DNA of 60,326 bases, counting the filler, from Sphacelaria rigidula (taxonomy: Eukaryota), in NCBI GenBank assembly GCA_964200075.2. It is 6 parts of 6 records of this genome, joined end to end, with 100 filler letters (N's around TTAATTAATTAA, not from the genome) between each part and the next. Parts side by side here need not be neighbours in the genome. Positions count along the whole stretch, not along the records: positions 30,215 to 40,185 come from CAXNAA020007388.1; 5 more parts are not named here. One strand, written 5' to 3'. Positions within the stretch are counted from its first letter, which is position 1; the number at the start of each line of letters is the position of its first letter. Under the pieces are notes generated by a model that was not told the DNA's origin, did not search any database, and saw only the letters and a list, made by a program, of their open reading frames with translations. Positions 1 to 60,326 of the stretch are shown one piece after another. The position numbers were made by a program, and so were the translations under genes.

Positions 1-160
1 AAGCGCCTCACATGGGCGACATTGGCGAGAACGAACCCAAGCGTGGGAATTTCCAGCTGCTCGTTGTGTACGGCTTTTCCCATTTCGATTTACGTGAAGA
101 TTTTGCTTCCTCAAACCAGGCACTTTTGTGTGTGTGGGGGGGGGGGAGCTATCGTAGAAG
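1..160. mobile_element. Right part of the same MITE family in an MCM2 intron
   Basis: Aligns with 28267-28405. Confidence 0.6.
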
Positions 161-203
161 GTGTCTGGTGCGCTCCACCATACCGGCACTGTTCCTTCTG
201 TAC

Positions 204-3200
204 CTGAGATTTGGCAGTTCCAGGGTCTCCGAGCAAAAGCACGTTGATGTCCCCTCGAATGCGGTGCTTCGCGTTGACATCCTTGGCGCAGCCGCCGAAC
301 AGACTAAGCGCGATCGCCGTCTTGACGTGCTGGCAGCCGTAGATTGATGGTGCGATCGAGCTGATGATCCGGCGCCCGATCTATGTTGATCGCCAGAAAC
401 AAGAAAAAAACAAGAAAACCAAGTCACCTCATTCCATCAATAATCTAACGCGTGGTATGTATATATATATATATATATATATGTGGCGCAGCGTTCTATC
501 AGCTGTATCTTCAAACTCGTGAAATCCCGCGTCTGGATGATCCCTGGAGAAGTTCTTCCAAGTTCACCTGTAGTTCTGTACAAGAAAAGACGTTGCTGGC
601 TCGCGCCAGAATGAAAATAATATGAGCCCACGCACGAATCGACGCGCACGCGTCTCGTTGCTATGGCGAAACCACACGCACAAGGCGCCGACTACCCCTT
701 GAGCCGAATAAGCAAATCTACTGCAACACACGTTACCAACGCCATTTGGCTCGACCCAACAAACCACCACAACCGAGAGCTGAACAGTAAACTTCCTTGA
801 CCGAGACTATCGAAAAAAAAACGTATAGCCTACATTTGATAGTTTTCATCAGTCTCCACTCGCCGACCTCTTTACACGACTCTCAAGTATTTGCCAAGAG
901 CAACAGCAACCAACAACCGACAGCTCTCACAATGGATGACGACGACAACGACAACGACAACGACAAATATCCCACAGTAATAACGACAAGTACCGCGACC
1001 CACTGCCCACAACGTCACGAATAGAGCTACTACCACTACAAACACCTCGACCACCACCACCTCATTTGTATACTCTCTGTCACATCTCACCGCGCGTCGC
1101 ACCGAAAAAGCTGTTATCTGGGGGGATGGAACAGAAACAACTGGGTGCAAAAAAACTGCCGACTCGCAAGAGGAAGTAGCCGGCGAACTGGTGTGACTTC
1201 TGATTTAGGGTCGGTTGCGCACTGAAACCGTTGCACACTTCTGACGAAAACTACAACTTTCGCATAGTGCAGTGACCGCACAGTACTGCAAATACTTGTG
1301 CTCATGGCAAGATACCACCACCACCACGCACAACGACATCAAGCAAAAGTAACAGAAGCATATCGTCAGTTGTGCTTCGTCCGCACCTGCGGGTCTCTGG
1401 CGAGAGCCAAGATCTCCCTCCTGTCGTCGTCAGTTAGGCGGTGCACCGAAAACTGATCCTGTCGTTTCTGGATGTAATTGGCCTCGATCAGGGTGCCGAA
1501 CACGGGGAACCCGGACTTCTTGGACAGGTTGAGGTCGTACGAGTGCGTGTAGATGCCCGTTACCTCGATTTCCTCGCCTACGTTTGAATAAAAATGAACC
1601 AATCGATCGATCAACCGAGGCATCAATGAGTTAATCAATATATGAAGGTATGAAGGGGGAAAGAAAAATTGATTGGGGCAATGCGTACAGACCTTTACTA
1701 CGTTCGAAGTGGGCACGGCCTAGTTGGGGTTTTCCTCGCGTGCACGCTTTGACTAAAATTAAATTTGCTAGCGTGGATAGATTTTTGTGAAATAAACACA
1801 TCGTCCCCCCCCCCCAGTGCCCAAGTTAGTGTTACGTGGTTTTATTGGGCGATACGAGTAAATACCTCGTTTATCAGGAGGGTGCTATTAACCGTGAAAC
1901 ACACTTATTCGGCTCTATTGCATCAAGAATGAAAAATTTCAATAAAACGAACCTGCACATTTTTTCATAAATACGATTGGGATAGGCTCGGTCGACCGCA
2001 AATACCGAAGAGTCGGAATCTGGGCTGAAAAGTGGCAAGACCCCCGATGACCGGTCAGCCCGTGAGCCAGCCAATATTGAGTACATATGTTTTTTTTTTC
2101 TAGGAATGTGGAGCGGATACTAGTATCTTCAGGTTTCCAATGTGACGAGCGGTGGCAAGCGAAAGAACCTGAGAAAATTGCCGATTACGAAGAAACCACC
2201 CAATTTCTCAATTTGAACGTGGGGTACTGTGCACTACATTAGTACACTACCGAACGGCGAAATACCAATTACCAAGTCAAAACATGAACGAGGAAATAAT
2301 AATAGGTAAATAGATCAAGGAAATCAATACAGCGGTACAATCAACAAAGATCACAAGCAAAAAGATGAGGGTACGTGGGAATGGAAAAGGCTTCTTCCGT
2401 ACAGTTGGCGGTTCTGGCTTTATGGTGGGATCGTTTATACCTGAATTGGGGTGGATTACTTTGGTTCTTCATGAAATATCGTAGTAGGATCACGAAACTA
2501 TTTCGGGGTGATTCGGGGCACTCCATGGTAGCTTACTTCGTTCGATCACGGCGTTTTCCATGACGTGTATAACTTACCAGAACTAAAATTACTGATAGCG
2601 GTAGACATCAACCCCCGGTACAGATCAGGACGATGGACAAAAGGCCGGCGGAGAAAAAAAGAGTGCTGAGAGACATATAAACAGTCAGGTGATCAGGTAC
2701 AGGCACATACAGACTGAGCACAAAGGGCACATCAACCAAAAAAGACTGTTACTGAAGGCACAAATCGCGCGTGCGTGCTGACCTGGTCTGGCACGGTCAA
2801 TGAGATCGGCCAATAGGATGACATCTTTGTAGCGAGGCACACGCCCGGGTGGTACGCTCCCCGGAGACTCCTGATATCCACCCAAATCAGAAGCAGCATA
2901 AAGAAGGAGGAAAAAACGACAAATGAAGAGAACGCAACAGGGGCAAAATACTGTCTTGTTCAGTTGGGCAGACAGCGATGCGAGAGGCGTGATGGTGGAT
3001 ATGTGCAAGTTTTGACCTACAAAGGCAAAATTACGTGCAATTCGACACGGAAGAATAAAACAACTGTCCATAATTTGTTGTGTATTCACGTGGTGCACAC
3101 GATCGCGAAAAACTTGAGCACCATGCACAGAGACATGCATGCGGGCATGGCATAATACAGCACGCACAGCACAAGAGCGACCGGTGCAAGGTAATACAAA

Positions 3201-6200
3201 TGAAGAGGAAGAAAAAAAATGACTGCAAAACAAATGTCTCATGGTCCGTCTCATCCCATCGATTCCTGACAAAATCACAGGGCACCCACCTGCAGTGTGA
3301 TCTTCTGGTAGTTACGGTACATGGTCTGCGCTTGGTCTACCCGAAAGCTATCTTCAGCTTGACAGCCGGGGCACGACCCAGGCCTGGCCTCTGCACCATC
3401 ACCGCTCACACGGAAAGGCCCCAGAACCGTCTGACATCGCTGCGCAACGAAGGCACAGAACGAGAAAAAAATGAAAGGCAAGCGTGCTGGGGGGAGAGGA
3501 GGCATCGCATATGTATTGGAGACCACATTCGAGGCCTGCACATGGATGAACGACATTCGGTACAGAGAGCAAGTACCCCTTTGGTTACGCCTCAGAAGAG
3601 TATGTACACTCTCTGTGCCACGAGGAGAGGTCCTTGTGGGCGTTTAATCCTTTGGGTATTTCAACATTGACGATTATCCCATGGTTGGATTCGTTAGAGA
3701 GGTAGAGCGCAGACGAAGCTGATGAAGAAAAAAACGGGAAAAAAACTTGTTTCCATCACTAAAATTATCTTTATGTATATATATATATATATCCCCTTTT
3801 GGTTCTTTTCGATCCATTTATACCCCATCGTTGACCGATTTTGGACGTTTTCACGTCGAGCACTAGCAATTACATGATGACAAAATGTTGGATGGGGCGT
3901 GCGTAGGTCAAAATCACGGACATGTTCAAAATCTATGGTGGTTTTGTGATTTCCACATTTTCTGGTCCATTTTCCGTGTTCCCGGGTCTCTCATGATTTC
4001 CTGGGAAAACGACCGAAAAATGGCCGTTCTGGGACCGGCCTACTTTTTCTCGGCCGCGCGGCTGCATAGGTCAAGCACCCACGATGTAGAAAGAACGTTG
4101 GTTTTAGCTGAAAAACGCCGACGAATGCAATAAAAATATCCAAAATCAAATATCACACGGTTAAGGGTCCATGCAATCATGAGAACATTTTTCCTGGAGG
4201 ACACTTTTGCGTTCGCTCTTGTACTGAGCTGAAAAAATACACGCGAATCATACGGTCCGAATACATCCGTATCGTTCGAGAAACTCATATAGCGCAACAA
4301 TTATTGCCCTGAAAAGTTCGTCCCAACACGACCGTATACAGTAAGTACCGTGCTTTATTCGACCAGGAGATATTCTCACAAGCCGACACATTAAATGTCC
4401 CATAGCTCAGGATAATCAGTCAGTAATAATGGTACAAAAACAATAATTACACGAGATGAAAAACGACGTGAACGTCGAAACTTGTCGAGGCGGCAGACAG
4501 ACAGCAAGTAGCGAGCAGCGTCACCACAGCCAGTCAAAAAAGAAAAGAAAAGAAAAGGCAACGGTTTGTTCCGTTTCGTGCTTGAGACTTACGCCACAGC
4601 GATACTTGACGAGCTTGAGCTGGGGGAAAACTCCTGACCTCCTGGTCACCACTCCGTGAACCTTGATCAACGCATGCAAATGCACCTGCCGGGGGAAGTA
4701 ACAGAAACGATTAAATAAAATGGTTCAGACGGATATTTAACCTACTCCATGGTGACTGACTGCTGCAGCGCGGATCAGGGCTGACAATACGGTCCTAGTT
4801 TTTAGCCGTGAACAAGGGTACTCGGGGCGACCGACCGTAGCGGAGGGTAATTCGCTCAGCAAAGTTGCCGGTTGCCCCGGTGGCTCAGTTAGTAACCTCG
4901 AAACCTTCTGACGGTTGAGTAGTGGGGTTCAATTCCTGGAGCAATCTAGGATTTTTTCTCACGACATGCCCAACAATGGAGAGCGACTATGTCGTGGGTA
5001 CACAAAGCACGACTTAAACCCCTCTCGCGATAAAAAAATAAAGGCAAGCACCGCAGGAGGAAGGTGGGGTCCTAAGAACAAATAAAAAATGAAGAACTCG
5101 TGTCTTGACCTTCCTCCTGTGTGACCCCGGCTGGTGCGCCCACATATACTGAAAGGTGCAGACTGGCACCCAAAATAAATGGGACGACAACACACAAAGT
5201 ATGTATGAAAAACCCAGGTTGTGCTCTGTAGGGTATACCCGAACGTGGAGGATCTTTGGTTGGCATACTACACCATACGGGGTGGCTCAGTTGGTAACCT
5301 CGAAACCTTCTGATGGTTGGGTCGTGGGTTCGAATCTCGATGATTTCACACGATCTGGGATTTTCCCCCACCCAATGCCCAGCAGTGGAGAGCGACCATG
5401 TCGTGGGTACACAAAATTCGACTTAGCGGCCGACAAGCGAAAGCGTCTGTTGAACCCCTCTCGCGATAAAAAATAAAGGCACGCACCGCAGAAGGAAGGT
5501 GGAGAACTAAAATAGACTTGAAAAAAAACCTCCCGTGTTGGCCTTCCTCCTGTGGGACCCCGACTGGTGCGCCCACATATACTGGAAGGTGTAAACCGAC
5601 GTCCAGAATAAATGGGATGACAACACACAACACCATACCGACATGTGTATCGAACTTCCCCCGTATGGTTCGGCGGGTTGTCGAGCTCTGTTCCGAACAC
5701 TCCGGTACGGTACGGAAGCGTATTTGCCGATAAAGTACCCGAATTTCAGCCGGCAAACCCTCCAGAACACAGCCTTGGAAGAATCAGCCGACAAAATTTC
5801 GTTGAAAAGAAAGGAAAAAACATGCCCGAAAGTAACCAAATATCTTCTGAACCCTCTTGTGCACAAACGCGAAGGGTTCCACGTAGGTCCGGGTGGTTAA
5901 TGAAGGCACTGTGACGGTGATGTAGTCCCGCTTCACAAAAGACCCGTTGGACGCTGGTACAAAATCGTCGATACTGGAGAATGTTCCACTGCTTGGACGT
6001 ACATGAAGGGTCGGTTGGACGTGAGCGCTCACCAGAGCTCATTGAAAACGAATCGGGTACGTATTCAACCACTGCTTAAACCAGCAACTACCCCCCCCCC
6101 CCCCTTCCCGCCTCACACACACAAAAAAAGCGGGTCCAGGGGACTTTCAACTGGCGACCTGCGCGTCACAGGGGTCAAGGTAAACAATGACGTGTGACTG

Positions 6201-7214
6201 TAGCACGCCGCGACGGCATTTATTTGGCCAACGGCTTCGCGTTAGACGCGCTTTGCAATTAGGGCTCATTCCTGGCGAGTAGCGGAAAATACGGAAACTT
6301 TGGGCACCTATAACGCCCCGCACACCACGCACGCAAAAGCTTTGGAGAACTACCGTTGCTCGTGCAGTGCTCGTAGGGACATACGATCACCGGTGACCAA
6401 CGAGTGTTGAGACAGGTACAGTATGGTACGGTACGGCATAGTACGATACCGCACGGTAAAGTTAGGCACAGCACAGCACAGCACAGCACAGCACAGCACA
6501 GCGCCGCGCAATACAGTGCAGCGCGCTCGACACTGCAGAGAAATGCGAAAAGCGGAAAATACGAGCGGGAACTCTAACGGCACTCTCGAGACAAGACTCG
6601 AAAAACAAATCACGAGGTATTTCCTGTGCGAGTGCCATGCAGAAGGCATAAAGGCCGAAGCTTCTTTCTTTCTTTTTTGCCTCTCCTGGGCACCTGCGTG
6701 ACGTACCCCAGGAATCACGGTGTTCCACTAGTCAACATTATGATTATCTGTGCTGACCACGGGCTGAACGCTCCTGACCCAGGACGAGTCCGCAGTCCCA
6801 CGAGGTCAACTCATCTCTCCCCCGCGGCATAATTCATAATTCATGGCAAATACATCATCCTTCATAGCCGGGAAACAAAAATCAGCCCGAACATTGAAGT
6901 AGCAGTGATAAAAGTTCGTGAGGAAAACGCAAGGTCTCAAGATATGCTTCTTCCGGTTGTTGTCGTTGATGTTGTTATTTTGTGTGCTTTTCCTTTTTTT
7001 CTCGTCGGCTCTCTTGGAGATCAGCTGGGCTATACTAGCGATTATTCGACGTTGGCGCAGGGGCAGTTTCAGCGACGGCACACGGTCATTTTCCATTTAC
7101 CTCTCTGAGGTCTCTGAGCTTGTCCACGATGGGAACGTTTGTGATGTGCACGTGAACCTCGTCGTGGATACGGTGATACTCCGGGAAGGCCTTGAGAACC
7201 ACGGCGTTTGTCAC
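204..7214 (-). CDS. MCM2: DNA replication licensing factor MCM2, internal part (exons 7214-7101, 4685-4593, 3439-3290, 2870-2783, 1577-1387, 380-204); both ends lie outside the contig
   Basis: All six exons have GT-AG boundaries and compatible phases. Spliced product includes [42 protein letters not shown], a C4 zinc finger (YRCGRC...SCPGC), [42 protein letters not shown], and IAPSIYG...[18 protein letters not shown] (Walker A). The motif series matches MCM2 as I recall it. Confidence 0.95.
1816..2230. mobile_element. Partial copy of the same TIR family in an MCM2 intron
   Basis: gggcgatacgagtaaatacc...tttatcaggagggtg...ctgaaaagtggca...agcggtggcaagcgaaa matches 52085-52410. Confidence 0.7.
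4866..5194 (+). mobile_element. tRNA-derived SINE
   Basis: A box TGGCTCAGTTAG, B box GGTTCAATTCC, 3' tail GGGACGACAACACA, and CAAAGT on both flanks (4860-4865, 5195-5200). Further copies in the window. Confidence 0.8.
5279..5629 (+). mobile_element. tRNA-derived SINE (same family)
   Basis: A box TGGCTCAGTTGG, B box GGTTCGAATCT; TSD ACACCATAC at 5270-5278 and 5630-5638. Confidence 0.85.
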
Positions 7215-8172
7215 CTGCACAAGAGAAAATACGCGAGAGATCGCGACTGGCTGAAACATGCAGTCTTCTGCAACACCGGAGACTATTCCAGAATCACAAA
7301 AAGCTACCAGACCAAACCAATTGCCCAAGGGATAGCAGAATCACACCGAGAGAGCCACATCCATTGCCTACAACGCGACCGTAGCAGCGTTAAAAGGCGC
7401 GTGTGGACTAAACAAAGTGTGTCCGGTGGACGCATTTGAACTGGAGTATAACGAAACACTAGAAGACACTACTTTAGGCGATGACCGCGTATCATGTCGC
7501 TAAAAAATGCGAGCATGAGCTGTACCACGAAAACAAGACCATTACTTTGATCAAGTGCATCCGTACGCTAAATGTCGCCCTCTCCCTATACAGCATCCCC
7601 TGGTAATAAAATTTCGGGGATCCAGTAATTGTGTCATGCACGGTACCGTGTCCGCCTCACCTCGTCCATGATCTCCAGCATGTCTTTCGGTACATCCGCT
7701 AGCCAGATTGCCAGAATAGGGACTGCTTTCGACAAGTCGATGTAGCTCACCTATGCCCCAACAAAAGCAAAGGTACAACGGACATCGTACCGTACGCAGC
7801 CCCGTAAAACGTACGCATTTTCACAGTACATTTCTTGAAGCTGAACCGGTGTGTAGTCGTCGTTAGGCTTGAATGCAGGGGCATTATCTCACACAAAGTA
7901 TGTGGCTCTATACGAAGCATACTTTTTAGTGTGGGCACTACAGGTACCACAATTCATATGGGATTTGGGACCACATACTGTTTGCTCATGATGCCCCAAC
8001 CTACCGTAATTTCGCAACAGTTCCTGTGCGAGCGAATCGAGCTCTGTCGCCACAGCCGATCATTGTCTAATGACAAATAATCAACGACGACGAGAAAAAA
8101 ATCGAAAAAGGGATGTGTATGCGGCGCCATCTCTTCCGCGACCCGTTTTTTTTTGTTGGATTCTTCCATTTC

Positions 8173-9003
8173 GGGACATTCGACAGAGCTTTGGAAACCC
8201 AAGCACGAGATATCGCCACTATGTGTCTTGGACACTTCATTGTACAATGACCTCGATGAACGGAGTCTCGCCCATTTTTCCGATTCGCTTGGCTTCGAGG
8301 TTTCGAAAATGGCCGTTGATAAAATCTAAATCCAACTCAATACAGAAAAATGCAAAGACACTGAGGATTTTTCGAAAGTATCACTTCAGACACCAGATTT
8401 TTTCATGCCCAGTTGGAAATTTGCAGGGATATACACGTTACACACGTGACACATTCGAACAAAACGGGGAAAAGTTAACTTTGGGCCATTTAACGCTACG
8501 TAAGGTTTGATTTTTTGGATGGGACGAATGTAACGTAACGTATCGTGATGTAACGTGTGGATCTTGAAGCAGTGTCTCTTGGGATTTCCCAGATGTAAAA
8601 AAAGAGCTATTTTTGTGAATTTGCAACGTGACACGTGACACGTTGCAAATTTACGAAAACAAGCAGAGTTTTTGTCACATTTGGAAAGTAAAACGCTACG
8701 TTAGGGTTCATTCGAAGGACCACACGCTATATCACGTTACGTTACACTTGTCCCATCCAAAAAATCAAACCTCACGTAGCGTTACATGACCCGAAGTTAC
8801 GTTTTTCGAATGTGTCCGGATAAAGCGTCACGTGTAACGTGTATACCCCTGGAAATTTGTTCAGAGCTCATTCCAGACCCCTCGGAGCCAAGCGAATCGT
8901 CGAAGTGGGCTAGACTCCTCTCTCAGTGAGACAATGCAAAGTGCAAAAGACACGCAGCGGCGATATTCGCTGTTTGTGGGGCAACAACTGTGTTGAATGT
9001 CCC
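8173..9003. mobile_element. Older foldback/MITE hosting the hAT-like MITE
   Basis: 8173-8300 is the imperfect reverse complement of 8879-9003 (e.g. cgattcgcttggct / agccaagcgaatcg). Confidence 0.65.
8424..8851. mobile_element. hAT-like MITE with long imperfect TIRs
   Basis: CAGGG...CCCTG termini, arms of about 130 bp rich in CACGTG/ACGT, and a perfect 8-bp flanking duplication GAAATTTG (8416-8423, 8852-8859). Confidence 0.8.
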
Positions 9004-9775
9004 CCCCCCCCAAAAAAAAACCAAAAACAAACTTCAAATCCCATGAGATATCGCGTGAGCTACCAAGAAGAAAAACACTTCCTGGTGTTCATCGACAAAA
9101 AAACATGCTACCAGAAAGAAATACGCACACGCGACGTGTTTAACGAAAAAATATCTGTAGCTGTGGAATCTACACCTGTGTGCGTCTCAAACAGACGACT
9201 GCAGCCATCGGCACAAGAACGAGGCTTACCTTCGGCACTAAAAGCTATATTCGTGTTTTCAGGGTACATGCTAGCATGCACTTCGGAAAGCACGGCCATA
9301 GACAAAAATGTACACGGCTGAATAACCACTGCCGCCCGTCGCGTGCCGTTGATCTAAATTAAAATGATGACACAACGGCCGGTTAGGGCAGGAGGTGGTC
9401 AGTTCGAATCCTGACAGTTTTCTTTCTTTTTCAAGCAGAACCTGGTGTCCGTCGATAAAAACGCGAGTACGTGAGATGCAAGGGAAATTCGACCTGAGCG
9501 GTGCGGGAGTGCTGATCCGATGCTGGATAACAAAATGACAGGCAGGAAGCGGGCGGAAAGATGGATTGGTTTCTCGAGACTGCGTACACATCCCGAGGAA
9601 GGGTGGGGGTTACAAGTATGACGAAACCACCCGCACAAGTTAACGGTTGGGGACGACAGAAACGAAATGAATCAGGCTTCAAATCACCGTTTCGTAGGGG
9701 AGGGGTTGGTGAAAGATCTCCCGCTCCCCCCCTCTCCCGACTATAATGTAATGAGCCCTCTCCCGACTATAATGT

Positions 9776-9897
9776 AATGAGCGCCGGAATGTTGGAGGTG
9801 TCTCTATTAGGAATAGGAACGGTGTTCTGTCTCGGAAGTGATGCGTGGTCAATGGTCAAACGACCGAGGCAAGCAACGATTGGGTACGCCCCCCGCC

Positions 9898-9928
<31 letters not shown>

Positions 9929-9972
9929 ACCCGCCACCCAGCCTTGCGCTCCTCCCAATCCTGCCCCACCCC
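9776..9972 (+). mobile_element. 3' fragment of the same LINE with long C-run
   Basis: Close match to 35199-35320; ends GGTACG followed by a C-run. Confidence 0.8.
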
Positions 9973-10072
9973 NNNNNNNNNNNNNNNNNNNNNNNNNNNN
10001 NNNNNNNNNNNNNNNNTTAATTAATTAANNNNNNNNNNNNNNNNNNNNNNNNNNNNNNNNNNNNNNNNNNNN
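9973..10072. other. Artificial contig linker (N44-TTAATTAATTAA-N44)
   Basis: Identical 100-nt linkers at 20044-20143, 30115-30214, 40186-40285 and 50257-50356. The 12-mer gives stop codons in all six frames. Confidence 0.98.
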
Positions 10073-10099
10073 CGCGCGTTAGCCGTGGCTTACCACTAG

Positions 10100-10192
10100 T
10101 TACTATTATTATTATTACGAACTTATTATTATTACGAATTCATTGTTGTTACGAACTCATTGTTATTACGAACTCATTATTATTACGAACTC
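10100..10192. repeat. Minisatellite, ~17-bp TTATTATTACGAACTCA units
   Basis: Five consecutive copies visible. Confidence 0.8.
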
Positions 10193-13100
10193 CACAACTC
10201 AGCCAGCAGAAGGTTACGAGGTTACCAACTGAGCCACCGGGGCGACCAGCTACCTTATATCATCATGCGAATGAAAAGGTGTCTTGATGAATAGTGCCTA
10301 CTTCCACCGCCACGTAGCTTTTTCGCGTGCAAAGACGGCTAAGCGGAAAGTGCAACCTCAGAAAGACTTGCTGTTCTACCAGCAAAAAAAAGTGGCACTC
10401 ATTGGGGATTTTCGGTGCGCGAGTTCTATTATTATCGGCTGAAGGAGAAAAAAACAACCATGAACCTTGCAGTTCAGCCTGTGCCATAATGAGCCATATT
10501 TATTTATTCAAGCAGTGCGCGGGAGTCGTGATGTGCGGTGCAGCTGTCCTATATGCGGGCGCATTTTCCATGCTTCGCTTGAATGGCATATGGTAGTTAG
10601 CGTGATTGTGTTTCGAAGAGTGCACATTTCAGCAGATAATAGGTAGGCATTCGTACTTAGTGTGGAGGCTGCAAAAGCTAGGTAAAAGCAGTCTTTACCT
10701 AGCTTGTAGAGCTAGAGCTACCAAGTTCTCACTCAAGTAGTTCGTGGCAGCGTACAACCTTTCGAGAATTTCCCCAAGAGAATTTCGGCATCAAAGCTCG
10801 CTGCAAGCAGACCATGTCATTGTTTCTCAGGGTGTGCGCTCTTCTTACAGCCATGAGGGTTGATACCTGCATGCCCCGACAATGGGCACAACGAATCATG
10901 AAGTTATACTTCTGAATCACCCGCGGACATCTGTTAATGGCTGTTCAGCAGAGATTCATCACCACGCGACTTCGTAAGGTGAAATAATGACGCACGCCAC
11001 ACGCTACATTTTCCTCGAAGTCCCCACGTTGGCGCGTCCCCATGCAGTGAAATATTAATGACAAGGTTCAGTGGGTCCATTAAATCGAAAAACAAGAGCG
11101 TAACCGCGAGAAAGCAGCCGCGGACACCGACACGCTACCGGCGAGTGATACTGACATAAAATCACGTGCGGATCCTTGAGTCAAAGCGCGACAGTATAAT
11201 ATTAAATTACATAGCACGGACATTACGTGAGCTCCCGCAACAAGCAAGCACACTAGGGCCTCTACTGGCCTAACAACGCATGCACACAGCCTGTGCCAAG
11301 TCACAGGACTCGCAGCGTGCTTTCAACACGCGTACCCCTCGGTGAAGTTCTTTGCAAACTCCGGAATGCATTCTCTTTCTGGTGCACTACGCGTCGTTAA
11401 AAGGCGACGTACATATGCAAATCTCGACAAGACTGCCTCAACGACGGAAATTCCGGTTGTACTATCACCGTGAGGTCAACGTGAGGTCGTCAAGCTTCGT
11501 AACCGCGAGGTTATTACGTACGGTACTGGTGTCTACTGTGGACGCCATGCCTGCTCACCACAGGCAATCATATAAAATCGATCATGGCACGTTCAATAGA
11601 GCACGACAACCAAACTTTAAAAAGAAACACGAGAAGCAACAAGAGGTGAAGGAAAACAAGACCATGACCTTCACCTCTTTTTGGCCTTCCCCCAGTTTCC
11701 CCGGTTCTCTTGCCGCGCCTCCGTTGAACACTACGTGCAACTAACCGAGAGATCTGCGTCGTCTTACCAGGGGGAGAGAGGATACCTCAACCCATCCCCA
11801 ATTTTCGCTCACAACGTCAAATTTAGTTCCCAACATGGGGTACCGGTATCCGTCTGTCAATTTATGGCTACATGGTTCAACCAAAAACATAATTACCCGT
11901 ATTTACGCCTGGGTACCGATACAATCAACCTCCCGGGTTCCATGCTTTCCCAAACTTCGTCGAGATACGAATGTCAAACCATGCACAATCAAATACCAGT
12001 CCAGGTCCACATTTGCCCATGCCCTCGCTTTGAATGCGTACTGTGCATTAAATGTTCCAGTATTGTCATGGGCCAATTTCGAACACATTACAAGTTCTTA
12101 GTTGTCAAACATGAACATATAGCGTTCAGCTACAAAACCCCAATTTTTCGAATCTGTGCCCTTGTGACCGGGCACCACGTTTGTCTCCGTTACCAACACG
12201 TTAATGTGTAACACGCCAACGGTATTCTTCGAATCCCTAATATATGCGAAACAGCAAACCCCTGCACGTATCACTGGAGCATGTATCCTTTTCACCCCTA
12301 ATTTGTTCATATACTGGGTATTTTCGTTCGTATAAGGTTTGTCTGCCAATTCTTGGAGCCGGCTCCCTTGTGTTGATAAGCTGTGAAAGCACTACCAATC
12401 AATGCTCTTTTTCAAAATTCGAAGCACAAAACTTCCGTACCCGTGAAGGACAACCGGGTATACTGACTTCCAAATTTCACCACAACTCTCCGAAGTACAA
12501 ACGAACGCCATTTCGATTCTAACTATGGTCATACTCCAAAATATCAAGACTTAGGGACCTCATGCCCCTGTCGTCAATCTGTGCAAGTGCCCCCAAACAG
12601 ACTCAATTTTCAATCAGAACAAATGTGCACATTGACCGAGTCCGTGCAGAGTACGGTACGACGGTAAGACAACACATGTCAAAAATGCAATTTGGGTATT
12701 TCTTACAGCGACGCATCTACTTCTGCATAGCGTATGGAGTGTGGATCTATCGCCGAAGGGTCTTCCCACCAAGCGCTCCAGACTCCCAATAACTGGGGGT
12801 TGAATGTTTCCCCGCCTTGGTCATTGTGGTCGCTGTTTTCCCTGGGTCAGTCACCGTGTATCGCCGTTGAACGTGGTGTTCAAAGTGCCAGTCGGCGCCG
12901 CCTGTGAAACATTATTGACAAAGATAGACGAAAGTTTCGAAAACGAGCGGCAGTGGTACTTGACACGAGTACAAAGTAGTATTCAATTGTACAGGCTTGG
13001 TATACGACGAAACAGAAACAACGGCGTAGAAGCATCTGCTGCGATTCAAGCGGCGGAATACTTGAGCAGCACGCGGATCTTCCCACGAACCCATGGCATT

Positions 13101-14114
13101 GGCTTCAGCTGTTCCACAGCACACCTGACGTCCACTGGGGCACCCTCTTCACCCGAAGGCTTAGTGTGCGTGCATTTTCTGTCTGTGTTACCTTAACGTT
13201 GCTTTTAGTTTGAGAATTCAGAGTTCAATGTCAGTCTATTTGTTTCCATCAATGCATACCCTTCGTAGAGTTGAGAGGGGAGATCGCCGGAGATATGAAG
13301 CGATCTCGTGGTCAAGTTTTGTCGTGTAATAGCAGCAGGGCTACCCATAACGTTGCGTACTGATATCCACTCGCTTTGGCGGGTACATATTCAGGACCTG
13401 CGTATCCCGTGTTGGGGTCGTCGGCACACTATGTCTCGTGGTACTCGTGTAAATCAGAGTTCAAGTGGTATTGACAGGAACACTTGAGATGTAAAGCAGT
13501 CCTTGTACAAGGGCTGTTTGAGTATTTCGCGCCAGCAAGTTTGCGAGTTGATACCATATGATCGCCAAAAAAAGGTGTTGAGATACCCAAGCTCACTACA
13601 ACGCGTACAATTCAACCTCAGCCGAGGCCTACGGTATAGAGCCGAAGCGGTGACCCAATTGTTTTCATCGAAGCGGTGATCCCGTGACGGTTAATGTGGA
13701 GCCCATCAAGGACATCGACGTATAGAACTCGAGCGAATACGCTGAATCACGTCTTGTTCGACCCGCAAACATTTGGATAACGCGTTCTTGAAGTGTTGCC
13801 TTTCGCACAACGTATATCTCGTATCTTGACGGGCCTTGCGCTTGACGGGCCTTGCGCGTAGTCGAGTACTTAGCCATCAGTATTGCTCTACTCGTCAGGT
13901 TTTGACACGAACCAAAACACTCGGACAACGTCTGCTGAACACTTTGAGGAGAACGGTCCTTAACCAATCGGAGCAAAAGCTAGTCGCAAGTCAGCGAATA
14001 CTCCGGTGAAACTTGCGTGCAGCGGGAATGCACAAATTGCTTCTTGTCGTACTCTTGGTCGTTCCTAACGCCCGGCTTCTGGGCCTGCGAAAGACTGAAG
14101 TACATCCTGGACCA

Positions 14115-17100
14115 CTATACTTTCCTTACCGAAATGGTGATTCCCTGCAGGTTAGTGTCAAAGCTACCAATGACCATAAGGATGCAGAGCTTCATTACGT
14201 GGTTCCCCGCAGGCAGAGCAATCTCCACCTGTGGTGGCACAGTGAGAAAACGGAACGCAATGAAAGCACGTGAGCGCGAGATCACCACGGCAAATTCCCA
14301 TGGATTACTGATTCCCACAGATTCTGATTCTTCCACATGTGTTTTGAGTCCGGTATCATGAATTCGGTGTGATGTCAGCACTGCTTTACTCTCAGATAAT
14401 ATCGTGCGTTCAAAGCTATTGGCCTCAGCCGGCACGTTTCCCCCGCGGTCTTGCAGTATCGTGCAACCTCCACCTGGGATGTCGTATCCATCCAGGAGAT
14501 CCACCTGGGATCTCAATGCTCATGTGGGATGTCCATTTAGAACATCGATATCCATCTGCGATTTCCGTCTAGAATGTGGACATCCATCTGAGATGTCCAT
14601 CTGGGATAGCACACATCTTTGTAATGTTCGTCTGGAATATGAGCATCCATCTGGGATATGGATATTCATGCGGGATACCTAATTGACATTCTTGTTCAGA
14701 AAAATATCCAATTGCGGTGAATAGTTCAGCAAGATAACTCATTTTTGTTTTGTTTGTTTTTTATTTCTATCATCATCCGAAAAGTGCCAACTCCTGGTTC
14801 GATGCTGTTCGGACTCGCACTGCTGCGCCTTCGTCGTTGCACTGATGCTATCGTTAACTCTTGTCGCGCTATCTCTGACCTCCTCGGTATCTTCCCACAT
14901 GTCCCACCCTCCGGTCGACGGTAGCTGGGTGTCGTAGAGAGCGAGCCCCTTGGAACGATCACTGCATTCCTGAGGAATTTTGTCGTCAAAGGTAATCGCC
15001 AACGCAGTGCCGTTCGCCAGTGTGGCGTACCGAGCGCTCACTAGGTAGTTCCCGCTTTCCGCATTATGCACTGTGTACTTCAACCATTCACCTGGAAGTT
15101 TGCGGTTGGAGGAGAGGATTGGGGTACTATTTCTCGATAGGACAGCGACACTATATCATTCCCTCATAGCGTCACTTAGTAAGGGGGATATGGTGTAGAT
15201 AAAGTACAGACCTACGTGATATAGACGTACCTCAGCGCACCCTTTGCTTCTAATGTCGCAATGACGGATATTTTGAAAAATATATATATAGGGCAACGTT
15301 TTCCATTCCGCGTACGTTTGAGTAGAAGGCAAGCTTGCGGTGATACGTTTAGTTGAAGACAAAGCAGCAATAGGAGCAACCCCCGCTTAGCTACGATCGC
15401 CGCTGTATATAATTCAAGTTATCTGCTTACAGTCCTAGATATAGCTTGTCACCTGGGCCCTTCCACAGATGCAACAATCAACGAAAAACCCTAGATGGGC
15501 TACAAAATGGATACGTCATGTATTTGCTCATGAATCCCCTACACACGGTACAGGGGACAACTGCTTGGGAACAGATAGTTCGGCCCTCAATTCTGCGCTA
15601 ACTGCAAAAGCTAGGGAAACTAGATAGATGGAGCAGATTTGCAGATTCGCGGGAGAGTTGTCGCTAGTCGACGTCGCAGAGCTTGAGTATCCCGTTGCAG
15701 TCCTGTACATACCCGGCAGGCCGAAGCCGACATGAAAAGAGCCGTCAGCTGCAGCCTCAATGTCCACAGAGGTGTTGCGAAACCCCTCCACGCCAAGGTT
15801 CTCGGGGGTGAAGTCCCAGTATGCCTCGCCCTGATTGCGTCGTGATATGATACGATCAGTGTGACAAGACATACGTACGGCAGTCACGGGCACGTCATGG
15901 GTCATGGAGGGCAAAACCAGTCTCATTACAGAGGGGAAAATGGGTTTGATGTACCGTATAGTTCAATATTATACCAGGCACCCTCACATCCGGATACAGT
16001 ACGCGACAGCATCCAAAAAATTGACAGTTTCGGAAACGTCGCATCCTCGAGCAGCGAAGATATGAGAATTCTGGTGTAGGATCCCCAGAGAGCGCACCAC
16101 ACAAGGACTCAAGTGTACACAACTTGTACAATGCCAGAGGCGCGGAAGTACCTGGGCAACACGCGGTAACACCCGAGATGATTTCAACCACCTGTCGGAG
16201 AGCTTCATCGCGAATGAAAGTGGGTCGAAACTCGATATATGTGATCCGTCATCTACTCGTCTTCGGATAAATTCGATTGTCCACGATTCCATTGCGGATA
16301 CCCGGCACGCAGAATGCGATCGATTTTATGTTGACATATTGTGTTCAGCACAGGCTTAAAATTGTGCTTGATTGCGTGAAAAATAGGGTTTCATGGATGC
16401 TTTGCACAATCCTACAGACTCACGATAGTACTATGCCGCCACGCCGCGGTGGTATAACCGCCACAAATGAGACCAATCAGGGCGGACGGGTACTCGTACG
16501 GGTTTGATTCCCCATAGCGTATGCAACTGGGCGTTGTTTCTGAGAAGCACCTGACTTCCATCGTTGAAAGCGTGGAAATGTCAGCAGTAAAGAATACTAT
16601 ATATGACGACAGTCGCCTTGGTGCGGAAGTGCTAATCCAATTCGCGATAACAAAAGTACAAGGGGTGTACCGGGGAACAGGCGGGCTGATCCCTTGAGAC
16701 CACGGACTCAGCCCAAGGAAGGAGAGAGGTTGAGCGTGTGACATGAGGTTACAGCTGACGAATCCCCATGACTTTTTTCAATTTAATAATTTACTTGAAT
16801 GTTTCCCTTACTTATGTACTTAGGCACCCGTCACATGGTATGGAGGTCTGCGGTCCCCGATCGACACGAGACTTGGAGGCGCATGTGTCGGGATAAATGT
16901 ATCGCTAGTGGAGTACAACATTATCGAGGAGATTTCAACGCAACAACGGTGCACATGAATTATCGACTACCCGCACAAGCTCGAAATACAAGGTGGTACA
17001 AATTCTACAGCAACACGCTCGCCGTCGGCACGGGGATCGCTGCATCTAGTCCTACTCCTGGCGAAAATTCTGTTATTTCGATCCTGGTGATGTCGTCTAA

Positions 17101-19705
17101 TCTTCACGTGCAGCGGCGTCCTGCGTCCGAGGTGCTCCCTGCCTGGAACGTACCTCCATGATTTGGAACGTTACCAACTCTCAAGGCTTGGTTTCACCGA
17201 AACGTTCAACTGCAAAGGTGGAGCTCAATCACAACAACTCACGTTGTCTCCCTCATCGAAGTCGACAGCGTTCACGAAACCTGGGATGGTGACGGCCACC
17301 CCGTTGTAGGGCGATCCCGTGGAACACGTGCAATCGTCTTCGCAAGACTTGCAACCCTCTCCTCTTCCCACGTCGCACCTGAAATGAGACCACCACAGCG
17401 TCTTATTCATGTAGAAAGGGTCAGATCGCATGTTTCAACCCGACGAAGCTACGCCGGCACAAACCAAAAATATGAGCTCAGTACCGTAGATGTAAACTTC
17501 ATCTGGATGTTCTTCGTATGCTCCAGCATTGTGTCGCCAATGCCGTCGTCCTGTGCAGGTCCCTCTTCCCGGCGGACTTCTGCCCCAACTTAAGACCACC
17601 AATGGTTACAGCCACGTGCACACACACATTAAGACGGCACTGTGTGCCATCATGCTTGCGTGCTAATGTTCTAAATTGCTTGCGGCCTTTGCTTTGAATT
17701 CGGTTTACTCACGTTCCGTCGCTGTTGCAAACGTTGGTGTCTAGCGCCGCCGCCTCTTCGAACGTGATTTCGTCCAAAGTAAAGCCACCATCCACAACGC
17801 ACACGCGTACCGTGTGTCTTCCCGCCGTCAAGTTAACCTTTGCGTTGTTGCCCGAGAACGAGTCGAATAGATGACAACGGCCGCGGTCACAGGACCGAGA
17901 GGGAACGGAACAGTGTGCCCTTCCAGCTGCCATTTATTGAAATCGGCAGTGTTTCCTTCAGCAAAACTCGATCTTGTTAACTGTGTCGAGGGCAGCTGCT
18001 ACGTACAGTACTACACAGCAGGACGAAGGATTATACTAAAAGAAAATTGCCCCCTTCACCTGCATCCCTTGAAACCTTACGTACCCGCATCTCAGAAAGT
18101 TGTGCTATCAAGAGTACAAGATACTCCTGCTCGCGAACGTGGATCTCGAGAACTCTACCACGTGGGGCTCAAAACTACGCCGCCTACCGTGAAAGGAGAC
18201 GTTCTCGAAAACGGTCCGATTTCTCCTCCGCTGCTTGGCATCTCCGCCACACCGAGGATGTTTTCCACGTGTGAGTACGAGTTGCAGGAAGAGGTGTCCA
18301 TGAAGATGCGAGCCCTGCCGTCTACGCCCGCCGCGTATCTTAGAGTTAGGTTGTAGTCTGCGGTCGAGGAGACCTGTGTGTTGAGATGTTGGGGTCATTT
18401 TTACGAGGTGGGGAGGAGTTGGACAATATCTTTACAACACAGGCAACAAAAGCGAGTACTGGGAGGCACGTAAGCTACAAACTATGAAGATTGGGCAGAA
18501 AACAATCGGAATTGAACGGATCAGTAGTCATCAGTCGACCCATTTGCGTTAAACATTTTCATTGAAACGTTAGACAGCGTACAGTTCGTAGTATCACTAG
18601 TAGGCTAGCAGGTATGCTGCCATCCGTTTCTGAATTTGTACGGCGAGCCGTCACGACACGTGCTCGACACGTTAGAACGCGAAAGCCGCCAACCTTCTGG
18701 GACGTTTGATAAGTTACCGACGGCTTGGTGCACTGGATTGTGAAGCTAATTGACGGCAAAGTACAGAGCTGGAGGGGACATAAGATTGCGTGCAATTGCA
18801 AGTACGGTATAGCTCATGATAGATCAACCAACAGCACCAGTCTCCGGTTTTTGTTTTTTTAATGCAAAGTACATATCGCAGCATGTTTCGGTTATCGTCA
18901 GATAGAATTGGGGTTGCCGTGGAGCCTGCAAGTAACGTGCACCAACTCTCACGGTACGTAACGCTCTGTATTCGCCTCGTAGTATATGACTGTACCCACC
19001 CATGTAGCTTCATCACCCAGTGAAGTCACGTGAAATGATAGTGTGTACATTACAATCACCTGCAGCATTCGCCAACAGCAAAGCAAGAGTTACCTGTACG
19101 TACTTTAAAGGTACTCGCACACTGCGTTGCATACAAATCACCGCTCACACCACCTCACCACACAAAAAAACACATTGTAGGTCATCAACAGCGGAATTCA
19201 AAAGACTTGGACGATCGCTGAAACATAGAGATACTCGGTCGCTACCTTGCGCTATTGGGCCAACCAGCAGTCAGCTCCGCGAGGTACGCTCCCCTGAGAT
19301 GAAACTTTTTCGCCCCCATAAAGTATGACACTCTCTCTACCTTGCGCCACTCACGACCCGGCGGGGTTGCCGGCAGTGATGTCCAGTCGATTTTGTATTC
19401 CCAATCTGTTTGTTTTGGCTGCCAGTCGTCAAAACGAACGGCTACATCGGCATGGAATGTTCTTGGAAAATTCTTGATGTAAATAATTCGAAAAGCCGGT
19501 GACATTTTCTCACCGTCACGGAGTAAGAGAGCCACTCTGTTTGGTTGGTCCAGCCCCAGGACACCCTCCCCTCGACCTCTCTCAGCCCCACTAACGCCTT
19601 CTGAGATTCGGCGCGGTAGTCACTGTAGAGGGATGCGTTTCTTTCGTCTGTGCAGTCGTTGCCATCGGTATTTGGCATACATTCGATCTCGTGATACCCA
19701 ACGCC
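14115..19705 (-). CDS. Tandem CBM6-like carbohydrate-binding protein with Cys-rich linker, partial (exons 19705-19514, 18373-18188, 17837-17713, 17378-17243, 15830-15713, 15091-14880, 14228-14130 or to stop at 14115)
   Basis: GT-AG exons join in frame. Module 1: GVGYHE...WGWTNQTEWLSYSVT|VSSTADYNLTLRYAA...SSGG...|VNLTAGRHTVRVC...LDEITF. Linker: CNSDGTCDVGRGEGCKSCEDDC. Module 2: PYNGVAVTIPGFVNAVDFDEGDN|GEAYWDFT...VDI...GEWLKYTV...LPSTGGWDMW...|VEIALPAGNHVMKLC. These are typical CBM6 motifs. Confidence 0.85.
14465..14680. repeat. Degenerate tandem array of (C)ATCCATCTGGGAT-like units
   Basis: About nine variably spaced units; a similar array lies at 49676-49850. Confidence 0.6.
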
Positions 19706-20922
19706 CTGTTTTCCAGTTGCGGTGAAAATATCGCATGTTAAAACATCAAAGACATCGAACTTTCGATACGTGAGGCATGGTAATTGTCGACATATCAACT
19801 CATAGAACCGTCAATTTTGGAAAAAAACAAGGTTGTAATTACAAGGGTAGTTTAAATATGAAACTATCGATGGTGAAGACCTGTTGAGCGTGAGGTATCA
19901 ACTTTGAGCGATATATACCGCTGCGACCCGGTGGTGTGATGGTCCGACTGTCGCCATTAGGGTGGAGAGAACGAGGGTGCGATTCCCGATGCGTTGGGTT
20001 TTTTCTTCGTAGTGTATGATTTTCACCGTGGAAAGCGTGAGAANNNNNNNNNNNNNNNNNNNNNNNNNNNNNNNNNNNNNNNNNNNNTTAATTAATTAAN
20101 NNNNNNNNNNNNNNNNNNNNNNNNNNNNNNNNNNNNNNNNNNNTTTTTCGCGACACTTTTAGCTGGTTTTGGGGGGGGGCTATCGTAGAAAGTGTCAACG
20201 ATAAAAATTCTCGCGACAACAAACGTTCCGCTTATAGACACCAGCGGACAGGACCGACACAAAGTTCTAATCCCAACACCAGAAACCCTGGTACCTTCAC
20301 TACGGATCGCTTAGATCCATGACGTTACGACGCCGGCGTTCTTCGGTCTTCCGCGCAGTCGATAGCACGAGCAAAGACTTTTCTGCCCGCGGAGTCCGTG
20401 TCAAAAATTGCTCACTCGATTGCCCCGGCACTATCCAGGAGCGTAACTGATGGCCGTTCATATCGACCCCCGTCTCGAACCTCCACAAAATGTTCAACAC
20501 AGCCCGCAGAGCCCGCGACTGAGATTATCCGCCCGGCTCTCCCGGCACTATGCAGGAGCGCAACTGACGACTGTTCAAATCGACCCCCGTCTTCGTCCCT
20601 CCACACACCGCGTAACAGTTGTGCCACCCCGCGACTCAGATCTACACCCGGCACTAAACTTGGTCATTCAGTACCGAGTATAAGTCTGAGGTGTGGGAAG
20701 ACCAACCGCCAGTCCCTAAGGCAAAGGCTTCCCTCAGCGACCGCACGCACAGGTAGCAGCAAGCCTTTTTCAGCTGACCCAAGTGTTGCTGATTTGAACC
20801 TGATCACATCGGATCATGTAATTCCCAATCAGTTCGATCGGGCTCCTTCCCCGCGATTTTCAAGACGCACGGACCTACCTTAGACCGGTTTAAATAACAA
20901 TCGCCCCAACATATCTTCGGCT

Positions 20923-23900
20923 ATGCCCCAACAGCCAAACTTGCCCACGGAAAGCAGCCCACAAGTTTCGCTCCGTCATGCCCCGATGCTGACCCCATCC
21001 ACGCAACTGGACACAGTTGTGGTTTCATCCCCAAATGTTTCGGAAGTTCCCCGACCTTTGTCACGGCGAAAGAGAAAGCCCCATAAGCATGCCCTCAAGG
21101 ACGCGCGCGCATCATTACGTACACCTCTTTCGAGCGGAAATCCTCGACCTCAATCTCTCCAAAATGCGACGACTTTGAGCTCGACGGCTGTATCAAGTAT
21201 CCCGGAAGAAATAAAATCACATGATTCTGACGGCACTACTTCTTCAATCGACGGCTGCAGCCGCGTACATTCTGGATTCCCCTTTGACGGTGATCCCTGC
21301 CAACCAAAGACGATAATTTACGTAATCGCCAAATACCGTGCCACACCTGGAAATAATATACCGTCCACCCCCTTCTCTGGTGAGACATCTGACCCACCGG
21401 CAGATCATCCACCGTGCGTTTTTGCTGTCAGCCCCGCTGCTCCTGACCAGTTTACCTTGCCGGAGCACGTTCCGGGTCTTGTCGGCGGCAAAGTGTCTGT
21501 CGATCCGGTCACTTTCACTACTCGCGTTGCGATCCATGCCGGTCCGAACGCTATCACGCCTACGAAATGCGCATCCTTGTTGGACAGCGGCAACCCGCAA
21601 GCATTTATTCGACAATCAACATGGAAACACATGAAACAGACTGGCGCTGCTACTTCAGCTTGCGAAACCACCACCAAACCTCGCGTGTGGGGCGGTTTCG
21701 GTGACTCTGCCGCGCCACTGACGACTCATAAATCCGTACGTCTCAGTGTGCAATTCTTTCACAACACCACTCGATCTGCCAGCCTGGTAGTCTGGGCATA
21801 CGTTGTCCCCGACAGCACCATGCATCACGCCATATTATTGGGCAGAGATAGCTATATGCGGTTTAATCAACGAACCTACCGCACGCTTCCACCACTAACG
21901 CCACATTCCCCGCCGCGTGGAGAATTCAACCTCGAGCACTTCGGTACTCTCCACAGCCCCCTGGCTCATCGAAAGAATCGTCAAGCAAGCGGAGCTGCTC
22001 ACCACCTACGATATAACGGTAGCGTGGGTATTACACTCTCCGACGACCCCCAACTTCTTGAAGTTGCACCAGTTCGCCGAAATGGCATGCCGGCACTTAC
22101 GGGCCATTATGTTGCCGAAACGTTACCCCGTATTGGCGCACCAGCCGACATAGAACATTTTGTGTCGGTGGGACAACAACTCCTCCCTCTTACGGGACAT
22201 GCTAACTTGGAACCCGGCGATGTTTCAGGAATCGCCGCTGCTCCCCTGATGCACATCCCACTCGAGACGTGCGTCACAGAGCCTGCCGCGCCAAACACCA
22301 AATCTCCGGCGGAGCCAGTACATTGTGTCGATGAACCCTATTTCGATCTCGCCTCTGCTGCTCCACCCCAGATCCACACCGTGGATCCTGCTCAGTCAAA
22401 TTCCGATCCTCCTGCTGAAGTGCTTCAACGCATATCACCAGATTCCCGGAATAGTTGCTTGCACATGTGGAACCATCTGCCGTCACACATGCGCGACATC
22501 AAGTTTGACCTTCATGGGCCCGGTTGGGAACCGGCAGTCATCCAAGAACTCAGTGATGTCCTGCTACAGTACCCAGACCGATTTTCCCGATCCAAGACGG
22601 ATCTTGGGCCTTGCAAACACTGCCCTTAGAGGTTACCCTTTGACCCGATGTCTCGCCGGTTTCTTCTCGGCCATACCGTACCAACCCAATCCTCACCAAG
22701 AAAGTTAACGCCATCTTGGATGCGTATTTGGGAGCGGGACTAATCCAACATTCCTCCTCTCCCTGGGCCTCGCCACTTGTGGTCGTCCCCAAAATGGATG
22801 GAAACATACGCATCACCGTGAACTATCAACGGTTGAATCGCGTTACTGTCGTCAGTAAACTTTCAATTCCCCGCATTGATGAAGTCTTTGAATCCTTAGG
22901 CGAAGGCAAAATATTCAGCACCTTCGATCTCGCTTCTGGAGTATTTCAGAATGCTATACACCCTGACACAGTCCCACTGACGGCTTTTTGCACCTCGTCC
23001 GGACTCTATGAGTGAATTCGCATGCCACAAGGCGCCGCCACTGCCCCGGGATACTTTCAACGCTTAATGCAACGCGCCACCGAGGGCCTCGAGCACGTTA
23101 TCATGTACTTGGATGACGCTATCGCTTTCGATGCCTCACCTATTGCGCATATACGCACTCTACGATAAATTCTCTCGCGCCTACGTACGCACGATTTGAA
23201 ACTGTCTCCATCCAAAGCTCGCCTTGGCGCGACTGACTCGGATTTCTTGGGGCATTCCATTTCGCCAGCAGGCCTGCATCCGGATACAAAGTCAAGGCGA
23301 TGACTGATTTGCCGATGCCAACTAACATGTATCAACTTCGCTCATTGTTGGGTGAGCTATCCTACAACCGCAAAACTATGCCGAATTTATCGAAGCGGAC
23401 TCGCCCTCTTACTGAGCTACTCAAGAAAGGAGCCGTGTTTTCTTTTACCACAGGAATGGAGAATATCACCCGCGAATTCCTCAAGACGCTTACCGAAAAG
23501 CCCGTTCTTTGCTTTCCTGACTGGGAGGCAGTACAAGATGGCTCCCGCCTTTTTTAACTTCATACTGACGCCAGCACAAATGGTTATGGAAGAGTTTTGA
23601 ATCAACCTCAGGTTGATGGCTCTGTCCGACCCATCCTCTATATCAGCCGCGCTACCCTGCCCAACGAGGCCAATTGGAGCCCGCTAGAATTGGAAGGCGG
23701 AGTAATCACTTGGGCCATTAGGCGCCTTCGACAATATCTGTTTCACGTGCCCTTCGAGATCTATACGGATCACGGAGCACTTGAACAACTCGCCAAGGTT
23801 GGTGAACACAACCCTCGTGTACAACGATGGTTGGAATTTCTAACAGCATGCCAGTATACCATTAAGCACCGTCCAGGCAAATCCAACGGGAACGCGGATA

Positions 23901-26759
23901 TTCTTTCCCGCTTACCTCTGCCACCTACGGCCGCAGATTTCAGCCCGGCTTGCCGTTTGACGGAACCCGATGAACCCGGAATTTACGCGATCAGACGTTT
24001 TTCAATGCCTGTTTACGCCCTCCACCTCCAGTGCCCGGAAACCGGTATGCATATGGGAGGACCTCGCCCTCTGCCATATGACGCCGTCTTGAGTGGGTTA
24101 AAGCCCACTACCTCCGATTTCGTCGATTTTCGCACTTGCGGTACTCACGCGCAGCTCTTTGTAGAGACACCTCCCGTCACCCACCTTATCTCCGACAACA
24201 CGCGCTCCCGGTCTGCCGCCCGCACCACTCCGAGTGCCCCGCCGCCACCAACAACACCTGTAACTCCTATGAGCCACCCAGCACAAGTTCCACGGACCAA
24301 CACGCAAGGCTCCGCGAAAATATCTGCACCGTGCGCCACGCGCCGCGAACAATCTTCGCCGCGCACTGATACAACCCCGCCGCCTATAATGGCGCCGCAC
24401 ACATCTCCTGCCCCTGAGCACGGATCTGACGACTCGTCTCCAGCTCCCGGAACAGAAATTGATGTCGGCATTTCTGCCCCGTCGCCTATTCCCCCGCCGC
24501 CTGTCCTACCATGTTTGGTCGGCTCGCTAGCGGAAGGTTAACTAAGCGAGTTTCTCGCCAGCTACTCTCACCGCGATTGGGCTCGTGAACAAACCGCAGA
24601 ACCGCTATGTCGCGCAGCCATCCGATACTTACAACTTGACTGTCCAGTCCCTTTTCCGTCGACACTTCTGGCCCCGGTTGGAACACTGCCACCACCAGTT
24701 ATCTCTGACGTGTTCGAGCTCGTGCGTAAAGGCACCCTTTTTACTACGGATGAAGGCGTGCAACTACTCGTGCGTCGGCCCACGCCTTTGACAGGCGCAA
24801 TTTCCGCCCCAACTACGGGACGCACCGCACGACTACTTAATGACGAACCAACGCGCATATATGTGTCATTATTAATGCGCCCCTGGGTCATGAAAGGCTG
24901 TCACACAGAATTGTCATGCCACCTTGGCGTCACCCGCACCCTCGCGCTCTTGGAACGCTTCTACTGGTGGGTTGTTATGGAAATTTCAACCCGCTTCTGG
25001 ATTCGGCGATGCTTGAAATGCCAAGCCCGAAAAACTTCACGAGAGACAGTGCGCTGGCCCATGATCTCTATGGGACTCCCCGATGAGCCTGGCCACCTCG
25101 TGTCCTTTGACTACTTCGGCCCTCTACCTACCACAGGTCGCGGCAACACCTACATCTTACTCTTCACTGACCGATTTAGCCGCCACGCGTCCATGTACGC
25201 GGTAACCGCCGCAGATTTCACTGCCGCCGGAACGGCTGACATACTGGTCCATGATTACATTAAGCACTACGGTTGCCCAATGCGATTACTTTCAGACAAT
25301 GGTCAGCAATTTTGTTCAGAGCTCTCTGATGAGCTTTACAAGCTCCTGGGCATACGCAAAATTGCCACGAGCGCCTACGACCCGAACGGTAACGGTGGTA
25401 CCGAAAGAGGTAATCACACCATGGCCCAGATGCTCTCTATGGTTGTCAATTACCGTCAAAATGACTGGGACCTACATCTCTAGCACATCATGTTGTCCTA
25501 CAACAACTCGGTTAATGCCGCCGCCGGCCTTTCTCCGAACGAACCCCATCTTGGACGTTTTTCTCGGCTGCCTATCACCGTGTTTGAGCGCCACACGTTC
25601 GACGGACACCAAGGATTGGATCAGGACCAGATATCCTACAACGAGCTAACGCATGCACGACAACGCAGCGTTCACCCTCATGCGCGAACAACACGCTGTC
25701 AATGCCTCCCGCCTAGAGAGATCTAACACCGCTCTCTACAACCTCATGCACAAACACCCCAACTGGAAAGTTGGTAATTGGGTTTGGATCTGCAACAGCT
25801 TGTCGACCATCCGCCAAGGCATCAGTAAGGCAGCCAACGAAACAATTTGAAGACGAAATTGTCCCTCAATTGGACAGGACCATTCAAGATCCTGACAATC
25901 GGACCATCGTCATCATCACCGGATGAAAAACCCGTCGGTGACAAACTGCTCTATCTCGACTTGCCTTGCGACTTCCAGGGCAAGGACACCAAGCCCCGCG
26001 TTTCCGTGCACAATTGCAAACCCTGCACGAACCCGCATGATACAAGCAACATGCCCAAGTGCCTGCCTGCCGGACTCACACAGTATGTTCTCAACAGCTA
26101 CTCGACCAAGTCCCCGCCCTACCATGTTACAACCGACGACGTGACGGAACAGCCCCTTCGATTAACCGTGTCCTCCATTTCCGGCCACCAGATAACCCGT
26201 GGTCGAGGAGGCAAGATTGCTGTCATGTATAAGACACACTGGCACGGTCTTCGGAGAGCGTCTTGGGAACGCGAATCCGACCTGCAATTGCACCGTCGTG
26301 CAATCCTCCTTTACTGGACGCAATCCCAACATCAGCATCTTGCTCACAACAAAATATCGCAACATGCGCCGTGGCGCAGCAGCCCGCGAACTTCACCGCA
26401 ATCAGGGACTACGCTTTGTCGCCGATGGTTACGAACTTGTACCCTCCAAGACTTGTAAAACGAAGTTCTTCGCGAACCAGCGACTCTTGCCCAAGGGCAG
26501 CTACCTTTGGTTCAAAGGCAGCGACAACCTCTGGTGGTTGGGTCAGACCCACTCCGCTAACCTCGTTTCGGCCGACACATACATCGTGCGCTTCATCGAT
26601 GACCCTGGACCCACACAGCTCAAGCTTCAGCCAGCGCTATACACCACCAGCTCATCTGCACCACGCGGATCCTGTCTCCAGCACCTCAATTCCAAAGGAC
26701 TTCGCCGCGGTCTCCAGTGCAACATCGACCACACCCACGACGTCCACGCCCCGCTTTGA
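20923..26759 (+). pseudogene. pol: Gypsy pol polyprotein with stops and frameshifts
   Basis: Protease LLDSGNP...ILLGRD; RT SSSPWASPLVVV...MPQG...YLDD; RNase H HTDAS...FEIYTDH...NGNADILSR; integrase H-H-C-C, SFDYFGP, LLSDNG, NGGTER; GPF motif WTGPFKI. Disrupted near 22625, 23013, 23167, 23557, 24539, 25481, 25665, 25847 and 26350. Confidence 0.92.
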
Positions 26760-27332
26760 ACCACGCTTTTGTCGTGACCGTTGCCCCACCCCTATTTTGT
26801 TTCCGTAAGCATTGTCTGCCCTCCCTTCTCCACCAGGATCCTCTTCTACGACACCACAACAGCGCGACCTACATCGGACGGCGATCAAGAACTACTGACA
26901 CGACCGCTACCTACGACTACTGCAGCCATTGTATCCCCTTCATCTGGCGCTCGATCTCGTCGGATCACCGATTTTCAGCTTTTCGATCTTGCAGTTTTTA
27001 GCACCTTTGGATTCCCCCTAGGTTGAAGCTCTGCTCCCTGTTGTACCCTTGGATCTCCCCTAGGTTGAAGCTCTGCTCCTTGTTCTACCTTTTGCTTCCC
27101 CCAGGAAACAGCTCTGCTCCCTGTTGTACCTCCCTGTTTTCCCCCTTAACTTTTGCTAGGACGCCGAAGCAATTTGTGCTTCTTCGTCGATCGCTAGCAC
27201 GCCGCAGCAGTTTGTGCTTCCGCGTTTAGGAGCAATTTATTTTTCTGCTCCTCGAAGCAGTCTATGCTTCCCTTCTTTTGAGGTGTGGGAGTGGGTACGG
27301 GATTGTTGGTACGGAAGTGTTAGGTACGGGAT

Positions 27333-27964
27333 TGTTCCTTTAGGTATGCTTTATTGACCGCTCATGACTTGACGAGTAGAGAAAAACCTTAGTTATAGCT
27401 GCTTTGAGGATACATCCTCGCAGCTGTAATAAAGGTTCGTCTGGATGGGTTAGTGTCATGAAGATGCATACTAGCCTGCTGTCATGACGCTTCAGGCCCG
27501 TTGTCGAAGCCTGGCTTTCGGTAACATTGGGAATCCCGGTAAACAAGACTGCAGATCTGTTCAGAGTTGGTCGGGTACGGATATGAGCTTGTATATTGGT
27601 AAAAGATGGCGAGATAGATCAGCTGGAACCGATATAGCTCGCCCATCCTCCACGCTATGAACTACTCCTCTATTGCCCTCCAGCAAAAGAAGTCTTACTA
27701 TCGGTGAGACGCATTGGATTTGGTTTGGATTGATTGAGTGGATACTGGAGTTAGAATCAAGATAATCAAGATAATCAAGAGAGAAGTGAAGGACCTATTC
27801 GCGTGAAACCTCGTCTGATATTTGGATACTGAGCAGGTCACACAGTATCTACAAGTTGTAGCAGCCTGACGGTTGTACACTTGCCTGCCAAGCTTGTGCC
27901 TTGGGTTGCAAGCTGTGTCCTTGCATTATACTGCCACTTGCTCTTCATTACATTATCCAGAACA
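27333..27964 (+). repeat. Putative 3' LTR of the Gypsy element
   Basis: Starts TGTTC just after a G-rich tract and ends GAACA (5-bp inverted termini). No second copy in the window to confirm it. Confidence 0.45.
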
Positions 27965-28184
27965 AGACTGAGAATGTCCCGCGGGACATACAAATGTCCC
28001 GCAGGAAATTGGCTTGATGTGTGCTTCTCGGCGTTGTAGATGGGAGTTGCTGATCCCCTCGAGGGTCACTCTCTTTTGTCCCCCAATAATAATTATTTCT
28101 TCTTCATTCATTGTGAACAAGCTGCCGGGACAGGCACCAATCTCCGGACACATTGCCGAGAGAGCTCGAGAGAGAAATACGGCG

Positions 28185-28405
28185 ATAGCCCCCCCCCAGA
28201 ACTAGCCCCAAACATGTCAATAAAAGAATATCCTTCTCCGCATGATAGCTTGTTTCAGAGTGGATGAAGCGCCTCACATGGATGACATTGGCGAAATCGA
28301 GCCCTGGCGTGGGAATTCCCAGCTGCTCGGTATGCTCTGCTTTGTCATCTTGATTCGCATTTAGATTTTGCCTCCTCAAACTAGTCACTTTTCTGGGGGG
28401 GGCTG
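28185..28405. mobile_element. MITE with AGCCCCCCC(C)AGAA TIRs
   Basis: Inverted ends at 28187 and 28404. The body matches 1-160, and the same end motif (GGGGGGGCTATCGTAGAA) occurs at 20170-20190. Confidence 0.6.
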
Positions 28406-28439
28406 ACGCGACATCAATCCAGGTATCATTCAAAACGCC

Positions 28440-30046
28440 GGATGCTTCTCGCATCCAAGCCCCCATCCTCTTTTCACATGTCGAACCGCCACCATCAAGC
28501 TGAGGCGATATATTGGGCGTGTGACGCCCTGAATCACACCGCGACGACGTCCAACCCAGGAAACAGTTCGCCGTACGAATGTGGTACGCTAAGGCAGCGC
28601 CTTCACCACCACACCCGTTCCTTCGTCCGGGCTATTGTCGCTGGGCCCGACCGTCACAGTCGTTCCCCATACGCAAGAGTAGCTTCTACCTCGGGCCCGG
28701 AATCGACCACCCCCGCGATTCATTTCGGATGCTGACGCGGGCAAACAAACTAGTGGAGACAAGCTACGTCACCTGGGAGGCGCCGACGGTCATGGTGGTG
28801 CCGCCGGCACCACTACAGCAGCCAGCTTCGCTGAGGTTGGCGGGAACGTCGGAGCTGGGAGGTACGTCACAGCCGGGAGGAACATTAGAACTGAGAACAA
28901 CTCGGGAGCCGGAAGGGCTGGATGATCTCGCTTCTGCTCCATCGTTTCCATGACCGTTACTGGGGAAATAAATATCTCATCAGCGTCGAGTGACATTTCC
29001 ACCGAGGAGTGCAGACCATGGTGGTGGCGGTAAGCGGGGTTCTCTTGACGATGAAACCTAGTCGGCCCCCGAAACCAAAACTGCTTCTTCAGGCGTTTAT
29101 TTGCCACTGGTGAGTAGTGAGCCGTTCGTCGACGATGACCTCTCAGTCGACGGGAGCATCTCGTCTTCATCAGACGAAAGTGTTCCAGTTCCGACGGCAG
29201 CGCGGACTGCGGCGCTGCAACTCGAGTCAAATCTGGTTAGATCTTGATATGGCGAGAAGCTTGGGTAAATTACAGCGCAAACCCGAGCGCTCAATCAGGA
29301 AGCATCTGGGCTCGTGACCATGTTAGGGCCCGATGAAGGGGGCGAAATAATCGATGGCCTGCTGGCGGTAAAGGAGGATACCCGTAAGCCGGGCGAGCTC
29401 CCTAAATGTCTCGTCAAGGAAGGGGGGCCGAAGCCGTTGTCATCCCCTGCGGTGTGTTCATCACAATATTCGAATGTGTGGATAGAGGCGATGGGGATAA
29501 AGTTCGATGGGCTTATGGCTGCCGGGACGTTTGCGGACGTGACTGACATTACAGAGAGGTGCAACATTGTGGGCGCGAAGTGGGTGTATAAGTGGTAAGG
29601 TGATTGACATGGTATGGTTGACCGGGCGAAAGCTCATGTGGTAGCTGTGGGGTATAGTCAGGTAGAGGGAGTTGATTACTCCGACATATTTGCCCCTACG
29701 GCATCTGCAACGTCAAACACGTCAGTGGCGGCTATGGCACATGAGTTAGACGGGAATATAACGTACTTTAATGTAGCCCGGGCTATCTTTAAGTCGGAGT
29801 TAGACACCGATATCTACTTGCGTCTGCCCCCCGGTTGTGGATCCGTATCTGGTGAGGTAGTCGGCCTTCACAAGGCTTTTTACGGTTTGAAGCAGAGTGG
29901 TCGCGAATGGTGTCAACATACTATTGTCAACCCTGGCGGAGTGTGTTTTCGAGCAATGCTTGGTAGATCCCTGTGTTTTTCGACTGAGGGTTGCTGAAGA
30001 CCTTGTGGTGATGACGGTCGTTCATGTGGACGATAAAATGATAGAA
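28440..30046 (+). mobile_element. Ty1/Copia pol fragment (integrase C-terminus to RT), decayed
   Basis: WACDALNHTAT...SPYEMWY...FYLG...VTWE (integrase end) precedes the RT motifs NIVGAKWVYKW, AKAHVVAVGYSQVEGVDY, IYLRLPPG, FYGLKQSGREW, DPCVF and VHVDD. IN-before-RT order is Copia-type. Contains stops and frameshifts; cut at 30047 by a MITE end. Confidence 0.92.
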
Positions 30047-30257
30047 GAGTCATCCTACGATAGCGGGGGGGGGTATTTTGGGCCATTTGTTGCTCGAAAT
30101 TTTGAGTCAGATCGNNNNNNNNNNNNNNNNNNNNNNNNNNNNNNNNNNNNNNNNNNNNTTAATTAATTAANNNNNNNNNNNNNNNNNNNNNNNNNNNNNN
30201 NNNNNNNNNNNNNNGAATGAGTACGCCCCCCCCCCTCCCCCTCCTTCCTCTCCCCAG

Positions 30258-33200
30258 GCGCCAATTTTGTTGAGGGTACTGCTGGACTCTATCTTACCGA
30301 AAAAAGCTGATGAGAACAAAAAGTCAGCCGACGATCGACGGCGACCAACGGAAGCCGAACGAGGGTGGTGCTTTGAGCTAGCGAGCGCCGTTCTGGACCT
30401 GTTGGTAGAACATATCCGTTCCCCTCACAGCGCAGAGCTGTGGCTCGAGCTGCACTACGGTCTCGGTACGGCGGCGGCGCGGTACCGGGCATCATTGCTC
30501 ACGGGCCCGACAGCTGTCGCCGCCGGAAGCGCTGGTGGGATCTGTCATGAGAGCGCTGAATGTGCAGCGGTGCGGCGTACGGCAGATTTGCTGTCGCAGG
30601 CCGTGGGTCACATGGGGGGTATCCTCCTTCGAGAAGAAGCTGTTGGTGTGAAGCAGGCTGCTCTACTCGCCGAAGTGCTGGCAGACTTGACTGCCCCTGA
30701 ATTGTTCTGGGGAGAAGGCACGTCTCCCGGCTGCAGGACGGCGGTGGTTGAACTTCTGGCCGTTGCTCTATGCGCTCTGCACAGGCATCAACGGTTCGTG
30801 AAGGCGGTACCGCGCGTTATCCGAGCGGTCGTCGCCCCTCCGACAGCTGATGATGGCGCTGGTCGAAAATTTAGCCTCGTGCACGACTCGGTTGACACCC
30901 ACCCGGCGTTGGTGCTAGCGAGGTCTCTGTTGGGCGGGGTCGGTGCGGAACGGACGGTGAACAAGCCGCCGCCTATGCGCGTGACACGCCTCGTAGCCCT
31001 GCCCCCCCTGCTGGAAGCCTGCGCTGGCCCGCTGTTTGATAGGGCGGATGTTGCTTTGGAGATATTGATGCGCGTGATTCATGGGACGGGTTTAGGGTTG
31101 GTATTTGCTGGAGACCGGGTGAGCGTCGATGTGGGCGGACGCAAAGATAGTGGCGAGGATATGGATGAGGGGGAGGAAAAAGAGATAATGGACAGCGCGG
31201 AGGACCGCATGGGTGCATTGGCCACCGTGAAAGCGGGTTCCGGCATCGCGGATTTGCCGATTGGCGTCGCCACGGGTGCAAAGGTGCGTCTGGTGTTTTC
31301 ATTATGTGCGATGCAGTGGATGGCCCCATGACGGCACTGCACATCCCGACGTCACCGATTGTTTGGTGTTATTTTTTGTTATAATTATTTTTTGTTTGTC
31401 GCCCTTTGAACACCCCCCCCCCCTTCCTCGGGATAAATCCCTGGTCTCAAAGGAGTAACCCATTTCTCCCCGGTGCCATGTACTGGATATGTCAAGTTTT
31501 CGAGGCAAGTTAGGTTTTTATGCACGTTTGATCGTGTTCATTGAAGATTTTGTGCTTGTCTGACCCTGTCTAATAACAGTTCCGAAAAAGTATATTCCGC
31601 GTGGGCGGCTACGTCCAAGGTATTTGCGTGATCCGTCAATACGTAATGCACCTTCTGCGTTAAGGTAGTAGTTTTGTCTGACAGCGGTAAATCCGTGTAG
31701 AGGGCCGCTCACTGCAGTGCATACTACACCGGGTGTGTCAAGTCTCTCCTTCACGCTTTGTAGCAGCGGCAAATTATTGTAAGAGATTCGGATTCGCGTG
31801 CTATGAATAATGTGGCTGATGTTATTGCGAGCAGGGTGACTCGGTATCTCCACCTGCTGTTGCTTTGGCCATGCCACCGTTGTTTTTGCTCAACTCTAAC
31901 ATGTTTTCGTCGATCACCCGTGATTGTCGTCGCAGTTGTTGGACATGTGCTGTGCTACCATCAAGGCCGCGGTGTCATCGCTGAGGGATGTGAACGTGAG
32001 GTGGGTGTGTGTGTGGGGTGTACTCATGATATTACATGCCGTAGTCATATGACCGTTGACCTCGCATACCTTCAAAATCGGGACGGAGCACGCCGGATTT
32101 TCGCCGGACCGGGCTTGGTAGGTGAGGGTGGATAAAGTGGAAATCCGATCGAAGGGTCCTGGCAGTTGGCAGCAGTCCCAGTACCAACATCGGCTGTTTC
32201 CGGCAATATACTTTCACGAGCAACTTCCCTCCCCGCCCTAATGATGCCTGACTACAATAAACGTCGAAACGTCGTCTGTATGTCGCTGCTTTTGTACGTA
32301 CGTTTCATCCATGCTGCACTCATAACCCAACTTACTGCCACCACGCCGCATAGAACTCAAGAAGCCCAATTTCGGACAAGCGATCGGAATACGACGTTGA
32401 CCGTATCCTCAACCTAAATATTTGGGCTCGACGGAGTTCTGATGCCATGATTTCTGCTTGTTGTCAATTTATGCTCCCTATACACCACCATCAGCCGATC
32501 ATGATCACTCCTTGGCCTTTCACCCCCAATTGCATGCTCGTCCCCAGTCGTTGTTGGCTCTCACATTGCCTATTCCACCTCCCCGCCCCACAATCCCTCT
32601 GCCCGCCTCGCTGCCGCCGACGGCAGTCAAGCGGGCCCCCGCTCCTTTACCGAAGAAGTATCAAGGACGATTGCTGCCCTACGCTGCCTCCCATGTCTCG
32701 TGGGGAGTTTTGCCATCACGGAAGATGCTCGGCGGGAGGCGGTGGGATCGGCGCTCACCGTTGTTGACGGACTCCTGACAGCTCTTTCCCCGGCTTCGAA
32801 AGTTGGTGATGAAACGGCTGGGGTTGTAGCCGTGGAGAATTGCACCTCAGCCAAGGGAGCCCACAGATCACCCACGATCGGCAAGCAAGGTCGAAGCAAA
32901 CGACGCAAGAAGGGATTGAAGGCTGCAGTCGTTGTTGACGATAAGAAGGCCGAGGCAGAGGCTGGCGGTGATCGTGCAGGTGAAGACCTTCCGTGGGGAA
33001 GCCAAGGAGAAGCTGTCGTGGCAAGGGCGTACGCTTTGGAGGCCGCGGTGGGATTGTGTTGTCTCTTGCCGGCGGCGCGAGGGGCGGATGGGGAAGACGA
33101 TGGTATCGCGTGCGGCGGGATTATAGCGAGGCTGGTTGAATGGCATGAAAGGTGAGCGTTCCACTTTTCGTGCGTCCCTGGCTGTTGTACCTATGCCTGC

Positions 33201-36200
33201 AAACTTTGACAGCCGAGGCCTGCGTTTGAGTTGGAGGATATGTCCATAACGGGGTTGTGTAGCTGGTATTTCATAGCTTGTATCTTTCATAGATTGTTGT
33301 CGGAGGATCCCCGCTGAACTGTCGAGACGCGCCCCAGCGTTCGCAGTGGGCGTAGAGGCCTTCACGTGGAACCACAGCTCGAATCGTATTTGCACGACCA
33401 TTATTATTCATATGGAGAGCATCAACCACATTGGACGAAGACACCCTAACCGTGCCAAGTCAATGCAACACTCATGTTTTCATTTCCGTCTTCCGGCAAT
33501 CTCCTCGCTGTCCTCATAGGGCAATGTCCTGGCTACGGGCCGAACCAACGTCGATCGCAACGCTGCGTGCCGTGGCAGCCCTTCTCCGCGCAATCCGCGA
33601 GGCAGCCTCGTCCACCCCCACGACGACCACCAATACCAAACCTTCCCCTCACCTCTCGGCCGAAGCATCGCTGTCCGTCCTTACCCTCCTTGAACCGAAC
33701 CTAGCGTCGCCTTGCCACCTGCTGCGGTTGTCCACTGTACGCGTCCTGGCGCGGTATGACCCGCTACCGTTCAGCAGTGACAGTGCGGCACTCCCCACCA
33801 TTGAGCGGCAGCAGCGACAGCATCAAGAGATAGCCTGCGATTTTCTCGAAGTCGCAGAGGCGCTGGAGACCCTCCCGATCTCGCTCGCCGCCGAGCGAGA
33901 CATAATGTGGCGGCTGGGTCAGCTGGAGGTAATGGGCAGGGGCGGGCGGCTGCCGCGGCCTTACGTGAGTCTTATGGCTACCCATGCACTGGGCTTACTG
34001 CGCGTGAAATTCTCTGGGGTGTGGCCCAGAGCGACGGCGATAATCTCAACGTTGTGCCAGCGGCCACAGCAGCGGCAGCTGGCGTGGGAATCCGTGTACA
34101 CGGCCCTGCGAAAGGTGATGCCACCGCCTGCAACGCGACATATCCACCAGCAATCTTCTTCCGCATCGGGTCAAACGCCGGTAACGCCACACATCGAGCG
34201 AGAGCAGGCGGATGGCGGCCGCGGGGGAGAGATGACAACGGCGGCGGCGGCAGCAGTCGCGACTAAGGCCGTGATAGAAGGACAGTCAGGCCTGCGCAAA
34301 TTCGTACCACCTCCGCAGCCGTGGGTGTCGCGGCTGCTGCCACACGCGGCGGTGCTGGATGCGGGACCGACGGAGGAAGTGGACTTGCCGGTTGCTCTGC
34401 AGGGGGTGTTTTTGGATGAGTCTGTGAAAGCTGGGCTCGAACCGGAGTCTGGTGAGGTGCCGCTGTGGGCGAGTACTGACGACGACGCTGCATTCACGCA
34501 GGTTCGTTGTGCTTGCAAGTGTCACCAATAACTTTTAGGTTTAGTAGAGGGTTATTCTGTGTGTATGTTGAAAATACTTGGAGTTTGGTCGTTGCTGGAT
34601 ATCGGTCGGTCGATGAACTTGTTGGCGCATTTGTACGAGTAGTTGCCTGAGATGAACCATGAACACAAATCTCGGTGACTTGCGATTATACTCCTCTGCC
34701 AAAAGGGCGCTGGGGCACCAACTCCGTACAAGCATTCGGACAAGCATGGTTTTGTATCACCATTGCTACATACAATTTTATTCAAACTTTCTACTTTCGT
34801 CCTCCCTACCCTCCCCCAGTCCGGTCCGTCTCGAAAGGTATACGTGGTCAATGGTCGAACGACTAAGGCAAGCAATGAATTAGTATGCCCTCCCTGAAAG
34901 AAGAAAGAGATATACCAGTCGTCGAGAGGACGAGGAAGTAGATGGACAGAACTGCTCCTGTGGTAGAGCAAAAGAGAGCAGAAGTCACATAGTGGCAGAA
35001 TGTGAACTAAACAAGGAGGAGCGGGACGTGCTAGAGGGGAAATTGCGGGACGTGAACGAAGGTAGGATGAAATCGCTTGATGCATTAGACAGTAGGGAGA
35101 AAACGATTATTATACTAGGATATAGCTGGGGGCCACAGACGGCGGAACAGGACGGGGATAAGATATGTAAAAGGTTTTTGTGTAATGTATAGAAAAAACG
35201 TAATGAGCACCTGAATGTTGGAAGTGTCTCTATTAGGAGTAGGAACGGTGCTCCGTCTCGAAAGGGATGCGTGGTCAATGATCAAACGACCAAGGCAAGC
35301 AGCAACTGAGTACGCCCACACCCCCCGCGCCCCCCCCTGTCCGCTTCGAACCTATGTTTTCTCTNNNNNNNNNNCCACTCGATGCCTTGTCAAAGCTCTA
35401 CCGACCAGTGCAAGCATTAAGTGTGATAACGTCCCCCCCCCCCTCCCCCCCTCCTATCTATTTCGTCTATTTGTTCTCGTAGGTATGGGGGGTACTTTCG
35501 CAGTGCCATGAGCTCCTTCAGCAGCACAGCCGCACTATTGTCCCCCTCTTCATGGGCTTCATGCAATACCAGTATCTGGGATCAAGAGCGTTCCCTGACG
35601 ATCCAGAAACGCGCGCGGTGGAAATTGAAGGCCATCTAACGGCCGCTGAGCGAGCGAGCGCGGGGCCGGGAGGATGGGCTCCGATTCGTAGACAGAGAAT
35701 CGCTGCCATCGCCGAGGGCGATGGCGGCGGAAGTGTCGAGAAGAAGGAAGGAGACGATAGCGGAAGGACGGCGGATCGGCGGAGCGTTCGAGTACGCCTT
35801 GCTGCGCTGCTGGCGGTTTTCGCTGAAGCGTCGGGCCCAAAGAGTCTTTACAAGCAGCGCGTGCTGTTTAGAGTGTATCGAGCGCTCCTCGTGATGCCGG
35901 ACACGAAGATCGCGCGGTTGGCCCTGCGGTGCATGCTGTCCTATAAGCCGGCGTTCATGACTCCATACAAGGTGAGAAGCTGGGGCGATCGGGGAACGCG
36001 CGGGCGGCCGAAACAGCATGTGTACTGCCTTCGGCATTCCGTCTGATATTGATGCTGTGTTACTCGCTGGATTCCGGCTTTCGCCTGCTACGGTGTTTGT
36101 ACTGTAGTCCCTTTTTCATTCCAAAGAAATATGGTGGGTAGCGTGGAGGAAGATAGTGAGTGAGTGCCGACGCACTTTGGAGGCGAATCACTGCCAGACC

Positions 36201-39200
36201 AAAACGCTTCTTGTGTTCAATTGACCATGTTGGGCTTAGATGTGTTGCACCTCGCCCTGTACGCATTAGGAGTTGCCGCAACTTCATGTGTGCAGGGAAC
36301 GCCTATCGGCCCGTGTGATGTAGCTTGGTCCAATGGTGATCACCTGCCGAAAACGCGTATCTCTGTCCGGCGGAATCATAGGCGCATCTAGAAGGACTCA
36401 TGGACGACGAAGCGTTCCGGGACGAGCTGGTTATCTTCTCGCTCGAGGGGGAGAGCAATGGAGAGGACAGCGGTAGCGCGATCACCCGAATAACTGCTCC
36501 CGATAGCGATAGGCGCGCGTCCGACGGACTCACAATAGATGCCCTTCACCGCCCGCGCCTCCTGCCTCTTGTGATCCGCCTGGTCTACGGCCGACTTGCC
36601 GGCTCGGGGTCTCGGGGCCGAGCTGGTGGCCACGGGGGGCCGGCCGCACGGCGCGCCGCGGTGCTTGCCTTCCTCTCGGGTCTGCACCCAGAGGAGCTGG
36701 CAGAGCTGTTCGCCTTGATGGTCCGGCCGTTCTTGGCGCCTGACGTGAAGCCAGCGCTTGAGCAGAGGTCGGAAGTTGAAAACACGGACGGCAGCGTGGA
36801 AAAGGTAGACGACGGGCCCGCGGACTGGGACGAGACTAGCGGTGGAGCAGAGCAGGCGCGGACGGTGTTGTCTCGCGTGGCCGGAGTGACGGTAGAGCAT
36901 CTCGGTGGCGTGTCTGCGTCGCGGCAGGCGGGGTTCTTGAAGATGGTGAAGGAGGTCGCGAAGCAGCTAGGGCAGCGGGCGTTGCCGTACGTTGACTGCG
37001 TGCTTCGGTTGGTGTTGGCCTTGCTGGAGCACTCAAATGTCGTGGCCGAGTTCGAGAGGCAATCCCGCAGCATACAACGTCGAGAAGAGGGCGAGGAGGA
37101 AGGAATGCGCACCATCGACGAAGGCGAAGGCGAAGATGAAGGGGATGCCGATGATGTCGAGGGAGAGGAAGGAATGGGAGTGGACGAGGACTCAGTTTCG
37201 CCATCGGCGTCGATGAGCACGGAAGCCGCCTCAACACCTCCAGCCGATGCATCATCTCTCTCCAGGAGACGTATGGCCTCGGGGACACTCCGCACGTTGT
37301 GTCTACGAGCTATGTCCGAGCTGTTCTCGCAATTTTCGTCTACCTTCGACTTCCATTCGCGCCAGGATATGTTGTGGCCGCCCCTCGCGGACCCTATCGC
37401 GCGCCTCCCCGGCTCCACTGTCGGCGCCGTGAGGGCGCCAGCGCTCCTAGCCCTCGCAGGTACTATAACGGAAAGCGAGAGTCTCCTGCCGATGCTTTCC
37501 GCCTCTTCGGGAGCAGGGGGCGGATCCCTTGTACCAGCGGTGTTGGACTGTATCTCGGCGGGCAGCGGGGGAGGTCGAGCCGCCGGTCCCGCCGTGGTGG
37601 GAGCGGCGCTGACCGTCGTGGAACGGCTACTGACGTACGACGGTGGTTCGTTGCTTGGTCCTCACCTCAACCGTCTCATTTCCAATTTTACGGCGCGCTT
37701 GAGCGTGATCGGGACATCAGGGAAGGGCCAGGGCGGCGCCGGCGGACTAGACGCTCACCTGGAACAAACGCTCACGATATTGGCCCGCATCGCGGAGATG
37801 GCCACGTCTGGAACGTTCGGGAGCGGTGGCAAAGGCAGCAACGGTGATGTCGTAGACGCGTCTTCCATGTCGCAGTTGGTTACTTTGCTGATGCCCGCCC
37901 TTCAGCCGGATCGGCGGGCGTCCGATGAGGCCAAATCCTCCGTCCTGCGCACCATCACGGCCTTGGCACGTCGAGTAGACGCCGCCGGCGCCCGCCGCGC
38001 ATGGCCGGCTCTGTCCCGTCTTCTGGGGCCTGCGGGAGCGCGACCCTCAGGTATGGCGGCAGCAGGCCCACGATCCGAGCTCGTCCACGCGTTGGAGGCA
38101 CTCGCCAGTAGGCCCGATCTTGCGGCCTCAGCTGGACCGGCGGCGGCGCTGGTGGCCGAGCTCAACGCGCGTGATCCGGTGACGCTAGACGAGCCGGACT
38201 TCACGCGCGCCGTTCCAGCGTACAACTCCTTATCGGAGGGGTCTGGGTGGCGGGATGTTATTGTCGCCGGTGGGATCCCCGGAGAGGCGGGGGCCGGTGG
38301 AGCGGAAGGCATCGTCTCGCTAGGCGGCGCGCTTGCCGCGACCCCGATCGCACAGCACTGCTTTCATGCGATGCACGAGCAGGAGGTTGCCGTAAGAGGT
38401 GCTGCGGCAGCAGCACTCAAGAGGCTGGTGCGTGAGGTTCGGGTGCGAGAGCAGGCTTCTGCAGCGTCAGCGGGAGGCGAGCGGTGTCCTTGGGAAGGGT
38501 TGATGCGAACCGTGGTCATGCCTGGGCTTCGTGCGGGTATGGCATGCAGGATGGAGATGGTACGAAAGGGTTACATCTCGCTCTTGCGAGAGACGGTTGC
38601 AGCCTACCAGAACGATGATCGTGTGCCCGCAGCCGTTGCTTCTGCGGATGATGGAGATGAAGATATGGCAGAGGCATCGAATGTGATGAGTTCGGATGCG
38701 ACGGACGTTGGCTCGGCGTCCGTTGTCCCCGCTGACTTGTGGGCGCTGGCGCGGGACGAAGATCCAGAATCCGACTTTTTCCTGAACGCCTGCCACATGC
38801 AGGTGCATCGTCGAGCACGAGCGCTCGCGAAGGCGAGAAAAGCAATCGAGGACAGTGAAGCAACGGCGGTGACCGGATTGGATGGCGGACTGACGGTAGA
38901 CAAGAAAGACGAGGCCGACACGCGAGTGCCGGTGCCGGGATCATGTCCTTTCCGCGTCTCAACACTCGTGCACTTCGTGCTTCCTCTGGCGCTTCACCCG
39001 CTGTACGAGGCGGCTAAAGTGTCGGAAGCCGGGCTGGTGGATCAAGCGGTACAACTGACTGGAGCGATCGCGCGACACCTGCCCTGGACACACTACAACG
39101 CCGCCCTGCGTAACCTCATTCAGCAGGTGGCCTCCGGCGGCAGCGAGGCCGATGGCCCCGAGAAAGAGCGGGCCATGATAAGCACTATATGCGAAATCCT

Positions 39201-39729
39201 GAGCGGCTTCCATTTCCCACTGAATCCCCCGACCGCGACCACCTCCGTCCCTCCCGAGGCAACCGGGGTAGTAGTCAGCGCAGGTACTGCGCCAGCAGTT
39301 GACGATAAGGCGGTGTCAACTGCTACTACTGCTGTCGACGGAGCTATTACCACACCCGTGGCAATGTCGGCGCCTACGGTTTCTGCGGCGGAGGCGAAGG
39401 GTGCCGCGGAAGCTTCGGGGAGCGCGGCGGCGGGCGACGCGGTCTGGCGCGCTGTGAACGGACGGCTGATGGGATCCCTCCGCGGCATATTGACAAAGGC
39501 GGTCAAGTCCAAGTCGGGGGGTACGGAGAAGGTGCTGCGTGCGCCGGTGGCGCTGGGAATGCTGAGCCTCGTGCGGAGGTTACCGTTGGAGGAGTATGCG
39601 CTGCAGCTGCAGCCGCTGATCATGGCGGTCTGCCAAAGTTTGAAGTCGAGGGATTCGCACGCGCGTGACACCGGTCGGGATACGCTGGCTAAAATGGCCC
39701 GAGAATTGGGACCGGACTATTTGCAACAA
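30258..39729 (+). CDS. UTP20: U3 snoRNA-associated protein 20 (SSU processome HEAT-repeat protein), internal part (exons 30258-31283, 31936-32000, 32627-33151, 33520-34501, 35483-35971, 36382-39729)
   Basis: Phase-compatible GT-AG exons encode a long helical protein. UTP20-like motifs: PYK|AHLEGLMDDEAFRDEL, HRPRLLPLVIRLVYGRL, RRAAVLAFL, DPESDFFLNACHMQVHRRARAL, LPWTHY, LKSRDSHARDTGRDTL. Confidence 0.9.
34823..34895 (+). mobile_element. Short 3' fragment of the same LINE
   Basis: tccgtctcgaaagg...gtggtcaatggtc...aaggcaagcaa...agtatgccc. Confidence 0.7.
34897..35330 (+). mobile_element. 5'-truncated LINE, ORF2 C-terminus with CCHC zinc knuckle; longest copy of the C-run-associated family
   Basis: Translates to NCSCGRAKESRSHIVAEC (C-x-C-x8-H-x4-C)...GAPSRKGCVVNDQTTKASSN-stop, then GTACG and a C-rich tract. 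Confidence 0.8.
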
Positions 39730-40285
39730 GTGAGTGACGTAGCTGTACTTCTAAAAGGCCAGCCAAGTTATTGGGGCCTTGCGTGTAGATAGTGTAGAAT
39801 AGTACTCAATGGGCAAAAAGGGCTCGCTGAATGCGGTATCTGGGTGGGTGAGATTCCTCAAACTCGATGGACACAACTTTCCGGAGGGTTCACGGAGAAT
39901 CTAGTTTGACTTTTATCGCGATGTCGACGTACGCCGCCATGAGGGCTGCTTTGGTCTTGTAAGATACCATGGTTAGGATGAATCATCACGATTAAGAATA
40001 ACCAAATCCACGATTTCTTCGGCCTGATTGCCCAAAAGGAAAAAAAAAGTTGACCGCTGGTCCAAGGGGCATCCACGCAACTTTTGCGCCATTTCATGTG
40101 TCTGGGCTGCTTGTACCTGGGTTGCAACGCTGAAAACAAAGCCTGGGGATTGATTCGTACGAGTCGAATCAATCATACTAAAACCNNNNNNNNNNNNNNN
40201 NNNNNNNNNNNNNNNNNNNNNNNNNNNNNTTAATTAATTAANNNNNNNNNNNNNNNNNNNNNNNNNNNNNNNNNNNNNNNNNNNN

Positions 40286-40969
40286 ATGTCACGTGTCACG
40301 TATATTATACGTTACACGTGACATGAAACGTTACATGTTACGTTACACGTTACATGTATATATATATATTTTCTCCATCGTTTCATTGTATTTTATTTTA
40401 TTTGCTGCGTACTTTCCTCTTGTTTTCCTTTTTCTTGTTTTATGTCGGCCATTTGTTTCTGTGCTTTGCTTGTGTTTGCTTTTTTTTTTTCCCGACTTAG
40501 ACTGCTATGTCGTTCTGTTCGACTCCTCTTCCTTCTTTTTTTCCCTTAGAGCATGTTTCAAAATTCACCGCAGAGTTGAAGTGTTCACCGCTTCATTAAA
40601 CGTGTTTATGACGTCTTATTTTGATTTTTCTTGATCGATTGATTGATTGTCGCACTTTAACTAACCCCCCAGGGGTCCAGCCGTGGTCTCATGATAGACG
40701 TACCCAACAAAAACGAACCTGAAACGCTCCATTCGAACTTGACACGTGTCAACGTCACGTTACATAATACGTGACACGTGACAATGTCACGTTACATATC
40801 ACGTCACATGTAACGAAACGTCACGTTAATTTATTTGAACGTGATTAACGTCACGTTCACGTAACGTTAGAATTTCCAAACGTGACACGCGTCACGTGTC
40901 ACGTTACGTTAAATTTTACGAACGTGATTCACGTCACGTTCACGTTCACGTGTCACGTATCCCTCCCTG
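40286..40969. mobile_element. Right part of a related CACGTG/ACGT-rich hAT-like element, interrupted at about 40345-40740
   Basis: Dense acgtgtcacgt/acgttac motifs ending CCCTG followed by GAAATTTT. Confidence 0.6.
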
Positions 40970-42631
40970 GAAATTTTGACACGACGTTGTCATCATCACT
41001 AGGCACAACCTTCCCGGGGATATCAAGAATGAAAACCACAACAACAGAAACTTGGAGCGATTTTAAGTTTCTGCAAAAACTAGAAAAATGCTATAACTCC
41101 GTGAAAATGAATAAATACGGGGGCATCCCTGGTGTACTTGTGTGCCCTTGTGTGGAGGAAATCCTGGTGCAATTTCGGCCAAAAATTCCAGAATTTTGGC
41201 GCAGCATCCAAATTTTCGTGTGGCACGGCTGCGCTCCTTTAATCCAAAGAATGCAGTTGACTCCAGTTATGGAGGTCACGAGTTCGAATCCCGACGGATT
41301 CCTTTTTTTTGTTCCGTTGGTTAGGTGATACATTATGCAGCACATGTTTTTCATTTTTTTTTATTTAGGAGCGGTGCCGTGCGTTATCACATTGGTCTGC
41401 AATCACACCGATATACTCAAGTCGTGCCGATTTGGTACACTCGATAAGATGTGGTGTGGCATGTAAATGCGGGATTTACTGCTGGCCCAGCTCGTACATA
41501 AATGCAGTCGAGAAAGAAACCACAGGGGAGGATTTAGCATCATGATCCCCTTTCGGATAACTCGAGAAAAAAATAACGGGGGGGGAATTTGATACCATGA
41601 TCCTCTTTCGGACGACGTGAGAGAAATAAAGGAATTTGATGTTTCATAATCAATGTCAGGATTTATTTTGGATATTTTGATTCGTCGGCTCTAAGTTTTG
41701 GGGTTTCGAGTTCGATGTTTTCAATTACGGGAGGAATATGGCGTGGATTCCACCTCAAGTATACTTCCGCGAGTGAAGCGGCTTTTGAGTCAAGGGTGTC
41801 ATCAAACATTTATTGCAGAATTGAGTGTGTTGCTCGAATGTCATCATTGGAATTGAGGAATCTAAAAAGAGTGTGTACTGTGCATTTATTTACGTGATTT
41901 TTCATTGTTTCAAGGAACATTGGGGGACCTGTATCAAGTTTTTCTTGTGGTGTATACTGACTGACGCAAATGATTATTGGAACGAAGCATTTATGGGTTA
42001 CGAAGAACTGAAGATGTTCAGAATTTGAACTTTCGATTGCTCAAGCAGGTGATTTTGCGACGTCTGTATGTGACTGAAGAGGTTTTTCCCTGACGGGATC
42101 AGGTTTTCGTTTTCAGTTCTTGGTAATATAGTGTTGTTGGTTTAATGTTTGGCGAACATGGAGTATTCTCTCATTTCGAGTAAGAAGCGTTGAATATCGA
42201 GTATTAACTTTCAGGACTTGAGCCATGAGTAGGGGGGCTGATCGAATATACTCACACTCAAGTATGATATACATAGTTGATCAATTTTGCCCGCACCAAT
42301 TATTCCGACTACGTGTCATCCTGGAGTCATATTATACCCTAGTTAAGAATAGGCGACGATCGAAATCAAGCACGAGTACTGTCGGGGCGGATAATATCGG
42401 CGGTTAATCCGAGTATTGATTATCATGGAATTCTCTTGAAGGTTTAACGGTGTGCCACGAAGCCGCGGAGCCGGGATTTGGTGTATTACGAAGCGGAGTC
42501 GTGGAATATAACGAGGCTAGTATGTGATGTGTGGTGTTCCTACAATGGGTGGATAGGACGGCAGACCAGTTGTTCACGATTGTGTGGTCGGCTTTCTCCA
42601 CCGCTATCAGTTGTCCACCGGTCTATCAGCT

Positions 42632-42681
42632 TGTGAGTCTGTGAGTCTGTGAGTCTGTGAGTCTGTGAGTCTGTGAGTCTG
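42632..42681. repeat. (TGTGAGTC)n tandem repeat
   Basis: Six copies visible. Confidence 0.9.
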
Positions 42682-43643
42682 TCCGTCAGTTCTTCAGTTC
42701 ACGTCCGCCGCGAGTTCGTATATATATATATAATATGATACAATACATGTTTTGTCTCAACCGGCCACGACCGGCCAAACGCTAATCCCGACGATGCACC
42801 CGGAGCACGAGATATCCGTTTACATAATAAGACGTGCCCACCGCTGTCCTGTGTTGCACTACTACTATTAAATCTCCCGGACTTACTTGCTTGACCGACG
42901 AGAAGACTCGGCGGTGGTGTTGCGTTGCATGTTCCCTGTCCCCTACGAGAGCCGCCACGAGTGGTGGAGTGCGCGGAATTGTTTCATCAAGTTCACTCGC
43001 GATCGGTGCTGTAACGAGGCCCACCGTTGCTGAAAACGCTAGATTTACCGGCACATCTTGCCCGCCCATCACCACTTTGTTAACGTACTATCATCCTGTG
43101 ACTACAGTGAGCTACTATAAATGCGAAGTGCACAGAGATGTTTTACCGAAATGTTGTAAATTAGTTCATACAGTGAAGAGAAGAAAACGTGCAAAAAATG
43201 GCACTTTGTACGGTAAGAAACTATGTGTTCATGCTCTTGGCCGTGTGTACGCACACAGCAGGCTGACACACGCTCCTGTACCGCGCCACCAATCCATTCA
43301 GGAGCGAACGAGGAGGATCTTGAACATTAATGAGACGTACAAACAAGGGCAGTGAGACATTTACCGGGGCATCCATCAAAATACGATGGGAGGAGGAGCG
43401 GGTGTTCCACACGCAGGTCTAAGAGACGGTGCACCACCACCTTAAGCGTTACCCCACGTTCTCAAACGCGAACACCCTCTCGACTGTTGTGTTTTACTGA
43501 CCCATAATAGGTAATTGTTGGAACAACCCAGAGTACTCAGAGATCGCGCAGAGCGCAACATCAGCAAATAGCCATCTGGGTCCTCATGTCAGCCGCTCTC
43601 GTCAGGGAGCACTCGGTATCCTCCTTTTCTTACCAAGGCAGAG

Positions 43644-44087
43644 GGGGTATAACAGCCTGGATCAGTTTCTGGGGTTCAACATCTGGGTGAGGTTCAACTC
43701 GAAAGTAGTGCCTTTCCCTGACCTAAAGTCATGACCAATGAATTTTATATGGACGACTTCGTGCCCCCCGACCTCCTTAAAAGTATTTTCGGGGGTTGCC
43801 CGTGTTCCGTGCTCCTAAAGCGTATGTACGAAAGCACCAATTCGAGCTAAAAATGTCCCCTTTTTCGCCCCGATATCGAGATAAAAAGGTGCTTTTGCAC
43901 ATACGCTTTAGGGGCACGGAAGACGAGCAACCCCGAAAAAATGGTTTTGAGGAGGTCGGGGGGCATGAGGTCATCCATATGAAATTCATTGATCATGACT
44001 CTAGGCCAGGGAAAGCACTGTTTTCGACTAGAATCTCACCCACATGTTGAACCTCAAACACGGATCCAGGCTGTTGTATGTATCCCC
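43644..44087. mobile_element. Foldback MITE, ~195-bp arms with a ~50-bp spacer
   Basis: 43644-43838 is the imperfect reverse complement of 43888-44087; GGGG...CCCC ends. Confidence 0.75.
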
Positions 44088-44351
44088 TTTTTTTCTATAG
44101 CTCCCTATTGCAATATCTTCTGTGCAATGTGCTGTTTCGTTGGAGGGCTCGACGTTCACGGTGCTGGCACCAGATGTGCACATTTGATCGAATTCATGTT
44201 ATACACTAGTCGGCTCGATATCGGCGGGCATGGTCACAACGAAACCGCCGAGCTATCGATCGTGAGATGCACTTTAATAGGGCAACAAGAACCAGAGGAC
44301 AGAACGAACGCTCCCTTGCGAAATCGCCATCGAAATACTGCACCGTACCAG

Positions 44352-45331
44352 GAAGATGAACGCGGTAAAAGCGAACTGGGCGAGGTCACCGAAAATCTCA
44401 AATTTTGGAAGGAGCACTGCAGTGAACTTGGATATGACTCAGATGGCGAATCGTTGAGTCAGGGATCACCGGCAGACAGCATGGACGTGGGCGGGAGCGC
44501 CGCACGGCGAGCGAAGGAGGTGAGAGCAACGGTCGAAAAAGAAAAGAAAATGCGTGCGGTACTTTCCTCAGTATCTTCAACGTAAGAACAAAGTCGTGGG
44601 CACCCCAGGAGCAGAACGAGGTCTATTGTAGGGTATCTGACGCATGTGAGGGGGCTAATCTGGGAATGACTATTGCATTGGGGCTTGAAATTTTCCTCGT
44701 CGACACGAAGCAAGGCCTCCGCTCTGCCCCGCCTACGATCTTCCCGGCCGGTTTTGTGGCCTCACCCTTTCCGTGGCCATAGATATCGCCACTCGTTCAA
44801 ACCAAATTGCTGCTCGCGAACACATACGCGATTCACATATTGTTCTAGAGGGAAGCGGACGAGCGAGCCGAGCGGTCGAGGCGCAAGAAGGCTCGAGAGG
44901 TCTTCCAAATGTTCGATGCAGATGGAAGCCAAACCATCTCCACATCGGAAATGAAGGCGAGCTCAAATCTGCAACGATATTTGATATCCGCAAGCGTTTT
45001 TTTGTTTTTACTCGTCAGCGCGTATACCAGGCTGATAGCACCGCGAGCGATATTGGTACCCCGGCTGCAAAAGACGATCCTATGGGGTGCGTTTCACGCA
45101 CCGTTCGTTGCTGATATCAAGGCTCGTGAAGTGTTGCTCAAATGCTCCCGCGGAACGCCGCCCCCCACATGTATACCGCATCCTACCGACGTCACATAAG
45201 CATGAAGTTCCGCCAGAGCGGGGTCTCCAATGCCTTCTTACCTTCGGTCGTGTCTCATCGATTCGGCGGTGGTGATTGCGTGCAACCCCCTCGTCTTTTC
45301 TCATGTGACCATTTGATTTGACGGAAGTACC

Positions 45332-45373
<42 letters not shown>

Positions 45374-48300
45374 TCCCACCTTTCTCATCACTCCTCGCTC
45401 GAATCTAGTACTTGAAAGCTAACCTGCACGTGTGGTCGGTCCCCCGACTGTTCCGGTTCCATGTCGACCTCTGCACCGCAGGAACTACTCGCCGAGATGT
45501 GTGTCCCCCTAGATCAGCCCCAGCTCAAGGTCCTCATGAAAGAAATCGACACGGACGGGAGTGGTGAAGTCGACTTTGAGGAGGTGCATACATCGATACA
45601 TACCATGGCGTGCAGTGTGTAACCCCCCCCCGCGACGACCACTTCCATCGTTCCTTTTCTCACGAGGAGAGATATCTGAATGATTTCGAAAACAACAGAT
45701 TTTCCAGTTTGGGTGTCACTGCTACTGTGATAACACGTTTCATTGCGAGAATATATGGATATGGACGAGATTTGCTGGAGAATGTTGTACATTTGTGAAG
45801 TACCGTAGTGGATGTAAATCGGCGTTGCTGCATAGCGATGCTCGCAGCCCCGACTCCCCCCACTTCCGGCGCGAAGTCTTCCCCGCAATCCGCGTAATGG
45901 TGGTTATGGTGGTGGCGGTGCATCCTTATTGCTTGACACTGTTTGCTGTTGGGCTGAGGACGAACCGCCCTCAGCTGTCTTCTGAGGGAGGACAGAACAG
46001 TATCGAATCATCCTACGACGAGGGAGGGGTATTTGAATGCACAAAAACGAGGCTCATAAGTGTGTCAGACGATCTGCCACACTCGCGGTGCGCTTGTATT
46101 TGGTTCAGAACGGTGTCGATCGGTGTGAATGAGCGTTATTTATCTATAACAAGCTCGTTCGAGCAACCATTGCTGCTTTCAATCATGGATTGACTCGGAA
46201 TTTCGTGCAAGAAGTGGCCCAAAATCCCCCCCTCCCCCCTCCGGTGCTCCGTCTGGAAGGGGATGCGTGGTCAATGATCAAACGACTAAGGCAAGCAACA
46301 AATGAGTACGCCCTCCCCCCTCCCTATAGTAGGATGACTCTATTGTCGTACGACCACAGTCCCAGCAGCCTTGGTAACGTCGGCAATCAAGACAACCTCT
46401 GTATTCGTAGTTGGGGCGCTGCTTGAGCGTTGTGACGGTTTAAGAGGCAACCAACTAGACTACTGACCAGTCAGTGTTACTGGTCAGTAGTCTAGTTGGT
46501 TTCCTCTTTCACTGACTGGTCAGTAGTCTAGTTGGTTGCCTCTTAAACCGTCACAAAAGTTAGTCGTGGCGGTCCTCCCCCGTCACTTTCACTCCCAGTA
46601 GGGTGACTCCCCTTGCCAGCGCTCTATCGACTGCCGTCCGGATGTCTAATGTTGTCACTCTCATCATGCCCTAGAGTTACTCGTAGCCCCCGCTCTTTCC
46701 CAGAGTGTGTGCACCAGGGTCCCTAGCAGTCAACTCCAAACATAGCTACCAGGCTATACCCCACCCTTCTTCTTTTGGGCCCATTTTTTACTGAGGTTTT
46801 CTCTCCTCTTTTTTCTCCAAAGAAAGTGCGTCCGACGGGAATCGAACCAGCGACTAAATTTTGCGACGGTTTAAGAGCCAACCAGCTAGACTACTGACCA
46901 GTCGCTCAGTCGTGGGGGTTTGACCCCCGTCACTTTCAGGTTATCAGTAATCTAGTCGATTGTCTTTTAAACCGTCACAGCGTCGACGTAGTTTATATGT
47001 TGTGCCGTCGGACAGTTCGGTGAAAAACTGACCGCAAGAATGGTACCGATCTACTGCGCCGCGCCCTGGTGATCTAACTGGGTCAACAGCGGCCAGTTAG
47101 TGCGCTGTGTTGCAGGGTCGAATCCCAAAAGATACGATCTTTTTGCAAGCAAAATCTGATTCCTGTCGTGAAGAATGTGAGGACGCGAGTAGCGAAGGAA
47201 GCTCGACAAGATTCAGTACGGTGCGGAAGTGCTGGATGATCCCGTCCAATTCACGATGACAAAATGCCGGCGTTTACCGGGGTGTACATTGATTGATCCC
47301 CCGAGACTACTACGGACTGATGTCGAGGAAGGGAAGGTGTTGAGGCATGGCGCAAAAAACAACGAACCAGCAAGGAGCAGGAAGAGGGATCTTTTCTGGT
47401 GGTGGCTCAAAAACGTTTTCTATTTTCATTTTCCATACACCCACCAACGAAAACCGGTAAATAGAGAGGGAAAAAGTAAAAAACAAATGAAGTACGTACG
47501 ATAAGGAAAAGTTGGATGCTATCGGAAAAAAAAGAGACGGAAGTGTTCTTCATACCACGGTTGAACTGTAATGTAAAGCCACTCACTGCTTCCGCCGATT
47601 TTCGGGCAGTTTTATCGATGGTATCGAGATAACGCCTCCGCTTCTAGAAGTGCCGAAAAGACCAGAACAGTGGGCCTCTTTGCGAGGAAGTTCATCCATG
47701 GGTTGACGGGGTTCACTCTCCGAATGGAAGCCATGCGCATCATCATCGCTCAGGCTCAGGCTCAGGTATGTAGCGTATCGCCCACACACGATGAAACGGC
47801 CGCAGTAGTGAGCGAAGTAAAGTTCTCTCCACGTACACCGACATGCACGGTCCTTTTGCGCAAGGGCGATGTTTTGGGCGGTTGCAATACTATAGTGACT
47901 GCAAAAGAGTAATATATACGAAGTATATATGTATATATCGATAGGTATTTTGAGCTATTTTCAAAACCCTGTCATCAACGCAGCCTTGATTTTCATAGAG
48001 CATTGTATATATTGAGATAGTCATACCCCCAGACCACCCGGTCCGCAGTGCTAGAACATCAGGTCTTACGGCAGTCATTCCTGCACGACGTTGATCGTGA
48101 TCGTTGATCAACAATGTTTTGAACGTCAGTTGAGGTGAGTGACTGGGGAACGAAAGTCCGCGTGACCCGGCGGTTGACCCCTCCCCCCCCACCCCCCCGC
48201 CGCCTGCGTACGGCTATGTCATGCATGATCATGAGTACCCCCCCGCCGCCTAGGCTCTAGCAAAGAGATACCTTGAGCGTAGCGTGTATACATGGGGAGA

Positions 48301-48696
48301 GTAACAAACGCATGGATCCTACGCGGTCATGCATTATCACCTTGGCGAAGCTGTGCACTCTGTACCCGGAAGATGGCTTGAAATTCCACGCTGAGAGTGT
48401 CGACGTCACTTTACTGGCGGACAATGTATTCGTGACACACTCGACGATCAAGTGCTCCCAGGTATTTATCATCCCGCGTGATGAAGATTACTCACACTTT
48501 TCGACATTCTCGGCTGCAGGTAGAGAAGCGAGAGCGGGAAAGGTTTCGCCTGTCCAGGCCACCGAGGATTGTGTGCGATGACTGCGGGCAAGCGTTTGCT
48601 AGTGCAGACAGGGCGAGAAAACACTTTGTGAGGCGAGACGTTCACCACCAGGCTAAGGACGCCGCGGAGTCTGAGGCCAACCGACGGTTCCACCCG
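44352..48696 (+). CDS. EF-hand pair plus C2H2-type zinc finger protein, partial (exons 44352-44519, 44849-44956, 45482-45583, 47610-47765, 48520-48696)
   Basis: All joins are phase 0: AREVFQMFDADGSQTISTSEMK|ELLAEMCVPLDQPQLKVLMKEIDTDGSGEVDFEE|FYRWY (two canonical EF loops), later CDDCGQAFASADRARKHFVRRDVHH. One join requires a GC donor at 44957. The first exon is less certain. Confidence 0.8.
45333..45371. repeat. (AC)n microsatellite
   Basis: Direct observation. Other simple repeats: (TA)n at 460-482 and 3776-3792, (CACAG)n at 6467-6501, (TGT)n at 54777-54806. Confidence 0.9.
46006..46339. mobile_element. MITE with TCATCCTAC-G-run TIRs
   Basis: aatcatcctacgacgagggaggggt ... ccctatagtaggatgact. 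The same left end occurs at 30048-30114. Confidence 0.6.
46243..46310 (+). mobile_element. Short 3' LINE fragment with 13-bp TSD
   Basis: TSD CCCTCCCCCCTCC at 46230-46242 and 46311-46323. Confidence 0.8.
46431..46979. mobile_element. TGT...ACA element with ~41-bp tRNA-head-derived TIRs and 4-bp TSD
   Basis: TGTGACGGTTTAA ... TTAAACCGTCACA, with GCGT on both flanks (46427-46430, 46980-46983). Confidence 0.7.
48206..48237 (+). mobile_element. 32-bp 3' LINE fragment (variant subfamily) with 14-bp TSD
   Basis: TSD CCCCCCCGCCGCCT at 48192-48205 and 48238-48251; insert ends CATGAGTA. Confidence 0.7.
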
Positions 48697-49675
48697 GTGA
48701 GCAGGATTACTGCCGAGCACCAACCTTTTGACCGCCTGAGTGAATGATTTTGGGTATCACAGTCACTTTTCAAGTGAAAACGATGGCGACCCAACAGATG
48801 ACCGACCCTGGCGGGCAGAAGGGTTGATACCGGAAAATGACTGTACACCGCGAAAATTGTTACGCCGTAAAATGGTTGACTCTCACCCGCAAGAAGGTCC
48901 GTCACACCGCAAAGGTGTTTACTATGCGCACGAACAACAAATGTTCATGCAGTACTGACGATTTTGTTTTGTTGCCCGAAAAAATCGTCGGATAGTCTGT
49001 TTGTTGCGTTGTGTTGCTGTTCGGTACGCTTGTTTGCTTGGCAAGCGATTGACAGCTGCTGCTCGTGGAGATCATCCGGTTATTCGTGATCAACGAACTC
49101 CCTTTGAAGCAACCATGCTCGCTCGATATCTTTAGGCACCCAGTTCCGACCGCGGGAGTATGCGGGGCGATACATGTTGTATAATTCGCAGCTCTTTGCC
49201 GAAGAGGAGGGTCGACGAATCACTGGTTTCCGATGTCACCGCGTGCACTCCTCGGCCACTTTCTACTATCTTCCCCTCCACGGCGAGGGAGTAGTACTGC
49301 TTAGAGGATTCATGTGCCATTGCGGCCTTTTCCTGGATGATTGATCGAGTGCCCCCCACTATTCACTGATCTGCTACAAACCCATAAGTGGTCATTAGAT
49401 ACAAGGTTTTGAGGTACTCGTCATGATGAATAAACGACATCACTCTTCAAAGGGCAGTCAGTCAGCAAACAGAGCAGAAGGAAAACAGAGAAGAAAATAA
49501 CTGACGTGATTGGACAAAACAAAATAGAAAAAAAAAATGATATTACCGCTGGGCAAACACCTGGTACCGGTCCCGAGAAAGTCTCCCGACAGACTCTTGC
49601 CAGGGCTTCAGATCCAAGGTCGCACAAAATCACGGCGTTGGTACATTCTCTGACGTTATCGTGCAAAACAATTTC

Positions 49676-49850
49676 ACCCGGATCATCCATCTGGGATATG
49701 GTTATACATGTGGGATATGGGTATACATCTGGCGTATCCCATTTGAAAACTTTTCACCTTCACCCATATTGAAAATCCATCTGGAACGTCGGATCTGTCT
49801 GGGATCTTTGATCCGTCTTGGACCACGCATTCATGTGAGATGTCTACCTC
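49676..49850. repeat. Second ATCCATCTGGGAT-like array
   Basis: catccatctgggatatgg and variants repeated. Confidence 0.55.
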
Positions 49851-50199
49851 TCTGCAAAGCGGCACGGCGTTGCATTAGCTCACGCAAACATGCACGCAAA
49901 GATTTATGTCCTGCGTGCGTACCCTGCGCTGCACCCTACCTACCATGCAGCGCATGTTAGCCCAGATGTACGCCCTACTGGCGCGCACAGCACGGCGCTC
50001 TACCAGGGCACGGGAACCTACATGTATGCGTGACCAACGCGCACGCCACGGTGCTCTCGCAGCGCATGCTGGCCTAGATGAATGGCGACCACTTACTCAC
50101 AACCGTACCTCCGGATGTGTGACTCCGTCTTCGAAGAGAAGATCATTTCGTCCGCGGCCTCGGGTCAGGATGACGGCTTGAGTTAGGGTTAGGGTTTAG

Positions 50200-50256
50200 G
50201 GGTGTACTCATGATCATGCATGCCATAGTCATCAGACCATTGACCACGCATTCCTA
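50200..50256 (-). mobile_element. 3' LINE fragment (variant subfamily) abutting telomere-like repeats
   Basis: Reverse complement reads ggaatgcgtggtcaatggtctgatgactatggcatgcatgatcatgagtaca-cccctaaaccctaaccctaa. Confidence 0.7.
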
Positions 50257-50451
50257 NNNNNNNNNNNNNNNNNNNNNNNNNNNNNNNNNNNNNNNNNNNN
50301 TTAATTAATTAANNNNNNNNNNNNNNNNNNNNNNNNNNNNNNNNNNNNNNNNNNNNCAGCCACCGTGATGAGCGGTGGCAAGCAAAACAAATTTGGACAA
50401 TCTTTGAGAAACTAAGAAATTACGGATTCTGCATACTTCTGACGCTGACTA

Positions 50452-50685
50452 CTGTACACAAAATTTGATTTACTGGTCGACGAGGAAAAGGGACTGCTGA
50501 ACCCCTCTCGCGATAAAAAATAGAAAGGCAAGCACCGCAGAAGGAAGATGGAGAACTGAAAAAGAAAAAGAAAACTCCTGTATTGGCTTCCTTCCTGTGT
50601 GACCCCGGCTGGTGCGCCCACACATACTGAAAGGAGGAGACCGGCGTCCAGGATAGATGGGACGACAACACACAGGACACACACC
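50452..50685 (+). mobile_element. 5'-truncated copy of the SINE family
   Basis: gtacacaaaattt...aacccctctcgcgataaaaaa...gggacgacaacacaca. A head-only copy also lies at about 10190-10250 on the minus strand. Confidence 0.75.
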
Positions 50686-51292
50686 CCGTGCGATATCACC
50701 GATTCGTGCGATTGATTGATTACCGCACTTAAATTGATCCCCCCAGAGATTCAGCCGTGGTCACATCAAAGATGTACCGGAGATTAGAAGCAAAACGGAA
50801 ATAACTCTCTCTCTAAAAGAAAGTGAAAGATATGACAGACGAACAGACAGAGTAGACCAAGAAAAAAAGAAAAAGAAAAATCAGGACGCAACGTGACGCT
50901 GAATAAAATCACAGCAGCTCTACAAATACACTCCTGCTATGTACAGACTCCGTCTGCATTTTCGCAAGTTATCATATGGATGTAACAGCGAGAAGTGTTC
51001 GTATACAGCGAAGGACACATTATATAACATACCGACGCGATTTCACACTTGGCGGGCCATACACGGATCGCTAGAACCCCGAAACACATGTCGTGATTAA
51101 GTAGTAGTACCGCGACCACATTTTTTCTTTTAGTATCTCGTGTATCAATCAATTTCGCTGAATCACTCCCGGCAGCAAGCTACCTCGTGCTTGAGGTTCT
51201 CTATGGCTCAGCGCACGTCCATGCAATGACGCCGATCCGTGCCGCCATGCGTATACTTGCCGTACCTATATAGTGACACCCCCATACTGGTG

Positions 51293-51362
51293 CTCCATCT
51301 CGAAAGGGATGCGTGGTCAATGGTCAGACGACTAAGGCAAGCAACAAATGAGTACGCCCCCC
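51293..51362 (+). mobile_element. Short 3' LINE fragment with 14-bp TSD
   Basis: TSD CCCCCATACTGGTG at 51279-51292 and 51363-51376. Confidence 0.85.
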
Positions 51363-51930
51363 CCCCCATACTGGTGACCACCTGTGAGGTTAATTCACCA
51401 CTCGGTACGGGTGAGAACTTCCTCGGAAACTCATGATTTCGAATAACTCTAACTCTAACCCTAACCCTCACCCCAACGAAGGCATATCGAGAACCCGCGG
51501 GCAAGGGGGGTGCACAGTGTTCCCTAGGCTAAGTGTGGGTTGTCACATCTCAAAATCGACGCGCAGGCGCCGATGAAGACAAAAACGCGGAGCACGCTAG
51601 GAGCACAGCCCCCATAAAAGATCCCGATGTTGGTGTTTACACCAAAACCATGTCGGGCCAACAAACCCTTGCCAAGTGGTGAACACTACTGCCACCTGTG
51701 ACCAAGCTAGTACCTGACCAGTGACAGCAAGTCGTGCATGTCGGATCAGAGTGGACGTGGCCAGTAGTATACTGTTACACACAGTGACGCGCCCTACACC
51801 AGTGACTGCATATTCTCTGAAACCAAGTGGTCCATGCTCGATCTGACGGCATGTGCGTGTGGGCGGTACACAGAGACAAAGACAGCACACCCTAGACAAT
51901 GACGAGAGGTGGCGTTGGCAAAAAGGAGTG

Positions 51931-52483
51931 CAGTAGGCGGTCTAACTACTCAGGGATGTTTTGGGATTTCCCTCGCGTACTACTCTTCGATAGCACTCGA
52001 AGTTGCTAGCGTCGGTAGATTTTTCTACAATCAACAGATAATTTTCGAAACACAGTGCCCAAGCCAGCGTCAGTTGGTGTTATCGGGCGATACGAGTAAA
52101 TACCCCGTTTATCAGGAGGGTGTAATTGACAGTGAGACACAGTTTTTCGGCTGTAGTGCAATGCGTGGGTGAAATTTCGAGGAAAAAAACTGTACATTTT
52201 TTCTCAAATATGATCGGGACACGCTCGATCGACCGAAAATACCGAAGAGTGGGAATCTGGGCTGAAAAGTGGCAGGACCCCCGATGACCGCTCAGCCAGT
52301 AAGTCACTCAATATTGAGTATAAACGTTTTTTTTTCTTGGAATGTGGAGGGGATACAGGGATACAAATATCTTCAGATCCCCCATGTGATAAGCGGTGGC
52401 AAGCGAAAAAAGCCCAAGAGAATTGCCAATTACGACAAAATCGCAAAATGCCACAAAATGAAGAGTTAGACCGCCCACTACTG
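51931..52483. mobile_element. Non-autonomous TIR element (CAGT-start, Tc1/mariner-like)
   Basis: TIR CAGTAGGCGGTCTAACT / AGTTAGACCGCCCACTACTG. Body shared with 1816-2230 and, inverted, with 52493-53016. Confidence 0.7.
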
Positions 52484-52492
52484 TACTGCGTA

Positions 52493-53016
52493 CAGTATCG
52501 AATCTGAGGTACCTCAAGTTTAAAGTAGGTTCTTTGGTAATTTCTTCGCTGTTGGCCATTTTCTTAGGTTCTTTCGCTTGCCACCGCTCATCGCATCGGG
52601 GATCTCAAGATACTAGTATCTGCTCCACATTCCAAGAAGAAAAAAACATCTGTATACAACATGGAGTGACGTACGGGTTGACGGGCCATCGGGGGTCCTT
52701 CCATTTTTCAGCCCCAGATTCTGACTCTTTGGTGTTCTCGGTCGATCGAGCATGTCCAGATTGTATTTGTGAAGAAATGAAAGCGCTTTTTTTTTTCCCC
52801 CCCAATTTAACCTACTCATTGCACTACAGCCAAAAAACTGTGCTCCACGCTCAAAAACATCCTCCTGATTAACGGAGTATCTACTCGTATCGCCTGATAA
52901 CCCCAACACCAACTTGGGCAATTGCTAGCACTTTCGAGTTCTATCGAAGAGTAGTACTGTACGTCAGAAAATACCCAAAACAACCGAAGCTTCTTCGGAC
53001 TTGAGGTACTATACTG
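52493..53016. mobile_element. Related TIR element in opposite orientation
   Basis: TIR CAGTAT...GTACCTCAAGT / ACTTGAGGTACTATACTG; body is the reverse complement of the neighbouring element. Confidence 0.7.
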
Positions 53017-54087
53017 TTTCAAGGTTGTCCTTCGTAGGGTATACCCCGATAGTGGGGAATTTTTTATTTTGCGTACCAAACCATGCCGGTATGTATACCA
53101 AGCATTCCAAGTGCAGGTCGGGGTAGGGTATACCCGATACTTCGAATAATTTGGGGACGTCGAGATCCGACCCATGACCACAGCAGCAGCCAACCCAGTG
53201 CTGTTGTTCCCCTCTCTGAAGCCCATACGAGTCATTGTGGCGGGCTTAGGTGATGTGAGAATTATCAAAATACCACAATATCGGGTATACCCTTCCCGAC
53301 ACGCGCGTGGAACATTCGAACATTCTGGTATGGTTCGGAACGGTACTTGCTGGTAAAATATCCGGTTTTTTACCTCCCCTTTTTTCGTGTGGATTTTCTT
53401 GTTTCCCGCCTTCCTCCGCCAGCTGTTTGAGCCATGGGTATAGATGGTATGCTCCTTGCACTCGATGGATGGGGGTGTCTTAGCAGATCATTTTTCGATC
53501 GAAAAAGTGCGCCGGCAAAAAGGAAAATCCCGATCTGATAGGACGTCACTTTAACACACATACGACGTGGACTTGAATGGCGACTCATGGGGTCGGACTT
53601 TTCTTTTCCGCCCTACCTTTTCGATCAAGGATTAATTTGCTATGACACGGCCTCACAAGAACCAATCAATGTCCCGATCGATGTCCGATCTTACGGGAAC
53701 GCAACGGCACGTGGACCCTACAGTCACGGCGACCCTTTCGACCCGATCATCACGACCTGTAGAGCGACCTCAAGTGCCAACTCACCCCGAAACTGTGTAT
53801 GTAGACACACGTCCAGGATTGAGCGTGGCCTGTTCCGACCTTAGCGATTTGGGCACGGATTGTACCATACGCATCGTAAGTGTAGTATATACTTCCACAC
53901 TACAGTTAAGCACAGTGTTTTCGAGAGCTCCCACAACGTGCCTGGTTGATTCTGGGGTATGACATGAAGATAACATGAGGAAATTTATTGTTCTGGTCGC
54001 CAAGCCAAACCTCAGACGACAGATTAAATAAGCCTGCAGAACTGATGCTGACTGTACACCCACCCACACCCTCCAATACGCACACAC

Positions 54088-57000
54088 CTGTACATCCTCA
54101 TCCGTCTTGTCTTCAATAATCTCGACATCGCTCAGGTTCATCACGAGGGCCGTCAATCCCCCAGCATCGTAGAACTCCTCCAGCCAGCTCTTGGAAGCCG
54201 CGCGCAGCGTAAGCTGTGTGACGGAATAGGTTAAAATCGTCGTGTCGGAACAAATTTGGTACGTATGATGACCTTGTAAACCGCGAAGCAGTCGAGGCAA
54301 ATTCATGAATAAACGCCAACACATAGCTCTGTGTCATGACATATGACGCTTATACGCTTTTCACACGTCGGACAACTCATGAGTTACCTACCTAAAATAA
54401 CTACGAGCTGGGCCAGCTGACTGATTCTTGAATATTTTCGTGTCCAGCGGTGTGATACATCTCGACCTCTCCACACGTGGGGCAGCTCATGAGCTGCCTA
54501 AAAAAATAACGAGGCTATTTAATCGGCGTTGGGCTATAAATGTCTATGGTTGATGCCATTTTACAAGTATTGCTGCCCCTAACCCTAACCTCAACCCAAC
54601 GCATACCGAGAACCCTCGGACGAAGGTGGTCCATCGCATTCTCTCGGCAAAGTGCGGCCTTGGTAGACCCCGAATCGGCGTCTGTGGCGCCAATATCAAC
54701 AAAAACGCCTCCTACACACGCGAGGAGCACACGGAACTGCCAGCCCTTTTACAGACCCGATTTTCGTTGTACACACTGTTGTTGTTGTTGTTGTTGTTGT
54801 TGTTGTCGTCGTCGCTGTCCACATTAAAAACCGTTCCGATATCTGCGCGATACAATCGTAATGGGCATCTGATGCGGACGCCTTCCATGGTCACAGGCTA
54901 GCATAAAACCAAAAAATCAAAATAAACCCAGATTAAAACTCACGAAACGCGATACAAGCAAAACAGGGATAAATAATTAAGAAGAAAGAGGGTACATATG
55001 GCTAACCTCAGAAGATCCGGTGCCGCAGGTGGCCACTCGGACTTCAGGGGGTGGCACCCGGCTTTCCAACACTCAAATCATGTAATATCAACCATGAATA
55101 TTTGTAGCCCAACGCCGGTCAACTCTACTGAAACTAACTAATCGAAAAAGATTCTCAGATCCCTCCTCCAGAGACAAAAAGTACATGACAGCGGATCCGA
55201 GGAGCCAAAACGCTACCTTGGAGCTACTCCGCGTCCAGAGATGTGGGGAAAAGGGGCCAACTGAGCTAGCTAGCTCATGATCCAGATCAGTACACTAATA
55301 AGAAGTAGTACTCAGGTAGCTCATGACCTGTCCGACGTGTGAAACTCTTCAAGGCGGAGGGGTTGAACCACCGCGTTTGACTCCTCCCCCGCCCACCCTT
55401 TTTTATCTCATCCCATCTATTCCGGGCGCTGGTCTACACCTTTCGGTATATGTGGGCGCACCAGCCGGGGTCACAGAGGAGGAAGGCCAACACAGGAGCT
55501 TCATCTTTTTCATTTGTTTTTAGTACCCCACCTTCCTTCTGCGGTACTTGCCTTCACTTTTTTTCGCGAGAGGGGTTCGTCACTCCCTTTCCCTCGTCGA
55601 CCGTTCAGTAGAATTTTGTGTACCCACGACGTAGTCGATCTCCACTGTTGGGTATGTTGTGAGAAAAAATCCCAGATCGCTCCGAGATTTGAACTCCACA
55701 ACCCAACCGTCTGAACGTCCCGAGGTTACCAACTGAGCCACCGGGGCGACCGGCGATACGCATCTTTTACTGCAGGATCATGTTGCATCTTCAAATCACA
55801 CCACCTACACGGACTCCCTGCATCAACTCCCACCAAAAATGCGGATATTTTACTGGAGGAGCACGTTGCACCTTCAAATTTAGCAACATTCACCGACTCC
55901 CCGGAGAACAACCATAATAATGTACAGTATTTCGCAGTAGGTCAAAAGTTAAGAAGAAATAACTTCGACGAAAATATTTGCTTATTTTTTTCCTTTCCAT
56001 CGTTCAACTACCCCCTCACTACTTTTCGAGGCACGTTTCCCCCTCAATCTGTCGCAAAAAATCATGATGTGACACATGCTCATCTTCGAGGGACTCTGCC
56101 TCTATAAAATCTGACGCTTACTGAAGGCATATCGAGAACCCTAGGGTAGGGGACATGCCGAGGGTGACCTGAGCCTGAGGTACATTGGCCGGAGCTCAAA
56201 CCTGCGCCTGCGGCGCTAATCTTAGCAAAGCAGCGTGATGCGCGAACGTTGGTGTGCAGTTGGGACTGTCAGTCTCCCACAATATCCAAACATGACGATT
56301 TGATTTGATTGGTTGATTGTCGCACATCAAATGATCTAGCCTCAAATCAAGTAATTCGTGACACTCATGAGAAATAGCGACGGGTTGAAGGGAAAATATA
56401 CTCATGTTTTTCTGCCGTTGATGCTTCAAGTCAAAACCCTTAGATATTCGGTACTACGTGCGACGTGGAGACGCAGGGTACGATAGATTGATGACAGTCG
56501 CGCTGTGTACTCATCCGCTACAAAGGGCAGCAGGGATCAAACGGTATAAGTACTCGCGTGAAAGAGCAGCGATACTCTGCCATAAGCTAGCGAGAACCAA
56601 AAACGAGGGGGGGCGTACTCATTTGTTGCTTGCCTCGTTTCGGAACCGTATCATTAGCCAATCCCAAAACCGGTAACCCCGACGCTGTAGTTGACAACAA
56701 CGGCTCCTTTCTGTTCGCGAGTACCACCCCCACCAACCGATGACCACACACATACCATGTATTCCGGTGTCCTCGACCCCCCTTAACTTACGTTTTCCCA
56801 GCAGTCGATTCCCAATCTAGGGTTCATCCGAAGGTCAAAAGGGACGGTCTCGAGGTAGGGGTACACCGCTGAACTTGGAACCGGGGATTTTCATCACATG
56901 TTATCTCGGGCGTTCTCTTTCTCTTGTTCTTTACCCGCCATCTATTTGTACGACATCTCGTTTCTGTTCTTATATTTCTCCTCGTAAGGTTCAAAGTTTT

Positions 57001-59689
57001 AACCACAACGAACCACACGAACCGAACCTTGAGATCCTTGATTTCCTCCAAAGGTGGCCTGTGGATCTTGAGCAGCTGCTCGGCATAGTCTAAAGCTGTT
57101 GACGCCGCCTCGGCTGGCGCCGCCGCCGCTCTGCTCGCCGCGCGGCCCTGCGGTGCTGTCGGGGGGAGGGGGGGAACCAAATGGCGGCAGGACACGGGAA
57201 GGGAGCGGGATTTCAACTTCTTGTGTCCTTCTAGCGTATCCATCTATATCCGTTAACTAATTCCACCGATCCAACAGTATTTGAATTCACCTCGTGGCAG
57301 AAGGGAGGGAGCGAGTGCGTGGCTTGCCCTCTTTCCTTCTCTGAAAATCATGAGTTCTCGAGCCGAAAAGAACAACGAGGCATTGTATATATCTGACAAC
57401 ATTCGTGTTCTTCCCCATATCTCTCATCTCCATCTCTCGTGTCTTCATTTACTTCCTCTGTCCCAGAAGTAAAGGTACCTAAATTTGTACGGGCGCTTAA
57501 CGATGTCCGGGGTTTTTTTCATGAACTCTACGGTGTTTGGGTCAAGAAATGTGTTTTAAATTTGCAGCTCGTGCTTGAACCATGCCGCCGAACGGCTGCA
57601 AAAAAAGTAGGCGGGCCAAAAATGGCCGTTTTTTGCCCCTTTCCGAGGGAAAAAAAGTTTTTTTTTTTTTAAATCGCGTGGGACTTCCTGGCACGGCCGA
57701 CTACTTTTTTTGCAGTCGTTCGCCGGCATGGTTCAAGCACGAGTTGCAAATTTCAAACACATTTTCTCAACTCACAAAACATCGTAGAGTTCATTAAAAA
57801 AAGAAACGATCGGACATCGTTAAGGGCCCGTACAAATTTAGGTATATTTACTTATGGGACAGAGGAAGTATATCCTTATTTCCATCTATCTCCATTTCTT
57901 GCCTCCATCTCCATTTATCACCATCTCTTGCCTGTGTCTCCATCTCCACCTCTTTTCTTGTACAGTCAGCAAATCTGATCGATGCATTGATCAACTGTCA
58001 CACATTCATTGATCCACCACGAGTCATGATCCAGCCGTGGTCACAAGACAGACGTGCTCACGTGAAATAAATGGAACACTCATGTCTCACATTTGAAAAA
58101 TTATTATCGTCAAACTTCCAAACCCTCTACTATTGCTCGGGAAGAGTCCGAAATCTCAAGGGATATATCAACTCAAACCTCTCCCGCGGTACACGCCTTC
58201 TTGTATTTTAGTATCGCCGATTATTGGATCAGCACTCCCGTGCAGGCTCGACTTCCTCTTGTTGAAAAACACGTTTGTATAATATTATATATATGGTGCT
58301 CACGCCTCCACGTTCTAAACGATGGCGATCACATGAGGCACGTGTGTACGCGAACTGGTCCGACAAATTCCAAAGTTGAACATACTGTGTCTTCATATAT
58401 TTCATAACGCTGAACGTAACCCTCACCCCATACCCAAGGCGAACGGAGAACCCTCAGGCAACGGGGGTGCATTCGGTTGTCCGAGGCAATGTGTACCTTG
58501 GCGAAAGAGTCATTTCGGTGCCGAACGCGTCGATTTGAGCGAAAACGCCTGTCCAGCGCACGCTGACGGGCACACAGGACTGTTAGACCACTGTCAAATT
58601 CCAAATATGCCTCTTCACACTGAAACCGACCAGTCATTCAGCCGCGCAATTTGTCGACCAGTTCGATACCATGAATAAAAAAAAGTGGGAAAAAAAGGAA
58701 CATGTCCCGAGTGCAGCATGTTGAGCGATCCCCGCGCGCGTCCATGGTTGTGGCGACTAATAAAGATGCCGTTGGGCGCTTGTTCCTCTTCCCCACTTTG
58801 TTTTTTTTTCTTTGTCTCGATGAGACATAACCTATACTCTACTGAAATCCGAACGCAGGTGGGGGCAGTCAAGCGCAGAGCGAGTAAGCACAGCAAGCCG
58901 CGCGAGCGAGAAGGAGGGAATGCGATGGATCTCGCTGTGCGAACCCCAGTCGGCCTTCCCCGGCAGGCGAGGGGGGGGCGCTGAAGACACCGTCGGAGGC
59001 AGAACAATCGAAGCCATTTGACTTTATTTTTGATCAAAAGTGGCCCGACCTGCACCGCTAACCTGGGAATGTTGAACCTACTTTTCGATAAAATGTCAGC
59101 AGAAAATATAAATAAAGATAACTGTAGACCAAGTATGTTCGGATATTGCCACATGGATGCATCGCGAAACAAACACTTGATGATTGAGAATCTCCACGTA
59201 AAACATCCTATAATAGGTTTCCACTTGTGTGCTTGTCGAGTGCTTGCAGATAAAATAAAATAAAATCCTACAGTATGTACGATGGCATAATGCTCGAAAC
59301 AGCTGAAATGACACCTACCCTCACAGAAAAAGAAAAGGGAAAAAACCCAAATGCATTTCCTGGGATTCGAATCTCTTCATTCTTCCGCCCCAGACCGTTT
59401 TCACTTCGTACACCATTTCGAATTTGAATTAGCGCGACCCTCGCGGGTAGCATTCGTATTCACGGATAATTAGGCCGAAAGTTATGTCTCGCCCTCTACT
59501 CTTTCCCATTTCCTTCCTTTTCGCGCTGTCTCCCAGGTGGTCTTCCAATTTCTCTCACCCAGCGCACCCGTGGATCCCCGGCGATTCGCGGCGGTTCCCT
59601 TCGGCTTAGCGCGCTCAGTCTTGACGGTCTCCCACTTGTCCTCCACCGTCATATTGGCCAACGCGTCCCGTTGTTCGGCCTTGGACACG
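54088..59689 (-). CDS. Formin N-terminal GTPase-binding/FH3 region, partial (exons 59689-59568, 57147-57028, 54213-54088)
   Basis: AEQRDALANMTVEDKWETV and LEEIKDLK|LTLRAASKSWLEEFYDAGGLTALV match the diaphanous-related GBD pattern. Exons 2-3 join in phase. Exons 1-2 do not, so an intervening exon (possibly starting at 58980) is unresolved. Confidence 0.7.
54359..55344. mobile_element. ~1-kb TIR element
   Basis: TTTCACACGTCGGACA..TCATGAG.TACCT at the left end is inverted at 55314-55344; a degenerate internal direct copy lies at 54472-54500. Confidence 0.6.
55405..55754 (-). mobile_element. tRNA-derived SINE (same family)
   Basis: Reverse complement aligns over the full length with 4866-5194. 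Confidence 0.8.
57452..57868. mobile_element. Stowaway-like (Tc1/mariner) MITE, long foldback arms
   Basis: TA|CTTCCTCTGTCCCA ... TGGGACAGAGGAAG|TA, with arms of about 165 bp. Confidence 0.85.
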
Positions 59690-60326
59690 CTATATACAAG
59701 AAAACAGAAGGAAGCAAAAAAAAAGGCGAAATACATGCATGACACCATTTCGATATAAACCCCCTCATTCAACGAAATCGACAGGGCTCATGCATAGACT
59801 GCCCAGCGACTGAGATGTATCTATATATCCATACTAAACAGATGAACCTACGAAAACATACCGCAATGCGTGGAATGTTGACGCCCAGCTTGTCCCTCAT
59901 CAACTTTTTCGAGTATCGTCGTTATTTGATCTGTCGCCGGCCCCCCGCATGCGTTTTTTTTTTCACCTGTGTAGGCATAGGTATACACGTACGTGTATAC
60001 CATGACAGCTCTACAAACTCTGCAAAAATCACCGCGCCTAAAGACGCGATTCCGCATGAAGCAAGCACAGTAACGGCGCTTGCTACCGTAAAATATCGAT
60101 GCCTCGAGCATTCCGAGAGGCTGTTCGTACACAATACTGCCCCTCCTCCCTACATTTTTACTATCGCCCTTCCCAAGGCTAGAGTGGGGTCACGGACCCT
60201 CCATTCCTCCCCCGCAATCGCCAAGGCACTAAGGGGGGGGGGGGGGGGGGGGGGGGGGTACTTTTTTTTTGTTTGCTTTTGGGGTGGGCCCATTCACCCC
60301 CCCCCCCTTTCGAGCCGGGACAAACG

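Follow-up and report, generated by a model that had tools for sequence, protein, structure and literature searches.

Copies of the element in the window

The window, that is the whole stretch of 60,326 nucleotides of Sphacelaria rigidula DNA that was analysed, consisted of six contig pieces of about 10 kb, joined by linkers of the form N44-TTAATTAATTAA-N44. The nine copies of a LINE-like element listed in the original prediction were all real and lay where they had been placed, on four of the six pieces, the longest beginning about 6 nt before the predicted 34897. Their 3' ends read GTACG in six cases and GTATG, GTAC and GTACA in the others, followed by C-rich sequence and never by an A-run. 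Three additional copies were recovered with an nhmmer profile of the last 120 nt, at 32091-32020 (-), 35381-35424 and 60322-60258 (-), the last being a weak match (E 0.0055 and 0.0065 in two profile searches). The copies in the window were co-terminal at the 3' end and 5'-truncated, with lengths from 23 to 424 bp (Table 1), and the 34823-34887 copy was found in a nested or tandem arrangement against that at 34891-35314.

Table 1. Positions of the copies in the window, with their tails and target site duplications (TSDs)
Feature	Position	Strand	Remarks
118-bp copy	9771..9888	+	ends GGGTACG
Tail behind 9771 copy	9889..9928	+	CCCCCCGCCA then C30 (9899-9928); exceeds every TSD seen
Copy remnant at contig start	30215..30235	+	last 11 nt (30215-30225, GAATGAGTACG) then C10
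Variant-B mini-copy, 72 bp	32020..32091	-	ends GAGTAC, then ACCCCACACACACACCCACC; profile search
Short copy	34823..34887	+	65 bp, ends TTAGTATG; adjoins 5' end of longest copy via CCC
Longest copy in window	34891..35314	+	424 bp, 5'-truncated, dead; ends GAGTACG
3' module, about 68 nt	35246..35314	+	encodes last ~22 codons; unit occurring alone as mini-copies
C-rich tail or target behind longest copy	35315..35337	+	CCCACACCCCCCGCGCCCCCCCC
Diverged partial copy behind N10 gap	35381..35424	+	then C11TC7; weak match, E 0.005
TSD pair of 46243 copy	left 46230..46242, right 46311-46323	+	CCCTCCCCCCTCC, 13 bp
Mini-copy, 68 bp	46243..46310	+	
TSD pair of 48206 copy	48192-48205, 48238-48251	+	CCCCCC(C)GCCGCCT, 13-14 bp
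32-bp copy, tail variant B	48206..48237	+	...ATGCATGATCATGAGTAC
Variant-B copy, cut by contig end	50204..50255	-	ends GAGTACA, then CCCCTAAACCCTAACCCTAAC (50202-50182)
Mini-copy, 64 bp	51293..51356	+	possible 4-nt GGTG overlap at 5' junction
Six extra Cs (51357-51362) and right TSD CCCCCATACTGGTG (51363-51376)	51357..51376	+	left TSD 51279-51292, 14 bp
23-bp copy	56614..56636	-	then C7 (56613-56607); TSD not found
Diverged copy with internal A-run	60258..60322	-	ends AAAGTAC, then C26 (60257-60232); 5' end cut by end of window

Coding capacity and family of the element

The longest copy contains a frame (34884..35309) with the predicted CCHC motif, CSCGRAKESRSHIVAEC, and its TGA stop (35307-35309) lies 5 nt before the end of the element. 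The 5' start of this copy was set by comparison with relatives having ...DLDLPERRKRY. The frame is broken by one in-frame TAG (35190-35192). Four public sequencing runs (X1, X2, X8 and X12), read as contigs and including two labelled as two different organisms, were also consulted, and in nearly all of their contigs position 35191 was G, giving TGG where the window has TAG.

The C-terminal 141 amino acids of the longest copy matched a 1,360-aa protein that contains FADD and ends in ...TKASNK. Pfam analysis of this relative identified Exo_endo_phos at residues 170-392 (3.4e-12), with Exo_endo_phos_2 also matching (3.3e-07), and RVT_1 at residues 740-989 (9.8e-31), so that the reverse transcriptase (RT) domain with its FADD (F/YxDD motif) is located downstream of the endonuclease domain. 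An N-terminal region with no domain assignment precedes the APE endonuclease. Intact ORFs were present in the relatives L001 (712..4992) and L005 (999..5147), which are homologous from position 121 of L001 and 287 of L005 through to the 3' end. The full-length element recovered from such relatives is at least 5 kb long, its 5' UTR measures about 0.7-1 kb, its only ORF, of some 1,360-1,430 aa, encodes APE, RT and CCHC domains, and there is effectively no 3' UTR. The finding of all three domains was in agreement with its classification as an APE-type non-LTR retrotransposon. An unusual specificity of the APE endonuclease had also been proposed; the domain is there, but its catalytic motifs (SWNV, QES, GDFN, DY and DH, aligned with exonuclease III) are ordinary and its sequence is silent on nicking specificity.

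Against PDB, the family profile matched human L1 ORF2p (1.2e-77) and the L1 endonuclease (6e-16), while a search with one protein gave 7e-21 for L1 versus 9e-20 for R2, values that do not separate the clades. The RT clade was not resolved by the PDB profile search, the protein atlas or the names among the 120 RT relatives listed. The named protein matches were from Sphacelaria and Ectocarpus, the best matches were brown-algal, and the Ectocarpus proteins were 66% identical to the RT of the family. An exact element pattern gave no match in viral_contigs. These copies belong to an abundant, recently active LINE of brown algae. Fragments of this LINE already contaminate gene models and bacterial MAGs.

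The 3' module and its mini-copies

The last ~70 nt of the element also stand alone as mini-copies of 65-72 bp. Among the short copies with a readable 5' end, eight of ten began at model positions 52-59; their 5' ends are thus clustered at the module boundary, spread over about 7 nt and not identical. A second tail variant, B, was found in short pieces only (32091, 48206, 50255 and the second copy in L006). Contig depth, which was summed over contigs and does not equal copy number, peaked over 35233-35296, the interval to which it was almost confined in organism B (X12). Each of the four runs had C-rich loose ends before 35249 (242, 214, 38 and 84 contigs), so that C-rich sequence flanks the mini-copies on both sides, before 35249 and behind 35317. 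Locus L016 shows the order long copy, C-run, mini-copy, and joints in run contigs of the type "goes back 54, 67 and 87" had C-rich letters between both sides.

When L001 and L005 were compared at conserved residues, the codon was identical in 22 of 22 cases within the last 24 codons, versus 63% of 999 across the ORF. On this codon comparison the 3' module is constrained at the nucleotide level beyond what coding needs, its synonymous sites being frozen. Folding gave no corresponding structure: single folds of the module had z-scores from -0.6 to +1.0, RNAalifold predicted 5 pairs with zero compensatory changes in sequences that vary very little, and hand-drawn helices, although 87% paired, were no better than shuffles. 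A known self-cleaving ribozyme at the fixed 5' end of the mini-copies was considered and dropped, as Rfam (E<=1, 34700-35364) returned no match; the CUGAGUA and GAAA stretches, judged by eye, presumably do not fit a hammerhead core. Together, the mini-copies and the codon comparison suggest a feature absent from the original prediction, namely that a recognition module sits inside the ORF and moves alone as mini-copies of about 68 bp.

The 65-72 bp units could instead be an independent SINE-like retroposon with a borrowed LINE tail, making up the majority of copies, in which case the window would mainly show that parasite. The depth peak with the confinement seen in X12, the clustered 5' ends and the restriction of variant B to short pieces all speak for such a unit, and in Ectocarpus a non-autonomous element of about 600 bp has the 3' end of an RTE-X LINE (PMC12477816). 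However, the intact full-length elements L001, L002 and L005 have the same module and C-run, and the mini-copy 5' ends scatter instead of coinciding. We consider a separate retroposon possible, with the balance leaning somewhat against it. It would in any case complement the explanation favoured below, target-primed integration by the LINE, because the integration machinery would be identical.

C-rich 3' ends and target sites

The 3' end of the element is associated with C-runs. We aligned 23 3' ends, comprising copies in the window and 14 loci from other assemblies, and at least 7 Cs were present in the 12 nt after ...GAGTAC(G/A) in 20 of them, compared with 5,286 of 225,846 background 12-mers (2.3%) from the same sequences. 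The three ends below this threshold were those of L015, the copy at 34823 and the second copy in L006; C-runs were weaker in more diverged relatives such as L007 and L015. The predicted lack of poly(A) was borne out, in that an A-run followed none of the 23 ends and the consensus of the loose ends there was C. The pattern also extended beyond the window, to the loci from other assemblies and to the four sequencing runs. At seven of seven loci from other assemblies, (A)ATGAGTAC(G) or a diverged form of it was followed by C-rich sequence. In the runs, loose ends behind 35317 had a C-run consensus in X2, X1 and X8 (160, 177 and 38 contigs), about 22 positions long in X2 and X1 and 17 in X8, and those behind 35301 had the consensus ACAAATGAGTAC followed by Cs in X2, X1 and X12 (245, 203 and 54 contigs). 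That X8 is an RNA run is a guess, and its contigs do not show RNA ends. Since C/G homopolymers of at least 8 nt are plentiful in the window (20 runs, versus 21 A/T runs), with at least 12 of the 20 having no recognisable copy alongside, the association could partly reflect abundant targets rather than tails.

Three copies had the clean TSDs that had been predicted, exact and each beginning in the C-run. None of the three started with A, the letter that a T-rich/AA nick would give. A paralogous empty site for the 46243 insertion was found at 30109-30046 (-), with an unbroken C9, and CCCTAA repeats, a telomere-like site, lie behind one copy. No convincing TSD was seen at 9771, 34823, 34891, 56636, 32091 or the second copy in L006; with clean TSDs in only three of the nine copies examined, the target rule is drawn from three sites, one empty site and the telomere-like site. 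Insertions into simple sequence matching the element's own tail were thus represented by three TSDs, the C9 empty site and two nested cases, which is a small sample.

Beyond the TSD, the 51293 copy carries additional Cs, 11 being present where the target has 5. The original prediction had read such Cs as an oligo(C) RNA tail; the six Cs do exist, and an RNA tail is one of three possible sources for them. Because two of the three TSD-bearing copies lack extra Cs, a templated RNA tail is backed by this single copy together with the over-long tails, and the long tracts C30 (9899) and C26 (60257) could also stem from replication slippage.

All of the Cs might belong to the target. The endonuclease would then prefer G-runs, the RT would start at the terminal G of the RNA without pairing, and slippage would later lengthen the Cs of an element that has no tail of its own. 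This would account for the two TSD-bearing copies with no extra Cs and for the C/G homopolymers that are common in the window even away from copies, but it does not readily explain the surplus at 51293, a C consensus in the runs that is longer than the 13-14 bp TSDs, or the C30 and C26 tails, which exceed any TSD. We therefore regard it as unlikely.

It is less likely still that the Cs were added without a template. Several reverse transcriptases have an established capacity for non-templated nucleotide addition, and a terminal-transferase activity adding Gs to the nicked 3'-OH or to the finished cDNA would place sense-strand C-runs at the 3' junction and, in mini-copies, perhaps at the 5' junction as well, consistent with the C-rich sequence on both of their sides. 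However, the 46243 mini-copy has zero extra nucleotides at either junction, and the TSDs that begin with the C-run and the C9 intact at the empty site show that the target held these Cs beforehand. A sequencing or assembly artefact, such as poly-G from two-colour chemistry, is hardly credible: a few C-runs are close to the ends of contigs (9899-9928, 30226 and 60232-60257), but most lie further inside, bordered on both sides by unique sequence and exact TSDs, they recur in independent assemblies and all four sequencing runs, and they are always on the sense strand of the element.

Proposed mechanism of integration

Overall, target-primed reverse transcription (TPRT) from a nicked G-run is probably the best explanation of the copies, with recognition by this brown-algal LINE of its own 3' end. 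The endonuclease would nick the bottom strand at the 3' side of the G-run, corresponding to the left edge of the C-run on the sense strand of the element. The freed 3'-OH of the G-run would act as primer for a cDNA that begins at the RNA terminus (...UGAGUACG), probably by pairing with Cs that follow the element end in the RNA, and a cut in the top strand 13-14 bp downstream would generate TSDs beginning with the C-run. Priming of this kind on a C-rich RNA end appears to fit the anatomy of the copies. We infer that the G-run pairs with the RNA Cs, that these Cs arise by read-through, that the protein recognises the module and that the endonuclease has the preference described.

As in "stringent" LINEs, template choice probably depends on the element protein recognising some 70 nt at the end of its own RNA, with the recognition module located in the coding sequence, stop codon included. 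The ~68-nt module plus a C-run would suffice for copying, which would account for mini-copies being so numerous and having a fixed 5' end. As each copy leaves a C-run behind, old copies would become targets for new ones, and such self-targeting would give nested or tandem arrays and long C tracts.

Comparison with known LINEs

The L1 endonuclease nicks TTTT/AA and the T-run primes on poly(A). Like mammalian L1, the C-run LINE has APE, RT and CCHC domains, 5'-truncated co-terminal copies expected from TPRT, and 13-14 bp TSDs that begin with a homopolymer complementary to the primer. Unlike L1, it has no 3' UTR and one ORF, with no separate ORF1 seen. Its homopolymer is C, not A, and so cannot derive from polyadenylation, and conservation of its 3' end at the nucleotide level suggests that its template choice is stringent, not relaxed.

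Microsatellite-targeting elements of the R1 clade, in which the tail matches the target, were reportedly described by Kojima and Fujiwara in 2004. In these repeat-specific LINEs, as here, tail and target are the same simple sequence and copies pile up in arrays. In contrast, the target of the C-run LINE is a genome-wide homopolymer and not a particular microsatellite locus, and its endonuclease profile matches that of L1, with no R1- or TRAS1-type endonuclease among the 60 chains listed.

Stringent LINEs such as eel UnaL2, with (TGTAA)n, and the Drosophila I element, with (TAA)n, carry terminal repeats (PMC3747384). Like the C-run LINE, they have some 60-80 nt of conserved sequence at the 3' end and a non-poly(A) simple terminal repeat thought to aid priming or slippage; their 3' end recurs in short non-autonomous partners (PMC3747384), for which the mini-copies of the C-run LINE are candidates. 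The differences are that the repeat unit of the C-run LINE is a single C, that its module is coding sequence ending 5 nt past the stop and not a 3' UTR, and that a stem-loop was not supported in the module by the folding analyses; the likeness is one of 3'-end features.

The RTE-X LINEs of Ectocarpus, RTEX-1 and RTEX-2_Ec32, with the non-autonomous RTEX-N1_Ec32 (Genome Biol 2025, PMC12477816), form the commonest group of APE-type LINEs in a brown alga, where the LINE 3' end also occurs on short non-autonomous elements (PMC12477816). The main text of that paper makes no mention of C-runs, tails or LINE target sites, which its annotation supplement may describe. LINE labels in the literature are CRE, RTE, RTE-X and Unknown for Ectocarpus (PMC12477816) and Jockey, RTE, RTEX, L1 and CRE for Saccharina. 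Our literature search found no published description of a C-tailed LINE, which is weak evidence of absence as the spelling "poly(C)" could not be matched.

Implications for brown-algal genomes

The usual account of LINE integration invokes the pairing of poly(A) with a T-run, as in L1, or microsatellite tails. A LINE associated with C homopolymers offers a natural test of what sets the target, pairing between primer and template or the specificity of the endonuclease, and it raises the question of how an RNA with neither poly(A) nor a 3' UTR gains a usable 3' end. With the recognition signal in coding sequence and a piece of about 68 nt apparently sufficient, it would also give experiments a template of very small size. 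With 2,940 to 52,528 contigs per run matching a 468-bp stretch, the family is very abundant and may therefore be a main source of G/C homopolymers, which break assemblies and can form unusual DNA structures.

Tentatively, and with the chances slightly short of even, we propose that oligo(C) does for this LINE what poly(A) does for L1, and that G-run-primed TPRT goes together with a recognition module that is at once the last 22 codons of its ORF, so that about 68 nt plus Cs would constitute the smallest mobilisable retroposon. The Cs of its RNA would come from read-through into the C-run of the previous insertion, a heritable "tail" acquired without a tailing enzyme, and self-targeting would seed and lengthen G/C homopolymers in brown-algal genomes.

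Copies of the LINE in the window

The six contig pieces, each of about 10 kb, are joined by N44-TTAATTAATTAA-N44 linkers, and the spacing from one piece to another therefore carries no meaning; an additional N10 gap was present at 35365-35374. LINE copies were sought by BLAST of 34897-35330 against the window, by a motif scan and by direct reading. All nine copies of the original prediction were recovered, and their distribution over four contig pieces was confirmed. The expected GTA(C/T)(G/A)-type end was GTACG in six copies and GTATG, GTAC and GTACA in one each. C-rich sequence followed the end of all nine copies and an A-run followed none, as had been claimed. An nhmmer profile of the last 120 nt added one further copy, as well as two matches that were weak and diverged.

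A direct duplication CC(C)TCTCCCGACTATAATGTAATGAGC was observed at 9735-9790, where the copy starting at 9771 has its 5' junction; a template switch or two successive insertions might have produced it. The window also contained an LTR retrotransposon pol region, in which a 581-aa open frame upstream of the RT_RNaseH and integrase domains had no Pfam match. A 1,136-aa open frame matching UTP20 (N-terminal domain, 4.7e-58) represents a gene of the host and lies in the GC-rich stretch of the piece bearing the longest LINE copy.

Features of the window, with target-site duplications (TSDs) of LINE copies
Feature	Position	Strand	TSD	TSD length	Extra Cs
LINE copy	9771-9888	+			
LINE copy at contig start	30215-30225	+			
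LINE copy, short	34823-34887	+			
LINE copy, longest	34891-35314	+			
LINE copy	46243-46310	+	CCCTCCCCCCTCC	13 bp	0
LINE copy	48206-48237	+	CCCCCC(C)GCCGCCT	13-14 bp	0
LINE copy	50255-50204	-			
LINE copy	51293-51356	+	CCCCCATACTGGTG	14 bp	6
LINE copy	56636-56614	-			
LINE copy, additional (nhmmer)	32091-32020	-			
Weak, diverged match (nhmmer)	35381-35424				
Weak, diverged match (nhmmer)	60322-60258	-			
~80-bp repeat, GGCCCAAAAT-Cn-GCTATCGTAGGATGACTC, internal C9	30046-30109	-			
~80-bp repeat, LINE-hit	46191-46341	+			
LTR retrotransposon pol region	20884-25483	+			
RT_RNaseH, within pol	23558-24541	+			
Integrase zinc-binding and core domains, within pol	24542-25483	+			
UTP20 match	36382-39792	+			
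Linker	9973-10072				
Linker	20044-20143				
Linker	30115-30214				
Linker	40186-40285				
Linker	50257-50356				

Coding capacity and full-length element

The longest copy encoded the predicted CCHC motif (frame 34884..35309, reading ...NCSCGRAKESRSHIVAEC...), and in that frame the stop codon, TGA at 35307-35309, indeed lay five bases before the element end. The frame was broken by a single in-frame TAG at 35190-35192; nearly all contigs from public sequencing runs carried G at 35191, giving TGG, and the longest window copy is thus a dead fragment. Its 141-aa C-terminal fragment was 55-76% identical to metagenome proteins and to a gene model of Sphacelaria rigidula; one of these proteins is P0003, of 1,360 aa, which ends in ...TKASNK. 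P0003 contained the domains Exo_endo_phos (170-392), Exo_endo_phos_2 and RVT_1 (740-989), with FADD and the motif CPCGKAKESRTHIVGEC readable. In the S. rigidula gene model P0002, a class-3 lipase domain was fused to the C-terminal ~150 aa encoded by the LINE ORF, probably an annotation chimera from an inserted fragment.

Seven loci from other assemblies also encoded the LINE C-terminus. Open frames were found at 712..4992 in L001 (1,426 aa), 999..5147 in L005 and 10..3771 in L002, and L001 and L005 aligned from positions 121 and 287, respectively, through the 3' end at 78% identity. The frames and alignment of L001 and L005 indicate that the element is 5 kb or longer, has a single ORF and carries a 5' UTR of 0.7-1 kb. 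Tandem A-rich units of ~90 bp, each ending in a T-run, occupied L005 1-200, either preceding the 5' UTR or lying inside it. Contigs L005, L006 and L007 and the protein P0007, which carry this eukaryotic LINE, were filed under public bacterial MAGs titled Sulfitobacter, Verrucomicrobiales, uncultured bacterium and Parasphingorhabdus, probably through algal contamination of the bins.

The endonuclease region aligned with exonuclease III across the catalytic motifs. A 21-member family profile matched human L1 ORF2p (1.2e-77), the isolated L1 endonuclease (6e-16) and R2 proteins (1e-53), and the listed RT relatives included Ectocarpus proteins with identities of 66% and 52%. The named hits thus point to a brown alga or a near relative of one as the host. 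PDB comparison, a protein atlas and protein names did not discriminate the RT clade of the LINE.

LINEs that target the repeat in which they end are already known. The literature search yielded no account of a LINE whose tail and target are a C homopolymer, 'poly(C)' being a spelling that the search could not match. Among the known tails that are not poly(A) are those of the I element, (TAA)n, and of UnaL2, (TGTAA)n (PMC3747384). A 2025 Ectocarpus survey lists the LINE families CRE, RTE and RTE-X and three unknown ones, with RTE-X the most abundant group and a ~600-bp non-autonomous element whose 3' end is shared with RTEX-1 and RTEX-2; its main text makes no mention of a C-homopolymer tail or target (PMC12477816). 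For Saccharina, the groups Jockey, RTE, RTEX, L1 and CRE are given (PMC4421812). The family studied here is very probably already present in brown-alga repeat libraries.

C-rich 3' flanks across the family

The C-run belongs to the LINE family and is not peculiar to the window. All seven external loci ended in (A)ATGAGTAC(G), in L007 in a diverged version of it, followed by 8-13 Cs or interrupted C-runs. When the three MAG records behind L005-L007 were searched for more copies, further diverged copies with C-rich ends were found, including L010 (GAGTACG followed by CCCTCCCCGCCCCCCCC) and L011. Among 23 copies with an aligned 3' end (window and 14 loci), 20 had at least 7 C in the 12 bases past that end, compared with 5,286 of 225,846 background 12-mers (2.3%). 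The three below this threshold were L015, the copy at 34823, in which the next copy interrupts the tail, and the second copy in L006, which has a duplicated terminus.

Contigs from four public runs were placed on 34897-35364: 52,528 from X2 (organism A), 42,800 from X1 (algae metagenome), 2,940 from X8 (organism A, guessed RNA) and 6,572 from X12 (organism B). Among the loose ends listed, besides which at least 1,433 more exist, those leaving the reference just past GAGTACG (35317) had a C-run consensus (X2 160, X1 177 and X8 38 contigs), and those diverging at 35301 read ACAAATGAGTAC and then Cs (X2 245, X1 203 and X12 54). Since per-position agreement was only 0.43-0.64, the tracts are rich in C without being pure runs in every case.

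Homopolymers of at least 8 in the window numbered 13 for C, 7 for G, 10 for A and 11 for T, so C/G runs were about as common as A/T runs; no recognisable LINE copy lay beside at least 12 of the 20 runs of C or G.

Insertion sites and priming

Nine copies were searched for TSDs. The clean 13-14 bp TSDs predicted at C-runs were exact for copies 46243, 48206 and 51293, and the other six searched (9771, 34823, 34891, 56636, 32091 and the second copy in L006) gave none that was convincing. In all three, the TSD started immediately past the element's last base or past extra Cs. Under the usual geometry of target-primed reverse transcription (TPRT), this position places the bottom-strand nick on the 3' flank of a run of Gs (GGG|G, GGG|T and GGG|T). 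Copy 46243 was inserted in a ~80-bp repeat, whose other copy on the minus strand keeps an unbroken C9 at the equivalent place and serves as a paralogous empty site. The repeat could represent a MITE-like family of small elements with a G/C run inside. The motif CTACGATAG beside a C-run also occurred near 146, 20179 and 28189, in partly palindromic contexts.

Insertion next to existing copies was also observed. Only CCC separated the short copy at 34823 from the start of the longest copy, L016 had the order long copy, C-run, 67-bp copy, and public-run joints going back 54, 67 or 87 nt had C-rich letters between both sides. Directly after copy 50204 stood CCCCTAAACCCTAACCCTAAC, the complementary strand of which would offer GGG ends. 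Interstitial telomere-like CCCTAA repeats (50182-50202) lay directly past this LINE 3' end, near the contig end.

The findings are best explained by TPRT in which a nicked G-run acts as primer on an RNA with Cs after its end; these Cs would most simply derive from read-through into the C-run already downstream of every copy. Alternatively, the Cs might come from the target only, with later slippage, or the RT might add non-templated Gs. The six extra Cs, predicted and counted at copy 51293, and tails longer than any TSD seen (C30 at 9899; C26 at 60257, after a diverged copy) favour a templated or an added tail but do not separate these options. Assembly artefact was ruled out by internal positions, exact TSDs and independent assemblies.

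The 3' module and mini-copies

The start points of short copies were clustered: eight of ten with a readable 5' end began at model positions 52-59 (window 35246-35253), and contigs entering the element at 35249 came from C-rich sequence in all four runs (242, 214, 38 and 84 contigs). Depth summed over contigs, which is not copy number, was highest at 35233-35296. A variant tail, B (...ATGCATGATCATGAGTAC), was seen only as short pieces (32091, 48206, 50255 and the second L006 copy). Three candidates might explain the fixed 5' end: trimming of the RNA to the module bound by protein, very small non-autonomous elements that form a lineage of their own, or 5' joining in which a G-run at the cDNA end pairs with the target's C-run.

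No structure of the 3' module gained support: its folding energy was no better than that of shuffled sequences, RNAalifold gave 5 pairs with 0 compensatory changes, three hand-drawn helices were 87% paired, equal to their own shuffles, and Rfam had no match to the region.

Between L001 and L005, conserved residues had an identical codon in 63% of 999 cases over the ORF, whereas in the last 24 codons this held for 22 of 22, indicating that the last ~70 nt are under constraint at the nucleic-acid level in addition to the protein level. Such constraint is in keeping with recognition by the LINE of its own 3' end, as in 'stringent' LINEs (PMC3747384), but here the signal would be coding sequence, with the stop codon 5 nt from the end.
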